Shown here: positions 1-64,000 of the stretch, piece after piece | Layout of the letters: the number at the start of each line of letters is the position of its first letter | Position numbering within the stretch: position 1 is the first letter of the stretch | IMG/VR virus record: IMGVR_UViG_3300037471_001733 | Span: 22,201-86,200 of that record | Length of the DNA stretch: 64,000 bases | Direction: 5' to 3' (one strand) | Origin: a virus | Lineage: Duplodnaviria > Heunggongvirae > Uroviricota > Caudoviricetes | Notes under the pieces: generated by a model | What the model was told of the DNA's origin: nothing | The model's database searches: none | What the model saw: the letters and a program-made list of their open reading frames with translations, nothing else | Position numbers and translations under genes: made by a program

Positions 1-110
1 ACGCCGCCGGCAGGAACTGCCCACGACATGACAGGGAAAAGCACCTGCGCGGGGGCATCGCCGGCACCCTCAATGGATACAGGGCCGACAACAACGGCTT
101 GAAGGGTCAT
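1..110 (-). CDS. hypothetical virion-module protein, N-terminal fragment (continues beyond left edge)
   Basis: ATG at 110, 7 nt after upstream stop (TGAgcagccATG); open to position 1 (MTLQAVVVGPVSIEGAGD...). Confidence 0.3.
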   Translation of the reverse strand, partial: MTLQAVVVGPVSIEGAGDAPAQVLFPVMSWAVPAGG

Positions 111-116
111 GGCTGC

Positions 117-650
117 TCAGCTAATTGATGCGACCGTGCCGTCGCTGTTGTAGGTCCACGTCTGCAGCGTCACGCTGCCGCTCGTGACGGTGGAGACTTT
201 CTTTTTGCCGTTAACGGTGGTGTAGTTGACCGTGTAGGTCACGCCGTTGACGGTGTACGTCGCAACGGATTTGTCCGAGTTGTACGTATAGGTTGCGCCG
301 CTATTGATGATCCCCAGCAGCTTCAAATCGGCGGCATTGGTCGTCACCGAGAACCGCTTGGTGCCAGCTGAGAAATTGACCGGCAGCGTGGCGCTGCTAC
401 CGGACTGAGGCGATGTGCGCTCAAACGTATCGCCGCCGAGATACGTTCCCTCGCCGGTCTCCCACTGTCCGGTCGGCTGGTAGTTGGCATCCACGGCCTC
501 ATAGCGGTACGGGATGCGCGCGTTTACCGCAGCAACCGATTGCAGCGTGCGACGGCCCGGGAAAGGCGTCGTGGGGGACAGCGTGACGTTGCCAGTGCCG
601 GTACTTGTGCTCGTCTGAGCCACCGCGTCATGGAATTCCTTGATCGGCAT
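117..650 (-). CDS. hypothetical virion protein, possible fibre/receptor-binding protein (177 aa)
   Basis: Follows head-closure gene. N-terminal GTGNVTL...WETGEGTY segment recalls conserved fibre N-termini (memory only). C-terminal YTYNSD/WTYNSDG YD-like beta repeats. Confidence 0.45.
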   Translation of the reverse strand: MPIKEFHDAVAQTSTSTGTGNVTLSPTTPFPGRRTLQSVAAVNARIPYRYEAVDANYQPTGQWETGEGTYLGGDTFERTSPQSGSSATLPVNFSAGTKRFSVTTNAADLKLLGIINSGATYTYNSDKSVATYTVNGVTYTVNYTTVNGKKKVSTVTSGSVTLQTWTYNSDGTVASIS

Positions 651-654
651 GTGT

Positions 655-981
655 TCAGCTCTTCAGGTTCGTGTTCTCACAAGCCAGGTCGATGAACGCC
701 CTGTCGGAAGTCGGCATGACGGCGCGGATGTCGTAAGGCCTGCCGTCAATGAGCAATCGCATCCCGGCGTCAATACCGGTGCGATGTCGGATGCGCACGG
801 ACGCGCGCACCGTGGAGAGATCTGCGCCGCCCTTCACAGCCTCAAGGCCGTTGACGTGACGCACGTCAGCCCAAAGCCGCGCGATCTCGGTCCAATCGCC
901 GACGACCTCCTGGCCGAAGTCGTCCTTTCCGCTGGGACGCTGTTGCAACGTCACCCGGAAGTTGAAGGCGCCGGCACCCAT
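655..981 (-). CDS. head-closure / head-tail adaptor protein (SPP1 gp16 / HK97 gp7-like), 108 aa
   Basis: ATG 981 overlaps upstream stop (TAATG). FNFRVTLQQR...DDFGQ...VRIRHRTGI..GMRL.IDGRPYDI pattern typical of phage head-tail joining family; position after gp6-like gene. Confidence 0.75.
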   Translation of the reverse strand: MGAGAFNFRVTLQQRPSGKDDFGQEVVGDWTEIARLWADVRHVNGLEAVKGGADLSTVRASVRIRHRTGIDAGMRLLIDGRPYDIRAVMPTSDRAFIDLACENTNLKS

Positions 982-1550
982 TAGCCGTAGACCTTGAATG
1001 GTTCCAGCAGTCCGCACAGATACGGCAGCGCCGTCATCTGCTTGCCTGCAACAGCCTCACGGTTCGCATAGAAGGCGCCGACGTGCAGCAAGATCCACTG
1101 TCGAATGGACTGCGGCACATCTGCGGGGCTGGACCCGAAACCGGCGACGTAGCGCACGCGCACCGTGTTGATTTCGGCGCGCGTCGTCGGCCATGCCTTC
1201 TCGAAGGCTGGCACTAGGTATGCCGGCGACACGTCGTTGCTGTTGTCTAGAACGTAGTCCGCAGGGTCCAGCGTGGCTAGCACGCCGTCCTCATCCACGT
1301 ACTGCAGCGACTCGACGCCCAGCACCCTGGGCCACTCCAGGCGCAGCGCCTCGCCGAATGCGTCCGTCGTCATCTGCCACGTTGTGCTGATGAGCGTGCG
1401 CTGCATCTGGCCTTCGGCAAGTTGCCGAGCGGCGGTTATGAGGCCGCCTATCAGCAAGTCCTCTTCGTCGTGATCGACTCGAAGGTGCAGCTTTGCCTCT
1501 GCGACGCTCACCGGTTCGGTGGTCGCATCCACGAGCTTTACGGTTGACAT
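981..1550 (-). CDS. gp6-like head-tail connector protein
   Basis: N-terminus VSVAEAKLHLRVDHDEEDLLIGGLITAARQLAEG is the classic Phage_connect_1 signature. Confidence 0.8.
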   Translation of the reverse strand: MSTVKLVDATTEPVSVAEAKLHLRVDHDEEDLLIGGLITAARQLAEGQMQRTLISTTWQMTTDAFGEALRLEWPRVLGVESLQYVDEDGVLATLDPADYVLDNSNDVSPAYLVPAFEKAWPTTRAEINTVRVRYVAGFGSSPADVPQSIRQWILLHVGAFYANREAVAGKQMTALPYLCGLLEPFKVYG

Positions 1551-1553
1551 GCG

Positions 1554-3239
1554 CTACCTTCTTGGACGCTTCGTGTCGTTCAGACGTGGCGCGAAGCCGC
1601 TGCCGCTCGGAGCGCGGCGATATACCTGCGTCGTGTAGACATAAGCCGACAGTGCCGACTGCTGCGTCGCAGCACGCACTACCACTGCACTCAGAGGCGC
1701 CGAGGCAGAGGCTGCATTGACCACGACGGCCGTGACCGGAACGCTGGCGTTCTGAGCAACCTGCACGATCGTGCTCAGGTCTATCGACGTGCTCACGGGG
1801 TGGCTGGCGTCGATGTAGGCGCTCAGGCCAGAAACAGCCTCTGGCTGGCTCAGAACCCCGACACTGAGACCCGCGCTGCGGGTCATGGTGTCAAGCACCG
1901 CAGCACTGACATCAGCAGCCGCCGTGACGCTGACGGCCTCCATGACCATCAGCGACAAGCCGGCCTGCGTCGACTGTGCCGCCGCGATCACGACGTCAAG
2001 CGCCGTCTCCACCGCCTGCTCAACACTCAGTGCCGCACTCAGCGCGGCCTCGACGGCTTGGGTGACCGATACAGGAACTGACAGCTCTGCCTGGAGCAGC
2101 ATCGGCACGTTGATGCAGACATCCAGCGCTGCCGACGTGACCGGCTGATCAAGAACCGCTACCGAGACCTCGGCAAAAGCTTCAACGGGCGTTTCAATCG
2201 CCGCCGACATCTCCACCGTCAACTCGGGGATGGAGTGGATCTGCAGCGACAGATCGGCCGCTAGGGTGTTGCTGAAGAGCACACCGACGCTGAAGGGGAA
2301 ACTTACCTCCGCGTTGGACACCCGGCTGAAAACCGGCATGCCAACCTGCTCGTGCGCGTAAGTCGCCGCCCAGCCGATGTCGGCCGACCAGGCCAGCGGC
2401 AGCCCTTCGTCATAGAACGGGGTGCCAGGCGTCTGCGGCGGCACCGCACCGAGGCCGCCGAGTTCCAGCACTGCGAGACTGCGGAAGCCGGCGTCCTGTC
2501 GGATGTAGACGCTCAGCCCAGTGTTGGCTGAACGCGCCTCCAGCACTGCTGCGGACAACAGCACCTCTGCCGAGCGCGGCTCGTACACGCTGACCGACAG
2601 CGCTGCATCCAGCGAGGCGCTGCGCTGGTTGAACGCCGGCTGCACACCAAGGGGCTGGTATGCATAGATCGCCGACCAGCCGATGTCCGAGGCCCACGCT
2701 TGCGGAAGGCCCTCATCGTTGGCCGGAACCCGCGGCGTCTGCGGCGGCGCTGCTGAGATGCCGCCGGCTTCAAGTAGCGCCAGGCCGCGGAAACCGCTGG
2801 CCGTGGTGACGATCTGCGCGCTCAGTTCGGCGCTGTTCGTGCGCGCGGCCTGCACCGGCGCCGACAGCGGCGCCGACACAGAGCCGGCCTGCTGGACCGC
2901 TACGGACAGCGCCGCATCAGCCTTGGAGACCGGGACGCTGATTGCGCTAAGGCCGCCAGCCTCCAGCAACGCCAGGCCACGGAAACCGCCTTGCCGAATG
3001 TAGACGCTCAGCGGCGCGCTGAGGGTCACGCCCGTGCGCGGCGCGCTGATGCCGCCCAGCTCCAACAGCGCAACACTGCGCCAGCCGCCGTCCAGACGTA
3101 CCAGCGCGCTCAGCGGCGCGCTGGCCGTGGGCTTTGTGCTGACGGCTACCGAGAGCCCAGCCGAGGTGGTGCGCCCGGGGCCGAGCGCACTGACGCCACC
3201 CAGCTCTGGTAGCGCCAGCGAGCGAAAACCGCCCGCCAC
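1554..3239 (-). CDS. 561-aa Ala/Ser/Val/Leu-rich internally repetitive protein of unknown function (virion module)
   Basis: GTG start. Five copies of GGFR(S/G)LALLE(L/A)GG(I/L/V)SA, two ~100-aa tandem units (PPQTP..DEGLP.AW..DIGW), basic C-terminal tail RLNDTKRPRR. Confidence 0.6.
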   Translation of the reverse strand: MAGGFRSLALPELGGVSALGPGRTTSAGLSVAVSTKPTASAPLSALVRLDGGWRSVALLELGGISAPRTGVTLSAPLSVYIRQGGFRGLALLEAGGLSAISVPVSKADAALSVAVQQAGSVSAPLSAPVQAARTNSAELSAQIVTTASGFRGLALLEAGGISAAPPQTPRVPANDEGLPQAWASDIGWSAIYAYQPLGVQPAFNQRSASLDAALSVSVYEPRSAEVLLSAAVLEARSANTGLSVYIRQDAGFRSLAVLELGGLGAVPPQTPGTPFYDEGLPLAWSADIGWAATYAHEQVGMPVFSRVSNAEVSFPFSVGVLFSNTLAADLSLQIHSIPELTVEMSAAIETPVEAFAEVSVAVLDQPVTSAALDVCINVPMLLQAELSVPVSVTQAVEAALSAALSVEQAVETALDVVIAAAQSTQAGLSLMVMEAVSVTAAADVSAAVLDTMTRSAGLSVGVLSQPEAVSGLSAYIDASHPVSTSIDLSTIVQVAQNASVPVTAVVVNAASASAPLSAVVVRAATQQSALSAYVYTTQVYRRAPSGSGFAPRLNDTKRPRR

Positions 3240-3250
3240 AGTGGGCTACC

Positions 3251-3727
3251 TCAGGCGGCGCCGACGATGGGCACGGCCGCCGCGTCGGTGGTCAACGTCT
3301 GGGTGTACTGAGTCGTGGAGCCATCGGTCTTCTTGACCGTCAGCGTCGCGCCGGAAATGCTGAAGTCAGCGCGCAGGCCGGTGGTCTCAAGCCACTCGGT
3401 GCCTCCCACCAAGCTCTCGTACACGTTCGACGGAACGACCATGTAGTCATGCCACACGGGCAGCGCACCGGTTTCGTTCACTGCCACGCGCAAGCGGCCG
3501 AGAGTACCGGTGTCGGTGGCATTGATGGCCACGCTGTAGTAGCCGTTCTCCATGTGCGTTGCGGTAGTCGTTTCCGACTTTTGCGCGAAGGCTGCGGCGT
3601 TCTTGGACAGGCGGATCTTTGCTTGAGTCAGCGACAGAGCAGTCTCGGCCGTGAAACCATCGGTGCTGTCAACAAACGGACCGAGCACCAGCGTGGCGGC
3701 CGTGGATTGCTTGAGAAGAGTGCTCAT
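3251..3727 (-). CDS. hypothetical protein (158 aa), virion module
   Basis: ORF with ATGA overlap to upstream gene (3724/3727); protein-like composition; no motif recognised. Confidence 0.6.
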   Translation of the reverse strand: MSTLLKQSTAATLVLGPFVDSTDGFTAETALSLTQAKIRLSKNAAAFAQKSETTTATHMENGYYSVAINATDTGTLGRLRVAVNETGALPVWHDYMVVPSNVYESLVGGTEWLETTGLRADFSISGATLTVKKTDGSTTQYTQTLTTDAAAVPIVGAA

Positions 3728-4455
3728 TGCGCGGACCTCAGTCGGAATTGATGCATGGAACGAGGGGCCTGTGACTGGCTGCTGCCGGAGCCGAGAACTT
3801 CGATGGCGGCCAGCGTCCAGGTCTGTGAAGCGGGGGCCGTCATGCCAATCGCGTAGGTGCCAGTGGCGCCTGAATCGGCGTGGTAGCCGTGGTACACGCA
3901 GTACTCGTTGGCCAGTGTGTCGTTGTTCTGCGCAACGGCAGCAGTGCGCTGCGTGAACGTCCCGGCATTGCTGCGGTATGTCTGCGATGTCAACGCAGTG
4001 GCCGCACGGTCGCCGATGAACATCACCGCCGCCGAGTTGGCCCCGGTGGTCGTCAAGTTGACGGACGGAGCCGTGCCGGTACCGGAGCCAGAGACAACGG
4101 CACCGACGCCGCCAGCACTGCGGAACTGGTACGCCGTCGCGCCGAACACGATGCCATCGTCTCCTTCAGTGCCAGCGCCGCGCGAGACCGAGATCGTCAC
4201 GGACGCTGCCGTGGACGCAGTGGCGGTCCAGATGTAGAGCTCAGCGTGCGACGAGTCGACCGCGACGTCCGCGCGTTGCGTGTACGTGTTCGTCGCGCTG
4301 TCGCTAACGACTAGGCCGTCAATGTGCGATTTCAGGGTGCCAATGACGACGATCAGGTCGCCAACCTGCGTCGTGAGCGACATGGTCAGCGCGCTGCCGA
4401 AGGCCTGGGCCCATGTGCTCGTGTTTACGCTGGTGACAAAGGTTGGTGCTGCCAT
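3724..4455 (-). CDS. hypothetical protein (243 aa), Thr/Ser/Ala/Gly-rich beta-type, virion module
   Basis: ORF packed 3 nt after the beta-helix gene; no motif recognised. Confidence 0.6.
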   Translation of the reverse strand: MAAPTFVTSVNTSTWAQAFGSALTMSLTTQVGDLIVVIGTLKSHIDGLVVSDSATNTYTQRADVAVDSSHAELYIWTATASTAASVTISVSRGAGTEGDDGIVFGATAYQFRSAGGVGAVVSGSGTGTAPSVNLTTTGANSAAVMFIGDRAATALTSQTYRSNAGTFTQRTAAVAQNNDTLANEYCVYHGYHADSGATGTYAIGMTAPASQTWTLAAIEVLGSGSSQSQAPRSMHQFRLRSAQ

Positions 4456-4457
4456 GG

Positions 4458-5933
4458 TCAGGTTCTCTGGTAAGCGCCGCGGGTCCAGTTGCCAGCCACG
4501 CGCGGGACGCCATCCATGTCGATGTCGTACGGCGCCGCCAAGTCGATGCCGGCCGCAAAGCTGGCGGTGCTGGCGATGTGGTAATCGGCGCCGGCGTAGT
4601 TCTTGAAGATGGACGTCGGCACGCTGAAAATTGCGTTCGTTCCGGAGCCGCTGTAACTCGTGTTCGAAAACGCGTTATGCGACACCACTGAACCGCTTCC
4701 GGCCGTGATGGAGCCGCCGCTACCGATCCAGAGGTTGTTGCGCACGGTGTTGCCGCTGCCGTCCGGGAACTGGATGCCGGCGTTTCCTTCGAGGCCGCGG
4801 ATGAACGTGTTGTTGACGATCACGCAGCCAGTGCCGTTGCCGCCGTTGGTCGGGTTGCCCAGGAAGCCGATGGCGGCATCGCCGACATAGAACGTGTCGA
4901 AGACATTGCCGTACACGAAGATCGCGGGCTTGCGGCTCTGCGAGCGGTTGACGGCCACGGCGATGAGCGCGGTGCCGCCGAGCCCAGACTGGTAGCTGTT
5001 GCGCCAGACGTTGTGCCGAATGACGGTGTCGAACACCGAGAAATACACGTTGACGATTTCGCCGTGGTGCGTGCCGTTGCTCCACGCGTTCTCGCAGGCG
5101 TTGTATTCGATCACGCAGCCATCGGTCTGACGGATGAAGAAGACGTTGCTGCTGCGGTTTATGTAGTTGCGACTGAAGACGATTCCCGTACCCTGAATGT
5201 CGTTCGAGTCTGTATCGAACGTGTACGGCCGGTAGTTGCTGTCGGTCTGCGGGCCAATGCCGTAGCAGTAGCAGCGCGTGATGGTGACGTTGTTGACGGC
5301 TGTGCCGCCGAAGCGGATGTTCTGGCCGCGGGCGTTGCCGCCGGGGCCGGTGGTCGTTCCGTTGCCGCCGGACGTCGAGTGGTCGATGCGGATGCCGTAG
5401 CTGTCGCCGTCGAACCAGTTCAACTCGTTGCGCGTGCCGCCGTCAATGATCCAGTTGCTCGTGTTGATGGTGATCGGTTCGAGCTGGCTGGTGAAGTACG
5501 CCTGGCCGGTGCCGAAGGAATCTGACCAGCCCTGGTTGGTGCCGTGATCCGAGATAGTGGCCTTCTTGATCGTGATGTAGAGCGATCCGTTCGTGGCCGT
5601 GCTCAGCGTGCGCGTGGTGTAGGTACCAGACTTCAGGTAGTACGTGAATCCGCGCTGAAAATTGACTGTGCTCCAGGGCGCCACGTTGTTCCAGTCATCC
5701 CCGGATTGGTCACCAGAGGGCAGCGGACCAACGTACTTGGCATTCGTCGGCGCCTGCGCCTGCTGATCGATCTGCATTGACAGGCCGGCAGATAGAAGCC
5801 GCTGGTACCGCAATGCGAGGGAAAGCGGGCCCGACGCAATGGCGGACGCCGGCTGCGCAAACGACTCCGATGGTCGCTTGCGCTGCGGTCGCCCCATGCC
5901 GGCGCGCACTGCAATGGGCCTGCTGTACGCCAT
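4458..5933 (-). CDS. right-handed parallel beta-helix repeat protein (pectate-lyase/tailspike-like fold), 491 aa
   Basis: Repeated PbH1-like turns: NNVTITRCYCYGIG, GIVFSRNYINRSSNVFFIR, CVIEYNACEN, TVIRHNVWRNS, CVIVNNTFIRG, NTVRNNLWIGSGG, SVVSHNAFSN. Confidence 0.65.
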   Translation of the reverse strand: MAYSRPIAVRAGMGRPQRKRPSESFAQPASAIASGPLSLALRYQRLLSAGLSMQIDQQAQAPTNAKYVGPLPSGDQSGDDWNNVAPWSTVNFQRGFTYYLKSGTYTTRTLSTATNGSLYITIKKATISDHGTNQGWSDSFGTGQAYFTSQLEPITINTSNWIIDGGTRNELNWFDGDSYGIRIDHSTSGGNGTTTGPGGNARGQNIRFGGTAVNNVTITRCYCYGIGPQTDSNYRPYTFDTDSNDIQGTGIVFSRNYINRSSNVFFIRQTDGCVIEYNACENAWSNGTHHGEIVNVYFSVFDTVIRHNVWRNSYQSGLGGTALIAVAVNRSQSRKPAIFVYGNVFDTFYVGDAAIGFLGNPTNGGNGTGCVIVNNTFIRGLEGNAGIQFPDGSGNTVRNNLWIGSGGSITAGSGSVVSHNAFSNTSYSGSGTNAIFSVPTSIFKNYAGADYHIASTASFAAGIDLAAPYDIDMDGVPRVAGNWTRGAYQRT

Positions 5934-5936
5934 GAC

Positions 5937-6380
5937 TCAGCCGTCGATCTCTTCGATCGCCAGGTTGATCGTCACGTTGCCCGTGCCGCTGGCACTGCGG
6001 ATGCTGACCTGGCCGCTGACAGGCACCGGGAACTCCCAGCCGGGCGCGGCGACGTACTTGTCGATGCCGCCGTTGGCGTTGGGGCCCATGCGCCACAGGA
6101 TTGCGCCGTCCAGCGTCGGGGCTGCGGCCCAGGTCGTATAGACGCTGAAGGACGCCGCTGCGCTGGACGGGTTCAGCTTGCTGGGCGTGATCGCGCCGCC
6201 GGGCGTCGTGCCTCCGGAACTGCGCTGCACCAGGATTTCGTTGACGGCCGATGCCGTGTCCATCCCTTTGATGTCGATGACGGTGATGCGCAACGGCTTG
6301 GTGGAACTGGCGACGATGGTGAGCAGGTCGGCCGTCGTGCTGAGCGTGGTGCGGGCACGCGAAACTGAGAAGAGAGGCAT
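5937..6380 (-). CDS. hypothetical protein (147 aa), virion module
   Basis: ORF, tight spacing to neighbours; no motif recognised. Confidence 0.55.
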   Translation of the reverse strand: MPLFSVSRARTTLSTTADLLTIVASSTKPLRITVIDIKGMDTASAVNEILVQRSSGGTTPGGAITPSKLNPSSAAASFSVYTTWAAAPTLDGAILWRMGPNANGGIDKYVAAPGWEFPVPVSGQVSIRSASGTGNVTINLAIEEIDG

Positions 6381-6398
6381 TGCAGGTTCTCCAGAAGA

Positions 6399-6650
6399 TC
6401 AGGGCTGCAGGTCCTGGCGAGACACCACGACCGCCCCGCTTGCGCTATCCACGTAGACACGCACGCCGGCCAGTTCGACCACGACCCACTCGACGTTCGA
6501 CTGAGCCTCCGTCCCGACATCCCTGATGCCGCGGCGGCGGAAGATCGCGCCTTCGGTGTCATGGAGCGCGACACGGACGGAGCCGTTGGACGCTGCGCGC
6601 ATGCCGCTCTGTGCGTCTGCGTCGATTTCGAAGGGGATGGGCTGGGTCAT
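6399..6650 (-). CDS. hypothetical protein (83 aa), virion module
   Basis: ORF starting 14 nt downstream of terminator 6664-6690; no motif recognised. Confidence 0.5.
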   Translation of the reverse strand: MTQPIPFEIDADAQSGMRAASNGSVRVALHDTEGAIFRRRGIRDVGTEAQSNVEWVVVELAGVRVYVDSASGAVVVSRQDLQP

Positions 6651-6663
6651 GAGGTGTTGGCGC

Positions 6664-6690
6664 GAAAAAGCCGCCTCGTGGGCGGCTTGT
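6664..6690 (-). terminator. rho-independent terminator after the 162-aa gene
   Basis: AAGCCGCC(6668-6675)/GGCGGCTT(6681-6688) stem, 5-nt loop, T-run on minus strand (complement of aaaaa 6665-6669). Confidence 0.7.
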
Positions 6691-6727
6691 TAGGTGATCC
6701 GTATCTGAGAGCGCTATTAGTTGCGCC

Positions 6728-7216
6728 TCAGACTTCATCCCAGGAAAAGTAGACGCTGTCACCTTGCGCGAGGCCGCCCGTCGCAGTCGACTGCACTTCG
6801 CACATCAGGACCAAGTGGTCGCCCTTTTCGCCAGTGCTCGTGTACGGGCCGGCGCCAAGACTCAGCGCGGAGCCGGACGTGTAGCCAAAGAAGTTGTTGT
6901 AGCCGGTGGTAGCCGTGGCCTCGGCCGGCGTGGCGTAGGTGGTCACGGCCTTTGCCCACAGCAGAACACCGGTGCCCAGGCTGTTGGTGCCGTCGGAGTA
7001 CGCCTTGATGCCGGTGATCTGCGAGTACGTGCCGCCGGTCACCTCCAGGCGCAACCACTTCTCATACGAGAAATCGCTGCCGCTGGTCGGCTTGACCATC
7101 GGGTTGTTCAGATCGACGGCGCTGTTGTCCGCATTTTTGAACCGGATGCCACTGGCCGCGTCCGTCGCGGTTGCACCGGCCCCATTTTTTTGCACGATGC
7201 GAGTCGTTGCGGCCAT
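6728..7216 (-). CDS. hypothetical protein (162 aa), candidate abundant capsid-accessory protein
   Basis: Strong RBS (GAGGAGGccacATG), own terminators on both sides, directly downstream of capsid region; no motif recognised. Confidence 0.55.
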   Translation of the reverse strand: MAATTRIVQKNGAGATATDAASGIRFKNADNSAVDLNNPMVKPTSGSDFSYEKWLRLEVTGGTYSQITGIKAYSDGTNSLGTGVLLWAKAVTTYATPAEATATTGYNNFFGYTSGSALSLGAGPYTSTGEKGDHLVLMCEVQSTATGGLAQGDSVYFSWDEV

Positions 7217-7227
7217 GTGGCCTCCTC

Positions 7228-7256
7228 AAAAAGAAAAGCCGCCCGAAGGCGGCTTG
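7228..7256 (-). terminator. rho-independent terminator after the 145-aa gene
   Basis: AGCCGCC(7237-7243)/GGCGGCT(7248-7254) stem, cgaa loop, T-rich tail on minus strand. Confidence 0.7.
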
Positions 7257-7276
7257 ATGGTTGCAAGTGAAGCGGC

Positions 7277-7714
7277 TTAGGCCGGCGTGCTAGCCGGGTG
7301 GCCCTTGATCACGTTCACGGCGATGGGCGTGCCAGCGCCGTGGGTGCCGCTGAAATCAGCGGTGACCTTCAGGTAACGGCGTTCGCCGATGTAGGCCACC
7401 TTGGCGACGGTGGCCGCAGCGTGAGCAGCGGTCAGCGAGCGCACGATGCCGCCGGTGCCCACGCTGGAGTCAGCGTTGGTCAGAAGGCGCACGTCATCAC
7501 TGGTCACGGCGGTGTACGTGGTGTCGTCCTTCGAGTGAGTCAGCAGGAACTCGATCTTGTTGGACGTGGTGAACGTGATGCCGCCGACGCCGACACCGAT
7601 GGAGACAACGGCGCTGTCGAAGCCCTTGAGATCAATGGCAGAGGAGGTCGTGTCGCTGGACAGCGTGGCGTTGAGCGCCGGCACGATGGAGATGTTGTTA
7701 GCGAGGTCTCGCAT
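7277..7714 (-). CDS. hypothetical protein (145 aa), candidate capsid decoration/cement protein
   Basis: First gene after major capsid gene, flanked by terminators; beta-rich sequence (AIDLKGFDSAVVSIGVGVGGITF...); function inferred from position only. Confidence 0.5.
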   Translation of the reverse strand: MRDLANNISIVPALNATLSSDTTSSAIDLKGFDSAVVSIGVGVGGITFTTSNKIEFLLTHSKDDTTYTAVTSDDVRLLTNADSSVGTGGIVRSLTAAHAAATVAKVAYIGERRYLKVTADFSGTHGAGTPIAVNVIKGHPASTPA

Positions 7715-7736
7715 GACAATTCCTTTGGAAGCCTGG

Positions 7737-7770
7737 GTGAAGAAAGGCCTGTCAGTGCAGGCCTTTTTCA
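7737..7770 (-). terminator. bidirectional stem-loop terminator after major capsid gene
   Basis: AAAGGCCTG(7743-7751)/CAGGCCTTT(7758-7766), 6-nt loop, T-rich runs on both strands. Confidence 0.7.
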
Positions 7771-7785
7771 GTGGTCAGTCGTGGA

Positions 7786-9033
7786 TCAGGACGCGGAAAT
7801 TTTGAGCTTCTTCATCGCGTCGCTCTGACGCACGCCGCCACCGACGCGCTTGCGGGCGCGGTACACCACGAGGCCGTTGTCGGCTTCGGTGATGTAATCG
7901 GCCTGGAAGCCCAGGCCGATGCGATCAACGATGGTGTATGCGCGCTTGAAGTCACCCCACAGCACCGGGTAGGCGCTGGCCGCGATGTCCGGAAGGTCAG
8001 GGAACTCAACGTACGGAGCGCCCAAGATCGTGTTCGCCACGGCGTTGGCGAAGCCAGGGGTCCAGAGGTAGTTGCCTTGGCCGTCCTTAAGCTTGCGGAT
8101 GTCACGGATGGTCTTGCGGTTCAGCGCGAACATCGCGTTGGCAGCGTAGGCCGTCTTCAGCTCGAACTGCAGGTTGATCAGGCCGTCAGACGTGATCTTG
8201 GTAGCGTCGCCGCTGACCACCTCACCGATGCCAGAGGCCACCAGCAGGCCCTCCATTTGCTGAGCGGCGGAGCCAACGCCGTTGATGGACTCGGCGCCTT
8301 CCTTCACGGCCATCTGCTCGGCGACTTCCATGCGCAGCTCGCCAAGGAGGTCGTAGTCCGAATCCTCCAACATCTGTTGCGACACGCGGTTGCGCGCGAA
8401 CATTTCCGGGGCCGTGATCTCGCCCATCCCATACTTGGGATCGGTCGTGTCCGTACGGGTCTCGATTTCACCGACGCGCTTGGCGCTGCCGGTGCCGACA
8501 CGCTTGGGCCACTTGTACGAGTGGCCGCCGATAATGCGCACGGTGGCGAGTCGACGGATGGGCGACTGCTCCACGATGTCCTTGAGGATCGCGCGCTCCA
8601 GATCCGGCGGGGCAAGCAGGTAGCCGGCGGACTGGTCGTCGCCCTTCACCAGAGACGCCATGTGCGTCTTGATGACCTGCATGTCCTCCAGCGAGCGGGC
8701 CTCATGGCGGGTGCGCATCACGCGGTTGAACGCGGCTTGCAGCTTGGCGTTCTCGGCGGCGGAGTCGGCAGCGGTGGAGCCGGGGCGCTGCAGCATGGTC
8801 TGGACTTGATCCAGTTGCTCCTGCATGGCCTTCGCAGCATTCTGCTGGGCCAGCAGTTGCTGGTTCATGTTCTCGTAGCGATCCAGCGTATCGCTGATCG
8901 CCTCGACCTTGGCAGTCAGGTCGCCAACGGCCTTGCCGTCAGCCTTGGCCGAGATGAGCTTGTCGTTGTGCTCACGCAGTTGCGTGACGGCTTCCATTAC
9001 TTCCTGGATGCCATCATTGGTGATGTTGGGCAT
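7786..9033 (-). CDS. major capsid protein, HK97 family (with N-terminal delta/scaffold-like coiled coil)
   Basis: 415 aa. N-terminal coiled coil then GGYLLAPPDLERAILKDIVEQSPIRRLATV... typical HK97-fold MCP; position after ClpP-like protease. Confidence 0.9.
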   Translation of the reverse strand: MPNITNDGIQEVMEAVTQLREHNDKLISAKADGKAVGDLTAKVEAISDTLDRYENMNQQLLAQQNAAKAMQEQLDQVQTMLQRPGSTAADSAAENAKLQAAFNRVMRTRHEARSLEDMQVIKTHMASLVKGDDQSAGYLLAPPDLERAILKDIVEQSPIRRLATVRIIGGHSYKWPKRVGTGSAKRVGEIETRTDTTDPKYGMGEITAPEMFARNRVSQQMLEDSDYDLLGELRMEVAEQMAVKEGAESINGVGSAAQQMEGLLVASGIGEVVSGDATKITSDGLINLQFELKTAYAANAMFALNRKTIRDIRKLKDGQGNYLWTPGFANAVANTILGAPYVEFPDLPDIAASAYPVLWGDFKRAYTIVDRIGLGFQADYITEADNGLVVYRARKRVGGGVRQSDAMKKLKISAS

Positions 9034-9050
9034 TTGGATTCCTACAGACG

Positions 9051-9078
9051 TAAAAAAGCCCGCTCGGGGCGGGCTTCG
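9051..9078 (-). terminator. rho-independent terminator/attenuator between protease and capsid genes
   Basis: AAGCCCGC(9056-9063)/GCGGGCTT(9069-9076) stem, T6 run on minus strand. Confidence 0.65.
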
Positions 9079-9099
9079 TTGGGCTTGGGGACGGTTTGG

Positions 9100-10182
9100 C
9101 TACTTGCTGATGAGGCTCAGGATGTGGGCCTTCAGGTTCGCCAGCTCGGTTGCGCTTTGCTCGTCACGAGCAGGCGCGGCCGGAGCCGCAGGTGCGGCAG
9201 CGGCGGGTTCCCGAGACTCGTCGCGAGGCCCGGTGTGCAGCGCGGCCTTGGCCAGTGCGATGACGCACTTGGCCTCGGCCGCAGAAAGGCCAACCGCATC
9301 ACGCAGTTGGCGCTCAAGGATGCGGACCTCAGGCGTGCCGTCGTCGTCGCCGGCAGGCACGAGGTCTTGCGGGGTGTTCTTGAAGAAGGGCAGCATGGCC
9401 GAGCGCGCATGCGTCAGCGCGGCCTTCTTCTCCTTCTTCTTGGCCGGCACCATCGTGTCGGCGAATCCTTTGTCCACGGCGTCCTGGCCGCGGAACCACG
9501 TTTCGGCGTCAACCCACGAGGCGATTTCGGCGCGGTCGCCACCGGTGCGCGCGACGTAGATGTCGATGAGGCCGGCTTCCAGCGTGTCCAGCACGTCGGC
9601 TTCCTTGCGCAGGGCCTTGGCGTTGCCGGCGAGAATCGTCCACGGCGCGTGGATCATGAAGTTCGCGCCTTCAGCGATGCGGATCTCGTCGCCGGCCATC
9701 GCAATTACGGAAGCGATGCTGGCGGCAATGCCATCGACGTGCACGATGATCTTGGCCTTGTGCGTGGCCAGCGCGTTGTAGATGCTGACGCCGTCGAACA
9801 CGGACCCGCCTGGCGAGTTGATGTGTACGTGCAGCTCATCAGCATCCAGCGCGGCGAGTTCGCGCACTGTGTCCTCGGCATTAACGCCGCCGTCCCAGTA
9901 GCCGCCGATGTCGCCGTATACAAACAGCTTCGGCGCTTCGCCTTCGTCGGCGGCCAAGCGCAGGTGGCCAGGGCCCAGCGCGCGCGGCGCCAGATTCATT
10001 GCCCGCTCGGGCAGGCCGGCGAGATTGATGACGGGTTTGGTCATTGCGGCCGTCCCTTCCTCATTGCTTTCTTGTTCCTCGCCCAACTCGGAGAGGACTG
10101 CGGCCAGCGACACCTGAGCGTCGCGGATGCGAGATTCGTTGCGGGCGCTCAGCACGCGCCCGGCGTTCAGACGTTGGCCCAT
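9100..10182 (-). CDS. prohead maturation protease, ClpP/S14-like, with C-terminal scaffold-like extension
   Basis: VYGDIGGYWDGGVNAEDT...HINSPGGSVFDGVSIYNAL...VDGIAASIASVIAMAGD ClpP-fold signature; between portal and MCP. Confidence 0.85.
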   Translation of the reverse strand: MGQRLNAGRVLSARNESRIRDAQVSLAAVLSELGEEQESNEEGTAAMTKPVINLAGLPERAMNLAPRALGPGHLRLAADEGEAPKLFVYGDIGGYWDGGVNAEDTVRELAALDADELHVHINSPGGSVFDGVSIYNALATHKAKIIVHVDGIAASIASVIAMAGDEIRIAEGANFMIHAPWTILAGNAKALRKEADVLDTLEAGLIDIYVARTGGDRAEIASWVDAETWFRGQDAVDKGFADTMVPAKKKEKKAALTHARSAMLPFFKNTPQDLVPAGDDDGTPEVRILERQLRDAVGLSAAEAKCVIALAKAALHTGPRDESREPAAAAPAAPAAPARDEQSATELANLKAHILSLISK

Positions 10183-10185
10183 GGG

Positions 10186-11481
10186 CTACCCTTGGTTGCG
10201 CGCTGAAAGCGCTTGACTGGATGCCGCCAAGTCGTTGTTGTCTTGCTGTGCCGGGGCCGCGCCAGCGGGGTTGCTTGGCATGCCTAATTCCGGATCAGAG
10301 GCGTCGCCCATGTTCACGGGCGCGCGGTAGATTTCGCCGCCCTCGTACGGGTTCTGCTCCTCGTAGGCGCGGATCTCGTTCGCGTTGAGCGCGCCCATCT
10401 GCCAGAGGCGGAAGTAGTACTCGGCGCGGTCACGCGCGGCGCCGCGCATCAAGGCATTGGCGTTGAACTTCGCGTAGATACCGTCGTCCAGGTCACGCTC
10501 GCTAAGCAGGTTGCAGTCGATGCTCTGCTCGATGCGTTCGTACCAAGGCGCCAGGCAGTGCACCACGTGCGCCAGGAACATCTGCTCCGCGCTGGCGTAA
10601 GTGGCCGTCTTGTCGCTGTAGCCGACCATCAGTGGCGCGCACCTAAAAATTCTGCACACCTCTTCGATCTGGTGACGTCTCGTTTCGAGATGCTGGCTAT
10701 CAACGCCCGTCATCGACGTCGGCACAAACTTGGCGCCGCGGTCAAGAATCATCGGGCGGAATCTCGCTTCGCCTGTCATGTTCTTCTCGACCCAGTTGCG
10801 CAGAGCAAGGAACTGGTCCGGAAGCAGCTTGTCGTCCACGCTGTAGATGCCAGTGGACTGCGCGCCATTGGCATGCATCAGCGCATGCGCCTCTTCGGTC
10901 GCCATCGCAAGGCCTATGGCCTCGCGAGCCAACTGCAACGGCTTTAGGCCGTCATAGCCGTTCCAACTCAGCCCTTTGACGTGCCAGATCGCCTCAGCCG
11001 GGAAGTCCTGCGACTGCCCAGTGATCTCGCTGCTTACGCGGTACACCGGCCGGCGGAACTGGTCCACATCCACGCACACCTCGTGCGGGAGAAACGGGAT
11101 CAACTCGCGGATCTTGCCGTTGACGACGTTCTTGAACGCCACGAAACGACCGGCCAAGCACACATGCGCGGCCAGCATCTCGCGGAACTCGAAGGACGTC
11201 TGCCAAGGGTTCGGCCGGCGGTACAGCACGCGATACAGCGGGTGGTCCTTCGCCGGATCGCTGCCGCCGTCGTCACGCTCCTTGTAGAGCTTCAAGGGCA
11301 CCTGCGCGATGCCCTCGGCAATCACGCGCACGCACGCCAGGACCGTCGTCACCTGCAGCGCGGTTTCCACCGTGACGTTCTGACCCGAACGCGACGCAGG
11401 AAACCAGCCGCTCCAGAAAGGCTCAGTGAACGCCTGCGCCCGGCGCTGCCGCGGCGCCATCATCTTCGACAGGAAACTCAC
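10186..11481 (-). CDS. portal protein, HK97 family
   Basis: 431 aa; ETALQVTTVLACVRVIAEGIAQVPLKLY and overall pattern of HK97-type portals; between TerL and protease. Confidence 0.9.
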   Translation of the reverse strand: MSFLSKMMAPRQRRAQAFTEPFWSGWFPASRSGQNVTVETALQVTTVLACVRVIAEGIAQVPLKLYKERDDGGSDPAKDHPLYRVLYRRPNPWQTSFEFREMLAAHVCLAGRFVAFKNVVNGKIRELIPFLPHEVCVDVDQFRRPVYRVSSEITGQSQDFPAEAIWHVKGLSWNGYDGLKPLQLAREAIGLAMATEEAHALMHANGAQSTGIYSVDDKLLPDQFLALRNWVEKNMTGEARFRPMILDRGAKFVPTSMTGVDSQHLETRRHQIEEVCRIFRCAPLMVGYSDKTATYASAEQMFLAHVVHCLAPWYERIEQSIDCNLLSERDLDDGIYAKFNANALMRGAARDRAEYYFRLWQMGALNANEIRAYEEQNPYEGGEIYRAPVNMGDASDPELGMPSNPAGAAPAQQDNNDLAASSQALSARNQG

Positions 11482-11756
11482 TCGGCAGCCTTCCCGTCAC
11501 CGGCACGCGCGCGGATGCCCATCAGGCCCAGGCCCAGCGCCAGCAAGCCGCCGACGATGAAGCCAGCCGGCAGGGAGTACAGGCCGGTGCCATAGGCAAC
11601 AGCCCCGGCGCCGCCCAGCGCCAGCATGTCCGGCATCAGAAAGGCCAACAGTTCGCCGCCGGCCGCAATCAGGCCCAGCATGGCGCGGCCAAGGGTCAAC
11701 ATTCGGCGGGCCAGAAATGTCCTGGCACCGGCGATCTTCGTTCGCAGGTTTTTCAC
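11478..11756 (-). CDS. small membrane protein (92 aa)
   Basis: ATGA overlaps at both ends; Gly/Ala/Leu-rich with at least 2 predicted TM helices. Confidence 0.5.
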   Translation of the reverse strand: MKNLRTKIAGARTFLARRMLTLGRAMLGLIAAGGELLAFLMPDMLALGGAGAVAYGTGLYSLPAGFIVGGLLALGLGLMGIRARAGDGKAAE

Positions 11757-13513
11757 GGCGTCAGGACTTCCCAGAATGACTTTCCAGTGGACTCGGTGGT
11801 TCTGGACATCAAGCCCACGGCCATCACAGCCGCCACGATGAGGTCGATGCGGCCCGTGGCCTTTTCCTTGCTGAGCTTGCGGTTCTCGGCGTCATCCATC
11901 ACCGTCACCGCGTTGCTCGCACACCAGTTGAAAACTGGGTGGTCGTTGTGCGCCAACTCGTTGTTGAGCAGCATTCGCTCGAACTCTTCAACGGCTGGCG
12001 AAGCCTCTTTGTAACCTTGCCCGAACGCGACCATGGGCGGTAGGCTGATGCCTTCGTCGTCGGCAAGCGCCAGCAAGTCTTCGATGCGCCAGCGGTCGTA
12101 TGCGACGCCCTGGATCTCGAATGCCTCGGACAGCGCGGACAGCCGCTGCAGCACGTTGCGCTTGCTGATCGCGCGCCCCGGCGTGGTGTCCAAGTGCCCG
12201 GCAGCTTTCCACTGCACGTAGGGCACTCGATCGGTTTCGGCCTTCTTCTGCAGCCCCTCATCAGGCAGCCAGGCGAACGGCACTAGGTGCCACGGCTCGC
12301 CTTCCTCTTGCGGCTCAACCAGCAGCACCAGCCCCGTAAGGTCGGTGGTGGACGACAGGTCCAGCCCGGCCCAGGCTCGCCGGCCGCGCAGGTCTTGCCA
12401 GTTGAAGGTGCGAATCGCACTCTTCCAAACGTCGGCCGACAGCCACGGCGAATCGGCATCCGTCCACTGGCAGAAATTCAGCCGGCGGACGATCGCCTCC
12501 TTAGACGGCATGCCGCGCGCTTCGGTCACCTGCTCGCGCAGGTACTTCATGCCCGGCAGATCGGCGTCCTGCAGCGAAGGGTTGGCCTTCACCCAGCACG
12601 ACTCGTCCGAGAAAGGATCCTCGCCTTCATCTAGGGCGCACACGAAACTGAAGAACGCATCGTCCTCCAGCGTCCCCGCTGCGACCTTTGCGCCGTACTC
12701 GTGGTACGCCCAGCACGGCCCCCGTTTGTCGGAGCCGCTGTTGGTGATCATGAAGATCAGCGCCTGCCGCCGGCTCTTGGTGCCGGCGCGCATCATCTCC
12801 ACGACCGTGTTGGTCTTGTGCTCGTGCAGCTCGTCGATGAGCGCAATGTGCGGCCGCGGGCCGGACTGCCCATCGTCCGAGCTGATCGGGCGGAAGAAGC
12901 TGCCGGCCTGCAGGTAGGCCAGGTTCCACACCCGCTCGCCCGTGCCGCTCTTGGTCAGCCGCTTAGCGAGTTCCGGCGACTGGTCCACCATGGCCACCGC
13001 GTCGCGGAAGAGGATCATGGCCTGATCCTTCTTCGTCGCCGCAGCGTAGACCTCTGCGCGCGCCTCGCTGTCGGCGGTCAGGCCAAGAAGCCCAATGCCC
13101 GCCGAAAGGGGCGACTTCCCGGAGCCCTTGGCCGTCTCGACGTAGGCAACACGGAACCGCCGCCAGCCGTCAGAACCCTTCCAGCCGAACAGACTGCCGA
13201 TGACGAATTTCTGCCACGGCAGAAGCTCGAAGGGCTTTCCCTCAAAGTCGCCGCCGTTGAGCTTCAGGACGTTGCGGTAGTACCGCAGCGCCTTCAGGGC
13301 GGTCTCCAGGTCCCAATTCAGGCCGCGTGCCGGGCCTTTCTCCAGGTCGCGCAGGTGGCGCGCGCATGCCGCGCGCACATGCGGGCCGGCGATGCGTTTG
13401 CCGTCAACGACGGATTGGGCGTACTCGGTGACCGGATCGTCACCAGTCGGGACGTCAGCCGAAGAATTCCTGTAAGTGGTCTTCCTTTTGGTCGTCGTCG
13501 GCGTTTTGGACAT
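11753..13513 (-). CDS. terminase large subunit (Terminase_1 type)
   Basis: 586 aa; Walker-A-like VETAKGSGKS, LIDELHEH Walker-B-like, C-terminal nuclease region; follows TerS. Confidence 0.9.
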   Translation of the reverse strand: MSKTPTTTKRKTTYRNSSADVPTGDDPVTEYAQSVVDGKRIAGPHVRAACARHLRDLEKGPARGLNWDLETALKALRYYRNVLKLNGGDFEGKPFELLPWQKFVIGSLFGWKGSDGWRRFRVAYVETAKGSGKSPLSAGIGLLGLTADSEARAEVYAAATKKDQAMILFRDAVAMVDQSPELAKRLTKSGTGERVWNLAYLQAGSFFRPISSDDGQSGPRPHIALIDELHEHKTNTVVEMMRAGTKSRRQALIFMITNSGSDKRGPCWAYHEYGAKVAAGTLEDDAFFSFVCALDEGEDPFSDESCWVKANPSLQDADLPGMKYLREQVTEARGMPSKEAIVRRLNFCQWTDADSPWLSADVWKSAIRTFNWQDLRGRRAWAGLDLSSTTDLTGLVLLVEPQEEGEPWHLVPFAWLPDEGLQKKAETDRVPYVQWKAAGHLDTTPGRAISKRNVLQRLSALSEAFEIQGVAYDRWRIEDLLALADDEGISLPPMVAFGQGYKEASPAVEEFERMLLNNELAHNDHPVFNWCASNAVTVMDDAENRKLSKEKATGRIDLIVAAVMAVGLMSRTTESTGKSFWEVLTP

Positions 13514-13928
13514 GAACCTTGGACCTCGCGGCCGGCGTCAGCCCGAACTCGACCAGCCACGCCTTGAAGCGCCGGTCGGCATCGGCCAGCATGGCCACCG
13601 CCGGGTTCGCTTTGATGCTGCGGTCGCCCTGCGTGTTCGTTGTTTCGTAGGTAGGGCCGTCCTGGTTCACCAGTTCCTGATACCGCAGGATCTCGGCGTA
13701 CACGGCGCAGCCTCTCTCAAGGGCGTAGGCATCGGCCTCGGTTAGCACGCCCATCCGATCCAGCAGCACAGACATGCGGCCCCAGGCAACCTTGGCCTCG
13801 TCGGACAAGTGGCTGGGGCAACTAGGTATCTCGCGGCGTGGTTTGGGCTCGCTCTTGTTGAGCGCGCGCCTTCCCGGGTTGCCTGTAACTATTTTTAAGT
13901 GGCTCGGTTTTGGCCTGCGCCCCGCCAT
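13455..13928 (-). CDS. terminase small subunit, P27 family
   Basis: MAGRRPKPSHLKIVTGNPGRRALNKSEP...CPSHLSDEAKVAW matches P27-family TerS pattern. ATG 13928 chosen (AAGGA RBS, 4 nt after HNH stop); alternative ATG 13955. Confidence 0.8.
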   Translation of the reverse strand: MAGRRPKPSHLKIVTGNPGRRALNKSEPKPRREIPSCPSHLSDEAKVAWGRMSVLLDRMGVLTEADAYALERGCAVYAEILRYQELVNQDGPTYETTNTQGDRSIKANPAVAMLADADRRFKAWLVEFGLTPAARSKVHVQNADDDQKEDHLQEFFG

Positions 13929-13932
13929 ATCT

Positions 13933-14214
13933 CTATTCCTTGACTGGCCAGCCATCCACCCCGATCACCGGCCGAACTCGATGACCTAGATCTCGCGCCG
14001 TTTTGTCACGGTGACAGGGGGTACATAGCCCCTGAGCCTGGCCCGGGTCTTCGTGGAAGTCCTTGCCGCCGTTGACTAGCGCGACTTTGTGGTCCAACTG
14101 AGTTGCGGCAGCAAGTCGGCCATGGCGTGAGCACTCAGCACAAAGCGGGTTCAGCCGCAAGTAGTAGTCGCGGAACCGCTGCAGCGGGCGGCCACGCAAG
14201 CGATCAGTGGCCAT
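13933..14214 (-). CDS. HNH endonuclease (terminase-associated, HK97 gp74-like position)
   Basis: 93 aa; CAECSRHGR...LDHKVALVNGG...CTPCHRDKT HNH motif; immediately upstream of TerS. Confidence 0.85.
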   Translation of the reverse strand: MATDRLRGRPLQRFRDYYLRLNPLCAECSRHGRLAAATQLDHKVALVNGGKDFHEDPGQAQGLCTPCHRDKTARDLGHRVRPVIGVDGWPVKE

Positions 14215-14223
14215 GCGCGCCTC

Positions 14224-14263
14224 GGGAAAGAAAAGGCCCGCCTGCCGGAGAGCCGGGGCGAGC
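14224..14263 (-). terminator. rho-independent terminator downstream of the tRNA-like gene
   Basis: Extended imperfect hairpin centred on CCGG-AGAG-CCGG (14245-14256) followed on minus strand by CCTTTTCTTTCCC. Confidence 0.55.
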
Positions 14264-14272
14264 AGAAACCTG

Positions 14273-14359
14273 TGGCGCGGACGGCTGGGCTCGAACCAGC
14301 GACCTGCAGCGCTGGTCTTTGCGAACCCGCTGCTTCTCTACCGGCTGAGATACGCCCGC
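14273..14359 (-). tRNA. tRNA-like gene (87 nt) with non-canonical 28-nt anticodon arm; anticodon not assignable; possible pseudo-tRNA
   Basis: Hand fold: acceptor GCGGGCG/CGTCCGC + G + CCA, D arm TCTC-AGCCGGTA-GAGA, T arm GCTGG-TTCGAGC-CCAGC. The anticodon region GCAGCGGGTTCGCAAAGACCAGCGCTGC is 11 nt too long. Confidence 0.55.
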
Positions 14360-14363
14360 GTCG

Positions 14364-14394
14364 GAAACGAAAAAGCCCGCGCGAGGCGGGCTTT
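14364..14394 (-). terminator. rho-independent terminator after the zinc-ribbon/HNH gene
   Basis: AAGCCCGC(14373-14380)/GCGGGCTT(14386-14393), then TTTTTCGTTT on minus strand, ending 5 nt before the tRNA-like 5' end. Confidence 0.65.
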
Positions 14395-14552
14395 GAGAAA
14401 TCTGCAGAGACACCTATCCCACGGACCTGTCGGAATTGGGATAGATTCACCGGGAGGCCGTAAGCGTAGCCGGCGTGGGCCAATTGTACGGCTTGTTGTC
14501 TTGCACACGCAACAGGGGCTGTCAAGGGCTCGCGAGCGACGCCCACATATCT

Positions 14553-15449
14553 CTATAACCCCAACTGCAGTTGACCAAGAGACTTGCTTCCCTTGGACCG
14601 GTTGCACCCAAAGCACTCGCACTGCGTGTTGCTATAGCTGTGTGGACCTCCATCGCGCAGGCTGACAACGTGACCAAGCTCCGGTGCGCCCTCAATCCTC
14701 TTGCCCATCTTCGACCTCGGCGTCTTAATGCCGCAAATCTTGCAGCGCCAGCCGTCGCGCTCAAAGACAGACAGCTTGTCCACCTTCTCGTACTCGCAGC
14801 CGAACTTTCTGGCGCGACGCCGATGCGTGGTGCCGCTAGTGGCTCTGTAACGGTAGCTCAGCTGACAGGCTATCGAGCAGTACTTTTGGCGCAGGTCGCC
14901 ATAGTCCGGCGTGAACGCAACTTCGCAGAAGCCGCACTTGCGAGGCGACCGGTCGCGGCTACGCTCTTGCTTCTTCCGATTGTAAACCTTGCTCCTGCAT
15001 TTGCTGCTACAGAAGTTCGCATCCGGCATCTTGGCCATGAAGTCGCGCCCGCAGGACGGGCTGGCGCAGACCCTGGCATAGCGCAGCTTATTCTGGCCGC
15101 GCTCCTTTTTCTCCGGCGCTGGAACGCACTCATAGCAGAACTTGCGCGGCTTGCCGTTCTTAAATAGTGGCTTTGGGTGGCGGCAGCCGTTTTCATTCCG
15201 GGTCCTGCACTCGTCGGAGCAATGACTGCGGCGCAGCTTCGTCGGCTTGAAGGGCATTCCACAGTAGGCGCATAACCGCGGCGGTTTCGGAGGCACGGGC
15301 GGATTCTTCCGTGGTCGTCCAGCGCCAGGACGGCGGCCGCCAGAGTTTGGACGCGGGCCACCGCGCTTTGAACGCGACGCCTCGACCAGTGCGCATAGCG
15401 CGCCTTTGCAGCCGCCAACAGACAGCCGCCTATACTCGCCTTCAACCAT
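14553..15449 (-). CDS. multi-zinc-ribbon protein with C-terminal HNH endonuclease domain (298 aa)
   Basis: Four CxxC...(F/Y)CSxxC repeats, Lys/Arg-rich, then WRCKICG...ELGHVVSLRDGGPHSYSNTQCECFGCNRSKG HNH motif. Confidence 0.75.
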   Translation of the reverse strand: MVEGEYRRLSVGGCKGALCALVEASRSKRGGPRPNSGGRRPGAGRPRKNPPVPPKPPRLCAYCGMPFKPTKLRRSHCSDECRTRNENGCRHPKPLFKNGKPRKFCYECVPAPEKKERGQNKLRYARVCASPSCGRDFMAKMPDANFCSSKCRSKVYNRKKQERSRDRSPRKCGFCEVAFTPDYGDLRQKYCSIACQLSYRYRATSGTTHRRRARKFGCEYEKVDKLSVFERDGWRCKICGIKTPRSKMGKRIEGAPELGHVVSLRDGGPHSYSNTQCECFGCNRSKGSKSLGQLQLGL

Positions 15450-15649
15450 GCTGACTTCCTATACAAGTTGGTATGGCCAGAGACCCGGTCGTGTTGCAAG
15501 CGCGACTGGGTTTCGCCATTTTGGCCTAGAACCAACAAATCTGCTGGACAAAACCACAGTTCCCAGGGCGCCAAGAATTTCCTCTCAAAACGCGCCTCTG
15601 AACAGCAAGGTCAACCGATGGTTTACAAGCCGAGGGCTGGGAAGAACTG

Positions 15650-16200
15650 ATTGGGGTATTGGGGGGTGCGCCTCGACTCTCCCCACGCCCAGCCGCGCCA
15701 GCTGTCAGCGCACGAGCTGCCGCTCAGCACGAGCTGCGCCGCTCGATCCCTGCTGGTGCTGGTGCTGCGCGTTGTCACGAGGGGTGCGGCGCCGCCTGGC
15801 TGTCGAGTGCCTGCGGTTATGTGGCGAGGGTCTGCCGCTGCGCCAGTGCACCCGGGCCGCTGCGCGGCCGTGCTCCTGGTGGTGGCGTGCTGGAGCTCCG
15901 ACCGATCGGCGCAGGCAAGCGCCATGGTGCGAACGGTGCACGAGGGAATGCGGCGCAGTGCTGGTGCCTGCGGCTTAGTGGAGTGCTGCGGCTTTGTGGA
16001 GTGGCGCAACTAGTGGAGTGCGCCGTGCTGCAGGGCATGGCGCCATGGACAGGGGTGCAGCGCTGCTGCGCCGCTGGTGCTGTCTCACCCGTGCCGATCG
16101 GCTTCCGCTGCAGGGGCGCTGGTGCTGGAATGCAGGCACCAAAGCAAAAGGGCCGCACGAGGCGGCCCATGGCGTGGAGTGCTTTGGTCTAGGTGCTGGC
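15650..16200 (+). repeat. non-coding, strand-asymmetric GTGC(T/G)G-rich array (array L)
   Basis: About 20 GTGC vs about 5 GCAC by hand count; local tandem units (GCACGAGCTGC x2 at 15709-15745; T(A/T)GTGGAGTG x3 at 15976-16022); no credible ORF. Confidence 0.6.
16141..16169 (-). terminator. rho-independent terminator ending the leftward small-gene operon
   Basis: GGGCCGC(16150-16156)/GCGGCCC(16162-16168), then CTTTTGCTTT on minus strand, 20 nt after stop at 16189. Confidence 0.7.
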
Positions 16201-16440
16201 GGCTTTCCGCTCCCGTCCTATACGGATGGCATGGGCAAGCGCGGCCATCTCCCGACCGTTGTCGTAAGGGCCGCGCGCCACCGGCTTTTTGCTGATGCCT
16301 GCGGCTGGCAGCAGGCCAACGAAGCCGGCTTCGTCCACGAAGTCTAGATATGTCATGGCGCCGATGGTCTTGACTGCGATGACACAAGCAACGCTGCCGC
16401 CGCCGATGGTGGGGCGCATGAAAAGGTCCCCGGCTTGCAT
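16189..16440 (-). CDS. hypothetical protein (83 aa)
   Basis: ORF, last gene of leftward operon; no motif recognised. Confidence 0.5.
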   Translation of the reverse strand: MQAGDLFMRPTIGGGSVACVIAVKTIGAMTYLDFVDEAGFVGLLPAAGISKKPVARGPYDNGREMAALAHAIRIGRERKAAST

Positions 16441-16452
16441 GGCGTCCCCTCC

Positions 16453-16746
16453 TCAGTGGGCCAGCAGATGCCGCACGCTGGCGCCATCCGGTATCCGCAG
16501 CATTGCCGCCACTGCATCCACGTATTCCGGTGCAGGCCGGCGCAATTTGTACTGCTGGTCTCCATACGAGTTGGGAATGGTGCGCGATTCAATCAAGCCG
16601 CGTTCCCTAAGCGCGCGGAATGCCCGGGTGTCATCTTCTGGCGCCACCTCAGCAGCGGCGGCAATGTCATGCCATGAGGGGAGACGGATAGTCCCGTCTG
16701 CATTGGTACGGGAAGCGAGCAGGGCATACAGACGATTGAGGTTCAT
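16453..16746 (-). CDS. hypothetical protein (97 aa), possible winged-helix DNA-binding protein
   Basis: Internal ATG 16746 chosen (upstream part of ORF is Arg-rich junk overlapping previous gene); FRALRERGLIESR... wHTH-like segment. Confidence 0.45.
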   Translation of the reverse strand: MNLNRLYALLASRTNADGTIRLPSWHDIAAAAEVAPEDDTRAFRALRERGLIESRTIPNSYGDQQYKLRRPAPEYVDAVAAMLRIPDGASVRHLLAH

Positions 16747-16757
16747 GGCGCGGCCCC

Positions 16758-17132
16758 TCAGATGTCCCAGACGCCATCCACGGTCGCGCCGTGCGCCGCC
16801 TCGTGGGCGTGCGCCGCGATGGCCGCCACGAGGCGCCCGCCGGGCGTTGCTTCCAACGTATCGCCCTCGCTGCACTGGTACTGCAGGCACCGCGCCAGCG
16901 AATGGAACCATGCGGCGGTCTGATTTGGCATGGGGCGCGCCAGCAGTGCACGCAGGCCCTGCAGCGGCTGCCGATCCTCCGGGTAACGCCCCTCATAGCG
17001 GGTTGCGTGGGCGTAGTTGTTGGCTGCACGCAGCGAGATAGCCGCCTGCGCCGCATCGTCGGCGATGCCCTGGGAAACGGCCCATTGCGCCACGGTGGCC
17101 ACGTGCAGATCAGAGCAGATAAAGCAAGACAT
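16758..17132 (-). CDS. hypothetical protein (124 aa)
   Basis: ORF with GGAGATCACACCATG RBS context; no motif recognised. Confidence 0.55.
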   Translation of the reverse strand: MSCFICSDLHVATVAQWAVSQGIADDAAQAAISLRAANNYAHATRYEGRYPEDRQPLQGLRALLARPMPNQTAAWFHSLARCLQYQCSEGDTLEATPGGRLVAAIAAHAHEAAHGATVDGVWDI

Positions 17133-17182
17133 GGTGTGATCTCCTATTGCCGCTCATGCTGGCGGCGCAGCGGGTTGAAGGG

Positions 17183-17452
17183 TTAGTCCTCGCGCGGTGT
17201 CTCAATTTGATGCGGCAGGGGTCGCCCCATGCCGTCGGCGCAGTAAAGGGACGTAGAAGCACCGCACGGCAGGTATGCCGGCGCGTCAATTGGCCCGCCT
17301 GCCGTCACATCCATACATGCCCCGTACCGAAATTGCCGCCGGTCTTGATGCAGATGGATCAATTCGACCGTCTGCCGTTGGACTTGCCCGCCGGTCACAT
17401 TGTGGAAAGCGCCAGCAGCAGCGCGGCGGATGGTTTCTGATTGCATGGACAT
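17183..17452 (-). CDS. hypothetical protein (89 aa)
   Basis: Starts at conserved junction TGAGGAGCGAACCATG (17450-17465). Confidence 0.5.
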   Translation of the reverse strand: MSMQSETIRRAAAGAFHNVTGGQVQRQTVELIHLHQDRRQFRYGACMDVTAGGPIDAPAYLPCGASTSLYCADGMGRPLPHQIETPRED

Positions 17453-17462
17453 GGTTCGCTCC

Positions 17463-17681
17463 TCAGTTGAAGCCCTTGTCCGCCTCGATCTGGCGCAGGA
17501 TCTCGACTGCCTCAGCGATCGGCACGAAGTCAGACAGGGGGTCAACAATCGTTTTCTTGCCCACGGTCACCAGCACGACGCGAAACTTTCCGCGCGCCGC
17601 CTCAGTGCTGATTCCGGGCATGCCGGTGGCGGCGCGCGCGGCAAGGGTGGCGGCTCGCAATTGCTTGAGTTGCTCAAACAT
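17463..17681 (-). CDS. hypothetical protein (72 aa)
   Basis: Starts at conserved junction TGAGGAGCGAACCATG (17679-17694). Confidence 0.5.
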   Translation of the reverse strand: MFEQLKQLRAATLAARAATGMPGISTEAARGKFRVVLVTVGKKTIVDPLSDFVPIAEAVEILRQIEADKGFN

Positions 17682-17691
17682 GGTTCGCTCC

Positions 17692-17931
17692 TCAGATACC
17701 GAAAACTTGATTGATCGCAGCGCGGCGCAGTGCCTCGCAGTGCATCTGCGCCACGGGTTGATTGATCTCGTCCACCACGTCAAGTGCATCGTTAACGGCA
17801 TCCATGAGATGCGCCATGGCGATATCTTCCGGGTTTGCTTCTACGTGATTGCGCAACTGCAGGCGGGCGCTCAGCAGGTTTTCGACGATCACGTCGAATT
17901 GCTTGACATGCATGGTCACAGGGGTGGGCAT
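17692..17931 (-). CDS. hypothetical protein (79 aa)
   Basis: Starts at related junction TGAAAGGTCGAGCCATG; helical sequence. Confidence 0.5.
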   Translation of the reverse strand: MPTPVTMHVKQFDVIVENLLSARLQLRNHVEANPEDIAMAHLMDAVNDALDVVDEINQPVAQMHCEALRRAAINQVFGI

Positions 17932-17942
17932 GGCTCGACCTT

Positions 17943-18176
17943 TCAGCGCATGTTGATGTAACCCGGCATGCCGAGTGCGCGCGCCAGCACGTTTGCCGCG
18001 TGGCGGTCTGCAAGGTTGCATATCAGGTACTTGGCCTGCGCGACCGCTTCGAAGTGCGCGCTCTGCGCCTCTTCGTATTCCTGATGGGTTCGATTGCTGT
18101 CGCCGATCATGTGCACGTGGCCACCGATGGCGGGCCGCAATTCCTTGGCGATGCTGATGGCAGTTCGGATATTCAT
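17943..18176 (-). CDS. hypothetical protein (77 aa)
   Basis: Starts at conserved junction TGAGGAGCGAACCATG (18174-18189). Confidence 0.5.
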   Translation of the reverse strand: MNIRTAISIAKELRPAIGGHVHMIGDSNRTHQEYEEAQSAHFEAVAQAKYLICNLADRHAANVLARALGMPGYINMR

Positions 18177-18186
18177 GGTTCGCTCC

Positions 18187-18318
18187 TCAGTGCGCCGCAC
18201 GAATGGCGGCAATGTCTGCATGGATCAGCGCGCGGACTTGCAGGCGGCGCACGAGGGATTGATCGTTGCGCATGGGTAGCAGAACCCGCAGCGCATACAT
18301 AAGAGAGAAACGAGACAT
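18187..18318 (-). CDS. hypothetical small protein (43 aa), first gene of leftward operon
   Basis: Below ORF-track cutoff. ATG 18318, stop inside the conserved junction; MSRFSLMYALRVLLPMRNDQSLVRRLQVRALIHADIAAIRAAH. Confidence 0.4.
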   Translation of the reverse strand: MSRFSLMYALRVLLPMRNDQSLVRRLQVRALIHADIAAIRAAH

Positions 18319-18366
18319 CTCAACCCCTTGCCACTGATTACGCGCGGCGCCGTTTGGTATGTCTCT

Positions 18367-18395
18367 AATGTAGGCGATACGACTACATGATGCAA
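18367..18395 (-). promoter_or_regulatory. candidate sigma70-type promoter with embedded operator (copy A, leftward)
   Basis: Minus strand reads TTGCAT-catgtagtcgtatcgcc-TACATT (17-nt spacer); spacer carries TGTAG-N9-CTACA inverted repeat. Confidence 0.55.
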
Positions 18396-18419
18396 GCCCT
18401 TGCGCAAACTTTTTTCATG

Positions 18420-18660
18420 CGCCATGGCGGCGCGGCTGCACGTATATTGATAGTGCTGCGCCGCATAGGTGCGGCTTTGCTTTGCCTGCTCGCTTTTGCC
18501 TGCTGGTGCTGCAGCATGGGCACGAGTGCCTGCGCCATGGATGCGCCGCACTGGTCTGCGCGCCGTGCGCCGCCTCGTGCTGATCAGCTGCGCCGCCGGT
18601 CGAGCTGGTGCGCGACGTTGAGCGGCTGCCTCGTGCTGGCAATCGAGCGAGTGCGCGACC
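18420..18660 (+). repeat. non-coding GTGC(T/G)G-rich array (array R), related to array L
   Basis: About 9 GTGC on plus strand; shares exact words cctgctggtgctg (13 nt) and cgagtgcctgcg (12 nt) with 15.65-16.2 kb, same orientation. Confidence 0.55.
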
Positions 18661-18667
18661 TGGCGCA

Positions 18668-18764
18668 CCCCCTCTGATGGAAACACAGGCAACCCCCTGG
18701 AGTGGAAACACAGGCCAGGCGCACCCTCTCCACGGGAATTACGGAACCCCCTGAGATGGAAACA
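18668..18764 (+). repeat. four tandem iteron-like units CCCCCT-N4-TGGAAACA(CAGG)
   Basis: Copies at 18668-18685, 18693-18710, 18747-18764 plus degenerate 18723-18739 (CCCTCT-N4-GGGAATTA); 24-30 bp spacing; array ends 20 bp upstream of promoter copy B. Confidence 0.65.
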
Positions 18765-18784
18765 GGAATTCACAAATAAACTAC

Positions 18785-18813
18785 TTGCGTTCTGTAGTCG
18801 TTGCGCCTACATT
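18785..18813 (+). promoter_or_regulatory. candidate promoter with embedded operator (copy B, rightward)
   Basis: TTGCGT-tctgtagtcgttgcgcc-TACATT (17-nt spacer); nearly identical to copy A in inverted orientation. Confidence 0.55.
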
Positions 18814-18872
18814 GGACACATCGCAGCACTGCTGCAGCGGCGCCACCCGCGACGAGTGGCACTGGAGTTGAT

Positions 18873-19547
18873 ATGTTTGGAAAATACGGCAAGCGGATTA
18901 CCGATCCTGCGGAACTGCGCGAGTATCGTTTGAGCTATGTCCCGGCCGCGCTGCGCGACCAGTGCCAGCACGTGAAGTGCAAAACCGGCGATGCTGAGGC
19001 GTGGATCTGGAGCGACAAGGGCCGCGCCTACGCGGTGGGTTTCTCCGGTCGCGGCAAACACCCGTGGTCGCGCAATGGTGGCCAGGGAGCGGCCTACTAC
19101 TTCAAAACCCCGGAAGCGCGCCGCTCCTGGGTTGCGGAACTGTTTGCAGACGCCATGGCCGACGCAAAGCGCGCCGAGGAGCGCAAGGCGCAAAAGGCCG
19201 CAGCGCGTGCAAAGCCGCACGCCTTGCAGGTGGGAGATGTGTTGCGCTCCTCCTGGGGGTACGACCAAACCAATATCGACTATTACGAGGTCACGAAGCT
19301 TGTCGGCTCACAGATGGTCGAGGTTCGGCGCATTGCCTGCCAGTCTGAGGAAACCGCGCACATGCAAGGCGTGAGCGTTCCCGCCCCTGGCCACTACATC
19401 GGCGAGCCGAAGCGTTGCAAGGTCTCCGACTACGGCAACCGCGACTCGGTCAAGGTGTCCGAGGTGGCGCACGCCTACAAGATGACCCCGCGCATCGTCG
19501 GCGGCGTCAAGGTTTTCAACTCGTCTAGCTGGACGGCCTACGCCTGA
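18873..19547 (+). CDS. hypothetical protein (224 aa), type I associate with plasmid/ICE accessory regions (memory only)
   Basis: ATG 18873 with GGAG RBS; basic/Ala-rich linker then VGDVLRSSWGYDQTNIDYYEVTKLVG... beta domain. Confidence 0.55.
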   Translation: MFGKYGKRITDPAELREYRLSYVPAALRDQCQHVKCKTGDAEAWIWSDKGRAYAVGFSGRGKHPWSRNGGQGAAYYFKTPEARRSWVAELFADAMADAKRAEERKAQKAAARAKPHALQVGDVLRSSWGYDQTNIDYYEVTKLVGSQMVEVRRIACQSEETAHMQGVSVPAPGHYIGEPKRCKVSDYGNRDSVKVSEVAHAYKMTPRIVGGVKVFNSSSWTAYA

Positions 19548-19554
19548 TCAACCA

Positions 19555-19575
19555 GGGCCGCTCATGCGGCGGCCC
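19555..19575 (+). other. GC-rich stem-loop after the 224-aa gene (weak terminator/attenuator candidate)
   Basis: GGGCCGC(19555-19561)/GCGGCCC(19569-19575), no clear U-tract. Confidence 0.3.
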
Positions 19576-19605
19576 CCTTACGTGAATTTCACAGGAGCAC
19601 CGACC

Positions 19606-19908
19606 ATGGGCACCACGACCGGCCGACTCTTCCGCACGATCCGCAGCACGGGACGTGGAAGCGACTACTTCGGCACCTGCGACCAGTGCGGCAAGCACAT
19701 GAGCGAATGCCACGTGAGCCAAGTTCAGCGCGAATATCGGCGCGACGATGGCACCACGTACACCGGGCCCGTGACCGGCGGCGCCTATGGGCATCGTGAG
19801 TGCTTGGTCAAGCACTTCGGCGAACCCGTCCCAGCGGTGACGCGCGAATCCGTGCGAGTTTCGCCCTTTACTGATCCGGCGCGCTTCCCCAAAACGCTGC
19901 GCGCCTGA
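19606..19908 (+). CDS. hypothetical Cys/His-containing protein (100 aa)
   Basis: RBS cAGGAGcaccgaccATG; CDQCGKH...ECH...HREC possible zinc site. Confidence 0.5.
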   Translation: MGTTTGRLFRTIRSTGRGSDYFGTCDQCGKHMSECHVSQVQREYRRDDGTTYTGPVTGGAYGHRECLVKHFGEPVPAVTRESVRVSPFTDPARFPKTLRA

Positions 19909-19944
19909 CCCCTTCCGTAGATTGCACAGCAGGAGCACCACACC

Positions 19945-20340
19945 ATGGGAGCAGCAGCAGAACACCGGGGCAATGCCCTGATCCGCAGGCAGGCCGGCGC
20001 AGCGCATGCCGCGCGCCAAGCCATCGAGGACGCAGCGCGCGCCGCGCAGGTGGCCGAGGACTGCAACGAGTTTGCCCGCCAAGCGTGGGCGTATCTGCTC
20101 GACCCTTCCGGCCTGCGGCAACCCGCAGTGGAGCGCGCAAAGACTCGGCGCGGCTGGGCTAAGCGCCATGCGGAACTCAGTGCCGCGCATTGCGCATGGG
20201 TTGATGCGGACCATCGCAACGCCATGGCCTACCTTAGCGCCTGCATCCGCCGCGCGAAAGCCGCGCATGCGCTACTCACATTTGCGCTGGGCGGCTGGAC
20301 GATCCCGGATCACATTGAAGTGCCGCGCGCTGCGGCTTGA
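19945..20340 (+). CDS. hypothetical helical protein (131 aa)
   Basis: RBS cAGGAGcaccacaccATG; stop embedded in TGACCCCTTCC motif. Confidence 0.5.
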   Translation: MGAAAEHRGNALIRRQAGAAHAARQAIEDAARAAQVAEDCNEFARQAWAYLLDPSGLRQPAVERAKTRRGWAKRHAELSAAHCAWVDADHRNAMAYLSACIRRAKAAHALLTFALGGWTIPDHIEVPRAAA

Positions 20341-20349
20341 CCCCTTCCG

Positions 20350-20405
20350 GCGCACTCGCAAGGGTGCGCATTGCGATGCAGCCACGCGGAAGCATCGCAA
20401 TGCGC
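20350..20405 (+). promoter_or_regulatory. two mutually exclusive RNA hairpins (attenuator-like)
   Basis: GCGCAC(20350-55)/GTGCGC(20364-69) overlaps left arm of perfect 14-bp stem GCGCATTGCGATGC(20366-79)/GCATCGCAATGCGC(20392-405). Confidence 0.4.
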
Positions 20406-20453
20406 CAGCGCGCATAACGGCGCCGTCCCGGCTTGAGGCGGCAGGAGATTCAG

Positions 20454-22262
20454 ATGTCAGCACAAGACTTGATTGTTAGGATCAACGCAGCCGCCCAGGT
20501 GGCCCCGGAGCAACTGCCCAAAGGGGCGCAGCCGCGCGACCACATGATTGCCTTTGAGTACACCGACGCCCACGGCACGCGCGGCTGCATGCGCATCCTG
20601 AACACCCGGGCGCGGCTGCTGGCCTTCGCTGAGCAGGTGCGGAAGAACGCGGCAGCATTCGACGGCAAGCCGCGCAGCAAGCCCGCCGGGCCGCGCAAGA
20701 TTGCCGGCGCATCCCCGCTTTCCACGGCGCGCGCACTGCTCAAGGATGGCGCGCGGGTTGAAGCCCTCGCAGCGCTTGAGGCGCGCGGCGGGGAGGTGTT
20801 TTTCGGCGCCGCTGGCGTGCCTGTGCTGCATCAGGTTGCACAGCGCGTGGAGCACGAGGGCCGCCGCTGGGTTGTCACGCGCTGCGCCGTTGATGGTCTC
20901 ATCTACCTCATTCACGAGGCGTCCGGGCTGTCAGCAGGCGGCAAGGGCTTGCCTGAGATGCGCAGCATTGCGGATGCCCTGGCGCGGCTTGAGCTCGTGC
21001 ACCGGGACGAGGCGGAAAACGGCTACCGGCAGCGAATGATTGCTGCGATCGAGCAAGCGGCGGATTACGACCAGCAGGCGGCGCGCGCGGCTTTCGAGGC
21101 GTGCGATGGTCTCAAGAGCAAGGATGCCGCGCCGGTGGCTCAGGAAGCGTACCAGCAGGCGCGCGCGCTGTCGGCGGCGCAGGTGGCGCCCGATGTCGAG
21201 CCGGCAGTAGATGCAGACCCCTCCCCGGTGGAAAGCGAAGCCGAGGCGGCACCCCCTGTAGCGGAAACGCCTGCGGCAGCTGACACCCCTGCAGCGGAAA
21301 TCGAGTCCAGCGCGCCGGCGGTTGCGCCAGCATCCCCTCCGGCGGATTCACAGGCAGGCGCTGCACCCCCTGCGATGGAAAGCGCGCAGCCTGCGCCGCT
21401 TGCCACCGCGCCAGGCCGATCGGATGCGCTCATCGCGCGGGCCATCGCTTGGGTTGCCGTAGTCTGGGGAACCGCCAGCGTGCCGAGCGTTGCGGACTAC
21501 CGCGCCGGCCGGTGCGATGACACATTCCCGTGGGCGGGCGGCAGCCGCGCCGCCGGCTATCTGACATGGGCCGACCTCATTGGCGAGTGCATGGCCGCGC
21601 TGGAGCGCGACGACAGCGCCGACCAGGCGGCACGAGACGCCGCACTGCAACCACCGACCCCCATCCGTAGGAAAGGCCCGCGACAACATGAGCAGCACAC
21701 CCCATCCCGTGCAACCCGCAGTGCCAACCGGCCGCGAGTGGTGGACCCGCGGGCTGCTCGACTGGCACGCCGAGGCGCTGCACGCCGCCCAGGAGATCGC
21801 CGCGCTGCGCGAATCACTGGCTGCGGAGCGCGCAATGGTCCGCGAGCTGCAGGAGGCGCTCGCTGCCCGCCGGCAGGCCGCTTGACCCCTTCCCGGGGAA
21901 TCACGGCGCCACAAGCTTGCCGCCCCTGGCGCGACGCCAGCGAAACCCGAGACTGCACCCATAAAAACCTGGAGCACAGCATGACCTACACCGAAGCCAT
22001 CCAAGCCCTGCGCGACGCTATTGCGCAGGCCCCGAAGGGTGAAAAGCTGCAAGCCTTCCAAGCCAAGCGGGAGAAGATAATAGGGGCAATGCCCAAGGTG
22101 GAAATCTGTGGCGGCGAGCAGTGCATCCGCTATCCCAAGGGCTACCGCTTTGACTGCGGTCGCGAGGTCCACACGGACTGGATGTGGCAACCGTTTGCCA
22201 GCGAGGAAATCGCCATGCGGCCTGGCAACCTGCCGTACATCCTGCGCATGCCGGCTGCCTGA
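20454..22262 (+). CDS. long open frame; N-terminal ~400 codons look like a real two-domain protein with Pro/Ala/Glu repeat linker; 3' end probably composite
   Basis: AGGAG RBS before ATG 20454. No in-frame stop for 1.8 kb; frame turns Arg-rich (junk-like) from about 21660 to 21980, then is in frame with the 93-aa ORF. Confidence 0.4.
   Translation: MSAQDLIVRINAAAQVAPEQLPKGAQPRDHMIAFEYTDAHGTRGCMRILNTRARLLAFAEQVRKNAAAFDGKPRSKPAGPRKIAGASPLSTARALLKDGARVEALAALEARGGEVFFGAAGVPVLHQVAQRVEHEGRRWVVTRCAVDGLIYLIHEASGLSAGGKGLPEMRSIADALARLELVHRDEAENGYRQRMIAAIEQAADYDQQAARAAFEACDGLKSKDAAPVAQEAYQQARALSAAQVAPDVEPAVDADPSPVESEAEAAPPVAETPAAADTPAAEIESSAPAVAPASPPADSQAGAAPPAMESAQPAPLATAPGRSDALIARAIAWVAVVWGTASVPSVADYRAGRCDDTFPWAGGSRAAGYLTWADLIGECMAALERDDSADQAARDAALQPPTPIRRKGPRQHEQHTPSRATRSANRPRVVDPRAARLARRGAARRPGDRRAARITGCGARNGPRAAGGARCPPAGRLTPSRGITAPQACRPWRDASETRDCTHKNLEHSMTYTEAIQALRDAIAQAPKGEKLQAFQAKREKIIGAMPKVEICGGEQCIRYPKGYRFDCGREVHTDWMWQPFASEEIAMRPGNLPYILRMPAA
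21218..21382 (+). repeat. five copies of CCCC(C)T-N4-6-(T/C)GGA(A/T)(A/T) motif inside the linker-coding region
   Basis: Copies starting 21218, 21252, 21286, 21334 (degenerate), 21366; 32-48 bp spacing; encode PSPVESE/PPVAET/TPAAEIE/SPPADSQ/PPAMESA. Confidence 0.55.
21688..21885 (+). CDS. hypothetical coiled-coil protein (65 aa), nested in another frame of the long ORF
   Basis: AGGAAAGG RBS; protein-like sequence (REWWTRGLLDWHAEALHAAQEIAALRESLAAERAMVRELQEAL); stop in TGACCCCTTCC motif. Confidence 0.5.
   Translation: MSSTPHPVQPAVPTGREWWTRGLLDWHAEALHAAQEIAALRESLAAERAMVRELQEALAARRQAA
21981..22262 (+). CDS. hypothetical protein (93 aa)
   Basis: RBS ctGGAGcacagcATG; protein-like composition. 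Confidence 0.5.
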   Translation: MTYTEAIQALRDAIAQAPKGEKLQAFQAKREKIIGAMPKVEICGGEQCIRYPKGYRFDCGREVHTDWMWQPFASEEIAMRPGNLPYILRMPAA

Positions 22263-22404
22263 CGCATTGTCCGGTGGCGCAGCCTTTGGCGTTCAGCGCT
22301 ATTTGAACAAGGTGCGCGGTTTAGTTCAGGCGTACTTGAATAGCGCCCCCCCATGTAGTGAAAACAGGGCATCAACCCCATCCAGCGGATACAGGAGTCA
22401 AACC

Positions 22405-22695
22405 ATGGGAAGTATCAACCTCGGCCGCCACCACGTCGCCATCAGCGATCAATGGACGATCTACACCCCTGGCCTACCTGGCTGGCAGATGCTGGGCGTG
22501 ATCACCCGCAGCAAGGGTGGCGAGCAGATCACGAAGGCGCTGGCCCGCAGCCCGAAGGGCGAGCTCTGCGCGGTGCGTGGGCTGTCAGCCGAGCCGCTTG
22601 TCCAGCGAAAGGCTGAAGCGGCGCTGGCGGCTGCGATGCGCGAGGCCCATCCGGTGGAAACAGATGGCACCCATTCCGAGGGAAACAGGGCTTGA
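22405..22695 (+). CDS. hypothetical protein (96 aa)
   Basis: RBS acAGGAGtcaaaccATG. Confidence 0.5.
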   Translation: MGSINLGRHHVAISDQWTIYTPGLPGWQMLGVITRSKGGEQITKALARSPKGELCAVRGLSAEPLVQRKAEAALAAAMREAHPVETDGTHSEGNRA

Positions 22696-22719
22696 ATATG
22701 TAGGTTAAGCGCCTACACT
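22692..22719 (+). promoter_or_regulatory. candidate promoter with embedded operator (copy C), apparently leaderless for the 76-aa HTH gene
   Basis: TTGAAT-atgtaggttaagcgcc-TACACT (16-nt spacer), TGTAGG-N7-CCTACA palindrome in spacer; ATG 22726 lies 6 nt after the -10. Confidence 0.55.
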
Positions 22720-22725
22720 GGCATC

Positions 22726-22956
22726 ATGAGCACCTTACCGCCGCGCACGCCAGAGAACATCAAAGCCTTCCGCCAGCGTGCCGGCTGGACGCAGGAGAAG
22801 GCATGCGAGATGGCGTGCATCCACGACCGCCAAACCTGGCGTAAGTACGAAAACGGCACGCTCAAGATGAGCGAAGAGCGCTGGCGGCTGGCGCACTTTA
22901 TGGCCAACCTGCACCCCGACTTCGACGTTCGGCCGCGTACCAAGGCTGCGGCCTAG
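22726..22956 (+). CDS. XRE-family helix-turn-helix regulator (76 aa)
   Basis: IKAFRQRAGWTQEKACEMACIHDRQTWRKYENG...RWRLAHFMANLHPDF typical XRE/MqsA-like HTH pattern. Confidence 0.65.
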   Translation: MSTLPPRTPENIKAFRQRAGWTQEKACEMACIHDRQTWRKYENGTLKMSEERWRLAHFMANLHPDFDVRPRTKAAA

Positions 22957-22989
22957 CCTTCGCCCTCTGAGTACCGCCGGGAGGCGGCG

Positions 22990-23334
22990 TCAACCGTTTG
23001 GGTTCTGTGCCAGCCAAGCCCGGATCATCGCCTTGACCGCGGCGTGCAGGCCGTGTGGCGCGTAGACGCCACGCACTTCCTCGATACCTCTTTCCTTGAG
23101 CAGGGCCCTTCTTGCTCGATTCCTCTCTGTCGAGCTCTTCCCCGAAGGGGCTTTCGCGGTGGCGTTCATGAGCAGTTCCGTGCCATCGATTTTCTTCTCA
23201 GGCAAGGAGCAGGGGGCCAGTTCGCACTCTGCGGGAGCATTTGAGGGGGGCGGTTTGTTCTCGACCATTTGGCATTGACCCGTCGCGCGCGACGGTCCAT
23301 CATTCTTCGCTTTTCGACGATCAGAAGCCGCCAT
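22990..23334 (-). CDS. small basic DNA-binding-type regulator (start uncertain; 55-114 aa)
   Basis: C-terminus STERNRARRALLKERGIEEVRGVYAPHGLHAAVKAMIRAWL resembles small plasmid/phage basic-region regulators; alternative ATG at 23169. Confidence 0.45.
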   Translation of the reverse strand: MAASDRRKAKNDGPSRATGQCQMVENKPPPSNAPAECELAPCSLPEKKIDGTELLMNATAKAPSGKSSTERNRARRALLKERGIEEVRGVYAPHGLHAAVKAMIRAWLAQNPNG

Positions 23335-23568
23335 AAGTTGTGATGCGGCCGGAGTGCGCTAGTTGCAAGAACTATCAATTGGCATTCTCAAGGCGCAAGC
23401 GTGTCTTGCCAAGACTTTGTTGCACAGAGAGCGGCATGGATGCCGCTTTTGCGTTTGTGCAATCACCTCGAAAGGTTCCTGCCAGAGGATGCCGCCGATT
23501 GCCCACTATGGGGCAGGAACCAGTTCCACAATCGAAGCGCCACGCACTACGAAGAGTGGAGTTGCGCC

Positions 23569-24279
23569 ATGGACTGCGGCAAGAGAAGAACATGGGAGTG
23601 TGGCGTGACAACGAACTCTAAGAGGCTTTCTGGTAGACCATCTTTTAATTGGTCTATACCTGAGCCAGAAGAAGTTAAAGAAGTTAGATTGAAAGCCAAT
23701 TTGTCTCAGAGAGAAGCTTGTAATCTTTCTGGGATTAAAGAAGTAATGACTTGGAGTAATTGCGAAACTAGGAGAGCCGATGGCACTCCTAAGGCCCGCA
23801 TGGACCCAATTAGATGGGAATATTTCCTTCTAATAGTTGGACAACATTCCAAATTCGTTATTCTTCCGAGACTCGGGGTTGAACAGCCAAGAGAGGCGGC
23901 AGCTTTAACTAGGAAAGGTCCGTCTCTGCCTGGGGAGAACATTACTTTCGCAGTCGAGAGCCGAACTAGTGAAGACGAGTGGCGCTTGGTAGAAGGCGGA
24001 CAGTTCACAGCTCTGACTGCGGCATGTGTGGCCATAGACACGATGGTTGCCTGCAGGAACCTAAATGAACTAAGGGTGTCGCGTTACTCAGGTGGCGACT
24101 TCGTGATGGCAGTGCATGGGCCTGGTGTCTCTATGGACGAAGGCCCGAAGCGTTTTACCCATGCAAAGGCTGCGCCATCTCGAAGGACTGGGACTGACAG
24201 GAACGGAGCAGACCCAGGAGACCCAGATAATGATGGAAATGGAAGCAGAAATTCCAATGGTTTCGACCCTCAGGATTGA
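23569..24279 (+). CDS. low-GC HTH-fusion protein (236 aa): N-terminal XRE-type HTH, C-terminal ~130-aa unknown domain, acidic/Gly/Asn tail
   Basis: VKEVRLKANLSQREACNLSGIKEVMTWSNCE...PIRWEYFLLIVGQH HTH pattern; AT-rich codons (AGA, TTA, AAA) unlike rest of window. Confidence 0.6.
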   Translation: MDCGKRRTWECGVTTNSKRLSGRPSFNWSIPEPEEVKEVRLKANLSQREACNLSGIKEVMTWSNCETRRADGTPKARMDPIRWEYFLLIVGQHSKFVILPRLGVEQPREAAALTRKGPSLPGENITFAVESRTSEDEWRLVEGGQFTALTAACVAIDTMVACRNLNELRVSRYSGGDFVMAVHGPGVSMDEGPKRFTHAKAAPSRRTGTDRNGADPGDPDNDGNGSRNSNGFDPQD

Positions 24280-24306
24280 CATTCCCCGAAATAGGGAAGC
24301 CCAGGA

Positions 24307-25227
24307 TCAGCCACCTTGGGCATGCAGGAACCTTCGCATTTCTCGCTCCACCTCGCCGAGCATCTCGCTCATGCGGTCAAGCATGTGGCCCGCAAAGCGG
24401 CGCTGGACATCGGTCTCGCCAAGCGACTCACGAACCAGGCCGGTGCCTCGGCAGAAGCGGCACTTCATCTGCAGCGCAGAGCCGTAGGCACCCTGGGTAT
24501 CCTTCCCTCCTTTCTTGCCGACGCGCGGCTGCGATTGAAGTACCGATCCGACGCCGCAGCACGGACCACAACGGGGATTGAGCCAACTGCGCAGCACGCG
24601 GCCTGTGATCGCCGCCACAGCCTTGTCGGACAGGCTGCTTTGCTGGGCTGCCTTGGTGACCCGTCGATGCCATTCTTGATGCCGAGCTCGCAACTGCTCG
24701 TCGGTCTCGCCCTGCCGCCGTCTCGGTTCGGCCGGCAGCCGGAGTCCCTGCAGCGGGAACTTTGAGGCTTCGATGGTTGCCCAGCGGAACAGCGCGTCGC
24801 GCGCCGACTCCAGCGTCCTCAGCTTCGACAACATCAGCGCTTGCTCGGAGATCGCCTCGCGCTTAGCTTGGTCGCGCAGCGCTTCAAGGTCGGCGATCTT
24901 CTGCTCAAGCACCTCCTTGTCCTGCGCCGCCTGGCTCAGCATCAGCCGCGAAACCTCCTTCGCTGCCGACTTGATCGCCTCCTCCAGTTGGATCTGACGC
25001 CTCAAGGCCAGCGCGTGATCGCCTTTCACGCCGTCCCACTCGACGTGCAGTCTGAGCAGCAGTGGCGCAAGCGCACGCTCGGCATTGCCGCGATACCGGC
25101 TCTCGACGCAGCCGGCGGCGATGAGCAAGTCGACGTCCGTGATGCGTAGTCTGTTGACTTTCAAGCGCTTGGCAGTGATGGCCTGGCCGTACCGCTCTTC
25201 AATGGTGATAGGGGCGTCGGAAGTCAC
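24307..25227 (-). CDS. coiled-coil protein with two DnaJ-type CxxCxGxG zinc knuckles; possible Q-like antiterminator
   Basis: RCGPCCGVGS...KCRFCRGTG resembles lambda Q CRDCHGTG...CGRCKGVG (memory); last gene of the early operon. Confidence 0.35.
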   Translation of the reverse strand: MTSDAPITIEERYGQAITAKRLKVNRLRITDVDLLIAAGCVESRYRGNAERALAPLLLRLHVEWDGVKGDHALALRRQIQLEEAIKSAAKEVSRLMLSQAAQDKEVLEQKIADLEALRDQAKREAISEQALMLSKLRTLESARDALFRWATIEASKFPLQGLRLPAEPRRRQGETDEQLRARHQEWHRRVTKAAQQSSLSDKAVAAITGRVLRSWLNPRCGPCCGVGSVLQSQPRVGKKGGKDTQGAYGSALQMKCRFCRGTGLVRESLGETDVQRRFAGHMLDRMSEMLGEVEREMRRFLHAQGG

Positions 25228-25278
25228 AGCGAATCCTCTCGGTCCTGCTTCAAATTTCCAGATTGACGGAGACGCCGG

Positions 25279-25749
25279 TCACGGCTTTTTGGCGGATTGC
25301 ACGGCTTCTTGGTAGATGGACTCGTAGATGCCGCGCAGCCAGGTGGTCACGATGGTCTTGGCCAGGAGCAGCACGTCACCAATGACGTTGCTGGCCATGC
25401 TGATGGGCCACACGATCATCCAGTGCACGATACGGCCAGCTTGGCGCGCGGGAGACAGGTGGGCGTAGCTTTCCCGTCCGGGGTTGTTGTCCACAGCATC
25501 GCGCACGAAGCGGCGGTAGCGCCAGATGCTCCAAACCACGCCGATCAGCACATAGCCTATGGCCCCGTAGAGCACGTGTTGCGGCGGCACCTGGAAGAAC
25601 AGATAGGCCACGAAGCCGGCGATCACCGCGAAGAAAAGCGCAAAGCCGGTGGACTCCATGGCCTCGCAGAAGATGGCCACGAGGACCAGCGCAGAGAGGG
25701 CGATCCAGTTGAGCAGGTAGCCTGTGACCAGGCCCATCACAAATTCCAT
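25279..25749 (-). CDS. integral membrane protein (156 aa, about 4 TM)
   Basis: Hydrophobic helices LVTGYLLNWIALSALVLVAIF, FALFFAVIAGFVAYLFF, YGAIGYVLIGVVWSIW, IVHWMIVWPISMA. Confidence 0.6.
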   Translation of the reverse strand: MEFVMGLVTGYLLNWIALSALVLVAIFCEAMESTGFALFFAVIAGFVAYLFFQVPPQHVLYGAIGYVLIGVVWSIWRYRRFVRDAVDNNPGRESYAHLSPARQAGRIVHWMIVWPISMASNVIGDVLLLAKTIVTTWLRGIYESIYQEAVQSAKKP

Positions 25750-25805
25750 GTCGATTCCTTCCAGAGTTTTCGATCAGGGCATGGCCCTGCTGATATTCGG
25801 CACGA

Positions 25806-26099
25806 TCAGGCGTATTCGCTTCCGATTTGGCCCGGAGCGTCCGAGGCTGAACATTGATTTTTGTGATTGCTAGCCGAGGGACATCTAGCGAACCCGCAGT
25901 GTCCGCAAAGGTTCCTGCGCAGCACCGTGATGCCAGGCGGCAGCCACGAGATCGGTCCCGGGCCGGCAAGCCTAGCTTTGAGCCGCCGCGCCTCGTCGAC
26001 ATCGCATTGGCGGCACCAGCACGCCCCGAACTGCTTGCGCATGGGGCTGCCTCGGCCTGAATTCGGGCGCTTACCGCGGGGCATCAGCCCTCCCTGCAT
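25806..26099 (-). CDS. Cys-rich small protein (start uncertain)
   Basis: CWCRQCD...CGHCGFARC zinc-ribbon-like; alternative ATGs at 26084 and 26042. Confidence 0.4.
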   Translation of the reverse strand: MQGGLMPRGKRPNSGRGSPMRKQFGACWCRQCDVDEARRLKARLAGPGPISWLPPGITVLRRNLCGHCGFARCPSASNHKNQCSASDAPGQIGSEYA

Positions 26100-26421
26100 C
26101 GAGGCGCAGCAGGTGATGGGCGCCGCGCGGCTCGCTTGATCTGGGCACGTCGTCTTGCCGCTGGAGATGGCGCACGATGCGCTCGGCCCAGGGCTCCATC
26201 AGGATGACGACCGTGCCGTAGAGCGTCTCGCGCAGCGGCTCCCGCGTCTTGAGGTCGACAACAAATCTGCCGGCGCTGTCAGCGACATAGCGCACCAACT
26301 CACGCCGCTCCTCGTCGGCCGTCAACACGTAGCTGCGTTCTATGCCGTCAAGCAGCACCCTCACCTTTCCTGGGCAGCCGCCGATGTATGCAGGGTCCGT
26401 GGGGTCTAGGCTCAGTCGCAC
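26071..26421 (-). CDS. hypothetical protein (116 aa)
   Basis: ORF overlapping upstream gene by 10 nt; no motif recognised. Confidence 0.5.
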   Translation of the reverse strand: MRLSLDPTDPAYIGGCPGKVRVLLDGIERSYVLTADEERRELVRYVADSAGRFVVDLKTREPLRETLYGTVVILMEPWAERIVRHLQRQDDVPRSSEPRGAHHLLRLDAGRADAPR

Positions 26422-27008
26422 GCGTCACCCTCTCCGTCGCTGTCCAGATTGCGCTGCCACTTGGCCAGCCGTGCTTCGAGCTCCAGCGTTCCGGACAGGT
26501 TGCTCCAGCCTGGGTGTGACAGCTCCAACTCGGGCCCGCCCTCACCCACTAGGCGCCAGCCTCCCTCGTGAACGCCTCCTCGCTCCCAAAGTGCCACGCT
26601 GGTTATGTCGTCTCCGCCTGCGCCGTCGATGCCGACCTTGTACGGGTACGGCTCGCCCAGGTGATGCCGCTGAAACGCCTTCATGTGGCCCACCTCGCCG
26701 GGCGCACCGGTGATAGCGGCGATGTAGGCATCCACCAGCTCCTGCACTCGCAGCGGTTCGCCCACCTTCAGCGTGCCTGCTGGGACCGTGCCCAGCACCA
26801 TCGTGCATGGCCCATCGGGCACCGGCACCCACTTCTTGACCACCTCCACAGGCTCGCCGTTGACCCGTACCGAGAAGATGGTCCGCTTGGCCGGCGCGCG
26901 TTCGGGTTCTGACTCAGGCGCCAGCATCGGCGCCGGGGGCAGCGGGTGGCGCAGCACGGTGGCCCTGAGGGTGTGCTGCCACAGCAGGCGCTTGATGGTC
27001 TTGCTCAT
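26412..27008 (-). CDS. hypothetical protein (198 aa)
   Basis: ATGA overlap with upstream gene; no motif recognised. Confidence 0.55.
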   Translation of the reverse strand: MSKTIKRLLWQHTLRATVLRHPLPPAPMLAPESEPERAPAKRTIFSVRVNGEPVEVVKKWVPVPDGPCTMVLGTVPAGTLKVGEPLRVQELVDAYIAAITGAPGEVGHMKAFQRHHLGEPYPYKVGIDGAGGDDITSVALWERGGVHEGGWRLVGEGGPELELSHPGWSNLSGTLELEARLAKWQRNLDSDGEGDACD

Positions 27009-27271
27009 GCTGCGACACCTTTCTGGACAAAAGGCTTCTGAGCCTGGACTTCCTCCACGTAGAAGCGTCTGAATTCCGTCTCATCCGGGGAGAGATAGCG
27101 GACTCGGACCGTCGCCGCAGCGTCTTGCTTGGCGATGTTCTCCCGATAGCGGTCCCACTCTTTGGCGATGGCAATGTTTTCGAGGAACTGCTTGTCAAAG
27201 CTCCAACTGAGCACATCAAAGGTGCCCCAGTTCTCGCCCACCTCGCACAACAGGTAAATCGTTTCCATCAC
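27005..27271 (-). CDS. hypothetical protein (88 aa)
   Basis: ATGA overlap; acidic/aromatic globular-looking sequence. Confidence 0.55.
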   Translation of the reverse strand: MMETIYLLCEVGENWGTFDVLSWSFDKQFLENIAIAKEWDRYRENIAKQDAAATVRVRYLSPDETEFRRFYVEEVQAQKPFVQKGVAA

Positions 27272-27564
27272 CAGTTTCCTTCCTCGCTGCCTCGCGCGTC
27301 CGCCTGGATCACCTGCAGCGACTCCCTATTGCTGAGAATCAGTGTGCGGATACCCGGCGGCAGGTGCTCTGCGAGCCACTTCTTTGCGCCGTTGTGCATG
27401 TCGGCGGACAGGGTGGGCGTGTTGATGCGCAGCACAAGCACGTCACCAGGCTTCAGCGTGAGCTTTGCTGCCTCGGTGATGAGTGGGAACGTCGGCTCTG
27501 GCTCGATACGGCGCCGCTCCCACAAAACTTCCGGGTTCTGGTTCAGGGTGGCCGGCATGGTCAA
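27268..27564 (-). CDS. hypothetical protein (98 aa)
   Basis: ATGA overlap; no motif recognised. Confidence 0.55.
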   Translation of the reverse strand: MTMPATLNQNPEVLWERRRIEPEPTFPLITEAAKLTLKPGDVLVLRINTPTLSADMHNGAKKWLAEHLPPGIRTLILSNRESLQVIQADARGSEEGNW

Positions 27565-28172
27565 GCCTCCACAGGACGGCGCTGCAGGCTTGGCAAAGCC
27601 AGCGCGCCACGGTTGCGCTTGATGATCCAGTACGTCAGCAGCACACCACCCAGCACGGACGCCAGTACCAGGCCGATGGCCAGCAAAGCAAGCGCCGCCT
27701 TCGGGTCGTCAATATCGAGGTCCAAGTCCTTGAACAAGCTGCCGGCGCCATCGAGCGCGCCGCCCATGTTCTGGAATGCGTCGTATGTGTTCTTGAGGTT
27801 GGCGAACGTGTTCCAAGACGTGATGGCGAGATTGGTCAAGGACCGCTCGCGCCACAACTCAATCCACGAATGGATCATGATCACCCAACCGCTCATGAGC
27901 GCCGGGATGATGACGAGGACGTACCAAAGCCCCGACATCTGCTTTGCGTACTCCTTGGGCAGACAGCCGGCGGCTATTGCTATGCCGGACAGCATCAGCA
28001 TGAGTACGGCCGAGAAGCCCACTGCAGACTGCACTGCGCCGCTCCAGACAACGAGGCGCATCCAGCCGCCGAGGGCTTTTACCTCATCCCAGACTTTGCC
28101 GCAGACGCGAGCGTTCCAGTACGAGATGCCTATGGTCAGCAGGATCAGGCCGACAAGAAGAAGTGTGTTCAA
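27561..28172 (-). CDS. integral membrane protein (203 aa, about 5 TM)
   Basis: Multiple hydrophobic helices (LLLVGLILLTIGISYW, VGFSAVLMLMLSGIAIAAG, LWYVLVIIPALMSGWVIMI, ALALLAIGLVLASVLGGVLLTYWI). Confidence 0.6.
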   Translation of the reverse strand: MNTLLLVGLILLTIGISYWNARVCGKVWDEVKALGGWMRLVVWSGAVQSAVGFSAVLMLMLSGIAIAAGCLPKEYAKQMSGLWYVLVIIPALMSGWVIMIHSWIELWRERSLTNLAITSWNTFANLKNTYDAFQNMGGALDGAGSLFKDLDLDIDDPKAALALLAIGLVLASVLGGVLLTYWIIKRNRGALALPSLQRRPVEA

Positions 28173-28414
28173 GCAAAGACTCCGAAAGTGAGACGAGACA
28201 GAAGGGACGCTTTGGGGCGGGCCGGCGGCGTCACCGCTTCCTTGATGAGCCGCGCAATCTCTTCAGGTGACTCGCGCACATGCACATACTTGCCATGCGT
28301 CAGGTAGACGGCGGTCAATGTGCTAGAGCTGCGATGGACGTGCGTTATGTGCTCGGCGATGAGCCATTCATCTAGGCCGCAGTCACTGGTGAACTTTATG
28401 GGGTGCATGTTCAA
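28169..28414 (-). CDS. hypothetical protein (81 aa)
   Basis: ATGA overlap downstream; no motif recognised. Confidence 0.5.
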   Translation of the reverse strand: MNMHPIKFTSDCGLDEWLIAEHITHVHRSSSTLTAVYLTHGKYVHVRESPEEIARLIKEAVTPPARPKASLLSRLTFGVFA

Positions 28415-28461
28415 ACTCCTATTTGAGAAGGTCTACTCGGCCGGTGAGCACAAATTGCGCT

Positions 28462-28731
28462 TCATCCATACAGCTTCCTGATGGTTTCGTTGAGCACCGA
28501 CAGTTCGGTGGCCTTGTAGACGGCCCACATGCGCTTCTCCCCATGCCAGCCATTCCGACTACCTTGATGGCAGTCTTTGCACAGCGGCAGAACCAAAAAA
28601 TGTCGGCCTTGCTCGATGTGATGGGCGTCACTTGGGCCGGGATGACCGCACACGCCGCAGGACAACTCCTTCACGCGCGCGATGTGATCAGACTCAGAAG
28701 CCGTGATCGCCTTGGCGTTCTTGGTCCTCAC
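28462..28731 (-). CDS. HNH-type nuclease-like small protein (Ref/DUF968-like), 89 aa
   Basis: GTGA start-stop overlap at 28731; CGVCGHPGPSDAHHI...LPLCKDCHQGSRNGWH motif. Confidence 0.5.
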   Translation of the reverse strand: MRTKNAKAITASESDHIARVKELSCGVCGHPGPSDAHHIEQGRHFLVLPLCKDCHQGSRNGWHGEKRMWAVYKATELSVLNETIRKLYG

Positions 28732-29372
28732 CTCTGCTTTTCCTTCCACGCCATAAAGGGCTGCCGAAAGCGCTTGTTGAAGCACTCCCAAGCGGTGGAG
28801 TCGACGTCAAGGTGCGATCTAGATTCGACCCCGCAGATTTCACGCACCACCATGGCGGACAGTTCCGCCCGACTCTTGGAACCCGGTCCGGATTGGTCTA
28901 ACGCCCAGAGCCAAACGGTCTCCGTGGTTGGCTCGCGTTGGAGCCACTGCTGGAACTGCTCGTCGTTGCACCACTGCGCCGCGAGCGCTGCCTTGCTGCC
29001 GCCGCGGGCCTCCATGCGCTGCTTGGCTTCGCGCTCGCGCATCGGCATGGTCTTGAGCGCAGCCAAGGCCAGTGCTGCGCCAGGTGTGCCGAACTGCTTG
29101 AAAGCCGCTCGGGCGAAGCGCGGGTCGATGTCGACACTGAGCCTCAACGCGCCTTTGGCCATGGTCTGCACCGGGCCGCTTGCGCCTTCGATGGCCTCGG
29201 CTTCGTCCTTGCTGCGGAGTGCGATCAACGCCATGGGCGTGCCCCTACTGCCGAACAGATCGAAGGCCGCCTGTGCGAGCTCTGCCGCGATATTCACGGG
29301 CAGTCGCAGAGTTCCGTCGCCCATCGTGCGCCCTGCTCCGCTGGTGGCCTCGATGATCCCTTCTTCGCTCAC
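28728..29372 (-). CDS. hypothetical protein (214 aa) with internal duplication
   Basis: GTGA overlap at 29372; two ~45-aa repeats (LRLPVNIAAELAQAAFDLFGSRGTPMALIAL / LRLSVDIDPRFARAAFKQFGTPGAALALAAL). Confidence 0.55.
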   Translation of the reverse strand: MSEEGIIEATSGAGRTMGDGTLRLPVNIAAELAQAAFDLFGSRGTPMALIALRSKDEAEAIEGASGPVQTMAKGALRLSVDIDPRFARAAFKQFGTPGAALALAALKTMPMREREAKQRMEARGGSKAALAAQWCNDEQFQQWLQREPTTETVWLWALDQSGPGSKSRAELSAMVVREICGVESRSHLDVDSTAWECFNKRFRQPFMAWKEKQR

Positions 29373-29554
29373 AGCACCTCCCCGAATGCGCCAGCCAGCG
29401 CCCAGCCCAGGCCGGCGCCGGACGCCGCCGCAAAGTCGCGCGTCAGTTGGCTCCACGCGGACGGGTCCAACTGCCAAGCGGAGAACGCTGCCACGAGATA
29501 GCTGATGCCGGCGCCAATAGCGAACCCGGCTGTGGCCTTGATCGCGGTTTTCAT
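29369..29554 (-). CDS. small membrane protein (61 aa)
   Basis: Internal ATG 29554; MKTAIKATAGFAIGAGISYLVAAF... two hydrophobic segments. Confidence 0.5.
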   Translation of the reverse strand: MKTAIKATAGFAIGAGISYLVAAFSAWQLDPSAWSQLTRDFAAASGAGLGWALAGAFGEVL

Positions 29555-29796
29555 GCGGCACCCCTCGTCGCGCAGCTGCGCCCGGCATAGACCTGCTCCA
29601 GCGCGTCGTTGGGCTTGGCGTCGCGCCACTCGGTGCTCGTGCTGATCACGCGCGGCTCCCGGTCGGGCAGCAGCGAGACAAGGTCCATGCGCTCGCACAG
29701 CACTTCGACCTGGAGCACCACACGCCCGTACCAAGTGCGGCGCGGGCGGACGCGGCCGGTCAGCGAGCGGTGGTATATGGGAGGCAGCGCGGCCAT
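29551..29796 (-). CDS. hypothetical protein (81 aa)
   Basis: ATGA overlap downstream; no motif recognised. Confidence 0.45.
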   Translation of the reverse strand: MAALPPIYHRSLTGRVRPRRTWYGRVVLQVEVLCERMDLVSLLPDREPRVISTSTEWRDAKPNDALEQVYAGRSCATRGAA

Positions 29797-29798
29797 GG

Positions 29799-30161
29799 TC
29801 AGGCGCCCTCCTGCACGCCGTAGAAGGCTGCCAAGATCAGTCGATGGATGTAGGCGTCTGCTACCCCGATATCGACCTCCTCAACGCCACCATCCGCGTA
29901 CAACGTCCCGGGGATGAAGCCGGCCGCGATCAGTGGCTGGTAGAGGTCGTAGCACCAGTCGCTGTTGCCGAACGGGCGCTTGCCGCTGAACCCATCCTGC
30001 TCGTCCCACAGCGTCTGCAGCAACTTGCACAGGTAGTCGCGCACGCGCAAGTTTGCGCCCGCGTCAGAGTCGAAGCGCAGATCCAGCGCGGCCAACAGCC
30101 CCTTGTCGGCCTGCTGCTCCGGCATTGGCACGTACTGCACACCGTCGATCACAACCGTCAT
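29799..30161 (-). CDS. hypothetical protein (120 aa)
   Basis: ATGA overlap upstream; globular-looking sequence. Confidence 0.55.
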   Translation of the reverse strand: MTVVIDGVQYVPMPEQQADKGLLAALDLRFDSDAGANLRVRDYLCKLLQTLWDEQDGFSGKRPFGNSDWCYDLYQPLIAAGFIPGTLYADGGVEEVDIGVADAYIHRLILAAFYGVQEGA

Positions 30162-30361
30162 ACCTCCTCCACCTCATGCAGGAAAGACAGCGAATGGACA
30201 GCCACGTCCGCCACCCCGTACTGCTTCGCAATCTGCTGCTTCAGGTCGTCGAAGTGCTGCTGCGAGTCGATGCGCAGCCGGGCGACGAAGATGCCGTCCA
30301 GATCTATCGTGCGGCTGCGGCCCATGTCGGCCACGGCGTGGTAGTGATACGCATACGCCAT
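30158..30361 (-). CDS. hypothetical protein (67 aa)
   Basis: Internal ATG 30361 (TGATG junction with upstream stop). Confidence 0.45.
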   Translation of the reverse strand: MAYAYHYHAVADMGRSRTIDLDGIFVARLRIDSQQHFDDLKQQIAKQYGVADVAVHSLSFLHEVEEV

Positions 30362-30579
30362 CACTCGGCTCCCTTGTCGGCCTGCTTCGACTTGTCCAAG
30401 TAATCGGCCCACTGGATGAGTTGCAGGCCCAAGAATCTGGCGCATTCCGTGGTCATGAACACAGCGCTTTGGGATGTGCCGCCAGTACTCAGCAGCACCT
30501 TCTCGTCCTTGCCCTCGCAGACGCCAATGCCGACAGAGACGGCTCCCTTGTTTTGCGGCGGGTGGAAACCGTGGCTCAT
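30361..30579 (-). CDS. hypothetical protein (72 aa)
   Basis: ATGA overlap upstream; no motif recognised. Confidence 0.5.
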   Translation of the reverse strand: MSHGFHPPQNKGAVSVGIGVCEGKDEKVLLSTGGTSQSAVFMTTECARFLGLQLIQWADYLDKSKQADKGAE

Positions 30580-30761
30580 TCGTTAGCTCCTTTGTTGGCC
30601 TTCTGCGCCTCGTACTCCGCCCGCGTCACCGGCTCGGGCAGCCGCTTGCACACAGGCGCACCGCGCACGCGCTCGTGGGTGAGCTCGACGCCGTAGCGGA
30701 TGACCAGCTTGCCGCCGCAGTGACGGCAGACCTGGCCGTTGTTGTCGGGGCCGCTGCTCAC
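30576..30761 (-). CDS. zinc-ribbon protein (61 aa)
   Basis: CRHCGGKL...C motif; ATGA overlaps both sides. Confidence 0.5.
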   Translation of the reverse strand: MSSGPDNNGQVCRHCGGKLVIRYGVELTHERVRGAPVCKRLPEPVTRAEYEAQKANKGANE

Positions 30762-31447
30762 TGGTTGGGCCCTTTGATGCTTGCCGGTAGGCTGTAGAGC
30801 TGCAGTTCCTGCGCGTTCTCAACCATGAGATCCAGTGCGGCCGACTGCGCTGGCGTCGGGCCGGGCGCCTCACCGTTGAGGATTTGGTCGATGGCCTCGC
30901 CGTAGTACGAGCCCTTGTATGGCTGGTTATCGCGCTGGCGCTGCGGGTTGCGCCGCGGCGGCACTTGGCCGCTGCGCCTTTGAGACAGCGCCTCGCGCAA
31001 CTGCGTCGGCGTCATCATGCTGGCGCTGAGCACAGGTTTGTCGCCGCACCGGCTGCCGTCGCACTCCCCGCAGCACTCGCCATTTGCATCGGCCGCCTCC
31101 TTGGCCCTCCGCTCCTGCAGCGCCTTGAACGCAGCCTCGCCCGCAATGACATATGGCGTGAACACTCCGTACCCATGACGCTCTTCGGCTGGCGGCACCT
31201 GCGCGGTATGCAGCGGTCGCTGCACTGGGTTGGACGATGCCGGCCACTGGCGAGGCGGGACCATGCCTTGCGGCCTTGGGATCGGATGCGGCGGCACATG
31301 GCCGCGGTAGTCCATCAAGGCCATTGAGTCCTGCAGATCGAGCCACGCGCGAAGCGCCAGGACGATGGCCGCGAAGGCCAGAGCAACCACCGCGACAAGG
31401 ATGTACGGCGCGGCCGGCGATGTAGCGAAGTCGATGAACCAGCCCAT
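30758..31447 (-). CDS. N-terminally membrane-anchored protein (229 aa) with Pro-rich linker and CCGECDGSRCG cluster
   Basis: TM helix PYILVAVVALAFAAIVLAL; no family recognised. Confidence 0.55.
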   Translation of the reverse strand: MGWFIDFATSPAAPYILVAVVALAFAAIVLALRAWLDLQDSMALMDYRGHVPPHPIPRPQGMVPPRQWPASSNPVQRPLHTAQVPPAEERHGYGVFTPYVIAGEAAFKALQERRAKEAADANGECCGECDGSRCGDKPVLSASMMTPTQLREALSQRRSGQVPPRRNPQRQRDNQPYKGSYYGEAIDQILNGEAPGPTPAQSAALDLMVENAQELQLYSLPASIKGPNQ

Positions 31448-31456
31448 GGCGCACCC

Positions 31457-32305
31457 TTACCTGACGGACACCAGAGGCTGCGCGCCGTACGGGACCATGA
31501 TCGTGGTGTTGCCGTCCTTCGCGGCAATCGCGCGCTGGGCCTCGATCTCACGCATCTTCAGCACCTGCGGCGTGATGCTGGCAGCAAGGATCTCGTTGGC
31601 TTTGGCAGTGGCCTGCGCGCGCAATACATCAGCCTTGGCGATGCGCTCCACTACCTCCATCTGCCGTGCCGTCTCAGCCTTCTCCAGCGCCAGTTCCTTC
31701 TGCTTGGCCTCGATTTCCTTGTCCTTGGCTGCGGCGTTGCGGATGGCCTGCTCAATGGCAGGGTCCGTCACCATGTTGCGCACGTTGATGTTGGTGATGA
31801 CGAAGGCCTCCTTGTCGGTGTCGTCCAGCGCCTTTTGCAGTGCCTTCTGGATCGCTTGGCCGACCTCGTTGCGCTTGGTGTGCATCGTGGTGGCATCGAA
31901 GTCCGCAAACGCCTTGTAGATGGCTTCGCGCCCCTCGCGGCTCACGCGGTTGAATCCGACGACCGAATCTCCGTTGTCAAGCTTGCGGACATCGCCCTGG
32001 TACTTGATGAACAGGGCCGCGACCTTGGCCGGGTTGACGCGGAAGTAGATGTCGAGGTCCACGTCCTGCATGGAGAGGTTGTCCTTCGACTTCGGCGCCA
32101 TGTTGTCGAACGACACGGCGATTTCCTTGGTCGTGAACTCGTCCACCGTCTTGAACATCGTGAAGTACACGCCCTGAGGAAGTGTCTCGGGGCTGACCTT
32201 GCCGATGGTCCGCTCGACGCCCACGTTGCCGGTGTCGATCTGCGTGCAGGCGCCCAGCAGCATGACGATGCCCATCAGGGCCAGGGAGAACAGTCGCTTG
32301 ATCAC
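31457..32305 (-). CDS. SPFH/band-7 (prohibitin/HflC-like) lipoprotein, 282 aa
   Basis: GTG 32305 gives signal peptide IKRLFSLALMGIVMLLGAC (lipobox LGAC). IDTGNVGVERTIGKV...KDNLSMQDVDLDIYFRVNP SPFH core, C-terminal coiled coil. Confidence 0.75.
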   Translation of the reverse strand: MIKRLFSLALMGIVMLLGACTQIDTGNVGVERTIGKVSPETLPQGVYFTMFKTVDEFTTKEIAVSFDNMAPKSKDNLSMQDVDLDIYFRVNPAKVAALFIKYQGDVRKLDNGDSVVGFNRVSREGREAIYKAFADFDATTMHTKRNEVGQAIQKALQKALDDTDKEAFVITNINVRNMVTDPAIEQAIRNAAAKDKEIEAKQKELALEKAETARQMEVVERIAKADVLRAQATAKANEILAASITPQVLKMREIEAQRAIAAKDGNTTIMVPYGAQPLVSVR

Positions 32306-32316
32306 AGGTTCTTCTT

Positions 32317-32508
32317 TCAAAGCAGGTTGGTGGACGGGAGGTAATAGGCCGACGCAACGAGCGCCAGCAGGACGAGCACGAGCGCGCCGAGACGCAGACC
32401 GTGCCGGGTGACAAGGCGCGCGGCTTGGCTGCGCTCCTTGTGGTCGAAGAACTGCCAGGCGCCGTAGCCGAGCACCAGCAGCACGATGAGCAGGAGCAGG
32501 TGTTTCAC
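32317..32508 (-). CDS. small membrane protein (63 aa, 2 TM)
   Basis: MKHLLLLIVLLVLGYGAW...LGALVLVLLALVASAYY; ATGA overlap upstream. Confidence 0.55.
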   Translation of the reverse strand: MKHLLLLIVLLVLGYGAWQFFDHKERSQAARLVTRHGLRLGALVLVLLALVASAYYLPSTNLL

Positions 32509-32696
32509 TGGACCATCTCCGGTGCAAGGTGAAGGTTTGCGGTCAGTGCGGGCCGCATCTCGACCTCGTGTTCTGACTCAGTGGCGCATGCAGTGGCGCC
32601 GCCCACCGCGCGCAGCACGAGGCACGCGCCGACAGCGCCGCTGGCCACGCCGACAAGGGCGAACAGGCTGACAGCGAACAAGACGGGATGCTTCAT
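32505..32696 (-). CDS. small secreted/membrane protein (63 aa)
   Basis: Internal ATG 32696 (ATGA overlap); MKHPVLFAVSLFALVGVASGAVGACLVL. Confidence 0.5.
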   Translation of the reverse strand: MKHPVLFAVSLFALVGVASGAVGACLVLRAVGGATACATESEHEVEMRPALTANLHLAPEMVQ

Positions 32697-32899
32697 TGCT
32701 GCACCTGCACAAAGACCGAACAAACGGCCCGCAGTTGGTCCGAAACCACCCCCGCCGGATCTAGCTTTTCCTCCTGCCCAGCCGGCTGTTCCTTGGCTTG
32801 GACCCCCTTGCAAAACCTGTCACGCGCAGGCCGGCGGTCCAGTTGAATGAGGTCGCGGGGAAGGACGTAGAAGGGAGGGACGATTGGGAACTTCAACAT
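32693..32899 (-). CDS. hypothetical protein (68 aa)
   Basis: Internal ATG 32899 with AAGAGG RBS. Confidence 0.45.
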   Translation of the reverse strand: MLKFPIVPPFYVLPRDLIQLDRRPARDRFCKGVQAKEQPAGQEEKLDPAGVVSDQLRAVCSVFVQVQQ

Positions 32900-32931
32900 C
32901 GGGGGGCCTCTTGGGAACGAATCGGACGCAG

Positions 32932-33255
32932 TTACTTCAGTTTCGAAGCGCCGGACAGATGCCGGAACTTGGCCGCGATCAGCAGGCACTGCTGCTCAAC
33001 CCAGCCCATGAATCGCCACATGCGCGACGGCGCGAAAAGCTTTGCCTCTGGACCGCAAGGTCCGTCGGATGCACGCATCTCGCCCACCCGCATGGCCCAC
33101 GCATTGCCCTGCTGGTACTTGCTGCGCGACTTCAGATGGAAAGTGCCTGTGTACTGGTCCATGACATGGTCAAAGCCGTCCCAGTGCTCCTGGCAGTACG
33201 CGGCGCCATTGCGGCGACTGATGTGCAGGTGCTTGCAGCCGGTGCAGGGCTTCAT
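32932..33255 (-). CDS. hypothetical Cys/His/Trp-rich protein (107 aa)
   Basis: ORF; TGATG-type junction with upstream gene. Confidence 0.5.
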   Translation of the reverse strand: MKPCTGCKHLHISRRNGAAYCQEHWDGFDHVMDQYTGTFHLKSRSKYQQGNAWAMRVGEMRASDGPCGPEAKLFAPSRMWRFMGWVEQQCLLIAAKFRHLSGASKLK

Positions 33256-33728
33256 CAGACGTCCTCCTCAATCCAGCCGCCACCATCCTTCTTGGGGCGC
33301 GGGAAGATCACCTTGAACACAAGCGGATAGGCGTCAGCCGCAACACGCATCTTCACTTTCGCGTCGTCCTGATAGACAGCCTTGGCGCCCTTCACGTCGC
33401 GGAGCTCAAGCCTCCCATCGGCAGCCAACACCGCGAAGTCGGGCGTGAGGAATGTGTTGTCCGCGAGACGCAGCTTCACACCCTCAAAGCGGAACCACAG
33501 CACGCGGCCGGCGACGCGCTCAGCCTCAAGGTACTTGGCGTACTTGGCCTCAAGCGGGTTCATCTCGCCGGTCTTGAGCCTGCCAAGCGCGTACAGCCCG
33601 GCCTTTGTGCTGGCCGGCTTGGCTGGCGCTGGCGGCGCCTTAGCGGCCGGCGTCGACACGGGCTTGCCCTGCTTGGCCTTGTGCTCAGCCAACTGCTCCT
33701 CTGACCAGCGAAGCATCGTGCCCATCAC
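33255..33728 (-). CDS. PD-(D/E)XK-type nuclease-like protein (DUF1064-like), 157 aa
   Basis: MNPLEAKYAKYLEAERVAGRVLWFRFEGVKLRL..NTFLTPDFAVLAADGRLELRDVKG matches the DUF1064 pattern (EA.Y..L...G.I..f.l..YTPDF....G..EVKG). Confidence 0.6.
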   Translation of the reverse strand: MMGTMLRWSEEQLAEHKAKQGKPVSTPAAKAPPAPAKPASTKAGLYALGRLKTGEMNPLEAKYAKYLEAERVAGRVLWFRFEGVKLRLADNTFLTPDFAVLAADGRLELRDVKGAKAVYQDDAKVKMRVAADAYPLVFKVIFPRPKKDGGGWIEEDV

Positions 33729-33955
33729 GCACCGCCTTTCGGATCAGCGGCGAGACCACGCCAAGGGGCGTTCTGCCAGCCGCTGAGGGCCCGGCGGAAC
33801 TCGACGGCCTCGGCTTTGTCGGGCCCGGAGAAATTCCATTGGCGGCCGTCCCACCATCCCCAATACAAATCGCCCTCGATGTCGCGCTGGTACAGGCCAG
33901 GGCGCACCGGCTGGACGTCTGCCGAATACCACGGCGTGAGCTTCTGATTACTCAA
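33725..33955 (-). CDS. hypothetical Trp-rich protein (76 aa)
   Basis: ATGA overlaps; LYWGWWDGRQWNF. Confidence 0.5.
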   Translation of the reverse strand: MSNQKLTPWYSADVQPVRPGLYQRDIEGDLYWGWWDGRQWNFSGPDKAEAVEFRRALSGWQNAPWRGLAADPKGGA

Positions 33956-34149
33956 TCGCCCTCTCCTTCGCTTTCGTCGTCCGGTTCAAAACCAAGCGGC
34001 ATCACGCCCGCCTCAAGGCACATCACGACATCGCATTCGTCGCACCTGGCCGTGCCGTCAAACTCGTCGTTCGTATGCATCTCGATCAGCGTCAGAGGGC
34101 GACCGCATGACTTGCAGTTCGGCTCCATGTGCAGGGCTTCGGCGGTCAT
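33952..34149 (-). CDS. zinc-ribbon protein (65 aa)
   Basis: CKSCGRPL...CDECDVVMC; acidic tail. Confidence 0.5.
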   Translation of the reverse strand: MTAEALHMEPNCKSCGRPLTLIEMHTNDEFDGTARCDECDVVMCLEAGVMPLGFEPDDESEGEGD

Positions 34150-34373
34150 GCGTGACCGCCTTCCTTGTCGAGTTCCACGACCGCCGCGGCCACGTCATAG
34201 GCCCCGCCGTCCTGGTTCATTGCGCGCCGGCCGGTGGCCACATCAATCAGCGTCCAACCGCGCATGGTCGATGTGACCCGCAGCAGGCGCCCGTCGCGCA
34301 GCTTCACGCGCACGCCGTCTGCGATGTGGCCGCGCATCGGGTGGAATGCCGCGGACTCCACAAAGTCGCTCAT
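34146..34373 (-). CDS. hypothetical protein (75 aa)
   Basis: Internal ATG 34373 (ATGA overlap). Confidence 0.45.
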   Translation of the reverse strand: MSDFVESAAFHPMRGHIADGVRVKLRDGRLLRVTSTMRGWTLIDVATGRRAMNQDGGAYDVAAAVVELDKEGGHA

Positions 34374-34606
34374 GCCGGCGCCCTCCATTGCACCCAGGCA
34401 CCCCGGGCGTAGACCACCGAGTACGCCGTGGCCAACGGGATCAGGCCCCATGCCTCAACCTGCCATGCGAAAACCATCCAGAAGGGCTGGCCTGCCAAGC
34501 CGATCAGCGGCGCCCACTTCCGGCCGCGTGCGCTGTGCCCCATCGAGAGCCACATCGCCGTAAGGCCGAACAGAGCCAGTGCGGACTGGATCAGCGCACT
34601 GCTCAC
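34370..34606 (-). CDS. small membrane protein (78 aa)
   Basis: GTGA overlap at 34606; SALIQSALALFGLTAMWLSMG...GQPFWMVFAWQVEAWGLIPLATAYSVVY. Confidence 0.5.
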   Translation of the reverse strand: MSSALIQSALALFGLTAMWLSMGHSARGRKWAPLIGLAGQPFWMVFAWQVEAWGLIPLATAYSVVYARGAWVQWRAPA

Positions 34607-34815
34607 GTCGCCGACCTCGCCGCCTGCAGGGCAACCATCAGCGCGTCCAGTTCTTCCCACCGCGCCGACACCGCGAAGCGCAAGGCCAGATCCTTGCCGG
34701 TCGCGATGACGTTGGCGCCTTCGAGGTTGCTCCACTGCATCACCGACACCGTGAAGCCGTCGCGGCCCTCAAGGAATACCTCGGTGGTCGGGTTCTTGAG
34801 CGTCTCCAGCTTCAT
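34603..34815 (-). CDS. hypothetical protein (70 aa)
   Basis: ATGA overlap upstream. Confidence 0.5.
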   Translation of the reverse strand: MKLETLKNPTTEVFLEGRDGFTVSVMQWSNLEGANVIATGKDLALRFAVSARWEELDALMVALQAARSAT

Positions 34816-35015
34816 GCGGCGGTCCTCACAGGCTCAGGCGCCAGGTCAGCTTCCGGGATGAGCCCTTCGCAGACCGTGCCGCCGATCACCACGACCCACC
34901 AAAAGCGCTGGGCGCCGTCCAATAGGTCGATGAGCCGGCAGCGCTTGCCGGCGTTGCCGAGCTCGCTGCGCAGAATGATTGCGGTGTCGCCCGGTTTCAC
35001 GCCGTCACCTCGCAA
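34812..35015 (-). CDS. hypothetical protein (67 aa), paralog-like of next gene
   Basis: KPGDTAIILRSELGNAGKRC resembles KPNDIAIIVRTDPGMTALLGK of 34997-35323. Confidence 0.45.
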   Translation of the reverse strand: MRGDGVKPGDTAIILRSELGNAGKRCRLIDLLDGAQRFWWVVVIGGTVCEGLIPEADLAPEPVRTAA

Positions 35016-35323
35016 GGTTTGCTGGTGTCGCGCAGCACCTCGTCCTGGCCATCCGAGTCGCGCAGCGGGCGCAGCCAGTCATCTGGCACGGCGCCGATCT
35101 TCACTGTCCGCCCAGCCTCGTAGAGCTTGCCGTTCTGCTGAGCCGTCACCGGCAGCACGACCGGGATGTGTTCCTTGAGCCACCAGCAGGTCTTGCTGCG
35201 GTACTCCATGGTCCGGTCCACTTGGACGACCTTGCCGAGAAGCGCCGTCATGCCCGGGTCCGTCCGCACGATGATGGCAATGTCATTGGGCTTGCAGTTG
35301 AGCGCCACAGCTTCGCTCCTCAC
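34997..35323 (-). CDS. hypothetical protein (108 aa)
   Basis: GTG start in TGAGGAGCGAAGCTGTG context (GTGA overlap with 45-aa ORF). Confidence 0.5.
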   Translation of the reverse strand: MRSEAVALNCKPNDIAIIVRTDPGMTALLGKVVQVDRTMEYRSKTCWWLKEHIPVVLPVTAQQNGKLYEAGRTVKIGAVPDDWLRPLRDSDGQDEVLRDTSKPCEVTA

Positions 35324-35457
35324 GCACGCGCCAGCGCAGCCTTGCGCGCGTCAGCCCACTGTGTGGCGTCCCGGTGCATACCGAGACCCCAGCAGGTCAG
35401 CGACACCAATGCCCGCTCGATCAGGCCCCACAAGAAATCGAACAGCGGCCAGCGCAT
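35320..35457 (-). CDS. hypothetical small hydrophobic protein (45 aa)
   Basis: Below ORF-track cutoff; TGATG junction upstream and GTGA junction downstream; MRWPLFDFLWGLIERALVSLTCWGLG... Confidence 0.4.
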   Translation of the reverse strand: MRWPLFDFLWGLIERALVSLTCWGLGMHRDATQWADARKAALARA

Positions 35458-36125
35458 CACGCGCCTCTCGTGGCGTCGATGCCGTGGGGCGGCGGGGCGC
35501 CTACACCGTCGCGTATCGCCGCATCAACAGCCGCATCGAACGCTGCACCCTCTGGGACATGCTGGCCGGGCCAGTACGCCGCCTCCATCTCGTCCAGATC
35601 AGCATGGCGCAGCCAGCGATACCGGGCTGCATCCAGGGCATCCTGTTGCGCCGGCTGCGCGGCGCTCAGAAGCAGCGGCTGCAGGCTGGCGAACTGATCC
35701 TCGTCCAGCAGTGCCGCCAGGCGCGCGCCCAGCTTGCGCAGCGGCTCCGGACTACTGGCGATCATGTGCTGAACCACGCACTCCGCCTGCTCGATCACCT
35801 GCGGTGAAGGCTCGCCGTCGTCGTTGGGCTCGCTGCGCTTTGCGGGCTGCCACGCCTGCGCGCCTGCTTGATCCGGCGCGACGCACACCAGCACAACCCG
35901 GGCAGCGCCGCCGCAGTGCGCGGCTTGGGCCTCTGCCTCCTCGTGCGTCAGCAGGTGCTGGCCGTAGGTATCTGGGCCGTAGGCCACGACATAGCCGATG
36001 GGCTTGCCCCACAGGCTGCGCCGCGGCGGGGCCGCAGGCACAGGCGGCCTCTGGCTGGGGGCGTCAGGATTCACGTTGGAGAACTTGCGGTGGTCCATAG
36101 CTATTAATCCAGGTTCGGTACTCAT
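35457..36125 (-). CDS. hypothetical protein (222 aa)
   Basis: ORF; no motif recognised. Confidence 0.55.
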   Translation of the reverse strand: MSTEPGLIAMDHRKFSNVNPDAPSQRPPVPAAPPRRSLWGKPIGYVVAYGPDTYGQHLLTHEEAEAQAAHCGGAARVVLVCVAPDQAGAQAWQPAKRSEPNDDGEPSPQVIEQAECVVQHMIASSPEPLRKLGARLAALLDEDQFASLQPLLLSAAQPAQQDALDAARYRWLRHADLDEMEAAYWPGQHVPEGAAFDAAVDAAIRDGVGAPPPHGIDATRGA

Positions 36126-36194
36126 TGCGTCAGCCCAATCTCGGCACGCGGATAGCGCAAGTTGTGCTTCTTGGCCGCATGAATCTCAGGTTCA

Positions 36195-36299
36195 TCACAG
36201 CCCTCCCAGTACAGGCACGCCCAGCGTGACGAGCGTTATGGCCGCCAGCAGCGCAGAAGCGGCGACAACGGCCACGGCGTGGATTGCTGCGCGTGTCAT
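36195..36299 (-). CDS. hypothetical single-TM peptide (34 aa)
   Basis: ATGA overlap with upstream stop; MTRAAIHAVAVVAASALLAAITLVTLGVPVLGGL. Confidence 0.3.
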   Translation of the reverse strand: MTRAAIHAVAVVAASALLAAITLVTLGVPVLGGL

Positions 36300-36583
36300 T
36301 GATCGCTCCACGCAGCCGCCCGCAGATCGCGTATCGCAGCGTCCTTGGCTTTGTCCAGGCCGACGTAGCAGCGGTCGGTGGAGTCCACCACGTATAAGTC
36401 CGCATCGACGCCGGGCTCCCTCGCGTAGCCCTTGAAGCGCAGCGACAGCAGCACCAGCACCTCTCCGTCATCTGTGGCCACCAACGCATAGGAGCCAAAG
36501 CCGTAGTCGTGCCATGCGGCGTCATCTATGCGCGCCAGGCGCTCCTGCGTGGCGCAGGATTGATCCAGAACCGGGGTGTTCAA
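36296..36583 (-). CDS. hypothetical protein (95 aa)
   Basis: ATGA overlap upstream. Confidence 0.5.
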   Translation of the reverse strand: MNTPVLDQSCATQERLARIDDAAWHDYGFGSYALVATDDGEVLVLLSLRFKGYAREPGVDADLYVVDSTDRCYVGLDKAKDAAIRDLRAAAWSDQ

Positions 36584-37467
36584 GCAGGGACTCCTTCCGC
36601 TTCCGCCGCAGCCTTCGCGGCCTCGTTAGCAACCATCTCCGCGCACTCGCGCACGAGCTGCGCGGGGCTCTGCGACAAGACGGCTTCGGCAACAGAGCAG
36701 TACGTCTCCAGCGTCGCCACCACCAGATCCAGTTCGCTGTTGTCGTCGGGCTTGGTCAGGTCGCGCAGCCGGCGCAAAGTGGCGGCCACCATGCGGCCGA
36801 CGCCATGCATCTGCGCCTTGAGCACCGTCTTGCCACTCGCGTCCTTCACGCCATCCGGCTTCGGGCTCGCCGCAGTGACGACGTTCTTGTCCATGTAGAC
36901 CCGGCGCAGCACCTCCTGCTCTGCGCGCACCAGCACGCCGCGGGTGCAGTTCGGGTGCTCGCGCTGCGCGTCGTGCACGAGCAGTAGCCCGGCCACAGCT
37001 TCCAGGCCCAGGCGGTCCAGCGGGCACACACCGGGCTTGCCCAGCGGCGCCAGCGGATCAACCTGCTTGCCGGGCTTGGGCTTCGGGCAGAACCGCTTCA
37101 GTTCTTCGAGCACGCGCTGCGCGGTGACGACGGCGAATTCGTGTTCGGCGCCCAGCCCCCAGTTGCAGAGCACGACAGCGATGTTCGCGGCGCCAGCAAG
37201 GATCTGGGCATGGCGCACTTGGCCGTTGCCGGCAGCAATGGCAGACAGAGCACCGTGCTGGCGCAGCGACACCTCAACGAGCTTGCGCTGCTGCAGCGGC
37301 CAGTTCCCCATCTGCAGTCGGACGATGGGCTCGCGGCGCAGGCATCGGGCCCGCAGCGCCAGCGGCTGGCGCCACAGCACAGGCCGCGGCTTGGGCACGA
37401 GATGCAGTTGCGGAACAGGCCGGGCCTTCGGCTGCTCGGTGCGCTTGTTCATTGCGGCAGACCTCAT
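36580..37467 (-). CDS. hypothetical protein (295 aa)
   Basis: ATG 37467 chosen (ATGA overlap); alternative ATG 37452; no motif recognised. Confidence 0.55.
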   Translation of the reverse strand: MRSAAMNKRTEQPKARPVPQLHLVPKPRPVLWRQPLALRARCLRREPIVRLQMGNWPLQQRKLVEVSLRQHGALSAIAAGNGQVRHAQILAGAANIAVVLCNWGLGAEHEFAVVTAQRVLEELKRFCPKPKPGKQVDPLAPLGKPGVCPLDRLGLEAVAGLLLVHDAQREHPNCTRGVLVRAEQEVLRRVYMDKNVVTAASPKPDGVKDASGKTVLKAQMHGVGRMVAATLRRLRDLTKPDDNSELDLVVATLETYCSVAEAVLSQSPAQLVRECAEMVANEAAKAAAEAEGVPA

Positions 37468-37940
37468 TCCCCGCCCTCCACTCGGAACATCCAGCGCGAC
37501 GCATCGACACAGGCCATGTCGCCACACGTCCCATCCGACTGGCGCGCGCAGTTGCTGCACGACTTCTCATCCGCCGGCACATCCTCGGCGCGCATTTCCT
37601 GCCAGCGCTGCAGGGTGTCGATGGCCTCGGCTACGTCCTTGGCCTGATCCTTGGCGCCGCGTAGGCCAGCGCACAGCAGCTTCTTAATGCTGTGCTGCAG
37701 GCAAGGCGACGTGACGCCGAACAACTCCAAGACCCGGTACACATCGACCGTCTGGAGCTTCGAAACGTCCTTGAAGTAGTGCGGGTGCTTCCGCAGCGAG
37801 ATCGGCGCTCCTGCGGGCTCCTGAGCGGCCGCAGGGGTATCGGCGCGTGGCTCATGATCGTCGCACCACCAGATTTCAGGCCCGCGCATTTGGCAATTGG
37901 CCTTCTGGCACGTCGCGCAGTTGCGTTGCGTCGCGCTCAT
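37464..37940 (-). CDS. DUF3310-like protein (158 aa) with Cys clusters at both ends
   Basis: ATG 37940 (ATGA overlap); HPHYFKDVSKLQTVDVYRVLELFG...IKKLLCAGLRGAKDQAKDVAEAIDTLQRW matches DUF3310 pattern. Confidence 0.5.
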   Translation of the reverse strand: MSATQRNCATCQKANCQMRGPEIWWCDDHEPRADTPAAAQEPAGAPISLRKHPHYFKDVSKLQTVDVYRVLELFGVTSPCLQHSIKKLLCAGLRGAKDQAKDVAEAIDTLQRWQEMRAEDVPADEKSCSNCARQSDGTCGDMACVDASRWMFRVEGGE

Positions 37941-38482
37941 GCGGCGATACCTCCCCAGGAAAACACGGACGCGCCGTTCATGGCTTCTGCCCAGTTGTGC
38001 CCGCGGCAAATTTGCGTCACCGACGAATACGGCATGCCGGTCCGCTCAGCGATGCTCTTCAACGACATTCCGGCGCTCCTCAGTTCGCGCAGCTCTCGCG
38101 CCTTCTCCATGGAGTACCGCTTGGCTTTCGCGCGCACTCCTGCCGTCTTGGCAGCCCTTACGGCGGGAGTTCTGTACACACCGCGCTTCGCGTGCTCGGC
38201 GTTGCACTCGGCGCGCGTCGCCAGCTTCAGATGACACAGGCACCGCTGGTGGAAACAGCCCGGCATTACCAGAAAGCCATCAGGGATCGGTCCTTTGGTT
38301 TTCTGCCAGAGCCACCTGCGGACGTTCGTGCCACGCAAGCCCTGCACCGACGCTTGAGGGACCCCCATGCGCATTGATCCCTTCCAGAGGCGGCACTCAC
38401 CCTCTTCGACCGTGCGCGCGTCCAGCCACGCGCCAATCCACGCCTGAACGTGCGCGTCATGAGGTTTCTTTGGCTTGGTCAT
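37937..38482 (-). CDS. HNH_3-like (degenerate) endonuclease domain + C-terminal HTH, 181 aa
   Basis: ATG 38482 (ATGA overlap); CRLWKGS...GPIPDGFLVMPGCFHQRCLCHLKLATRAECN; C-terminal LRSAGMSLKSIAERTGMPYSSVTQICRG HTH. Confidence 0.55.
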   Translation of the reverse strand: MTKPKKPHDAHVQAWIGAWLDARTVEEGECRLWKGSMRMGVPQASVQGLRGTNVRRWLWQKTKGPIPDGFLVMPGCFHQRCLCHLKLATRAECNAEHAKRGVYRTPAVRAAKTAGVRAKAKRYSMEKARELRELRSAGMSLKSIAERTGMPYSSVTQICRGHNWAEAMNGASVFSWGGIAA

Positions 38483-38727
38483 GCCGCGACCACCGCGCGC
38501 ACCAGCGCCTTGAAATGCTTCACGTGCGCGTCGTGCTTGACCACCTTGGCGGCAGCAGTGCACTCCGGGCAGTGCAGGAGCACCCTGCGGTAGCGGCTGC
38601 AGCCTTCGATGCTGCTGAGCTGCTTGTGGCAGCCGTCGCAGCGCGCCGTGACAGCGTGACCGGGGCCGGCGGGCTTGTAGCGGACGTCCTGCGCGCCGCG
38701 CACGGACTCATAGCGGGTGGCGGTCAT
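38479..38727 (-). CDS. zinc-ribbon protein (82 aa)
   Basis: CDGCHK...CPEC. Confidence 0.5.
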   Translation of the reverse strand: MTATRYESVRGAQDVRYKPAGPGHAVTARCDGCHKQLSSIEGCSRYRRVLLHCPECTAAAKVVKHDAHVKHFKALVRAVVAA

Positions 38728-39125
38728 GCGGCACCCCCAGTCGCCTTGGCAATGACGGCTCGGGCGTTCGCCTCAGCCTTGGAAGCCGCCAGCATGGCGC
38801 GCTCGTGTGCAACACGTTCCCGGCCAGCGTCGCCGAAGTTCTCGTGCGCCACCGTGTACGCCATGGCGGCCTTCGCCTCGGCGTTGCGCGTCGTCAGCAC
38901 GTCTTGGAGCGCCGCCAGCAACTCAGGCGCGGCAGCGAACAAGTCCGGCCCGTAGCTGCCGAAGTAGCCGGAGAAGTTGACGTAGAAGTCATTCCACGAC
39001 TGGCTGCCATCGGTGTTGGAGAAGCTGCTGGCGTTCTCGATTCGGAACTGGTCGCGGGTCTCGCCCTCTGGCGCGCAGGAGGTGACACGCAATGGCCCTG
39101 GCGTGAGTTTTGGTTTTGCGGTCAT
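38724..39125 (-). CDS. Ead/Ea22-like C-terminal-domain protein (133 aa)
   Basis: ATG 39125 (ATGA overlap); APELLAALQDVL...ANARAVIAKATGGAA; paralogous ending to 46401-46769. Confidence 0.5.
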   Translation of the reverse strand: MTAKPKLTPGPLRVTSCAPEGETRDQFRIENASSFSNTDGSQSWNDFYVNFSGYFGSYGPDLFAAAPELLAALQDVLTTRNAEAKAAMAYTVAHENFGDAGRERVAHERAMLAASKAEANARAVIAKATGGAA

Positions 39126-39967
39126 GCAGAGGCTCCCTTGGCACCGGCCGCGCTCATGGCGGCGTCGATGGCCTCGCGCGAGAGTCCGTTGCCGGCAACG
39201 ATCCCCTCGCGCCGCAGCCCGGCCCAGTCGCCAACCCGACGGATCAGCCAGTCCAGGCGCGTGGCGTCGGGATGGGGCTGCACCAGCGGAGGTGCGAACT
39301 GCCGCTCCGCATAGAGGCGGATCACCTCGTTCTGCTGGTCGATCTCGTTGCGCAGGCGCTTGTTCTCGGCGATCACCTGAGCCAGCAGCCGCTGCTGGCA
39401 CTCCTCGACTCCGCTGCTGTCGCAGGTGTCGCAGTCATCGCACGGCTTGGCCGGCTCGGGCTGCGCCACCGAGGCGCCAGCCGGCTTCAGCAGCGCGTCA
39501 TCAAGCAGCACGAGGGCGTCGCCAATGGCCGGAACGTACTCCGCCGCAGGCACGACGAGCGTTTGCCGCGTGCGACGCAGAGCGACACGCAGCCGCTCAA
39601 GATCCGCCTCACGCTGATTCAGCGCAGCCCACAGCGCCCGCACCTCAGCGTTGTTGTGGTCCCGCTCGCAGTTGAGGCAGGCATCGCCAGGGATGCGCGT
39701 TTTCCAGCCGCAGACCTCGCATGCCTCCAGCGCCTGTTGGTCGTAGGTCTCAGCCTGCTGACCATCGTCAGCCGCACCGCGTGCCCGGATGGCAGCCTCA
39801 AGATCAACCGGCCCACCGTACATCGCCACCAGATCAATGCACGCCTCGCGCTCGGCTTCCGTCACCAGCGCAGCGAAGCGCTCCAGAACCGGCACGACAT
39901 CGGGACTAGGCTCCAGGCGCTCGGGATGAGCCTCGCGGGCCAGCTTCACAACCTCCTCGCGCGTCAT
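39122..39967 (-). CDS. Ead/Ea22-like coiled-coil protein (281 aa)
   Basis: N-terminus MTREEVVKLAREAHPE...LERFAALVTEAEREACIDLV typical of Ead/Ea22-like family (memory); Cys cluster CEVCGW..CLNC. Confidence 0.45.
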   Translation of the reverse strand: MTREEVVKLAREAHPERLEPSPDVVPVLERFAALVTEAEREACIDLVAMYGGPVDLEAAIRARGAADDGQQAETYDQQALEACEVCGWKTRIPGDACLNCERDHNNAEVRALWAALNQREADLERLRVALRRTRQTLVVPAAEYVPAIGDALVLLDDALLKPAGASVAQPEPAKPCDDCDTCDSSGVEECQQRLLAQVIAENKRLRNEIDQQNEVIRLYAERQFAPPLVQPHPDATRLDWLIRRVGDWAGLRREGIVAGNGLSREAIDAAMSAAGAKGASA

Positions 39968-40302
39968 GCCTTCGCTCCTTCGTCATCGCCACACATGCGC
40001 AGCCAGTCAGCCATGGCAATGAACCGCGGCCCCCAATCGTCAGCCGGCAGGTCAGGCTCATGCTCGTCGTCGTGCCAGTAGATCCAGCCGCCGATGGCCG
40101 CCGACAGTTCACGCAGCCGCTGCAGCGACTCCTCAGGCACCACGTCTTGGCCGTAGCTGCGATCCGGCGCGGTCTCCGTCGCCATGGCCCACAGCGAGAA
40201 CTCGTTGCCCATGATCCATCCAGCGCAATAGCAGTCCTCGCTGATGTCGCTCATCAGCTCGTAGAGCTCGTTCTGCTGAGGGGTCAGGTTTTGCTCGCTC
40301 AT
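39964..40302 (-). CDS. hypothetical acidic protein (112 aa)
   Basis: ATGA overlaps both sides. Confidence 0.5.
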   Translation of the reverse strand: MSEQNLTPQQNELYELMSDISEDCYCAGWIMGNEFSLWAMATETAPDRSYGQDVVPEESLQRLRELSAAIGGWIYWHDDEHEPDLPADDWGPRFIAMADWLRMCGDDEGAKA

Positions 40303-40820
40303 GCCTTGGCTCCTTCAGCGGGCTCGTCTTTTCGGCGTTGGTCAGCTTCGCCAGCCAAGTGCAGGCCATGAATCGCTAGCGCCTCACGAATCCTGGCGAT
40401 GGATGTGGGTCCAATGCCGCCGAACCGGCGCCGAGTCAGGTCCGCAGGAGTGAGCCTCGTCAGGGCGCCAATCGTTCGCACGCCATTGCGGTCCAAGGAG
40501 CCGGTCACCCTGGGCGTGAGGCCATCAAGCGCGGCGGGCGAGAAGGCCAGGAAGCCGACGTCATCAGGGTGCGGGCCCTGCTCGTGGCGCGGCTCGATGA
40601 GCGGCGGACGGGCCGGAGACGGCGCAGGAGCGGGCTCGGGCGCCGGCACAGGGATCGTGAAGCTCACCGGCTTCAGGCGCACCTTCAGCATCTCGTCGGC
40701 CACCATGTACGACACGATGGCAACCTGCTCCGGGCTGATGTCGCCGCCGTAGGCGCCCAGCAGGGACTGCATGGCACCCTCAGCGAGCTTGTCGCGCAGC
40801 TTGGTCAATTGCTTGCTCAT
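40299..40820 (-). CDS. protein with C-terminal RNA polymerase alpha-CTD-like helix-hairpin-helix domain (173 aa)
   Basis: LTPRVTGSLDRNGVRTIGALTRLTPADLTRRRFGGIGPTSIARIREALAIHGLHL parallels RpoA CTD (LSVRSANCLK..I.YIGDL....E.LL...N.G.KSL.EI...L...GL.L). Confidence 0.55.
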   Translation of the reverse strand: MSKQLTKLRDKLAEGAMQSLLGAYGGDISPEQVAIVSYMVADEMLKVRLKPVSFTIPVPAPEPAPAPSPARPPLIEPRHEQGPHPDDVGFLAFSPAALDGLTPRVTGSLDRNGVRTIGALTRLTPADLTRRRFGGIGPTSIARIREALAIHGLHLAGEADQRRKDEPAEGAKA

Positions 40821-41599
40821 GCTCCAGCCCTCCGCGCAGTCGGCCGGTAACTCTCCCAAGGAAACGGCACCCAGCGACACGTCTCGGCCAGTCGATCAAA
40901 GGTGCGCTCACCAACGAACTGCTTGAAGCCCGCCGAGTTCTGGTTCGTGAGCAGGATGGTCGGCTTGACATCGCGGTAACGGCCGTCCAGCACGTCGAAG
41001 ACGATGTTCTGCTCGCTATCGGTGCCGTACTGCACGCCAACCTCGTCGATGACCAGCAGGTCCAGGTCCGTCAGGTAGCGCAGCACCTGCGTCTCGCTCT
41101 TCTCGCTGTCGCGCCGCCACGTCTCGCGGATCATGCGGATCAGGTCCATGCAGGTCACGTAGCGCACATCCGGCGAAAGCAGCGACTGCAGGACAGCGCC
41201 AGCGAGGTGGCTTTTGCCGGTGCCCGGCTTGCCGGCCAAGATCAGCCCGGAGCCCTTGCGCGAGTGCTCGGCAAAGTTCTCCGCGAAATCGCGCGTCACC
41301 GTCAGCGCATGGCGCTTCTCGTCGGTGTCGGCCACGAAGTTGTCGAACGTGCGGCCGATGAAGCGCGTCGGGATCATGGCGCTGGCCAGCATCCGGCTAT
41401 GGCGCTCTTCAGCGTCGCGGCGCTTTTGCTCAGCCTCGGCCGCGCGGTCCTCCTTGGCCTTGGCCTCTTCGCAGGCAGGACAGCGCGACCAGATGCGGCC
41501 GAAGATGTTGCGGCTCGTGTAGTCCCCGTGCTCGAGGCAAGAGGCTGCGCGCTCTTCCACCTGGCGCCTCACGGTGTCAGACAAGCGATCCATCGTCAT
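40817..41599 (-). CDS. DnaC/IstB-like AAA+ helicase-loader (260 aa)
   Basis: GLILAGKPGTGKSHLAGAV Walker A, DLLVIDEVG Walker B; follows replication initiator. Confidence 0.8.
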   Translation of the reverse strand: MTMDRLSDTVRRQVEERAASCLEHGDYTSRNIFGRIWSRCPACEEAKAKEDRAAEAEQKRRDAEERHSRMLASAMIPTRFIGRTFDNFVADTDEKRHALTVTRDFAENFAEHSRKGSGLILAGKPGTGKSHLAGAVLQSLLSPDVRYVTCMDLIRMIRETWRRDSEKSETQVLRYLTDLDLLVIDEVGVQYGTDSEQNIVFDVLDGRYRDVKPTILLTNQNSAGFKQFVGERTFDRLAETCRWVPFPWESYRPTARRAGA

Positions 41600-42632
41600 C
41601 CACGCCTTCGCGGTAGTCCTTGGAGTCAAAACCAGCGTGCTTGCTGGCACCTTGGCTGCCGGCGACCGGCAGTTCGTCCATCCAGCGCCCCTGGTTCAAC
41701 CAAGTAGACGGATGCGGGATGTACTTGCCGCCATCGCGCGTCCAGTCAGTGGACTGCTTCTGCACCTTGATGGCATTCAGCATCGTGGCCAGCAGCTCAA
41801 CTCCAACTTGGCGCTTTTCAAAGGCGCGACGTGCCGCGTCAATGCCGACCTTCCTCGGGTATGCGCTCCAGAAATCCTCGAATCGACCGTCACCCCCAGG
41901 GGGGTTAGGGGGGTATTGGTTCCCTTGACGGTTAATTGACGGTTCTCCGTACCGTTTTTGGGACTGCTTCTCGGGAAAAACGGTACCGCTTCCACGGAAA
42001 AACGGTACTGCTTCACCATCCTCCGAAGCTGTACCGTTTTTGGCATAGCTTCCCAGACGTCGAGTCCGCTCCGCGATTGTTGCCGCGCGCAACTTGCTGG
42101 GAGTGCCTTCGTTCTTGCACAGCGGGTCCAAGTCGTACTGGCGGAACAGCCTCATTTCTGCCGCGCTGGCCTCCTCCGGCGTTTCAAACACCTCCAACAC
42201 CTCGCGCACCAGCAGGCGGCCGGCAGCGATCTGCTCGCGCGGCCACTTGCCGCTTCCACGATAGGCGTCTGCCTCGGGGTCTCCGCAAAAAGAGCGCTTA
42301 CCCAGGTAGAAATTGCCCGTCTCCGGGTCTGTCACTCGGTACGTGTAGTGCGTGGCTGACGCCGTAGGCAGGCCAAGCAGCCGATAGACCGGGATGGAGC
42401 CGGTCACACCAACGCGCTTGCCCGTGTCCATAAGCAGACCGGCGTCTTGCAAGTTCTTGATGTTCTTGATGAGAGTCTTGCGGTCGCAGCAGGTGTCCTG
42501 CTCCAGCCGCAGGATGCTCGGGTAACAGAACCCGAACTCGTCGGCGTAGTTGGCAAGGCAGACCATCAAGAACTTTTCGCTGGACTTCGGCATGTCCAGC
42601 TTGAAGGCGTAGGCGAGGGCTGGGATGCTCAC
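41577..42632 (-). CDS. replication initiator/replisome organiser (wHTH N-domain, DnaD-like C-domain) with embedded GIY-YIG-like module
   Basis: GTGA overlap at 42632. KFLMVCLANYADEFGFCYPSILRL wHTH; YTYRVTDPETGNFYLGKRS...YRGSGK...EEASAAEMRLFRQY GIY-YIG-like; FEDFWSAYPRKVG...PSTWLNQGRWMDE C-domain. Confidence 0.7.
   Translation of the reverse strand: MSIPALAYAFKLDMPKSSEKFLMVCLANYADEFGFCYPSILRLEQDTCCDRKTLIKNIKNLQDAGLLMDTGKRVGVTGSIPVYRLLGLPTASATHYTYRVTDPETGNFYLGKRSFCGDPEADAYRGSGKWPREQIAAGRLLVREVLEVFETPEEASAAEMRLFRQYDLDPLCKNEGTPSKLRAATIAERTRRLGSYAKNGTASEDGEAVPFFRGSGTVFPEKQSQKRYGEPSINRQGNQYPPNPPGGDGRFEDFWSAYPRKVGIDAARRAFEKRQVGVELLATMLNAIKVQKQSTDWTRDGGKYIPHPSTWLNQGRWMDELPVAGSQGASKHAGFDSKDYREGVDDDGSLV
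41926..42045. repeat. iteron cluster inside the replication gene (candidate origin of replication)
   Basis: AAAAACGGTAC at 41976-86 and 41998-42008; inverted GTACCGTTTTT at 41949-59 and 42031-41; TTGACGGTT x2 at 41926-45; G-tracts at 41899-41913. Confidence 0.6.
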
Positions 42633-42895
42633 AGCGGACCTCCCCGCACGTTCCATTGCCGCGCAGCCTCTACTGCAGCCTCCATGGCGTCTTCCAGCAC
42701 CACATCGGGCCCGTGCGACTCGCACTGCCAGCACTCGACCTTGGCGTTGAATGCCAGGTCGCCGTTGTTGTCCGTGGTCGGGCTGACCTCAGCGCATGCG
42801 TTGCCGTCGTTGCAGAACGGGCACGGCTTCAGGCCGGCGTTGATTTTTTCCAGCTCAGCGTTGAACCGTTTGCTGTTGAAACGGGGGTTGCTCAT
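42629..42895 (-). CDS. lar: Lar-family restriction-alleviation protein (88 aa)
   Basis: LKPCPFCNDGN...VECWQCESHGP...EAAVEAARQWNVRG matches Lar-family pattern (CPFCG...C..C...eAi.aWNrR). Confidence 0.65.
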   Translation of the reverse strand: MSNPRFNSKRFNAELEKINAGLKPCPFCNDGNACAEVSPTTDNNGDLAFNAKVECWQCESHGPDVVLEDAMEAAVEAARQWNVRGGPL

Positions 42896-43083
42896 GCGCG
42901 CCCCCTTTGCTCTACACTTCTCTCCACAGCTTCCTCTGCGTGATAGAGGTTGCGAAATGAGGCCTCGGCTGTTGGCGCAGTCGAGGCCTCGCCACTTGCA
43001 GCGCTGCTTTTGATGCAGCCGCCATCGGCACGGCGAGCGAAGTCGCCATGTCCGAGGTCAGCGTGAGCAGCGCGCAAAAACAT
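42892..43083 (-). CDS. hypothetical protein (63 aa)
   Basis: ATGA overlap downstream with lar; weak composition. Confidence 0.35.
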   Translation of the reverse strand: MFLRAAHADLGHGDFARRADGGCIKSSAASGEASTAPTAEASFRNLYHAEEAVERSVEQRGRA

Positions 43084-43092
43084 GGAATTCCT

Positions 43093-43368
43093 TCAGCCGG
43101 CGCGGCGCCATCCAAGCGCCACAGCCAACTCGCGGAAGAAGGACGGGCGCTCAGGCTTGGCGCGGGGCGTTTGGGGCTCTTGCGGGGCCTGGCGCTTGGC
43201 TTCGCGGGCCTTCCTCTCGGCGTCTTGCTCGGCCCACTGCTTGCGCAGGTACTCGGCCTGCCAGTTGGCAAAAGCAACGTGTGCCTGCGCCGCGCGGAAC
43301 TCTTCGAGACGCTCCGCGCGCTGCGCGAGCCGGGCCTTGTAGGCGGGGACGGGGCGGCTGGGCTTCAT
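43093..43368 (-). CDS. hypothetical basic coiled-coil protein (91 aa)
   Basis: ATGA overlap upstream with HNH stop. Confidence 0.5.
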   Translation of the reverse strand: MKPSRPVPAYKARLAQRAERLEEFRAAQAHVAFANWQAEYLRKQWAEQDAERKAREAKRQAPQEPQTPRAKPERPSFFRELAVALGWRRAG

Positions 43369-43970
43369 AGGAGGGGCTGACCAAAGTGACGGGCGAGGTA
43401 GTCATTCAGGGCCGCACTCCAGTAGTGCGCGTCCTTTACCTTGTCCTTTTCCTGCTCACACAACTCGCAGGGCACCGGCGGCGGCGCACCGTAGGCTTCA
43501 AACGGGTGCGGGAAGACTCCCGGGCCGCGCCGGAGATTGCAGGCACGGCAGACGGGCTGGACGAAGAGCAGATGGTTGTAGTCGCGGTGCTCGTAGTCCT
43601 GGGCCTGCTCACCACAGTCGACACACTTCAGGGTATGGACCCTCGGGAGCAGGCCCTTCCTCACCGCGCAGCTCACCGTGGCGTGGGCCCTGGTCAAGAT
43701 GGCTTGCTTGATGTTGAAGCGCAGGCTGCGGCACTTGTCACATCGCTGCGGTCGCAGCCAACCGCCCATGCCCTTCAGATAGCCGGGCGCAGCAACATCG
43801 GTCGACTGAAACGTTGCCAAGCAGTCTCTGCAGCACTGATGCTTGGGCTCGCTCGCGGCCACTCGCCTCTTCGGCGGCGGGCAGTTCCCGCAGAACTTGG
43901 CCGAGTAGTGCCGGTTGATGATCTTTCCGGAGCAGCGCGGACACAGGCGGTCGTTGGGGTCGAGCCTCAT
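43365..43970 (-). CDS. HNH endonuclease with N-terminal zinc ribbons (201 aa)
   Basis: CPRCSGK..C, C..C repeats; C-terminal CVDCGEQAQDYEHRDYNHLLFVQPVCRACNLRRG HNH motif. Confidence 0.75.
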   Translation of the reverse strand: MRLDPNDRLCPRCSGKIINRHYSAKFCGNCPPPKRRVAASEPKHQCCRDCLATFQSTDVAAPGYLKGMGGWLRPQRCDKCRSLRFNIKQAILTRAHATVSCAVRKGLLPRVHTLKCVDCGEQAQDYEHRDYNHLLFVQPVCRACNLRRGPGVFPHPFEAYGAPPPVPCELCEQEKDKVKDAHYWSAALNDYLARHFGQPLL

Positions 43971-44286
43971 GACTGCCCCCTTTTGGTGGTGTTACCGCAG
44001 TGTTCAAAGACCTGAACGCGGCCTTCTACGGGGTGTGCTTTGCAAGAAACTGTTGCGGTGCAGCACGGTGCTGCTGGAGCGAAATGCTCCGTGCTTCGGT
44101 TGGTGCGGTGCGAGGGGAAATGCGCCCTCTGGATGACAGGCCCGGCGATCTTCGACCATTCGGTCGAGTCGTTGCAGATTTGTACACTTAATGGTTTAAG
44201 GACATTGGCCCATGTACATGACGCGGTGTACCTTTGCCCCATGGAAACGCAGCAATTCGTGACGCGCATCACAGGGAGCGGGTTCA

Positions 44287-44652
44287 TTACACCGGCTCCG
44301 TTGCATCTGCGGGCACAGCAGATGCGCCTTGGCCATCAGTCCAAATCTCTTTCCCGTCGTCAGGATGCAAATGGAATCGCGTGACCTTGCCGCCGGTATT
44401 CCGCTCAATCAGTACAGACAATTTCGGGTTGCTGGGACTCAGCCCGTACATGACGTTGCGGAGGCGACCGAGGGAGACACCACAGCTGGCAGCGAACTCT
44501 TTCCTAGCTTTCGCGTTGGGCAAAGCTTTGACGAAGTCGTACAGCGGGGTGATGTACAGACTGCGGTCGCGTCCATTGACCTTCGTAGCGGTGTAGGTTC
44601 CGGTGCACATAACACCGAATCCTACACTGATGAATGCATACCTAGCAAACAC
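44287..44652 (-). CDS. Cro/YdaS-like HTH regulator (start uncertain: ATG 44652 or 44610)
   Basis: ARKEFAASCGVSLGRLRNVMYG...LSVLIERNTGGKVTRFHLHPDD matches YdaS/Cro-type pattern; first gene of the leftward early operon. Confidence 0.7.
   Translation of the reverse strand: MFARYAFISVGFGVMCTGTYTATKVNGRDRSLYITPLYDFVKALPNAKARKEFAASCGVSLGRLRNVMYGLSPSNPKLSVLIERNTGGKVTRFHLHPDDGKEIWTDGQGASAVPADATEPV
44593..44626. promoter_or_regulatory. 34-bp imperfect palindrome in the cro-like/cI-like divergent region (operator candidate)
   Basis: TGTAGGTTCCGGTG-cacataa-CACCGAATCCTACA; outer TGTAGG/CCTACA, inner CGGTG/CACCG; -10-like TACACT at 44623-28 (plus) and TAGGAT (minus). Confidence 0.55.
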
Positions 44653-44685
44653 CGTTCGTGGCCTGCCGCGCAGTCCACTACTGGT

Positions 44686-45180
44686 GTGAGTGACGACCGC
44701 TTAATCCGTATCAGCAATCTGCGCAGGGTGTGCGCCGAGCGCAGGCTCAAGACCGCCGATCTACACCGGCTCCTGCCCTATGCCCGCTACACCTACTGGC
44801 GTGACGTACTGGAGGGCGACAAGCCCTTTGGAGAGAAGGCAGCGCGCAAGGTAGAAGCCAAGCTCGGCCTGCCCGACCGGTGGCTGGACACGCCGCGGGA
44901 CCCTGTTGAGTTCCGCGAGGTGTTACCCAGCGTGCCCGACGACGACGAAGACGAGCACCCAGATGAAGGGGGCCATGAATCGCACTGGCGCCACATCGCG
45001 GAGCTGTTTGCCGATATCTGCACGGAGCAGGACATCAAGATGCTGCCGTCCACCTTCTTGCTGATCGTTGATGCCGGCGTCCAGCGCGTGAATGAAGCGG
45101 CCGACAAGCGCAAGGCTTCCGAGGTTTTCAGCAAGCTTCTTCGCGTACTACAGCACGGCAAAGACCAAAATAGGGGCTAA
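44686..45180 (+). CDS. CI-type repressor-like HTH protein without recognisable S24 peptidase domain (164 aa)
   Basis: GTG 44686. RISNLRRVCAERRLKTADLHRLL HTH and FGEKAARKVEAKLGLPDRWLD signature of phage CI/C2 N-domains; divergent from cro-like gene. Confidence 0.6.
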   Translation: MSDDRLIRISNLRRVCAERRLKTADLHRLLPYARYTYWRDVLEGDKPFGEKAARKVEAKLGLPDRWLDTPRDPVEFREVLPSVPDDDEDEHPDEGGHESHWRHIAELFADICTEQDIKMLPSTFLLIVDAGVQRVNEAADKRKASEVFSKLLRVLQHGKDQNRG

Positions 45181-45281
45181 TACCTCTTTTCGTAAAACCG
45201 CACCCCCGGGCTTTGCCTTGGCGTAACGAATTACGGAACCTGTAGTTCTTGCAGTAGTCTTCACCACTATGAACCGCACGG

Positions 45282-45596
45282 GTGTTGCGGTTTGGAGCAG
45301 TGGTGGGATCGGTCTGGAACGAAGAAAAGCACGGCAGCCGCCTTCTCGTGGCCGCTAACGAGGGACATGCCCCGGCGCCGACGGAACCCCCGTCGATCAC
45401 GGCGGGGCTGCTGCAGCAGAGATTGCGCAGCAACGCTCCAATCAAGGCCATGAGCAACGCCGCGGCTGATGCCCTGGTCGGGCTGCTCGCTGGCGACACC
45501 GACGCCGCTACGGTGCGCGCGTGGATCGCTGATCTTGACGCCATGGTGCGCAAGGAGATCGTCTTGCCCTCCCAGGGGCCCGTCGGGCTCGCCTAA
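45282..45596 (+). CDS. hypothetical protein (about 104 aa) in rex-like position downstream of the repressor
   Basis: GTG-start ORF between cI-like gene and terminator 45617-45643; start uncertain. Confidence 0.4.
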   Translation: MLRFGAVVGSVWNEEKHGSRLLVAANEGHAPAPTEPPSITAGLLQQRLRSNAPIKAMSNAAADALVGLLAGDTDAATVRAWIADLDAMVRKEIVLPSQGPVGLA

Positions 45597-45616
45597 CCAA
45601 CCCCTTTAAGCAAGCA

Positions 45617-45643
45617 AGAAGCCGCCTTCGGGCGGTTTTCTTG
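45617..45643 (+). terminator. rho-independent terminator ending the repressor transcription unit
   Basis: AAGCCGCC-ttcg-GGCGGTTT stem (45619-45638) followed by TTTTCTT. Confidence 0.75.
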
Positions 45644-45645
45644 GC

Positions 45646-45711
45646 ACACCGTACTGTGTATTTTATCAGTACGTATTTACTTAGGTAATCGAAAAGCACA
45701 CCGTTTTGTGT
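45646..45711. promoter_or_regulatory. operator-like palindromes upstream of the rightward early promoter
   Basis: ACACCGTACTGTGT (45646-59) and ACACCGTTTTGTGT (45698-45711, touching the -35); GTACTG-N10-CAGTAC (45651-72); lower-GC tract. Confidence 0.5.
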
Positions 45712-45740
45712 TGACCGTCGCCGGGCTGCGGTGTTGTAAT
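45711..45740 (+). promoter_or_regulatory. candidate early promoter (PL-equivalent)
   Basis: TTGACC (45711-16), 18-nt spacer, TGTAAT (45735-40). Confidence 0.5.
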
Positions 45741-45781
45741 GACTCCAACGCGCTACACCAAAAAGCGCAATGGAGACGGCA

Positions 45782-46111
45782 ATGAACACCAGTGGCAGCG
45801 GCTACTCCTTCCAGAGTTTTCTGGGGGCGATCCCGGTAACTGTCTTCTATTGGGTAGAAGACGGTTTCGTGACGCCGATGACCTGCGATGTCGGCGGGAA
45901 GGTTGCATCGCTGCTGGATGACGGAGACCACTTCTCTCCGGTGCAGCTTCGCGTTTGGCAGCGCGCCGCCGAAGCCGACTACAGCCGCCGCACTGGCGCC
46001 GACTTCGAGCCCGATCCCACCGACTTCTTCAGCGACCCCGCAGGATGCGCCACGCGCTCGCTGGCCAGCTACTTCGACCGCGTTGATGCGGCTGCTCGGT
46101 GGGGTGCGTGA
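45782..46111 (+). CDS. hypothetical protein (109 aa)
   Basis: GGAG RBS 8 nt before ATG 45782. Confidence 0.5.
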   Translation: MNTSGSGYSFQSFLGAIPVTVFYWVEDGFVTPMTCDVGGKVASLLDDGDHFSPVQLRVWQRAAEADYSRRTGADFEPDPTDFFSDPAGCATRSLASYFDRVDAAARWGA

Positions 46112-46404
46112 TGACCACCCTCTACGCCGAATTCTCTGCCTTCGCCGCAGAGTTCAAAGCCGCCCGCCCCGAGCGCTTCGGCCGCCGTTCTGAACGCGCT
46201 AAACGCTCTGAAGCACCGTTCCGTGGCGTTCCTGCGCGCCTGGACGTTGATGCTGCGCGCGCTGAGCTGAGGGAACTGGTTGCGCGTCACGACGCGCGCT
46301 ATGAGTACAGCGACGACTACTCCGTCTGGGCTCGCGGTCAGGCTGAAGCCCAGCGGATCGCGGATCTGCGGTCGGCGATCGCCAAGGCTGGGGCAGCGGC
46401 ATGA
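46111..46404 (+). CDS. hypothetical protein (97 aa)
   Basis: TGATG junction. Confidence 0.5.
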   Translation: MTTLYAEFSAFAAEFKAARPERFGRRSERAKRSEAPFRGVPARLDVDAARAELRELVARHDARYEYSDDYSVWARGQAEAQRIADLRSAIAKAGAAA

Positions 46405-46769
46405 ACGGCGCACATCTGACTAGCCAGCGGGCCATCAATGGGCCGTCGAAGCCGACAGCCGATGCTCCTGAAGGCGGCGACTACGCCATCGTTGTTGACG
46501 GACAGATCATCGCTGAGGTGTTCTACCGGTCATCGCCCACGCACACGCATGACGCGTGCGCCACTGCCCGCCTGTTCTCTGCCGCGCAGGACCTTCTGGA
46601 CGCCCTGCAAGACCTCCTGCGCGCCAACACCGAGGCGGCGAACTTCTCGATGAGCATGGTCACCGACCGCGAGGAGTTCGATGGCTTCCTGCGCGAGTGC
46701 GAGGCCAAGGTGGATGCGGCTGAGACGAAGGCTCGGGCTGCGATTGCAAAAGCGACTGGAGGCGTGTGA
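46401..46769 (+). CDS. Ead/Ea22-like C-terminal-domain protein (122 aa)
   Basis: AAQDLLDALQDLL...KARAAIAKATGGV; paralogous ending to 38724-39125. Confidence 0.5.
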   Translation: MNGAHLTSQRAINGPSKPTADAPEGGDYAIVVDGQIIAEVFYRSSPTHTHDACATARLFSAAQDLLDALQDLLRANTEAANFSMSMVTDREEFDGFLRECEAKVDAAETKARAAIAKATGGV

Positions 46770-47251
46770 TGCGCGGCGTGTTTGCCGACCTGCGTGACCG
46801 AGTGTTTGGCCGCCTGGTAGTTGTGGACATGCATGACAAGCTGCCCACCGGCCAAGTGCTGTGGCTGTGCCTGTGCGAGTGCGGTGAAACGAAGGCTGTT
46901 CAGAGCGGCCACTTGACAAGCGGCCGCATCAGTTCCTGCGGCTGCCTGAAGCGCGAGAGTCAGCCTGCGCACCTGTGGACCGCCGAGAACATCGCCAAGT
47001 CCAGTGCTGCCCGCCTGACCAAGCGCGCAGCACGCTTTGAGCAGGCCCGCCGCCGTGTATGGGGGCTTCTCACTCCTGTTGAGAGCATCGACCGCCAAGG
47101 TGAGGAGTTCTGGCGTTGCGCGTGTGTGTGTGGTGGAGAAAGAACTGCCTGGGCAGCCGACATACGCCGCGGCAAGACCATCTCTTGCGGCTGCAGTCGG
47201 CGTGGCTTGTCCTACGGCAAGGCTCATGACGGAGTCGCGACATGCGCGTGA
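46769..47251 (+). CDS. Cys-repeat protein (160 aa)
   Basis: Two repeats of W.C.C.CG....V....(L/I)..G...SCGC. Confidence 0.5.
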   Translation: MRGVFADLRDRVFGRLVVVDMHDKLPTGQVLWLCLCECGETKAVQSGHLTSGRISSCGCLKRESQPAHLWTAENIAKSSAARLTKRAARFEQARRRVWGLLTPVESIDRQGEEFWRCACVCGGERTAWAADIRRGKTISCGCSRRGLSYGKAHDGVATCA

Positions 47252-47649
47252 TGCTCATCGCCTGCTCGAAGGCCAAGCGCCCGCACGAAGCGGTTGCGGC
47301 CGAGCTCTACCAGGGCGACCTGTTCAAGAAGGCTCGCGCACTGGCCGAGAATCGCGGGGCCCGCTGGTTTGTGCTTTCGGCCAAGCATGGAGTGGTTTCG
47401 CCCGACCGCGTGCTGCACCCCTACGACGACACACTGGCGCATGCCACGCGGGACCGCCTCGCCGCCTGGAATGCGCTGGTGCTGTCTCAACTGGTCGAGG
47501 CCAAGCTGCTGGCTGAGCCGCTGGAGATCCTGGCTGGCCGCTGCTACCGCGGCTGGGCTTCATGCCTGGATGCGACTGTTCCGATGCGCGGTATGGGCAT
47601 CGGCAAGCAGAAGGCGTGGCTTGCCGAGCAACTGCGGAGGGCTGCGTGA
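47242..47649 (+). CDS. DUF6884-like protein (135 aa)
   Basis: VMLIACSKAKR...ELYQGDLFKKARALAE..GARWFVLSAKHGVVSPDRVLHPYDDTL matches DUF6884 pattern (memory). Confidence 0.5.
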   Translation: MRVMLIACSKAKRPHEAVAAELYQGDLFKKARALAENRGARWFVLSAKHGVVSPDRVLHPYDDTLAHATRDRLAAWNALVLSQLVEAKLLAEPLEILAGRCYRGWASCLDATVPMRGMGIGKQKAWLAEQLRRAA

Positions 47650-47822
47650 TGGCCCGCCGAGACGGTTTAGCACGCGGCTCCAAGTGGCTACTGCCCAGCG
47701 GCCGCGTGGCAACGGTGGATGTCCTGAAGGGCTACCACGTCACGCTGCGGTACGCGGACGACACGGACGAGTCTGTGGAACTGCTGCTGTCGTTCCTGAC
47801 GCAACACGGCATCGAAGTATGA
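47649..47822 (+). CDS. hypothetical protein (57 aa)
   Basis: TGATG junction. Confidence 0.45.
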   Translation: MARRDGLARGSKWLLPSGRVATVDVLKGYHVTLRYADDTDESVELLLSFLTQHGIEV

Positions 47823-48043
47823 GCAGCCTCACCGAAGCCACGCTGGCCGAAGGCGACTTCACTGCCCGCGAGCGCGCACTGTTGCAGGCGCTCCAGCCGT
47901 TCGCTTACTACGGAAGCCTCGACGGCACCGTGCATCACTTTGCCGCGCTGTTCCCTGTGCACGAGCGCGAGCGGATCAAGGAAGAGTTTGCGCGGGCAAC
48001 CCGCGTGTACCGGAAGGCGACTTCCGCCAAGGAGGAATCGTGA
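47819..48043 (+). CDS. hypothetical protein (74 aa)
   Basis: ATGA overlap. Confidence 0.45.
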   Translation: MSSLTEATLAEGDFTARERALLQALQPFAYYGSLDGTVHHFAALFPVHERERIKEEFARATRVYRKATSAKEES

Positions 48044-48456
48044 ATGCTGTCATCGAATCTTGGTTCCCATCGAGGGCGAAGAAGCCCGCGAAGCCACAGC
48101 AAACCCGCCTAGGCCGTCGCCGGATGCTAGACCTCAACACCATCGCGCCGGCTGCGGTCCCCGGCCCGTACATCAAGCGCGCTGGCGACCGCTGCCTGTA
48201 CGCCGAAGTCGGCGGTGAGATGGTGCTGCTGGGCATGGCGTTCCAAGGTCTGCACCCGACGATCACCCCGGCGATGAGCGAAGCGACTGCGCAGCAGTTC
48301 AAGGCGGCCCCGGACCTGTTTGCGGTGACGCTGGAGCTGGCGCGGCTGGCCGACCAGGCGCACGAGCTTGATGAGCAGGCGCTGCGCCAGCGCGTTGCTG
48401 CGCTGTTCGACCCGGCTGAGGTTGCGCTGGCCCGTGCGACTGGCCTGCTGGGGTGA
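48040..48456 (+). CDS. hypothetical protein (138 aa)
   Basis: GTGA overlap; APDLFAVTLELARLA Ead-like segment. Confidence 0.5.
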   Translation: MNAVIESWFPSRAKKPAKPQQTRLGRRRMLDLNTIAPAAVPGPYIKRAGDRCLYAEVGGEMVLLGMAFQGLHPTITPAMSEATAQQFKAAPDLFAVTLELARLADQAHELDEQALRQRVAALFDPAEVALARATGLLG

Positions 48457-48459
48457 GTC

Positions 48460-48675
48460 ATGAGCGCGCAACTCCACCAATCTGCGATCCGCATCCTGTT
48501 TGCGGCCCGACAAGCTGACCCGCTGCAGGTTGATGCGCTGATCGCTCGGCACGAGCGTGAGTGCGTCGCCGAGATGGCCGAAGAGGCAGCGGCTGGCCAA
48601 CTGACGTGCCCGCCGTGCACGAGAAATTGCAGCCAGGGCCTCACCTGTCCTGCCCGTCAACAGAAAAATGGTTAA
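48460..48675 (+). CDS. hypothetical protein (71 aa) with C-terminal Cys cluster
   Basis: ORF; CPPCTRNCSQGLTCP. Confidence 0.45.
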   Translation: MSAQLHQSAIRILFAARQADPLQVDALIARHERECVAEMAEEAAAGQLTCPPCTRNCSQGLTCPARQQKNG

Positions 48676-48685
48676 GGAGCCGACC

Positions 48686-48943
48686 ATGGACCAGAACAGC
48701 GCCATCCTTTATCGCCGCGCCCGCGAAGAAGACTTTGTGGACACGGAGCCGGCAGCGTTCGACGGCCACATCCCGCTGTCCGAGTGCAGCGAGGAAACGC
48801 AGTCCCTCTGGGCCGAGCACCAGATAGCGGCCTGCGCGCGCTGCCGGTATGGCTGCAACCCGCCGCTGCCGAGTTGTACTGGCGGCATCGGCATCAAGGA
48901 GATCTTGGGATTTCTGTTCTATCCCCTGGCGCGGAGGGCTTGA
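48686..48943 (+). CDS. hypothetical Cys-containing protein (85 aa)
   Basis: AAGGAG RBS 7 nt before ATG 48686. Confidence 0.5.
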   Translation: MDQNSAILYRRAREEDFVDTEPAAFDGHIPLSECSEETQSLWAEHQIAACARCRYGCNPPLPSCTGGIGIKEILGFLFYPLARRA

Positions 48944-48944
48944 A

Positions 48945-49103
48945 ATGCTGGATCACTACTTCCTGGCCGGCGACGGCCCCAAGGAACTGATCGACCGTGA
49001 GTTTGTGCGCACGCGCAACGACCGGGCACGGTCGCTGGTGTGGGACGTGCTCGCCTTTGTCGGCGGCATCGGCCTGTTCGTGCTGTCTTACCTCAGCCGC
49101 TGA
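48945..49103 (+). CDS. small C-terminally membrane-anchored protein (52 aa)
   Basis: LVWDVLAFVGGIGLFVLSYL TM helix. Confidence 0.4.
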   Translation: MLDHYFLAGDGPKELIDREFVRTRNDRARSLVWDVLAFVGGIGLFVLSYLSR

Positions 49104-49112
49104 AAGCAAACC

Positions 49113-49604
49113 ATGACCGAAAAACAAACAATCACCGAAGAGTCCGGTATCCACAATGAGTGGTACGAAGAGGCCAAGAAAGTCACGCTGGAAACTCTGC
49201 CGGCCTTCGTCACCAAGCTGTGCAACGACTACTCGCACGACTACGGGACCATCTGCCACGCCATGGCTGCCGCGATGACGGCGGCCATGAACGCAGTGGA
49301 CAGTTCGCCTACCGGTGGCATCACCGGATTCCAGGCCGGCTGCGTCATGTGGATGGTGCTGAAGCACGCATTCCACAAGGATGGGCCGATGTCTCTCGTG
49401 GACTGGACGAACCTGCTTTATCCGCAGTACGCCGATCGCTTCACCACGATTCCCAAGCAATCCTGGGAACGAGTTCGCGAGATAGCGCAGAAGAAACTCA
49501 GTGAAGACGACAAGCGTTACTGGTCGCTAGGCGTGCTGTCTCACATGCAGTCCATCGCTGAACACGGTATCCCGCCCTTCGGGCTGAAGGTTGCCGCCAA
49601 CTGA
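49113..49604 (+). CDS. hypothetical protein (163 aa)
   Basis: ORF; lower-GC codon choice at N-terminus; no motif recognised. Confidence 0.55.
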   Translation: MTEKQTITEESGIHNEWYEEAKKVTLETLPAFVTKLCNDYSHDYGTICHAMAAAMTAAMNAVDSSPTGGITGFQAGCVMWMVLKHAFHKDGPMSLVDWTNLLYPQYADRFTTIPKQSWERVREIAQKKLSEDDKRYWSLGVLSHMQSIAEHGIPPFGLKVAAN

Positions 49605-49658
49605 GCTACGGGCGCACCGGCTGCCCTGACGCCGGCATCCAACCTCTCGGAGACCGCC

Positions 49659-50366
49659 ATGACGTATCGTGCAGTTGACCCTTTGACCGGCAAGTCCATA
49701 GGCCTCGGCAACTACAAGCCGCGGCCTGAACTGGAGAAGCGCTTGGCCGAGCAGGTGCAGCGCAAGACCAGCGAAGGCACGTTCAAGACCGGCGCCGATG
49801 GGCGCACAACGTTCGTGCCCAAGTTCATTGAGGAGGCAGCTGCGCATGCGGTCACCGCCGCACCGTTGACGCAGTTCAAGCCGGGCGACCGCGCGCGAGT
49901 CATCGCCTCTGCTGCTGAGCTGCACGAGGCCGGCTTCAGCGCGGGCTTCTCCGCATTTCTTGCTGGGCGCGAAGTTGTGATTGAGGAAGAGGCCCGGTGC
50001 GGGTTTGGTCAGGCCCGTCACCTCGTGAGCTTTACCTACACAGATAGTTGGGGCGACTCGGCCAGCGTCAGGGCGGTGTTCCTGAGTCGCATCCATGAAG
50101 CCGAGGGCGACGACGAGCGAGAAGCCATGGGCCTGACCTCGGCTGAGGCTGGCGTGCTGTCGCCTAGCGAGGCCGCTCGGGAATTTGATCCGTTCGCGGA
50201 GCCGTTGGGCATTGGCGACTACGTGGAATGCGTACGCGAAGACAGCATGCTCTTTGGCTGTCGCGGAGAGGTTGACCAAATCGACGGCACATGGGTGCAC
50301 GTGCTTGGGCTTGGCGGGTGGGATGCCGACCATCGCCACTTCCTGAAGCTCATCGCCAAGGCCTGA
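49659..50366 (+). CDS. hypothetical protein (235 aa)
   Basis: ORF; no motif recognised. Confidence 0.55.
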   Translation: MTYRAVDPLTGKSIGLGNYKPRPELEKRLAEQVQRKTSEGTFKTGADGRTTFVPKFIEEAAAHAVTAAPLTQFKPGDRARVIASAAELHEAGFSAGFSAFLAGREVVIEEEARCGFGQARHLVSFTYTDSWGDSASVRAVFLSRIHEAEGDDEREAMGLTSAEAGVLSPSEAAREFDPFAEPLGIGDYVECVREDSMLFGCRGEVDQIDGTWVHVLGLGGWDADHRHFLKLIAKA

Positions 50367-50432
50367 CCATCTAACTGATCCATGCCCGGCGCGGGCTGCG
50401 CGCCAATTCCACAGAAGACGGAGACGGAAACC

Positions 50433-51374
50433 ATGACTACTGCACTCGCTCTCATGAGCAACCGCCTGGCGCAACGCTTCGGCATGGTCGAAGACGCCGA
50501 GTTGATTCCTGTGCTCAAGGCAACTGCGTTCAAAGGTCAGGTCAGTGACGCGCAGATGACGGCGCTGCTGATCGTTGCCGATCAATACGGCCTGAATCCG
50601 TGGACCAAGGAAATCTACGCTTTCCCAGACCCGCAGAACGGCATCGTGCCGGTGGTCAGCGTTGACGGCTGGAGCCGCATCATCAATGAGCACCCCGCCT
50701 TCGACGGCATTGAGTTCGAGTTGTCCGGCAAGGGCGATGACATGGAGATGCTGTGCCGCATCTTCCGCAAGGACCGCAGCCGCCCGATCGCAGTGACGGA
50801 GTACTTGACCGAGTGCAAGCGTGAAACGAAGCCTTGGAAGTCTCACCCGCGACGCATGCTGCGTCACAAGGCTGAGATCCAATGCGCCCGATTGGCCTTC
50901 GGCTTCGCTGGGCTCCACGACCACGACGAGGCGGAGCGCATTGTGGAAGCATCGTCTGGCGCACCGAAGAACATGGGGGCAGCCCAGGTGGTCGAGGCCG
51001 CCGCAGCTGCGGAAATGCCGCTCGGCCTGCTGGAGTCAGCCGAGAGCGCTGCGACCGAAGGGGTGGCCATCTATCAGGAATTCTGGAAGTCAACCGGCCC
51101 GGAAAACCGCAAGGCGCTGGCTGGCCACCATGCGCGGCTGAAGCAAGCAGCCATTGACGCCGACGCGGCGCGCACGGTGGAGATGCCCACGACCGGCGGC
51201 CAAGCCGAGCAGCCCACGCTGGACCTGGTGGCGCTGGAGCGGCGCATCGGCAGCTGCAACGACGCTCAGGTGTTGCTGCTCATTGCCGACGACGTGGCCA
51301 CGCTGCCCGAGGGTGAGGATCGCGCGCGGCTGGAGAAGTTGATCGCGGTGCGCGGCGAAGCGCTGGAGGGCTGA
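50433..51374 (+). CDS. bet: single-strand annealing protein, lambda Bet (Red-beta) homolog
   Basis: Long near-identical blocks to lambda Bet from memory: LLIVADQYGLNPWTKEIYAFPD.QNGIVPVV.VDGWSRIINE, HP.RMLRHKA.IQCARLAFGFAG..D.DEAERI. Confidence 0.9.
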   Translation: MTTALALMSNRLAQRFGMVEDAELIPVLKATAFKGQVSDAQMTALLIVADQYGLNPWTKEIYAFPDPQNGIVPVVSVDGWSRIINEHPAFDGIEFELSGKGDDMEMLCRIFRKDRSRPIAVTEYLTECKRETKPWKSHPRRMLRHKAEIQCARLAFGFAGLHDHDEAERIVEASSGAPKNMGAAQVVEAAAAAEMPLGLLESAESAATEGVAIYQEFWKSTGPENRKALAGHHARLKQAAIDADAARTVEMPTTGGQAEQPTLDLVALERRIGSCNDAQVLLLIADDVATLPEGEDRARLEKLIAVRGEALEG

Positions 51375-51377
51375 TCT

Positions 51378-52064
51378 ATGGCGCTAATCGTCCACACCGA
51401 CCCGCAGGGTAGTGAGGCGTGGCTCGCGGCACGCCGCGGCATCCCGACCGGCAGCCGTTTCAAGGATTGCCGTGACTACCTAAAGCCCACGGCAGCCGAG
51501 GTCAAGGCCGGCGCCACGCGCGGCAAGCCCTCCGCGAAGCTGCTGGGCTATGCGATGGATCTGGCGCGCGAGCGGGTCGGTGGCCATGTGCCTCCCGTGT
51601 TCCAGACCGCCGCGATGCGTACCGGCCATATCGAGGAGCCAAAAGCACGACTCGCCTACGAGGAAGAGACCGGCAACATCGTGATCGAAGCCGGCTTCAT
51701 CACGACGGAAGACCGGCGCTGGGGCGTGTCGGTGGACGGCCTCGTGAAGCCCAAGGGTGGAATCGAGGTGAAGACTATGGTGAGCAGCGCCACGCTGTTC
51801 AAGGCCGTGGTCGAAGGCGACATCAGTGAGTACATCGACCAGATCAACGGCGCGATCCTGCTGCTTGAACTGGACTGGCTCGACCTTGTGCTCTGGGCGC
51901 CCGACCTGGCGCACCTGGGGCGCGGGCTCACCATCCGCCGCATCTGGCGTGACGAAGCTGCGATCCGAGCACTGGAAGCGGACCTGCTGACCTTCGTGGC
52001 GCTGGTCAATGACTTCGAGGCCGCGCTGCGTGCGCCGGCAGTGGAAACCGAAGGAGCCTTCTGA
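51378..52064 (+). CDS. YqaJ-type (lambda-Exo-fold) recombination exonuclease
   Basis: QGSEAWLAARRGIPTGSRF N-terminus, ...SVDGL....GIEVKT PD-(D/E)XK core; directly downstream of bet as in lambda. Confidence 0.75.
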   Translation: MALIVHTDPQGSEAWLAARRGIPTGSRFKDCRDYLKPTAAEVKAGATRGKPSAKLLGYAMDLARERVGGHVPPVFQTAAMRTGHIEEPKARLAYEEETGNIVIEAGFITTEDRRWGVSVDGLVKPKGGIEVKTMVSSATLFKAVVEGDISEYIDQINGAILLLELDWLDLVLWAPDLAHLGRGLTIRRIWRDEAAIRALEADLLTFVALVNDFEAALRAPAVETEGAF

Positions 52065-52321
52065 TGGCAATCGACAAGTCCCTGCGCGGCGGCCAGTTCG
52101 AGACCGTCTACAGGAAGGACACGATTTCGCTCGAATGGGTGCAGCCGGGTCCAGACAGGAAGTCGCTAGTGCTCGCAACCGTCGATACGCAATTGTGCGA
52201 CGAAGATTTTGCGCTTGAGCAGGCGTTTGCGGAGTTTCAGCGGCACCTGATGTCTTCGTTCCTCAAGCACAGGCTGGGCTTTGTCTCGGTTAGGCCGGGA
52301 GACGGGCCGGACACGCACTAG
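52064..52321 (+). CDS. hypothetical protein (85 aa)
   Basis: TGATG junction with exonuclease gene. Confidence 0.5.
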   Translation: MAIDKSLRGGQFETVYRKDTISLEWVQPGPDRKSLVLATVDTQLCDEDFALEQAFAEFQRHLMSSFLKHRLGFVSVRPGDGPDTH

Positions 52322-52341
52322 ACACTTTTCGGGCGATCCCA

Positions 52342-52397
52342 GCGTGATGAGCTTTTTCCAATCTTCGTCTCCTCCCTAGCGGGCTTGCTCATCACGC
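52342..52397 (+). promoter_or_regulatory. perfect 11-bp inverted repeat with 34-nt pyrimidine-rich loop in the leader of the deazaguanine cassette
   Basis: GCGTGATGAGC (52342-52) / GCTCATCACGC (52387-97); loop contains TCTCCTCCC. Confidence 0.45.
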
Positions 52398-52484
52398 GCA
52401 GCTTCGGCTGCCGCCTTTCTTCTTTCTGCGGCGAACAACAGCACGACGGGGTCTGCTTCCTCCCTGTACTCCTCCTTACCCGTC

Positions 52485-53357
52485 GTGCGGCGGCGTGTGC
52501 TGCCAGCCGCTCTTTCTTTTGATGGCAACTGCGAAAACCCCGGGGCTACGAGCGCGGCCAGCAGAGCCGCGCCGCCAGCCCCACCAACCAACTACAGCGA
52601 GATTCACGTGATCCACTACCACGGACTGCCGATTACGCCGGACACGGCAGCAGAGCGTGCTATTGCTGGCGGCCATGCGTTTGTGTCATTCGCGCACCCT
52701 GAGCAATTGGGTCTCGCTGCGGCTGTGGCGCAATCATTCGCCATTGATAACGGCGCGTTCTCGGCTTGGCGGGCCGGCCGTCCGGTAACGGACTGGACGC
52801 CTTTCTACGAATGGGCTGCCGCAGCCAAGCGCATCCCTGGCTGCGACTTCGCCGTCATACCTGATGTCATTGACGGCACTGAGGCTGACAACGATGCGTT
52901 GCTTGCCGAGTGGCCGCTGCCCAACTGGTTCGGGGCGCCCGTGTGGCACATGAACGAGGGCCTGGATCGCCTGGAGCGCTTGGCCACCGTCTTCCCTCGC
53001 GTGTGCATCGGCAGTTCTGGCGAGTTCGCAATGGTGGGAACGCCGACGTGGTGGGGCCAGATCGCCCGCGCCATGCGTGTTGTGTGCGACGACGATGGGC
53101 GCCCGATGTGCAGGCTCCATGGCCTGCGCATGCTGGACCCGGAAGTGTTCAAGCATCTCCCGTTTTCCAGCGCAGACAGCACGAATATCGGCCGCAACAT
53201 TGGCATCGATCAAGCTTGGCGCGGCACCTATACGCCGCCGACGAAAGAGGCGCGGGCAGCTGTCATGCGCTCGCGCATTGAGGCTGAGAACGCGCCAGCA
53301 CGCTGGGCGTTTCGCATCCCCGAGTTCCATCCTGAAGACCAAGGGAGCCTGCTGTGA
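52485..53357 (+). CDS. dpdA: DpdA-like DNA-guanine transglycosylase candidate (TGT superfamily); start uncertain (GTG 52485 or GTG 52608)
   Basis: IDNGAFSAW resembles the TGT DSGGFQ loop; ATGA-type coupling into queC; assignment rests mainly on context with queC/E/D. Confidence 0.55.
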   Translation: MRRRVLPAALSFDGNCENPGATSAASRAAPPAPPTNYSEIHVIHYHGLPITPDTAAERAIAGGHAFVSFAHPEQLGLAAAVAQSFAIDNGAFSAWRAGRPVTDWTPFYEWAAAAKRIPGCDFAVIPDVIDGTEADNDALLAEWPLPNWFGAPVWHMNEGLDRLERLATVFPRVCIGSSGEFAMVGTPTWWGQIARAMRVVCDDDGRPMCRLHGLRMLDPEVFKHLPFSSADSTNIGRNIGIDQAWRGTYTPPTKEARAAVMRSRIEAENAPARWAFRIPEFHPEDQGSLL

Positions 53358-53890
53358 GCAAAGTTATCCTGTTGTCCGGCGGCCTGGATTCCGCCCTGTG
53401 CTTGGCTCGCTACGGCGCCGACTTGGCCATTGGCTTCAATTACGGACAGCCGCATGCGATTGAGTTGGCCCATGCCGAGCGCATTGCAAGGCAGCACGGC
53501 GTGCCTTTCGAGATCCATGCGCTGCCGACCATGCCGCGCGTCAACGACGTCGTCTTCGCCGGCCGCAATGCGGTGATGCTGACGGCAGCCGCAGCCATTG
53601 CTCAGGCGCGCGGCCACGACGCGGTGTTGATCGGCTGCAACTTCTCGGATGCCACCCGGTTTCCTGACTGCCGGCCGGAATTCATTCGCAACATCAGCAA
53701 GGCGCTTGAGTCGGCATATGGCGTAAGCGTCTGCGCGCCGCTGCTGTTGTCCACCAAGACGCAGATAGTGGCAGAGGCCAAGCAACGCGGCATCACGGAC
53801 ACCTGGACCTGTTACGCGCCCACAACTGATGGTCAGCAGTGCGGCCAGTGCTACTCCTGCCAGGGCATCGCCTCAGCGAGCGCGTCATGA
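53354..53890 (+). CDS. queC: 7-cyano-7-deazaguanine (preQ0) synthase QueC, compact form (178 aa)
   Basis: MSKVILLSGGLDSALC PP-loop, FAGRNAVMLTAAA, C-terminal C..(10)..CGQCYSC zinc motif. Confidence 0.8.
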   Translation: MSKVILLSGGLDSALCLARYGADLAIGFNYGQPHAIELAHAERIARQHGVPFEIHALPTMPRVNDVVFAGRNAVMLTAAAAIAQARGHDAVLIGCNFSDATRFPDCRPEFIRNISKALESAYGVSVCAPLLLSTKTQIVAEAKQRGITDTWTCYAPTTDGQQCGQCYSCQGIASASAS

Positions 53891-54507
53891 CCTATACCGT
53901 CAAGGAGATCTTCTACACGCTGCAGGGCGAGGGCTTGCACGCCGGGCGCCCAGCGGTGTTCTGCCGCTTCGCCGGGTGCAACCTGTGGAGCGGGCGTGAG
54001 CAGGACAGGAGCAAGGCGGCATGCCGTTTCTGCGACACCGAGTTCCGCGGCGGCACGAAGTACCGCACGCCCGAGGATTTGGCTGATGCCATTGAGCAGG
54101 CGTGGGCGCCGCAGGTGGTGGCCCGACGCATGGTGGTGCTCACCGGCGGCGAGCCGGCGCTGCAGGTGGATCAGGCGCTTGTGCACTTGCTGCAGGCCCG
54201 CGGGTTCTATGTCGCCATCGAGACGAACGGCACCAAGGAACTGCCGCAGGGTCTGGATTGGGTGTGCGTGAGCCCCAAGGGCGATGAGCCGCTGCGTGTG
54301 GTGCATGGCAACGAGCTGAAGCTGGTGTACCCGCAGATGCTGGCACTGCCGCAGCGGTTTGAGGAGTTGGCCTTCGACCACTTCCTTCTGCAGCCCATGG
54401 ACGGCCCGTTCCTTGAGGCCAACACCCAGGCTGCCATCGAGTTCTGCATGGGCAACCCAAAGTGGCGGCTCTCGGTGCAGACCCACAAGTACATCGGAGT
54501 GCGCTGA
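53887..54507 (+). CDS. queE: 7-carboxy-7-deazaguanine synthase QueE (radical SAM)
   Basis: ATGA overlap; EIFYTLQGEGLHAGRPAVFCRFAGCNLWSG...CRFCDT, VLTGGEP, IETNGT, LLQPMDG...W.LS.QTHK. Confidence 0.85.
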   Translation: MTYTVKEIFYTLQGEGLHAGRPAVFCRFAGCNLWSGREQDRSKAACRFCDTEFRGGTKYRTPEDLADAIEQAWAPQVVARRMVVLTGGEPALQVDQALVHLLQARGFYVAIETNGTKELPQGLDWVCVSPKGDEPLRVVHGNELKLVYPQMLALPQRFEELAFDHFLLQPMDGPFLEANTQAAIEFCMGNPKWRLSVQTHKYIGVR

Positions 54508-54509
54508 CC

Positions 54510-54965
54510 ATGCCCACCACCATCATGAAACGCCTGGAGTTCGACGCCGGGCACCGCATCCCCAACCACGCCAGCAAGTGCCGCAACCTGCACGGCCACA
54601 GGTACGCGCTGGAAATCACGCTGGTGGGCGAGCCCATCGACGCCCCCGGCACCAGCAGCCACGGGATGCTGGAGGACTTCAGCGACGTGAAGCGCTTGGC
54701 GATGGAGCACCTCGTGGAGCCCTGGGACCACGCTTTCCTGGTGTACGAGGGCGACACGCAGGTGCTGGCGCTGCTGGCCGCGCTGCCCGGCCACAAGACC
54801 GTGGTGCTGCCGCGCGTGCCCACGGCCGAGAACCTCGTGGCGCTGGCCTTTGAAACGCTGGCGCCGATCTACACCGACCGCTTCGGCAACGGGCTGCGCC
54901 TGGAGCGCGTGCGCCTGTGGGAAACGCCGACGTGCTGGGCGGACTTCAGTTCCACAACCAACTGA
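54510..54965 (+). CDS. queD: 6-carboxy-5,6,7,8-tetrahydropterin synthase QueD
   Basis: LEFDAGHRIPNHASKCRNLHGHRY...WDHAFL...ENL pattern of PTPS/QueD. Confidence 0.8.
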   Translation: MPTTIMKRLEFDAGHRIPNHASKCRNLHGHRYALEITLVGEPIDAPGTSSHGMLEDFSDVKRLAMEHLVEPWDHAFLVYEGDTQVLALLAALPGHKTVVLPRVPTAENLVALAFETLAPIYTDRFGNGLRLERVRLWETPTCWADFSSTTN

Positions 54966-54973
54966 CGAGCACC

Positions 54974-56038
54974 ATGTTCAAAAACTTGACCTTGTTGCGC
55001 ATCAGCAGCGACTGGCTGCCCGATGCCATCGCTGCCGAGGACCAGCTGGCGCGCGAGCCCTTCACCGCCTGCGGTGCGACACAACCCGCGAGTGCTGGCT
55101 GGGTGCCGCCGCGAGGTGTGCCGCATGCGCCGCTGCTGGAGGTCATCGGCGGCCATTGGATTCTGTCGTTGATGTCAGAGCGCCGGCTGCTGCCCGGATC
55201 TGTCATCAAGGACCGCGTTGCCGAGATGACTGCCGAGTTCGAGAAGGCCAACGGCTACAAGGTCGGCAAGCGCCAGCGCAAGGAACTGGTGGCGCAGGCC
55301 GAGCAGGAGTTGCTGCCGAAGGCATTCACGAAACGCTCGCTGACCAAGGTGTGGCTCGACCCCCGCGCCCGCCTCCTAGCGGTCGACACCGGCAGCGCCA
55401 GCGCGGCCGAGTCTGTGGTTTCGATGCTGGTCAAGAGCCTGGACGGCTTTGGTGTGCAGCCTGTGACGACTTGGCTGGCGCCGGCCGGCGCGATGGCGGC
55501 TTGGATCAGCGAAGGCTGCGCGCCAAGCGGCTTCAGCCTGGACCGCGAGTGCGAGCTCAAGTCCACGGACGAGATGAAGAGCGTCGTCCGCTACGCCCGC
55601 CACTCGCTGGACAACGATGACGTGCGCCGCCACATCGCATCCGGCAAGCGCCCGACGCGCCTGGCGCTGTCCTGGGGCGACCGCGTGGCGTTCACCTTGA
55701 CCGATGGGCTTGTGCTCAAGCGCATCGAGTTTCTTGACGTCGCCATGGAAGGCCGCTCCGAAGTGGACGCGGCAGAGGCCTTTGACGCTGATGCTGCTAT
55801 CGCCTGCGGCGAGCTCAGCCGCCTGATACCGGATCTGCTGGCGGCGCTTGGTAACGAGGCTGAGCAGTCGCGCATCCACGAGGAAGAATCCAGCCCCAAG
55901 GCTGCGCTACAGGACCCCGCAGTGCCGAATTTGGACCACATCAGTACATCAGCGCTCTACTTGGCAGCGCAGGTGGAGCAGCAGATGGCTCCGATACGCG
56001 CGGCCCTGTCCGAGACTGCAGGAGCCGCCAAGGCATGA
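54974..56038 (+). CDS. rdgC: recombination-associated protein RdgC homolog (354 aa)
   Basis: MFKNLTLLRISSDWLP...AREPFTACGATQPASAGWVPP...ERRLLPGSVIKD typical RdgC N-terminus. Confidence 0.75.
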   Translation: MFKNLTLLRISSDWLPDAIAAEDQLAREPFTACGATQPASAGWVPPRGVPHAPLLEVIGGHWILSLMSERRLLPGSVIKDRVAEMTAEFEKANGYKVGKRQRKELVAQAEQELLPKAFTKRSLTKVWLDPRARLLAVDTGSASAAESVVSMLVKSLDGFGVQPVTTWLAPAGAMAAWISEGCAPSGFSLDRECELKSTDEMKSVVRYARHSLDNDDVRRHIASGKRPTRLALSWGDRVAFTLTDGLVLKRIEFLDVAMEGRSEVDAAEAFDADAAIACGELSRLIPDLLAALGNEAEQSRIHEEESSPKAALQDPAVPNLDHISTSALYLAAQVEQQMAPIRAALSETAGAAKA

Positions 56039-56616
56039 GCCTGCACATCGTCCCGATCACGCTTGAGCAGGCCAAGAGGTTCGTGCGCCGGCACCACCGC
56101 CACAACAAGCCGCCCACGGGCTGGAAGTTCGGCGTGGGCCTGTGCCACAGCGCCGGGCCGCTAGTGGGAGTGGCGACCGCTGGGCGCCCGGTGTCGCGCG
56201 AGATCCAGGAGCGCGAGCCGCTGACGCTGGAGGTCAACCGCACGTGCACGGACGGCACGCGCAACGCCAACTCGATGCTCTACGGCGCGATCTGGCGCGC
56301 GGCCAAGGCCCTGGGCTACACGCGCGCCATCACCTACATCCAAGGCAACGAGACGGGCGCCTCGCTCAAGGCTGCGGGCTGGGTGAAGGTGCGCGACCTA
56401 GATGCGCGCGGCTCCTGGAAGGAGTCGAGCAAGAAGTTGGCGCACCTGCGCGACGACGAGGGCACGGGCGGCGTGGCGCGGCAGCTGTGGGAAATCCGCG
56501 CTGCGACCGCCGGCCCAGTGGTGCTGCCCGACCTGGGCGCCGACGACGATCTGACAGACGACACAGAAGACCCCACGGGCGACTTGTTCGCCGAAGCTGA
56601 AGGAGAGCCCGCATGA
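56035..56616 (+). CDS. XF1762-family / GNAT-fold-like protein (193 aa) with acidic tail
   Basis: ATGA overlap; ITLEQAKRFVRRHHRHNKPP.GWKFGVG...LVGVATAGRPVSR...LEVNRTC...NANSMLYGA..RAAKALGY...TY....E.GASLKAAGW. Confidence 0.55.
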   Translation: MSLHIVPITLEQAKRFVRRHHRHNKPPTGWKFGVGLCHSAGPLVGVATAGRPVSREIQEREPLTLEVNRTCTDGTRNANSMLYGAIWRAAKALGYTRAITYIQGNETGASLKAAGWVKVRDLDARGSWKESSKKLAHLRDDEGTGGVARQLWEIRAATAGPVVLPDLGADDDLTDDTEDPTGDLFAEAEGEPA

Positions 56617-56774
56617 CCATCGTCGCCCGCCAACCCATCCGCCAAGCCTTCAAGGCCGCCCTCAAGATCGACCCGCACAAGACGCTGGAGCAGTGCATCG
56701 AGGACGCCATCCAGACCGTCGCCAAGGAGCGACGCCTGCCGGCCGAGTTGGTGCGGCAGGCCATTGAGGACTGA
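56613..56774 (+). CDS. hypothetical small protein (53 aa)
   Basis: Below ORF-track cutoff; ATGA overlap; MTIVARQPIRQAFKAALKIDPHKTLEQCIEDAIQTVAKERRLPAELVRQAIED. Confidence 0.4.
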   Translation: MTIVARQPIRQAFKAALKIDPHKTLEQCIEDAIQTVAKERRLPAELVRQAIED

Positions 56775-56778
56775 CACC

Positions 56779-57249
56779 ATGAGCACGAATCCCATTGCCT
56801 CCATCACCGAGTGGATGGATGGAGCAGGCCACGGACCCGAGAGCCTGCCGCTGTACTTCGCTCTGACGCTGGAAGAAGGCGGGCAGGAGATGCTGGACCC
56901 GGTGTCGCTGCTGCACCCCAACGACAGGGTTGAGCCCACCGAAAGGCTTGGACTGATGCTGAAGAACCTGAGCCGAATGATCCGCAACGGCGATGTGCGC
57001 TTGGATGTGGCCAACCGCGCGGAGCTACTGGATGCAGCGCTGGACACCGCCTGGGTTGCCCTGTGCCTGGCGCGCACGCTCACCGGCGACAGGCTGGGAG
57101 AGGCTTGGGCGGAACTGCATCGCAGCAACGTGACGGACAAGCAGCAGGACGGCGTGTTCGTCAAGGACGCATCAGGCAAGGTCTGCAAGCCGAATGGCTA
57201 CAGAGGCCCGAACTTCGCGCAGTTCCTATTAGCGGCAAAGACTAGTTGA
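56779..57249 (+). CDS. all-alpha MazG/HisE-like nucleoside-triphosphate pyrophosphohydrolase (156 aa)
   Basis: LTLEEGGQEMLD, LLDAALDTAWVALCLA, AWAELHRSNVTDK...KDASGKVCKPNGYRGPNFAQFL match the phage MazG-like NTP-PPase pattern. Confidence 0.6.
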   Translation: MSTNPIASITEWMDGAGHGPESLPLYFALTLEEGGQEMLDPVSLLHPNDRVEPTERLGLMLKNLSRMIRNGDVRLDVANRAELLDAALDTAWVALCLARTLTGDRLGEAWAELHRSNVTDKQQDGVFVKDASGKVCKPNGYRGPNFAQFLLAAKTS

Positions 57250-57335
57250 TTTGTGTGACTATGCGTCGAGAAATGCCTTATCCACAGGCTTTTTAATACA
57301 CTCAGTCAGTGCCGCGTTGACCCAGGAGCCTGCCC

Positions 57336-57665
57336 TTGAACCAAGACGACAAGCCAATCCGAGAAGCCCGTGCGGCGCTTCTGGAACTGCGCGGCCTCGG
57401 CATCGAAAAGCCTGCGCGTGCACAGCAACTGTTCGCGCGCATCGGGCTGGCGCTGGATGCCGTTGCTGCGGACCAGCACATGAGCCTGTTCCTCGCCGCC
57501 TATGCCGTGCTTCAGCAGCGCCAGCACGGAGGCGTCACGCCGCACGGATGGGAGCAGTTGTGGAATGCGGCTGACGCGCTGCTGGGGCACTACGGGATCA
57601 CCGGACCGGCAGACGTGGATGCGCTGCAGGAGCAACTTGACGAACGAATGGAGCAGCCGGCTTGA
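57336..57665 (+). CDS. hypothetical protein (109 aa), TTG start
   Basis: AGGAG 7 nt upstream of TTG 57336; follows an AT-richer intergenic gap. Confidence 0.45.
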   Translation: MNQDDKPIREARAALLELRGLGIEKPARAQQLFARIGLALDAVAADQHMSLFLAAYAVLQQRQHGGVTPHGWEQLWNAADALLGHYGITGPADVDALQEQLDERMEQPA

Positions 57666-58108
57666 ACTACATGATCGACCAGCCCTCTTGGGCGGATGCG
57701 CCAGCGTGGGCCACGCATCTGCTGCGCCATGACACCAATTTTCCGCACGAGGTCTACGCCTGGGCATGCGATGGCGGTGACAGACGCCTTTATGCCGGCC
57801 CGGCTGGGCATGTCAATGCGCGACTGCAGCTTGTTGTTGGCGAGCACGACGACCTGTGGAAGATGATCGAAACGCGGCCGGCAGCGCCAGCCGCCGACAT
57901 AGGGCACTGCGGCCAGTGCCACTTCGCCGGCCCCGTGGAGATGAGGATGTGCCTATGCCGGCGCCACGCCCCAACAGGCGTGCGCAATCCGCCGCATGTA
58001 GTTGACATTCGGAGCGGCTGCCTGTCGTCGGCGGCGCCAGCGTTTCCGCTCATGGCCGCAGAGCGCGACTGGTGCGGCGACTTTCGGCGCCGGGAGGCTG
58101 GAGCATGA
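57662..58108 (+). CDS. hypothetical Cys/His-rich protein (148 aa)
   Basis: TTGA overlap (alternative ATG 57671); HCGQCHF...CLCRRH. Confidence 0.5.
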   Translation: MNYMIDQPSWADAPAWATHLLRHDTNFPHEVYAWACDGGDRRLYAGPAGHVNARLQLVVGEHDDLWKMIETRPAAPAADIGHCGQCHFAGPVEMRMCLCRRHAPTGVRNPPHVVDIRSGCLSSAAPAFPLMAAERDWCGDFRRREAGA

Positions 58109-58461
58109 GCAACGACACCTATCTGACCATCGTGTACCGCGGCATCCAGGCCGGCGACGAAGCCCGCGCACTGACCGAGCACCCGAAAGCCTCGGTGCTC
58201 GCATGGGGGCATCAACTGCTCAAGCGCGACATCCTGCAGGAGACGGTGGACTGCCAAGCCGCCGAGATCGCGTCGCTCAAAGCCGCGCTGGAGCACTCGC
58301 AGCGTGCCGGCGGAACGCAGCAGCAACCTGGCGATCAGATGGCAAGGCTGCGCGAACTGTCAGCACTGGATGATCGGATCAACGCGCTGCGCGACAAGCG
58401 CGACACGCTGCTGCGCTTGATTGCGGAAAGCCACGCGGGCACCACCGGGAGCGCGGCATGA
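58105..58461 (+). CDS. hypothetical coiled-coil protein (118 aa)
   Basis: ATGA overlap. Confidence 0.5.
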   Translation: MSNDTYLTIVYRGIQAGDEARALTEHPKASVLAWGHQLLKRDILQETVDCQAAEIASLKAALEHSQRAGGTQQQPGDQMARLRELSALDDRINALRDKRDTLLRLIAESHAGTTGSAA

Positions 58462-59000
58462 GAAACGAGAACGCTAATCCCGCGCCGGCCATCCAAGTCG
58501 CCGAAATCGTGGAGATACTGCCCACACGCATCTGGATCGAGTCCGATTTTTTGGGCGGGCGCCATGTCGTGCTGCAGCACCAGGACTGCGAGCAGTTCAC
58601 CTACGCGAGCTTTGGCTACGACTGGCGCTACACCAGCAACGCCGGCACGTATGAAGCCGCGCGGCAGATTGCGCTGGCGCTCGGAGCGCAAGAACCGATT
58701 GAGGAGCGCACGCGCGGCCTGGAGCCGCCTGACTCGACGGCGATGCAGTACCTGGCGCTCACGGACGCCATGCACTACGAGGCCGGCCCGCAACTGCTGT
58801 CGCCGGAGGAATACGCCGCCGCGCTGTACGCCGATGCCGCACGCTACCGCTGGCTCATGGGCGACTGCGACGGCGACGCGCAGGACGACGTGATTCAGTG
58901 GCTCGCCAAGACGGTAGCCAGCAAGGGCTGCATTGATGCGCTCATCGACAACGCCAGGATGGACCCGGCCACAGGCGCCATTGAGGGAGCGCAGCCATGA
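58458..59000 (+). CDS. hypothetical protein (180 aa)
   Basis: ATGA overlap. Confidence 0.55.
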   Translation: MRNENANPAPAIQVAEIVEILPTRIWIESDFLGGRHVVLQHQDCEQFTYASFGYDWRYTSNAGTYEAARQIALALGAQEPIEERTRGLEPPDSTAMQYLALTDAMHYEAGPQLLSPEEYAAALYADAARYRWLMGDCDGDAQDDVIQWLAKTVASKGCIDALIDNARMDPATGAIEGAQP

Positions 59001-59668
59001 GCACCGTCACCATCAGCCGCGCCACGCTAGAGCGCTGGGAGGGTTTGCTGTTCGCTGCCCACCAAGGCATTGCGCACAAGTCGGTAGTGCGTGATGTGCG
59101 CGGCGAGATGCAGACCACGTTGGCGGACGCGGACACCATCGCACACAGCGAGTGGAAGTGCGGCAACGAGTTCCTGCCATACCACCCGCAGGCATCACAC
59201 GCACCGCCCGACTACAGGGATGGCTGGAATGCCTGCTTTAAGGCGGCAATGGCGCTGCGCCAGCCCATCCCCGAATCCATGCTCACCGGTCCAGCGCTTG
59301 GCGAGGCCATCGAGGCAGCGCGCGCCAAGAAAGGCGTCACCAAGAAGGCCATGGCCGACCACTTCGGCGTTGAGCCGCCGTCGATTCAGGGCTGGGTCAA
59401 CTGCGGCACCATCAGCAAGGAAAAGCTGCCGAAGCTTTGGGCGTACTTCAGCGACGTGGTCGGCCCGGAGCATTGGGGGCTTAGCGCCTACGCGGCGCCG
59501 GTCTCGCGATTCAGCGACGCGGATGTCAAGCAAATCATGGCGCTGGTCCACGACGCCAAGAACGCCTCCGTGATGATTGGCAAGGGCTGCGACTACGCCG
59601 CCTGGTATCGCAAGGCAGAGAAAGCTACCGATGAAATTGAGGCGCTGCTGCGCGCTGCTGGAGGTTGA
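58997..59668 (+). CDS. HTH (XRE/Cro-type) domain protein (223 aa)
   Basis: GVTKKAMADHFGVEPPSIQGWVNCGTISKEKLPKLWAYF central HTH. Confidence 0.55.
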   Translation: MSTVTISRATLERWEGLLFAAHQGIAHKSVVRDVRGEMQTTLADADTIAHSEWKCGNEFLPYHPQASHAPPDYRDGWNACFKAAMALRQPIPESMLTGPALGEAIEAARAKKGVTKKAMADHFGVEPPSIQGWVNCGTISKEKLPKLWAYFSDVVGPEHWGLSAYAAPVSRFSDADVKQIMALVHDAKNASVMIGKGCDYAAWYRKAEKATDEIEALLRAAGG

Positions 59669-59669
59669 C

Positions 59670-59780
59670 ATGGACGAGACCCTGCACACCGGCCTGACGC
59701 TCGCTGCCCTCATCGGAGCCATCCTGTTTCTGGCGTGGGCCTGGACCCGCGAGGACCGGCGCGACGAGCGCGGGGACTGA
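59670..59780 (+). CDS. single-TM peptide (36 aa)
   Basis: MDETLHTGLTLAALIGAILFLAWAWTREDRRDERGD. Confidence 0.4.
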   Translation: MDETLHTGLTLAALIGAILFLAWAWTREDRRDERGD

Positions 59781-59782
59781 CG

Positions 59783-60076
59783 ATGCCCGATGCCCTGCTT
59801 TTCCTCGCAGACGTGCTCCTGCTGGCGCTGGTGATCGTCGGCATGTGCCTACTGCACAGCCAGCAGAAGAACCGCGAGAAGGTCGATGCTGCCGTGCGCG
59901 AACTCAACACAGCCGTGCAACGGGTGTTGGACGCGCGCGACAAGATCATTGAACTCGGCTACGAGCAGGACCGCAAGGCCGCCGAGCTGCGCCAGTACCT
60001 CAACGGCTTCGCGGGCTGGCTGTCGCTGCAGCGGGCCATTCACGATGCGGCCGAAGCCGCCACCAAGAAGGACTGA
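59783..60076 (+). CDS. N-terminally membrane-anchored coiled-coil protein (97 aa)
   Basis: ALLFLADVLLLALVIVGMCLL TM helix. Confidence 0.5.
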   Translation: MPDALLFLADVLLLALVIVGMCLLHSQQKNREKVDAAVRELNTAVQRVLDARDKIIELGYEQDRKAAELRQYLNGFAGWLSLQRAIHDAAEAATKKD

Positions 60077-60078
60077 GC

Positions 60079-60519
60079 ATGGCCGTATCCGCGATTCAAC
60101 CGAAGCGCCCCAAAACCTCTGGCTGGGTTCCGGTGCCAGCATGGCAACAGCAGAAGCGGCACATTGAGCTGGTGTGCGACTTCCCTTCTGAGGCGTGGCT
60201 GCACCGCAGCAGCGGCATCTACGTGATCAGTTCTGTGGAAGTGGCTCACGACCCAGGGCAGCCCGACCTTGGGCCGGAATACCACCTGAGTATGAGCCGC
60301 AATGGTGGGCGCTGCACCAGCGGCGATGCGCTGTGGGTGCTGTCCTGCTTCGACGTGTCCGACGCGAAGGAAGACAACCATGTGCCCAACGGCATCGCCA
60401 GGAATTGGTGGCGCCCGGTGGCCGACAACCTCAGCGGCTACGAGTGCCCGTGCCAGGATGAAGAGCCGGCGATGCGAGAGGACAAGGGCGACTATGTTTG
60501 GCGCGGAGTGACGCGGTGA
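60079..60519 (+). CDS. hypothetical protein (146 aa)
   Basis: ORF; no motif recognised. Confidence 0.55.
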   Translation: MAVSAIQPKRPKTSGWVPVPAWQQQKRHIELVCDFPSEAWLHRSSGIYVISSVEVAHDPGQPDLGPEYHLSMSRNGGRCTSGDALWVLSCFDVSDAKEDNHVPNGIARNWWRPVADNLSGYECPCQDEEPAMREDKGDYVWRGVTR

Positions 60520-60758
60520 GCCTGTTCACCGTTCTGACGCCCGCTGAGGCTGAGTTGATGCAGACCGAAATCCGCCTGCTGCGCGAAACCGTGAAAGGCC
60601 TATCCACCGTGCTCAACATCGCCCGCACGCATAAATGCGGCAGCGTGGGCGACTACATCCCGACAAATGCAGGCAGCCAAGTACGGTGTGCAGATGCGCT
60701 GGCCATGGCGCATACAGCGCTGCTACTTGGGACCAGGAAACCGCTGGAGAAAAACTGA
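60516..60758 (+). CDS. hypothetical protein (80 aa)
   Basis: GTGA overlap. Confidence 0.45.
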   Translation: MSLFTVLTPAEAELMQTEIRLLRETVKGLSTVLNIARTHKCGSVGDYIPTNAGSQVRCADALAMAHTALLLGTRKPLEKN

Positions 60759-61036
60759 TGACCACCACCCAGACACCCGAGATGCTGGACGAGCTGCTGC
60801 GCGTCACGACCCCGGCGCAACCTCGGATCGACTACGACACGCTGCGTGCGCGGTACGAGTGGCTGTGCAGCAACCTGGGCAAGCTCTACAGGGTTGAAGC
60901 CCTTCGACGCGCTGGTGCCGCAGACGGCGACCCCGTGGACGCCACGAGATTCGAGTTCAGGAAGTGGGATGGCTGCGTGTTTGACCCGGCCAGCGTGGAT
61001 GCATTGGTGGCGAAGGCTATGAAGGGGGAAGGCTGA
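60758..61036 (+). CDS. hypothetical protein (92 aa)
   Basis: TGATG junction. Confidence 0.5.
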   Translation: MTTTQTPEMLDELLRVTTPAQPRIDYDTLRARYEWLCSNLGKLYRVEALRRAGAADGDPVDATRFEFRKWDGCVFDPASVDALVAKAMKGEG

Positions 61037-61227
61037 TGGCGAGCCCATACGCCAGATGCACCTGCCCCCTGGGAAGCACCTGCTCCTGTGGTGCCCTGAC
61101 CTACGGCGACCTACAGAACCACGAGGTCAAGATGCTGCGCGAGGCCGTGACGAAGCTGCGCAATAAGGCAAAGGCCGCGGCGCCGGCAGACACGCAGGCG
61201 GCGCTGGGGCTGGAGGGCAAGCCTTGA
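61036..61227 (+). CDS. hypothetical Cys-containing protein (63 aa)
   Basis: TGATG junction; CTCPLGSTCSCG. Confidence 0.45.
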   Translation: MASPYARCTCPLGSTCSCGALTYGDLQNHEVKMLREAVTKLRNKAKAAAPADTQAALGLEGKP

Positions 61228-61424
61228 ACAGCCGCAGCACCCGCTGGCACGCTCGCGTCGGCATGGCATGGCTTGCCGCCTCATTCCTCTGCGACTTCGG
61301 CCGCTTGGCCGTTGACAGGCTCAGCACTGTGGACAGCGTGCTCTTTGGCGCGCAATTGGTCTGCATCGCGGTATCGGCCGCTCATGCCGTCGCGTCGATC
61401 GCTACATGGAGGTCGCAACCTTGA
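61224..61424 (+). CDS. small membrane protein (66 aa), TTG start
   Basis: TTGA overlap; two hydrophobic segments. Confidence 0.4.
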   Translation: MNSRSTRWHARVGMAWLAASFLCDFGRLAVDRLSTVDSVLFGAQLVCIAVSAAHAVASIATWRSQP

Positions 61425-61738
61425 AGCTGCGTCAACTCAAGCGGAAGCACGTCGGGCGCCTGCGCCTGCGCATCGTCATGGCGCGCATGGCCGCGCTGAG
61501 GATCGAGTGGGACCGCGCCTTAGACGACATGGCCGGCGCGATGGCAAAGGCCATCCTTGGCTATGGCGAGGCGATCAAGCAGCGCCTGCTACTGGTCTTC
61601 AACAAGACCGGCGATCTCGTGGCCCACAGCGATACCGCTTGCCAACCGGACACGCCGATGACCATGGGCCTGATCCCCGCCAACACGCAAATCAAAGGCC
61701 ACATCGCCAGTGCGCCGCTGGAAATGCATGACCGATAG
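61406..61738 (+). CDS. hypothetical protein (about 105-110 aa; start ATG 61406 or TTG 61421)
   Basis: TTGA overlap option at 61421. Confidence 0.45.
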   Translation: MEVATLKLRQLKRKHVGRLRLRIVMARMAALRIEWDRALDDMAGAMAKAILGYGEAIKQRLLLVFNKTGDLVAHSDTACQPDTPMTMGLIPANTQIKGHIASAPLEMHDR

Positions 61739-62237
61739 CAACTTCCCCGACACCCCTACCCTGCGCGACGAGTTCGCTCTGCACGCCCCCATTGATTTCA
61801 ACGCGGCGCTGCGCCTATGGGGCGATGCGGACGCTGACTTGGTCAACGACGCGAACCGGGTCACGTTCATGATGCTCTGGGCGATGCACCGGTACGACTA
61901 CGCCGACGCCATGCTGGCTCAGCGCGACGAGCCACAGCGTGAGCCCGGGCAGCCGTTGCCATCCGGTGAGGACCGGCGCCTGGACCGCAAGCTGGTGACG
62001 CTCGACTTCTGGGACTACCGCGTCACGAAGCCTCTGGCCACCGCCGGCATCGAGACCCTGCGACAGCTGCTGGCGCTGGACATCTACCAGCTCGACGCCA
62101 TCAAGGGCATCGGGCCGGACGGGCTGCGCGACATCATCGACCGGCTCAACCGCGAGGGGCTGCGCCTGGCGCCAAAGGCAGCGCCAGCATTCGTGGACGA
62201 TGCGCCTGGGATCGGCGAAGAGACGATTGGGGGCTGA
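61728..62237 (+). CDS. protein with C-terminal RNA polymerase alpha-CTD-like helix-hairpin-helix domain (169 aa)
   Basis: YRVTKPLATAGIETLRQLLALDIYQLDAIKGIGPDGLRDIIDRLNREGLRL parallels the RpoA CTD pattern. Confidence 0.55.
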   Translation: MTDSNFPDTPTLRDEFALHAPIDFNAALRLWGDADADLVNDANRVTFMMLWAMHRYDYADAMLAQRDEPQREPGQPLPSGEDRRLDRKLVTLDFWDYRVTKPLATAGIETLRQLLALDIYQLDAIKGIGPDGLRDIIDRLNREGLRLAPKAAPAFVDDAPGIGEETIGG

Positions 62238-62239
62238 TC

Positions 62240-62425
62240 ATGTTCTGGAATGCACTTCTGCTAGTAGTGTTCTGCGTCGCGCTGCCGATTTTCGCTGGCA
62301 TGCTGAGAGAGGGAGCATCCCCGAAAGAGCTTGGCCAATTCGTGACCTCGCAATGGGGCATGACCATCTTCTTCCCGATTGGGATGGTCCTGTTCGTGAT
62401 TTGGCTGCTTGAGTACAGGCCTTGA
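62240..62425 (+). CDS. small membrane protein (61 aa, 2 TM)
   Basis: FWNALLLVVFCVALPIFAGML...MTIFFPIGMVLFVIWLL. Confidence 0.5.
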   Translation: MFWNALLLVVFCVALPIFAGMLREGASPKELGQFVTSQWGMTIFFPIGMVLFVIWLLEYRP

Positions 62426-62555
62426 GTGCACCGACCACCGGCTGGCCGCCGCCCGCGCTGGCGCAGGACGACTGCTTTGAGCTTTTCCGGTGGTTCGCGT
62501 CCAAGCCTGACGCGCGGCGGCTGGTGCGCGAGCACTGCGCGCGCATCGCTGCGAA

Positions 62556-62957
62556 TCAGGGGCGCGCCTTGCGCTCAATGTCCTCAGCCGTTTCCGGCCG
62601 GCGCGCGATCCAGCCCTGCGGCTCGTCGTGCTCGCTGACAGTGGGTTTCGCGGGCAGGGATTCGCCCGGGGCGGTTGGGGCCGGCATCCAGTGCGTGACG
62701 TTGAACATTTCATAGCCGCAGCTCATCCACTGGCCGTCGATGTAGAGGCCCAGCAGCTTGCGCGTCGGGTTGCGCAGGTCGGGCGAATAGAAGATCACGT
62801 CCTCGCGGTCCACCGGCAGCCGCTCGCTGACCGGAATCCAAGGTTCCGGCTGCGTCTGCGGGGCGGCGGCCAGCACGCTTTCCGCCCAATCCAGCAGCTT
62901 CAGTTCGTCCGCGTAGAACAGTTCGACGGACAGCTTCGGAAGCGTCGGTGTAGTCAT
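62556..62957 (-). CDS. DUF551-domain protein (133 aa)
   Basis: WIPVSERLPVDREDVIFY...GLYIDGQWMS....FNVTHWMPAP is the DUF551 pattern. Confidence 0.65.
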   Translation of the reverse strand: MTTPTLPKLSVELFYADELKLLDWAESVLAAAPQTQPEPWIPVSERLPVDREDVIFYSPDLRNPTRKLLGLYIDGQWMSCGYEMFNVTHWMPAPTAPGESLPAKPTVSEHDEPQGWIARRPETAEDIERKARP

Positions 62958-62986
62958 TGGTACTCCAGAAAATCAGATTCGTGGGC

Positions 62987-63484
62987 TTATCTGATGGTTA
63001 TTTCCGCGCTTTTCAGCATGGCGCGCAGTTCTTCAACCTCGATCCGGCAGGTTTGCTCCGGCGGTCGGCCTTGCCCGGTTTCTCTGAAGTGAATGGCGCT
63101 CTCCATAGCGGTGAGGCACCGTTGAGCAAGGTCGTGCCAGCCTTGCGGCTCCGGCTGCGCCTGCGGGGCGGCGGCCAGGATTGCGATGGCGGCCTCCACC
63201 CGGTCGTCGGGGTACTGGGTGGTGTCACGCAGCTTGGCCTCCGCTTCCAGCGCACGGCGCTTCCAGTCCAGCAAATCCTCCCGGGCGCCTTCGTAGGCGT
63301 CGCGGAAGTCGTTGGGCTGCGCCTGCGGGGCGGCGTCCTCCAGTTCCCGTAGCGCCGAAATCATCGCGGCGCGGGCCTCGTTGGTGGCGGCGTCGGACCA
63401 CGCGCCGGCATTGCCTGCCCGCCACTTGGCTTCAGCGTAGGTGTCCAGCAGGGCAATCAGCTTGTTGGTGGTGGGTCGGTTCAT
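62987..63484 (-). CDS. hypothetical coiled-coil protein (165 aa), Ead/Ea22-like organisation
   Basis: Contains AAPQAQP linkers shared with the DUF551 gene; RBS context GGATTACGAACCATG. Confidence 0.5.
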   Translation of the reverse strand: MNRPTTNKLIALLDTYAEAKWRAGNAGAWSDAATNEARAAMISALRELEDAAPQAQPNDFRDAYEGAREDLLDWKRRALEAEAKLRDTTQYPDDRVEAAIAILAAAPQAQPEPQGWHDLAQRCLTAMESAIHFRETGQGRPPEQTCRIEVEELRAMLKSAEITIR

Positions 63485-63559
63485 GGTTCGTAATCCAGAT
63501 AATTTGACGTAGGGCTAGGGTAGTTAAGGACCTCTTATCTCAAATAAGAAAAATCGTGT

Positions 63560-64000
63560 TCAAGTCGGGAAGGCGGTGTGCTCCACGCCATCCAGCAGGC
63601 GGCCGGCGGCCTTCTTGCCAACGTGGATTGCCGTGTCGCCGTCAGGCAGCGAGCGGCAGCGCACGGTCGGCCCGTAGACCTGGGCCAGCCGCTGCACTTC
63701 GCTCGCATCGCTGCCAGCACCCAGCCATTCTCCCCACTGCTTGAACAGGAACGGCACGCCGGCAGCTGCGCATTGGTCGCGCAGATCTCGGGCCCACTGC
63801 AGGTGCATCGGCCGCGCCTTCGGGCCGCTCTCGCCGCCGACGATGACCCAGCTGATGAGCGACAGCATCGCGGCGCTGGCACCGCTCTCCCCCCAGGGGC
63901 GCACTGTCCGCCGCAGGTCTACCGGTCCCAGCAGAGGCTCCATGGACAGGAACCGCACGCGCGCTGGCGTGGCCAGCAGCTTCGGCGCGTCGCGGTCGGC
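63560..64000 (-). CDS. phage Gp37/Gp68 family protein (DUF5131), C-terminal part; N-terminus beyond right edge
   Basis: VRFLSMEPLLGPVDL...WVIVGGESGPKARPMHLQWARDLRDQCAAAGVPFLFKQWGEW matches the DUF5131 signature; frame open to 64000. Confidence 0.7.
   Translation of the reverse strand, partial: ADRDAPKLLATPARVRFLSMEPLLGPVDLRRTVRPWGESGASAAMLSLISWVIVGGESGPKARPMHLQWARDLRDQCAAAGVPFLFKQWGEWLGAGSDASEVQRLAQVYGPTVRCRSLPDGDTAIHVGKKAAGRLLDGVEHTAFPT

What the first reader, a model, noticed from the sequence alone, without database searches (positions are those of the whole stretch)
18367..18813. One promoter-operator design used three times (two divergent copies here, third at 22692-22719)
The three copies are:
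- Copy A (minus strand, 18367-18395): TTGCAT-catgtagtcgtatcgcc-TACATT.
- Copy B (plus strand, 18785-18813): TTGCGT-tctgtagtcgttgcgcc-TACATT.
- Copy C (22692-22719): TTGAAT-atgtaggttaagcgcc-TACACT.

Each spacer carries the inverted repeat TGTAG-N9-CTACA with a conserved CGCCTACA right half, so a dimeric regulator bound there would occlude RNA polymerase.

Copy C sits 6 nt upstream of the ATG of the 76-aa XRE-type HTH gene. This gives an apparently leaderless transcript, suggesting autoregulation and making that protein the prime candidate repressor of the whole module.
Basis: seen in the sequence. Interest (0 to 1): 0.6.

Follow-up and report, generated by a model that had tools for sequence, protein, structure and literature searches.

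The report
Phage repressor controlling three matching promoters
Three look-alike promoters inside a prophage each carry the same 19-bp palindrome, which is very probably the binding site of a small Aca10-type repressor encoded right after the third copy; this is a known kind of phage switch, here controlling 13 genes of unknown, possibly anti-defence, function.

Summary
The window holds exactly three TGTAG-N9-CTACA palindromes, at 18369-18387, 18793-18811 and 22699-22717. Each lies inside a TTGnnT-N16/17-TACAyT promoter, and these are the only three such promoters in 64 kb.

- **Family.** The 76-aa HTH (22726-22956) has no close relatives. It belongs to a sparse XRE family whose solved member is Aca10, an anti-CRISPR-associated repressor that binds a 19-bp palindrome over its promoter.
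- **Same palindrome elsewhere.** In unrelated phage contigs, family members sit beside the same palindrome type: TGTAGCGG-N3-CCGCTACA in L212, L240 and L247.
- **Same layout as copy C.** L247 reproduces it exactly: operator, TACACT, 6 nt, ATG. This supports autoregulation from a leaderless mRNA.
- **Multiple operators.** Relatives also carry two or three operator-promoters per locus.

The module is an accessory island between the phage's early/Nin-type genes and the HNH/terminase genes. It has a leftward operon of 8 small genes and a rightward operon of 5 genes plus the HTH. None has a known family.

This is a new member of a known kind. An anti-defence function is plausible but untested. GGAAACA repeat arrays upstream of copies B and C remain unexplained.

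The parts
18367..18395 (-). Copy A: promoter-operator TTGCAT-N17-TACATT, with the 19-bp palindrome at 18369-18387. The predicted start is A18360, giving a 42-nt leader. It drives the leftward operon.
18785..18813 (+). Copy B: promoter-operator TTGCGT-N17-TACATT, with the palindrome at 18793-18811. The predicted start is A18820, giving a 53-nt leader. It drives the rightward operon. An AT-rich stretch lies directly upstream.
22692..22719 (+). Copy C: promoter-operator TTGAAT-N16-TACACT, with the palindrome at 22699-22717. The predicted start is A22726, the A of the HTH gene's ATG, so the mRNA would be leaderless.
   Evidence: same layout in L247, L240 and L224
22726..22956 (+). 76-aa Aca10-family XRE HTH protein, the proposed autorepressor and repressor of copies A and B.
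16189..18318 (-). Leftward operon of eight small genes (43, 77, 79, 72, 89, 124, 97 and 83 aa). None has a known family, except that the 97-aa product (16453-16746) has a sub-threshold HTH_Crp_2 match.
   Evidence: gene calls of the identical contig L200
16150..16168 (-). Terminator-like hairpin with a T run that ends the leftward operon.
18873..22695 (+). Rightward operon of five genes (224 aa, which is phrog_37844; 100, 131, 602 and 96 aa). It lies upstream of copy C and the HTH gene. No function is known.
18311..18398 (-). Arm 1 of the inverted duplication: promoter A, its leader and the ribosome-binding site.
18782..18880 (+). Arm 2 of the inverted duplication: promoter B, its leader and the ribosome-binding site.
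18667..18769 (+). Array of 24-25-nt direct repeats, ACCCCCTnnnnnGGAAACA, upstream of copy B. Their role is unknown. They may be a site for a second regulator.
22643..22691 (+). Two more GGAAACA units immediately upstream of copy C. They overlap the 3' end of the 96-aa gene.
23569..24279 (+). 236-aa protein. Residues 33-101 are a paralog of the 76-aa HTH (32% identity, E 4.5e-8), but the recognition helix differs. It is an alternative or second regulator.

Best explanation
The three sites are sigma-70-type promoters. Each is overlapped, from just after the -35 into the first four bases of the -10, by a 19-bp palindromic operator centred at about -18.

A dimer of the module's own 76-aa Aca10-family HTH protein binds this operator and shuts RNA polymerase out. 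It thereby represses three things:
- the divergent leftward operon (8 small genes);
- the divergent rightward operon (5 genes);
- through copy C, its own gene, which is transcribed as a leaderless mRNA.

On entry into a cell without repressor, all three promoters would fire. The poorly translated leaderless message would delay repressor build-up. The operons would then be switched off, and copy C would hold the repressor at a steady level in the lysogen.

The cargo is an accessory island lying between the phage's early/Nin-type genes and the HNH/terminase genes. It most plausibly encodes counter-defence proteins.

**Shown.** The sites, their non-random nature, promoter geometry, family membership of the HTH, and conservation of the design in relatives.

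**Inferred.** Binding, repression, transcription starts, leaderless translation and cargo function.
For: **Sites.**
- The three sites are unique and far above chance.
- The operator centre falls at -18 from the predicted start in all three copies (my count).
- Spacers of 16-17 nt are optimal, so no MerR-type activation is needed.
- Between A and B the arms are identical, while the operator centre, the two bases after the -35 and one -35 base differ.

**Protein.**
- Pfam HTH_31.
- Only 80 relatives among 1.84 billion representative proteins.
- The family profile hits Aca10 (7xi5) at E 1.5e-16 over its full length.
- The window HTH and Aca10 both match an independent family profile, with probabilities of 98.7% and 99.0%.
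- The AF2 model has pLDDT 88.5. Its best fold matches are small dimeric XRE repressors: C.Kpn2I, C.Esp1396I, and Aca10 with a TM-score of 0.81 normalised to the target.

**Comparative evidence.**
- Exact TGTAG-N9-CTACA lies next to family HTH genes in L212, L240 and L247.
- L247 reads TGTAGCGGATACCGCTACACT-gtcgac-ATG, the same layout as copy C. L240 has an 8-nt gap.
- L224 carries a symmetric change on both arms (GTAACGG...CCGTTAC). Its HTH also has a changed turn.
- 11 perfect TA-R-NN-S-N3-S-NN-Y-TA palindromes occur in 10 of 37 family loci. My rough estimate of the chance number is about 1. In almost all of them (10 of the 11 shown) the final TA starts a -10-like hexamer.
- L239 has three operator-promoters in one locus.

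**Context.**
- In L213 a 43%-identical homolog closes an opposite-strand operon that holds an AcrVA2-like gene, between NinB and terminase.

**Translation signal.**
- The HTH gene has no Shine-Dalgarno sequence. Nearly all other module genes have GGAG 6-9 nt upstream.

**Literature.**
- Aca10 binds a 19-bp palindrome that obscures its promoter (PMC9410881).
- In each Aca family examined, one inverted repeat always lies inside the core promoter (PMC9410906).
- Aca proteins are predicted to control up to three neighbouring operons (PMC13551039).
Against: - No experiment exists, and the organism and phage have no close sequenced relative. There is no covariation test for this exact protein-operator pair.
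- The window HTH is the most divergent family member. Its recognition helix reads DRQTWRKYENG where the family has xxxRWSEYERG. Its operator shares only the outer TGTAG with the L212/L240/L247 operators; the inner bases are KCG where theirs are CGG.
- A and B are duplicates, so they count as one evolutionary event.
- Two other DNA-binding candidates are encoded in the module.
- No cargo gene matches any known Acr, anti-defence or defence family. In L224, L240 and L247 the HTH stands alone after terL rather than closing an operon. In several relatives the neighbouring gene encodes a small secreted protein. The anti-defence reading is therefore weak.
- The hexamers match the consensus at only 7-8 of 12 positions.
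Confidence: 0.75

Rival explanations
1. The palindrome is a real operator, but a different protein binds it. Candidates are the 236-aa paralogous HTH protein (23569-24279), the 97-aa winged-HTH-like product of the leftward operon (16453-16746), or a phage or host factor encoded outside the module.
For: - The 236-aa protein carries a homologous HTH domain (32% identity, E 4.5e-8).
- The 97-aa product has a sub-threshold HTH_Crp_2 match (E 1.8e-5).
- The window HTH has an unusual recognition helix compared with relatives that use TGTAGCGG operators.
Against: - In L247, L240 and L224 the operator sits directly on the promoter of the short HTH gene, exactly as copy C does.
- The paralog's recognition helix differs (EVMTWSNCE against DRQTWRKYE). 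Its own upstream region carries different palindromes, GGAACCAGTTCC and CCGTCGCGCGCGACGG.
- No TGTAG site lies near the phage's main early control region at 44-45 kb.
Confidence: 0.12
2. The 76-aa protein works as a dual activator-repressor, like restriction-modification controller (C) proteins or lambda CI at PRM. In that case it would not be a pure repressor.
For: - The best fold matches are C proteins, and the family profile hits C.Kpn2I at E 5.7e-6.
- Many C genes are leaderless and have a distal activating box plus a proximal repressing box (PMC2632904).
- L240, L247 and L224 have a second operator 48-58 bp upstream and poor -35 elements.
Against: - Each window promoter has a single palindrome centred at -18, covering the spacer and the -10. 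That position occludes polymerase.
- All three promoters have a TTG -35 and an optimal spacer.
- No restriction or methylase gene is detectable in the module.
Confidence: 0.08
3. The similarity is only shared ancestry of duplicated promoter cassettes, and the palindrome has no function.
For: - A and B are clearly duplicates that include the leader and ribosome-binding site.
- L001 and L002, with a 46%-identical homolog of the 224-aa protein, have similar -10 and leader sequences but no TGTAG-N9-CTACA palindrome.
Against: - Within the duplicates the arms are invariant, while the centre and the flanks differ.
- Copy C shares little beyond the hexamers and the arms.
- The same palindrome recurs beside homologous HTH genes in unrelated contigs.
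Confidence: 0.04
4. Copies A and B are recombination sites: inverted repeats that flank an invertible 387-bp segment. Inversion would move the GGAAACA array from promoter B to promoter A.
For: - A and B form 38-nt inverted repeats that flank an asymmetric segment.
Against: - No recombinase is detectable in the module.
- The only other copy of this DNA (L200) has the same orientation and is 100% identical.
- Copy C and the relatives are not explained.
Confidence: 0.01

Closest known systems
Aca10 (anti-CRISPR-associated protein 10, PDB 7XI5) and its acrIC7-acrIC6-aca10 promoter
   Same: - It belongs to the same sequence family at profile level.
- It is a small four-helix XRE HTH.
- Its operator is a 19-bp palindrome that overlaps the core promoter, including the -10, of the operon it closes (PMC9410881, PMC9410906).
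   Different: - The direct pairwise match is only marginal (E 0.19).
- The operator sequences differ: ATACGCTCATTGAGCGTAT for Aca10, TGTAGKCG-N3-CGCCTACA here.
- The window gene has its own third promoter and a leaderless start, rather than being only co-transcribed with the cargo.
- No validated acr gene is present.
Aca regulators that control several neighbouring anti-defence operons (Aca1, Aca2, Aca11, Aca13, Aca14; PMC13551039)
   Same: One regulator gene serves up to three copies of the same inverted repeat in the promoters of adjacent operons, in (pro)phage accessory regions.
   Different: - Those cases are mostly predictions for other Aca families.
- Two of the window's promoters are a divergent, duplicated pair that share leader and ribosome-binding site.
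- No conserved 5'-UTR hairpin was found.
Controller (C) proteins of type II restriction-modification systems (C.PvuII, C.AhdI, C.Esp1396I, C.Kpn2I)
   Same: - These are XRE HTH dimers of about 75-80 aa, and they are the best fold matches.
- They autoregulate through palindromic boxes just upstream of their own gene.
[quoted passage not shown]
   Different: - No restriction or methylase genes are present.
- C-boxes come as a distal activating box and a proximal repressing box, about 17-18 nt from the ATG.
- The window has one operator over the -10, ending 8 nt from the ATG, which predicts repression only.
Lambda CI at PRM, and the P22 immI region (Mnt/Arc)
   Same: - lambda cI is also made from a leaderless, autoregulated transcript.
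- P22 immI is a secondary, self-contained repressor-operator module with divergent promoters, placed among late genes. Both statements are from my own knowledge.
   Different: - There is no S24 peptidase or oligomerisation domain, and no sign of tripartite operators.
- The module is not the phage's main immunity region, which lies near 44-45 kb.
- Mnt and Arc are ribbon-helix-helix proteins.

Membership tests
Aca10-type anti-CRISPR-associated regulator | Sequence homology to Aca10 over the whole HTH domain | tested here: met
   - The profile of the window HTH's relatives hits 7xi5 at E 1.5e-16.
- The window HTH matches an independent family profile (A2) at 98.7% probability, and Aca10 matches it at 99.0%.
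- The direct pairwise match is only E 0.19, so membership is transitive.
Aca10-type anti-CRISPR-associated regulator | Small all-helical XRE HTH that acts as a symmetric dimer | tested here: inconclusive
   - The AF2 model has four helices and pLDDT 88.5.
- Foldseek lists Aca10 with a TM-score of 0.81 normalised to the target.
- Dimerisation could not be modelled with these tools. The palindromic site only implies a dimer.
Aca10-type anti-CRISPR-associated regulator | Inverted repeat within the core promoter of its own transcription unit | tested here: met
   - The copy C palindrome spans the spacer and the -10 directly upstream of the gene.
- The same layout occurs in L247, L240 and L224.
- Binding itself is not testable with these tools.
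Aca10-type anti-CRISPR-associated regulator | Genetic linkage to a validated anti-CRISPR gene | tested here: not met
   - None of the 13 cargo proteins matches any Pfam, PHROG function, PADLOC or NCBIfam family.
- Only a relative, L213, has a precomputed AcrVA2-like neighbour.
- The protein is therefore Aca10-like in sequence and design, but it cannot be called an Aca.
Restriction-modification controller (C) protein | Linked restriction endonuclease or methyltransferase genes | tested here: not met
   No nuclease or methylase family was found among the module proteins. The HNH gene at 14553-15449 belongs to the terminase cluster.
Restriction-modification controller (C) protein | Paired C-boxes, a distal activating box and a proximal repressing box, about 17-18 nt from the start codon | tested here: not met
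   Each promoter has a single palindrome, which ends 8 nt before the ATG in copy C. The window has no second TGTAG-type site nearby.
Restriction-modification controller (C) protein | Leaderless transcript of the regulator gene | tested here: inconclusive
   The sequence fits: the -10 ends 6 nt before the ATG, there is no Shine-Dalgarno sequence, and no alternative start codon exists. The transcription start has not been mapped.
Sigma-70 promoter | -35 TTGnnn and -10 TAnnnT hexamers 16-18 nt apart, placed upstream of a gene | tested here: met
   - All three copies have TTG and TAnnnT with 16-17-nt spacers. The combined pattern is unique to the three sites.
- Each copy lies upstream of an operon or gene start.
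- The match to consensus is only 7-8 of 12 positions, so the generic scan did not flag them.
Lambda-type CI immunity repressor | C-terminal S24 peptidase or oligomerisation domain, and location at the main early divergent control region | tested here: not met
   The protein is 76 aa and consists of the HTH only. The main early control region is at about 44-45 kb, between the O-like/DnaC-like genes and the RecT/RdgC arm.

The most novel reading that the evidence does not exclude
The island may be run by two layers of control.
- **Layer 1.** The 76-aa Aca10-like repressor acts at the TGTAG palindromes of all three promoters.
- **Layer 2.** A second regulator binds the GGAAACA direct-repeat arrays, which are present only upstream of copies B and C.
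- **Candidate for layer 2.** The most likely protein is the paralogous 236-aa HTH, whose own upstream region carries GGAACCAGTTCC.
- **Consequence.** Such a factor, acting as activator or anti-repressor, would let the rightward operon and the repressor gene be controlled separately from the leftward operon. Together with a dedicated leaderless repressor promoter, this would be a regulatory hierarchy not described for Aca-type loci.
Probability: 0.15. Interest if true: 0.6.

Novelty: new member of a known kind. Interest (0 to 1): 0.4.

Why it matters
**A concrete operator class.** The work gives an operator class, TGTAG-N9-CTACA, more generally TA-R-NN-S-N3-S-NN-Y-TA ending in the -10, for a sparse, mostly unannotated branch of the Aca10/MqsA-like HTH family. 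Relatives repeat the same design, including multi-promoter use and a near-leaderless regulator gene.

**Candidate cargo genes.** Thirteen tightly regulated phage genes of unknown function are flagged as candidates for early-expressed accessory or counter-defence proteins. Screening Aca-regulated neighbours in this way is how new anti-defence genes are currently found (PMC13551039).

**Limits.** It does not change any concept. Repressor-operator occlusion, autoregulation and leaderless regulator mRNAs are all established.

Tried and rejected
**Close relatives of the DNA or the HTH: none found.**
- Megablast of 14-28 kb against phages and plasmids found nothing.
- tblastn of the HTH against phages found nothing.
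- The IMG/VR scan with the HTH found nothing.
- The word-indexed protein search found only the protein itself.
- The only other contig (L200) is 100% identical.

**Operator-pattern scans of public collections gave only chance hits.**
- I scanned viral, genome and metagenome contigs.
- The hits were singletons in unrelated low-GC contigs, with no shared proteins.
- Relatives had to be reached through the protein family instead.

**Synteny through the 224-aa protein.** It has 520 relatives, but none of the 80 loci retrieved for them shares any other module gene.

**RNA explanations rejected.**
- No Rfam family reaches threshold.
- The A-B spacer and the three leaders fold no better than shuffles.

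**Function of the cargo.** Pfam, PHROGs, PADLOC and NCBIfam gave nothing.

**Structure.**
- The single-sequence AF2 model was too poor to use (pLDDT 57). It was redone with a family alignment.
- The fold search cannot separate Aca from C proteins, because all E-values are about 0.02-0.1 for so small a domain.

**GGAAACA tandem pattern.** No match in IMG/VR.

**MerR-type activation** was rejected because the spacers are 16-17 nt, not 19-20.

**Origin-of-replication iterons** were considered for the GGAAACA arrays. I did not pursue this. The phage's O-like and DnaC-like genes lie at 40.8-42.7 kb, and no replication protein is recognisable in the module.
Full report
**1. The observation**

Reading the window confirms all three sequences at the stated coordinates.
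- Copy A, minus strand 18395->18367: TTGCAT-CATGTAGTCGTATCGCC-TACATT.
- Copy B, 18785-18813: TTGCGT-TCTGTAGTCGTTGCGCC-TACATT.
- Copy C, 22692-22719: TTGAAT-ATGTAGGTTAAGCGCC-TACACT.

The sites are far above chance.
- TGTAG-N9-CTACA occurs exactly three times in 64 kb. Allowing one mismatch adds one more hit. Shuffles give a mean of 0.39, and none of 100 reaches four.
- Read as a symmetric operator, TGTAGKCG-N3-CGMCTACA, the sites score 16, 16 and 14 of 16. The next best site scores 13, which is chance level. Shuffles give 0.1 sites at 14 or more.
- The promoter frame TTGnnT-N16/17-TACAyT exists only at these three places, against a shuffle mean of 0.08. TACAyT itself is under-represented, 8 against 22.5 expected.

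Three refinements apply.
- The right arm's TACA forms the first four bases of the -10.
- A and B are arms of an inverted duplication: 38 nt at 82%, with weaker similarity continuing through the leader to the ribosome-binding site. They therefore count as one evolutionary event.
- The hexamers match the consensus at only 7-8 of 12 positions, which is why the generic scan missed them.

Taking the purine 7 nt after each -10 as the start (A18360, A18820, A22726), the operator centre lies at -18 in all three copies.

**2. Context**

The window is a lambdoid/HK97-like prophage of about 64% G+C.
- Small terminase lies at 13455-13955, with an HNH gene at 14553-15449 and terminase large subunit, portal and head genes further left, all on the minus strand.
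- An O-like HTH_36 protein and a DnaC-like loader lie at 40.8-42.7 kb on the minus strand. RecT and RdgC lie at 50-56 kb on the plus strand.

The module therefore sits between the early/Nin-type block and the HNH/terminase cluster. This is a typical position for accessory genes.

Gene calls come from an identical public contig (L200, 100% over 13.9 kb).
- The leftward operon has eight small genes (43-124 aa, 18318->16189) and ends at a terminator-like hairpin.
- The rightward operon has five genes (224, 100, 131, 602 and 96 aa, 18873-22695).
- Copy C and the 76-aa HTH gene follow.

None of the 13 cargo proteins matches a Pfam, PADLOC or NCBIfam family. The 224-aa protein belongs to phrog_37844, which has no known function.

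**3. The regulator**

- The 76-aa protein matches Pfam HTH_31 (E 1.1e-6).
- It is isolated. The word-indexed search of 5.8 billion clusters found only the protein itself.
- Exhaustive HMMER over 1.84 billion representatives found 80 hits at E <= 1e-3. The best single-domain hits are about 41% identical.
- These hits form a coherent family of 65-95-aa proteins. The consensus is PTPxxIxxARxxAGLTQxQAAELVxLGxxxRWSEYERGxxxMDxARWELFLLKTGQHP.
- The family profile hits Aca10 (PDB 7XI5) at E 1.5e-16 over its full length. This is well ahead of MqsA (8.5e-8), Aca3 and the C proteins.
- Against an independent profile built without it (A2), the window protein scores 98.7% probability (E 4.7e-16). Aca10 scores 99.0%.
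- With the family alignment, AF2 gives a confident four-helix model (pLDDT 88.5).
- Foldseek returns small dimeric XRE repressors: C.Kpn2I, C.Esp1396I, Aca10 and Aca1. The E-values are too weak to rank them.

Aca10 is a dimer that binds a minimal 19-bp palindrome obscuring the promoter of its acr operon (PMC9410881).

**4. Comparative test of the operator**

DNA-pattern scans of public collections gave only chance hits. I therefore fetched loci that encode family members, 37 loci in all.

The same palindrome type lies beside the HTH genes in three unrelated contigs.
- L212 has TTGTTT-cgg-TGTAGCGGTTTCCGCTACAGT at the head of a small-gene operon that ends in the HTH.
- L240 has two sites.
- L247 has TGTAGCGGATACCGCTACACT-gtcgac-ATG(HTH). 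This is the copy C layout down to the TACACT -10 and the 6-nt gap.
- L240 and L224 have an 8-nt gap.

L224 carries GTAACGG-AAA-CCGTTAC, a change on both arms. Its HTH also has a changed turn, HKI where L240 and L247 have DKA. This is one anecdotal case of protein-operator co-variation.

Across the 37 loci, 11 perfect palindromes of the form TA-R-NN-S-N3-S-NN-Y-TA occur in 10 loci. My rough estimate of the chance number is about one. In almost all of them (10 of the 11 shown) the last TA begins a -10-like hexamer such as TATGAT, TATACT, TACAGT or TACACT.

L239 and L252 carry three operator copies, two of them in clear TTGCGx-type promoters. Reuse of one design at several promoters, and a regulator gene that starts a few bases after its own -10, are therefore family traits. 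A seven-sequence alignment of window and foreign promoters keeps GTA...C...TACA.T invariant.

**5. Leaderless start**

- The ORF begins at the first possible start codon after an in-frame stop.
- No start codon lies between M1 and the HTH.
- The 25 nt upstream contain no Shine-Dalgarno sequence, whereas nearly all other module genes have GGAG 6-9 nt upstream.
- The relatives keep the 6-8-nt distance.

This is the arrangement known for lambda cI at PRM (my own knowledge) and for many C-protein genes, where it is thought to add a delay (PMC2632904). It remains a prediction.

**6. Mechanism and function**

The most likely mechanism is steric repression by an HTH dimer at -18 on all three promoters, with negative autoregulation through copy C.
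- The 16-17-nt spacers argue against MerR-type activation.
- The single site over the -10 argues against the C-protein activate-then-repress scheme.
- Relatives with a second upstream site and poor -35 elements may work differently.

What the cargo does is unknown. The anti-defence idea rests on three points.
- The HTH belongs to the Aca10 family.
- In L213 a 43%-identical homolog closes an opposite-strand operon with an AcrVA2-like gene, at the same position between NinB and terminase (this Pfam hit was precomputed, and I could not reproduce it with the Pfam copy at hand).
- The literature shows Aca proteins governing up to three neighbouring counter-defence operons (PMC13551039).

Three points count against it.
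- No cargo gene has a known Acr relative.
- Several relatives pair the HTH with a small secreted cysteine protein.
- In L224, L240 and L247 the HTH stands alone after terL.

I put repression by this HTH at about 0.75 and anti-defence cargo at about 0.35.

**7. Rivals**

- A different binder is possible. The 236-aa protein at 23569-24279 has a paralogous HTH (E 4.5e-8), and the 97-aa product has a weak winged-HTH match.
- Against this, the copy C layout in relatives ties the operator to the short HTH. The paralog also has a different recognition helix and different palindromes near its own gene.
- Pure duplication without function is contradicted by invariant arms against variable centre and flanks, and by recurrence in unrelated contigs.
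- An invertible-segment reading has no recombinase and no second orientation.

**8. Unexplained**

- Five of the six GGAAACA heptamers in the window form 24-25-nt direct-repeat arrays immediately upstream of copies B and C, but not A. Their distance to the -35 differs, 27 nt at B and 11 nt at C. They have no counterpart in IMG/VR.
- They may mark a second regulatory layer.

**9. Verdict**

- It is a new, divergent member of a known kind: an Aca10-like autorepressor with promoter-embedded palindromic operators that governs neighbouring operons.
- Interest is moderate.

Noticed in passing
18667-18769 and 22643-22691 (+): Tandem 24-25-nt units, ACCCCCTnnnnnGGAAACAcagg, lie directly upstream of promoters B and C but not A. 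They hold 5 of the 6 GGAAACA heptamers in the 64-kb window. The binder and role are unknown.
   Followed up: partly
23569-24279 (+), with palindromes at 23280-23295 and 23516-23527: A second HTH protein of 236 aa has an N-terminal domain paralogous to the 76-aa HTH. Upstream lie a 16-bp perfect palindrome, CCGTCGCGCGCGACGG, inside a TTGACC-N17-CATCAT promoter-like site, and a unique GGAACCAGTTCC 42 nt before its ATG.
   Followed up: partly
17450-17466, 17679-17695, 18174-18190 (-): An identical 17-nt junction, CTGAGGAGCGAACCATG (stop codon, ribosome-binding site, start codon), occurs three times between small genes of the leftward operon. The genes are not detectably paralogous. This suggests cassette shuffling at a standard junction.
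   Followed up: partly
16156-16174 (+), 16787-16805 (-), 18561-18579 (-): A 19-21-nt repeat, CACGAGGCGGCGCACGGCG, is shared by the operon terminator, the coding region of the 124-aa gene and the A-B spacer.
   Followed up: no
20454-22262 (+): The 602-aa ORF looks composite. The middle third is Arg-rich and reads like the wrong frame, while the overlapping ORF 21580-21885 has the better third-position G+C there. This could be a frameshift, overlapping genes or three separate genes.
   Followed up: partly
15450-16150: About 700 bp of non-coding, GC-rich, internally repetitive DNA lies between the HNH/terminase cluster and the module. It could be the cos site or the late promoter region. A sub-threshold Rfam SymR-like hit lies at 15444-15517 (31 bits against a gathering score of 61).
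   Followed up: no
window 18814-18825; L001 about 445-460; L002 about 4118-4130; L212 615-625; L214 4984-4992; L217 about 3845-3855: The motif CACATCG (or ACATCGC) sits at the predicted transcription start, 3-4 nt after the -10, in promoters of several otherwise unrelated phage contigs. This suggests a conserved initial transcribed sequence.
   Followed up: no
L212 851-1099, L216 4790-4999, L217 4762-5001, L222 3762-4001: In four family loci the gene just upstream of the HTH encodes a conserved protein of about 70-80 aa with a signal-peptide-like N-terminus and two cysteines (...VSCxxxxS...YRYGSQVFxxxFxxWCPxxVEV). This is not a typical cytoplasmic anti-CRISPR.
   Followed up: no
protein P0002: The best non-self hit of the HTH among the representative proteins is a 4162-aa protein with 24 tandem copies of this HTH domain.
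   Followed up: no
whole window: The hexamer TACAyT is strongly depleted: 8 occurrences against about 22.5 in shuffles. Three of the eight are the -10 elements described here.
   Followed up: no

What the first reader, a model, noticed from the sequence alone, without database searches (positions are those of the whole stretch)
23569..24279. Low-GC, foreign-looking HTH-fusion gene at the tip of the accessory module
From about 23610 to 24290 the sequence is visibly AT-rich (roughly 40-50 % GC by eye against mid-60s around it). It uses AGA, TTA, AAA and ATT codons that are rare elsewhere in the window, which points to recent acquisition from a lower-GC donor.

The 236-aa product joins an XRE/MqsA-like HTH to an unrecognised ~130-aa domain and a Gly/Asn/Asp-rich tail. 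The gene is flanked by a second XRE regulator (22726) and an oppositely oriented small basic regulator (22990-23334).

Terminal, compositionally foreign genes in prophages are frequently lysogenic-conversion, exclusion or abortive-infection genes. A sensor-HTH fused to an effector domain would fit that pattern.
Basis: partly seen in the sequence, partly recalled or inferred. Interest (0 to 1): 0.6.

Follow-up and report, generated by a model that had tools for sequence, protein, structure and literature searches.

The report
Low-GC phage regulator gene cassette
A real, AT-rich phage gene encodes a very rare DNA-binding regulator (an anti-CRISPR-associated-type helix-turn-helix joined to a small unknown domain) that sits in a conserved, self-contained control cassette, and nothing shows it to be a toxin or defence effector.

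Summary
ORF 23569-24279 has 49.2% GC against 63.9% for the window. It is the lowest 711-bp stretch in the window (z -4.9). GC3 is 0.43, the codon-adaptation score is 0.32 against 0.65±0.06, and AGA is about 20-fold over-used.

The gene is real: against its nearest relative pN is 0.14 and pS 0.74. It has four parts:
- a conserved basic linker;
- a confident ~65-aa ββαββ domain with no sequence or fold match;
- a disordered tail.

Only about 12 relatives exist in billions of proteins.

It is not a terminal prophage gene. It closes a plus-strand island between the early and late operons of a lambdoid phage. Related elements carry it with the same partners: a paralogous 76-aa HTH and a divergent small basic protein.

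The cassette has an almost invariant promoter (TTGACC-17-CATCAT) with a palindrome in its spacer. A second inverted repeat lies in the ~265-nt leader.

Low GC recurs in four mutually diverged alleles, so "recent acquisition" is not supported.

Best reading: a tightly throttled regulatory switch. An anti-defence fusion remains possible. An abortive-infection effector is unlikely.

The parts
23569..24279 (+). ORF of the HTH-fusion protein (236 aa; alternative in-frame start GTG 23605 gives 224 aa)
   Evidence: ORF list. Identical protein P0001 called by JGI. Strong purifying selection against L003 (pN 0.14, pS 0.74). About 12 relatives.
23300..24290 (.). Low-GC block (leader plus gene), bounded on the left by the conserved promoter/operator and on the right by the stop of the convergent gene at 24307
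   Evidence: Composition profiles and window statistics; codon statistics.
23617..23640 (+). Basic N-terminal arm SKRLSGRP (family motif PKRxAGR) just before the HTH
   Evidence: Conserved in frame with synonymous third-position variation (GGT/GGG/GGC; AAG/AAA) across loci.
23656..23853 (+). Aca10-like / XRE-type helix-turn-helix domain (residues 30-95; recognition helix around EVMTWSNCE)
23854..23928 (+). Conserved basic linker (FVxxPRxGVxxPK...RRRGxSxP), predicted disordered
   Evidence: Near-invariant P100, R101, P107, R115; pLDDT <50.
23929..24123 (+). Small C-terminal ββαββ domain (residues 121-185) of unknown function
24124..24276 (+). Disordered Gly/Asn/Asp-rich tail. Homologous only to the L003 tail; most relatives instead end in a basic ...PSCARxxWRR
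   Evidence: pLDDT 45-58; alignment A2.
23275..23303 (+). Sigma-70-type promoter TTGACC-17 nt-CATCAT pointing at the gene, ~265 nt upstream of ATG 23569
   Evidence: Promoter scan, 9/12. Both hexamers and the 17-nt spacing are invariant in 8 diverged loci.
23280..23295 (.). IR1: perfect 16-bp palindrome CCGTCGCGCGCGACGG inside the promoter spacer (operator-like)
   Evidence: Only exact copy in the window. The arms change symmetrically between loci (C..G to T..A at two positions).
23360..23374 (.). IR2: TAGTTGCAAGAACTA (TAGTT-N5-AACTA), a second operator-like inverted repeat in the leader
   Evidence: Present at +70 to +96 from TTGACC in 8 of 9 loci; per-locus chance is 4-11%. It is replaced by other palindromes in the two loci whose recognition helix differs.
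23430..23456 (+). Hairpin AGCGGCA-tgga-TGCCGCT followed by TTTGCGTTT in the leader (terminator/attenuator-like)
   Evidence: Fold -26.5 kcal/mol, z -2.7. Conserved in L003 only. Not called by the terminator scan.
22990..23268 (-). Divergent small basic protein (92 aa; conserved core is the last ~59 aa), constant partner of the fusion gene
   Evidence: Homologues lie directly upstream and divergent in L002, L005, L045, L046/L047, L049 and L050. 13 relatives, no Pfam or PDB hit.
22726..22956 (+). 76-aa XRE/Aca-like HTH, paralogue of the N-domain, third member of the recurring triad
   Evidence: HTH_31 E 1e-6. BLASTP to the fusion N-domain 4e-9. An equivalent gene is present in L005, L046, L049 and L050.

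Best explanation
The gene encodes a sequence-specific DNA-binding regulator, not an enzyme. It is one arm of a small, self-contained, tightly throttled regulatory cassette that travels with accessory islands of temperate phages and integrative elements of high-GC Proteobacteria.

Shown:
- It has an Aca10-like HTH with a basic N-terminal arm, a conserved basic linker, a compact ββαββ domain and a disordered tail.
- It is under purifying selection.
- It is always preceded by a long leader and an almost invariant promoter (TTGACC-17-CATGAT) with a palindrome (IR1) in the spacer.
- In nearly all loci a divergent small basic protein starts just beyond that promoter, and a second inverted repeat (IR2) lies in the leader.
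- IR1 occurs only once in the phage.

Inferred:
- The two cassette proteins bind the two operators as dimers.
- The small basic protein most likely binds IR1. It would thereby occlude the promoter of the fusion gene, as Aca10 does with the palindrome between the -35 and -10 of its own operon.
- The HTH-fusion most likely binds IR2. It would block its own leader and/or the oppositely directed transcription of the small gene.
- Together this gives an auto-/mutually repressing switch, comparable in logic to CI/Cro- or Aca-type circuits.
- The C-terminal domain would serve oligomerisation or binding of a partner.
- The cassette's output is local, because no further operators exist in the phage.
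- Expression of the full-length protein is kept low by several layers. In the window copy these are the operators, the ~265-nt leader with a terminator-like hairpin, and very rare codons. In five relatives a -1 frameshift cassette near codon 5 does this.
- The AT-richness is an old or maintained property of part of the family, not a sign of fresh import.
For: - Real gene: pN 0.14 against pS 0.74 versus L003.
- Promoter and IR1 are invariant in 8 loci, with symmetric arm changes.
- IR1 is unique in the window and in L005.
- IR2 is at a conserved offset in 8 of 9 loci.
- The two loci with altered recognition-helix ends (WSNYE, WSKWE instead of WSNCE) carry different palindromes there.
- IR1 variants track three sequence classes of the small protein.
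- The triad is conserved in phages and in an Azohydromonas aeria element.
- No catalytic-type invariant residues occur in the C-domain.
- Precedent for a palindrome between -35 and -10 bound by dimeric Aca10: PMC9410881.
- Aca proteins with 5'-UTR motifs and an RHH-type Aca: PMC13551039.
- Throttling: CAI 0.32; leader hairpin; frameshift cassette in relatives.
Against: - No binding, transcription or phenotype data exist.
- Which protein binds which operator rests on co-variation among only three operator classes and two deviant loci. Linkage or shared ancestry could produce the same pattern.
- Symmetric changes in IR1 would equally preserve an RNA/DNA hairpin.
- No convincing, conserved minus-strand promoter for the small gene was found.
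- Residues critical in Aca10 (R44, G49) are not conserved in the alignment.
- The leader hairpin is conserved only in the closest relative.
- The function of the C-domain is a guess. A regulator whose only target is itself begs the question of what the cassette is for.
Confidence: 0.5

Rival explanations
1. Self-regulated anti-defence protein (Acr-Aca-type fusion). The C-terminal domain and/or tail binds and inhibits a host defence protein. The Aca10-like HTH shuts the strong promoter down after the first burst, as in AcrIIA1, AcrIIA13-15 and AcrIF24.
For: - The closest solved relative of the HTH is Aca10. Aca1, Aca2, Aca3, Aca7 and AcrIF24 are also among the hits.
- A palindrome inside a strong promoter and a long structured 5' leader are features described for acr-aca operons (PMC9410881; PMC13551039).
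- Operators are confined to the cassette itself.
- The cassette sits in a variable accessory island of phages and an integrative element.
- The phage also invests in DNA-modification anti-restriction genes.
Against: - The Acr-like fold hits are at noise level. Generic folds (RuBisCO small-subunit-like, PsaD) score higher.
- No known acr or anti-defence gene is adjacent.
- The C-domain is conserved together with the HTH and the small partner across all members, rather than being swapped as Acr cargo usually is.
- 'Aca' is defined by association with an Acr, and that is not shown here.
- Host and defence repertoire are unknown.
Confidence: 0.2
2. One reading: a lysogenic-conversion, exclusion or abortive-infection gene in which the HTH senses infection and the C-terminal part is a toxic effector.
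For: - Foreign composition and own promoter.
- Multilayer throttling of expression (rare codons, leader, frameshift in relatives) would suit a toxic product.
- Position in an accessory island.
Against: - No PADLOC, Pfam, PHROG or NCBIfam match for any cassette protein.
- The C-domain is only ~65 aa and has no conserved catalytic-type residues, transmembrane segment or toxin fold.
- The gene is not at a prophage end.
- It is a syntenic component of the phage group rather than a sporadic moron.
Confidence: 0.08
3. A phage developmental regulator: a second immunity or late-control switch of the P2/186 or P22 immI kind. Its real targets lie elsewhere, for example the plus-strand island or the late operon, and it is not purely local.
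For: - The divergent pair of a two-domain HTH protein (236 aa) and a small DNA-binding protein with operators between them resembles CI/Cro-, CI/Apl- and Mnt/Arc-type switches (established knowledge).
- It is located exactly between the early and late operons.
- The convergent neighbour 24307-25227 is the last early gene. By eye its translation carries a CxxC...CxxCxGxG zinc-finger-like C-terminus.
Against: - IR1 and its 12-bp core occur only once in 64 kb, with other matches at chance level.
- The island's intergenic regions carry a different repeated motif.
- The same cassette occurs in a non-phage-like integrative context in Azohydromonas aeria.
- The phage already has a cI/Cro-like switch at 44.3-45.2 kb.
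Confidence: 0.17

Closest known systems
Aca10 (anti-CRISPR-associated protein 10, PDB 7XI5; PMC9410881)
   Same: - A palindrome between the -35 and -10 of the promoter upstream of its own gene.
- A long 5' leader.
   Different: - Aca10 is a 65-aa stand-alone protein at the end of an acr operon. Here the HTH carries an N-terminal basic arm, a 6-residue insertion, a linker, an extra domain and a tail.
- The operator sequence is unrelated (ATACGCTCAtTGAGCGTAT versus CCGTCGCGCGCGACGG).
- Aca10 R44 and G49 are not conserved.
- No acr gene is associated.
HTH-fused, self-regulating anti-CRISPRs (AcrIIA1, AcrIIA13-15, AcrIF24)
   Same: - An HTH autoregulator is fused to a second small domain.
- Operators lie in their own promoter.
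- They are encoded in MGE accessory regions.
   Different: No sequence or significant fold similarity outside the HTH. Anti-defence activity is untested.
Two-domain phage repressors with a small divergent partner (lambda CI/Cro, 186 CI/Apl, TP901-1 CI/MOR)
   Same: - N-terminal HTH plus a C-terminal non-DNA-binding domain, ~200-240 aa.
- A small divergently transcribed DNA-binding partner.
- Operators in the intergenic region.
   Different: - The C-domain is not a peptidase-S24 or any known CI oligomerisation fold.
- The phage has a separate cI/Cro-like switch.
- Only one operator set exists, with no sites elsewhere.
dnaX / IS3-type bacterial -1 programmed frameshift signals (relevant to relatives, not to the window copy)
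   Same: In L002, L004, L005, L048 and L049: an SD-like element 9-16 nt upstream, a slippery heptamer C_CCA_AAA in the right phase, a 4-7-nt spacer, and a 9-bp GC-rich stem.
   Different: - The shift site lies only 2-5 codons after the start. It would therefore gate synthesis of the whole protein rather than set a ratio of two long products.
- It is not demonstrated experimentally.
- The window copy has the frames fused and the heptamer lost.

Membership tests
XRE / lambda-repressor-like HTH superfamily | Four- to five-helix bundle with a helix-turn-helix | tested here: met
   [not shown]
XRE / lambda-repressor-like HTH superfamily | Sequence match to Pfam HTH_3 / HTH_31 above the gathering score | tested here: not met
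   Window protein: HTH_31 E 0.57, 11 bits against a cut-off of 27. Only 3 of 12 family members reach E<=5 (best 7e-4). The stand-alone relatives do match: 25 of 36 hit HTH_31.
Aca10 family | Significant sequence and structure similarity to Aca10 | tested here: met
   [not shown]
Aca10 family | Encoded in an operon with (downstream of) a validated or candidate acr gene | tested here: not met
   The gene is monocistronic behind its own promoter and leader. No acr homologue was detected in the cassette, and neighbouring small ORFs are unrelated to the C-domain. Unknown Acrs cannot be excluded.
Aca10 family | Dimer that binds a palindrome overlapping its own promoter; R44 critical, G49 at the dimer interface | tested here: inconclusive
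   A palindrome in the promoter spacer is present and conserved. Binding is not testable here. The positions aligned to R44 and G49 are Ala/Lys and Ile/Val in this family (alignment).
Anti-phage defence / abortive-infection systems (PADLOC-DB) | Match to a model of a known or candidate defence protein | tested here: not met
   No hit at E<=0.1 for the fusion protein, the small protein, the 76-aa HTH or four neighbours.
Type II toxin-antitoxin (MqsA/HigA-type HTH antitoxin with toxin) | Co-directional two-gene operon with a recognisable toxin fold or family | tested here: not met
   The partner gene is divergent, not co-directional. MqsA family hits are marginal (TIGR03830 E 0.049). No RelE/ParE/MqsR-like fold was found for the C-domain.
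CI-type phage repressors (peptidase S24 or known CTD) | C-terminal LexA/S24 autocleavage domain or a known CI oligomerisation domain | tested here: not met
   [not shown]
Horizontally acquired 'foreign' gene (compositional definition) | GC and codon usage significantly different from the resident genome | tested here: met
   z -4.85 for GC; CAI-like 0.316 against 0.651±0.055.
Horizontally acquired 'foreign' gene (compositional definition) | Recent arrival: absent from the same position in related genomes, or near-identical to a donor | tested here: not met
   The gene is syntenic in L003 and L005/L051 with divergence like its neighbours. Synonymous sites are saturated against the closest relative. 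No match in 50,697 phage records.

The most novel reading that the evidence does not exclude
The cassette (small basic protein, IR1-promoter, IR2-leader, HTH-fusion) is a previously undescribed portable bistable or self-limiting module of phage and ICE accessory islands. Its payload is the novel ββαββ domain, acting as an inhibitor or sensor of a host factor (for example an anti-defence protein). Its synthesis is gated by unusual means, including a programmed -1 frameshift only 2-5 codons after the start codon in several alleles and extreme rare-codon usage in others.
Probability: 0.2. Interest if true: 0.65.

Novelty: new variant of a known kind. Interest (0 to 1): 0.45.

Why it matters
If the model is right, this is a compact, portable regulatory unit: two small DNA-binding proteins, two operators and one strong promoter. 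It carries an unclassified protein domain and is embedded in phage accessory islands, where anti-defence and exclusion functions tend to hide. It would add a fused member to the Aca10-like regulators.

It also offers a natural comparison of different ways to throttle one gene. The window allele uses rare codons and AT-richness. Sister alleles use a start-proximal -1 frameshift.

Finally, it is a caution for compositional screens. A strikingly low-GC gene in a high-GC phage can be an old, syntenic resident rather than a recent import.

Tried and rejected
- Megablast of 20-28 kb and tblastn of the protein against 50,697 phage records found nothing. The large terminase is only 66% identical to its best hit, in a Ralstonia phage.
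- Pfam, PHROGs, PADLOC and NCBIfam gave nothing beyond a weak HTH for the fusion protein, nothing for the small protein, and almost nothing for the island genes.
- A C-domain profile against PDB sequences found nothing. hhalign of the C-domain against neighbouring small ORFs found nothing.
- The operator pattern was scanned in genome and metagenome collections. The 38 hits (L007-L044) lie in unrelated taxa, none encodes the protein, and the number is about what chance predicts for 18 specified bases. They were rejected as chance.
- The search for related loci with the 12-sequence alignment failed for lack of a conserved stretch.
- Rfam (evalue mode on the locus, gathering mode on the whole window) and tRNA scans found nothing.
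- The terminator-like leader hairpin is not conserved beyond L003, so an attenuator is not claimed.
- The 114-aa version of the small ORF (to 23334) was rejected. Its N-terminus is the reverse translation of the conserved promoter.
- A minus-strand promoter for the small gene could not be identified consistently.

Full report
**1. The observation**

ORF 23569-24279 (+, 236 aa) is present. It is the most AT-rich stretch of the window.
- Its GC is 0.492 against 0.639 for the window. It is the minimum of all 711-bp windows (mean 0.639, sd 0.030, z -4.85); the next lowest is 0.561.
- The trough (0.38-0.45) is at 23600-23840.
- GC3 is 0.43, whereas surrounding genes have 0.73-0.84.
- Against 32 confident genes of the window, the codon-adaptation score is 0.316 versus 0.651±0.055.
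- AGA is used 42 versus 2.1 per 1000 codons, AGG 30 versus 4.6, ATA 13 versus 1.9, and TCT, ACT and AAT each ~38 versus 4-5.

**2. The gene is real and very rare**

Searches of 5.8 billion clustered proteins and of 1.84 billion representatives gave only about a dozen full-length relatives. None is in 50,697 phage records. An identical copy of the region exists in an independent run (L001, 0 mismatches over 13 kb).

Against the closest relative (L003, 79% aa identity over residues 30-185), synonymous sites are saturated (pS 0.74) while pN is 0.14. That indicates strong purifying selection.

**3. Anatomy of the protein**

AlphaFold with the 12-sequence alignment gives:
- residues 30-95: a helical HTH domain (pLDDT >90);
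- residues 96-120: a disordered but conserved, basic linker (PRxGVxxPK...RRRGxSxP);
- residues 121-185: a compact ββαββ domain (pLDDT 84-93, reproduced when modelled alone);
- residues 186-236: a disordered Gly/Asn/Asp-rich tail.

*C-domain.* It has no match:
- BFVD no E<1e-3;
- nothing in PDB sequences, Pfam or NCBIfam.

Its invariant residues are W138, G143, A152, A155, R169, R172 and Y173. This is not a catalytic-looking set. It argues for a binding or oligomerisation role rather than an enzyme.

**4. Genomic setting**

The whole window is inside a lambdoid temperate phage.
- On the minus strand: O-like and DnaC-like replication genes (41.6-40.8 kb), then a long run of small genes down to 24307. 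Further left are HNH, small and large terminase, portal, protease and major head protein (15.4-7.8 kb).
- A cI-like/Cro-like pair sits at 44.3-45.2 kb. A plus-strand early-left operon carries Bet/RecT, an exonuclease, and DpdA-like, QueE-like and Mom-like genes.
- The target gene is the last gene of a plus-strand island (18.8-24.3 kb) wedged between the early and late operons. It converges on gene 24307-25227.

It is therefore not at a prophage end.

**5. The gene belongs to a conserved cassette**

Divergent partner. A small basic protein is encoded divergently, directly upstream, in these loci:
- L005/L051 (a 73-kb IMG/VR viral contig and 119.6-kb JGI metagenome contigs from the same sample);
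- L045, L046/L047 and L049;
- L002 (partial);
- an Azohydromonas aeria genome contig (L050).

In the window this partner is 22990-23268, 92 aa, with its conserved core in the last ~59 aa. A paralogous small HTH gene lies a little further upstream.

Synteny. In L005/L051 the flanking phage genes are syntenic. The homologues of the 306-aa, 198-aa and 131-aa proteins are 40-56% identical, and the fusion protein 49%. L003 shares the downstream gene at 75% nucleotide identity, against 73% for the gene itself. In A. aeria the triad sits near two integrases, a DUF932 gene and a ParB_N gene. The cassette is thus a long-standing, portable component of accessory islands.

**6. Control region**

*Promoter and IR1.* All eight loci with the small gene share an almost invariant 30-nt block: TTGACC-YGTYGCGCGCRAC-N4-CATGAT.
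- This is a sigma-70-type promoter with both hexamers and the 17-nt spacing fixed. A palindrome (IR1) lies in the spacer.
- In the window it is at 23275-23303, with IR1 (CCGTCGCGCGCGACGG) at 23280-23295.
- It points at the gene from ~265 nt upstream.
- The arms of IR1 change symmetrically between loci, C..G to T..A at two positions.
- IR1 is unique in the window and in L005. Degenerate matches are at chance level.

*IR2.* A second inverted repeat, TAGTT-N5-AACTA, lies 70-96 nt downstream of TTGACC in 8 of 9 loci. In the window it is at 23360-23374. The per-locus chance is 4-11%.

*Co-variation.* It comes from few data points, but it points one way.
- The three IR1 variants go with three sequence classes of the small protein's basic N-terminal helix (STERNRARR, TVRSRRLR, TRRSRKLR).
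- All loci with TAGTT-N5-AACTA have the recognition-helix end ...WSNCE.
- L049 (...WSNYE) has a different palindrome, CTGTCTATATATACAG, at the same offset.
- L048 (...WSKWE) lacks IR1 and the small gene and has AATTGGGCGAA-N5-TTCGCCCCAATT.

I therefore infer that the small protein binds IR1 and the fusion protein binds IR2. This is inference only.

*Precedent.* Aca10 binds a palindrome between the -35 and -10 of its own operon as a dimer (PMC9410881). Aca operons with 5'-UTR motifs and an RHH-type Aca have been described (PMC13551039).

*Leader hairpin.* The window leader also contains a hairpin followed by a T-run (23430-23456; -26.5 kcal/mol, z -2.7). It is conserved only in L003 and was not called by the terminator scan.

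**7. Composition revisited**

The fusion gene has lower GC3 than its neighbours in four mutually diverged loci:

| Locus | Fusion GC3 | Neighbour GC3 |
|---|---|---|
| Window | 0.43 | ~0.8 |
| L003 | 0.47 | 0.69 |
| L049 | 0.52 | 0.85-0.89 |
| L004 | 0.55 | 0.83 |

In L002, L005, L045, L046 and L048 the fusion GC3 is 0.71-0.84. The low-GC alleles do not form one clade. The window and L003 copies are saturated at synonymous sites, yet both remain AT-rich.

The AT-richness is therefore old or actively maintained. Possible causes are a lower-GC origin followed by amelioration in one clade, or selection for rare codons or AT-rich DNA. 'Recent acquisition' is not supported.

**8. A translational oddity in relatives (not in the window copy)**

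In L002, L004, L005, L048 and L049 a strong SD plus start codon lies in the +1 frame relative to the main ORF.
- It sits 2-5 codons before the heptamer C_CCA_AAA, which is in the phase required for -1 slippage into CCC-AAA-A.. (the conserved PKx of the N-terminal arm).
- A 4-7-nt spacer and a 9-bp GC-rich stem follow. The stem is 97.8% paired, with two pairs changed on both sides at synonymous codon positions.
- In L002 and L005 the main frame is closed upstream. There the full-length protein seems to need the shift.

The window copy, like L046/L050, has the SD-proximal GTG (23605) in frame, and TCTAAGA in place of the heptamer. Together with the operators, the long leader and the rare codons, this suggests that low, gated expression of the full-length protein is a constant requirement of the family.

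**9. Interpretation**

- Best supported (confidence about 0.5): a DNA-binding regulator forming, with the small basic protein, a local auto- or mutually repressing switch. The C-domain serves oligomerisation or partner binding.
- Anti-defence fusion of the AcrIIA1/AcrIF24 type (0.2): attractive because of the Aca10-like HTH, the promoter architecture and the island context. It lacks any direct support.
- Wider developmental regulator (0.17): disfavoured by the uniqueness of the operators.

**10. Verdict**

The object is a new, very rare two-domain variant of Aca/XRE-type autoregulators, inside a well-defined conserved cassette. Function is unproven.

Noticed in passing
L002 404-484, L004 269-349, L005 9968-10048, L048 1593-1673, L049 900-980 (relatives; the equivalent window region is 23590-23680): Five relatives carry a dnaX-like -1 frameshift cassette 2-5 codons after the SD-proximal start. 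It has an SD-like element, the heptamer C_CCA_AAA in the right phase, a 4-7-nt spacer and a 9-bp stem with compensatory synonymous changes. In L002 and L005 the main frame has no canonical start upstream. The window copy has the frames fused and the heptamer lost.
   Followed up: partly
L003 ~370-380 (relative of the window gene): The closest relative has an in-frame TAA between the conserved N-terminal arm (SKRLAGKAP) and the HTH. It also has a ~70-aa insertion in the tail that looks like an extra HTH (…LEQGVSLDEAAKQSGVSKTGLSRA…). The rest of the ORF is nevertheless under strong purifying selection. The cause (read-through, re-initiation, assembly error or young pseudogene) is unresolved.
   Followed up: no
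window 18670-18764, 22351-22366, 22647-22687 (+ strand): A repeated motif CCCTnnRnKGGAAACA is enriched (15 matches with up to 2 mismatches against 2.9 expected). Three exact copies lie upstream of the first gene of the plus-strand island. Further copies lie upstream of genes 22405 and 22726. None is near the target gene. It is possibly the binding site or RNA motif of another island regulator.
   Followed up: partly
window 52485-53357, 53839-54507, 56035-56616: The early-left operon encodes a DpdA/queuine-tRNA-ribosyltransferase-like protein, a QueE-like radical-SAM protein and a Mom-like protein, next to Bet/RecT (50382-51374) and exonucleases. This suggests 7-deazaguanine and/or Mom-type DNA modification as anti-restriction.
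   Followed up: no
window 44287-44652 (-) and ~44695-45180 (+): A divergent Cro/YdaS-like and cI-like HTH pair in a locally GC-poor stretch. This is the phage's main lysis-lysogeny switch. The cassette under study is therefore a second, separate regulatory unit.
   Followed up: partly
window 24307-25227 (-): The convergent neighbour (306 aa, last gene of the early-right operon) has no family match. By eye its translation ends in a DnaJ-like CxxC...CxxCxGxG zinc-finger-like motif. It is conserved next to the cassette in L003 and L005/L051 and is a candidate late-gene regulator.
   Followed up: no
window 22957-22989; L005 ~9485-9510: A hairpin CCGCC-ggga-GGCGG (GCCCGCC-ggga-GGCGGGC in L005) lies between the convergent stops of the preceding plus-strand gene (the 76-aa HTH gene in the window) and the small basic gene. 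It is conserved in both phages and has no T-run. It is possibly a bidirectional terminator.
   Followed up: no
L050 (Azohydromonas aeria GCA_009760915.1, contig VIDQ01000056.1, 38462-50668): The only named organism carrying the cassette. There the triad lies about 4 kb from two tandem tyrosine-recombinase genes and near DUF932 and ParB_N genes. That suggests an integrative element rather than the lambdoid phage context, and points to Burkholderiales-type hosts.
   Followed up: partly
L053 6001-6701 and L054 6001-6518, 8761-8928: More distant homologues of the small basic protein (E 2e-5 to 6e-7) are the first gene of co-directional pairs, followed by unrelated 117-172-aa genes, in other phage-like contigs. 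One contig has two copies. The small protein may therefore be a regulator that serves different cargo genes.
   Followed up: no
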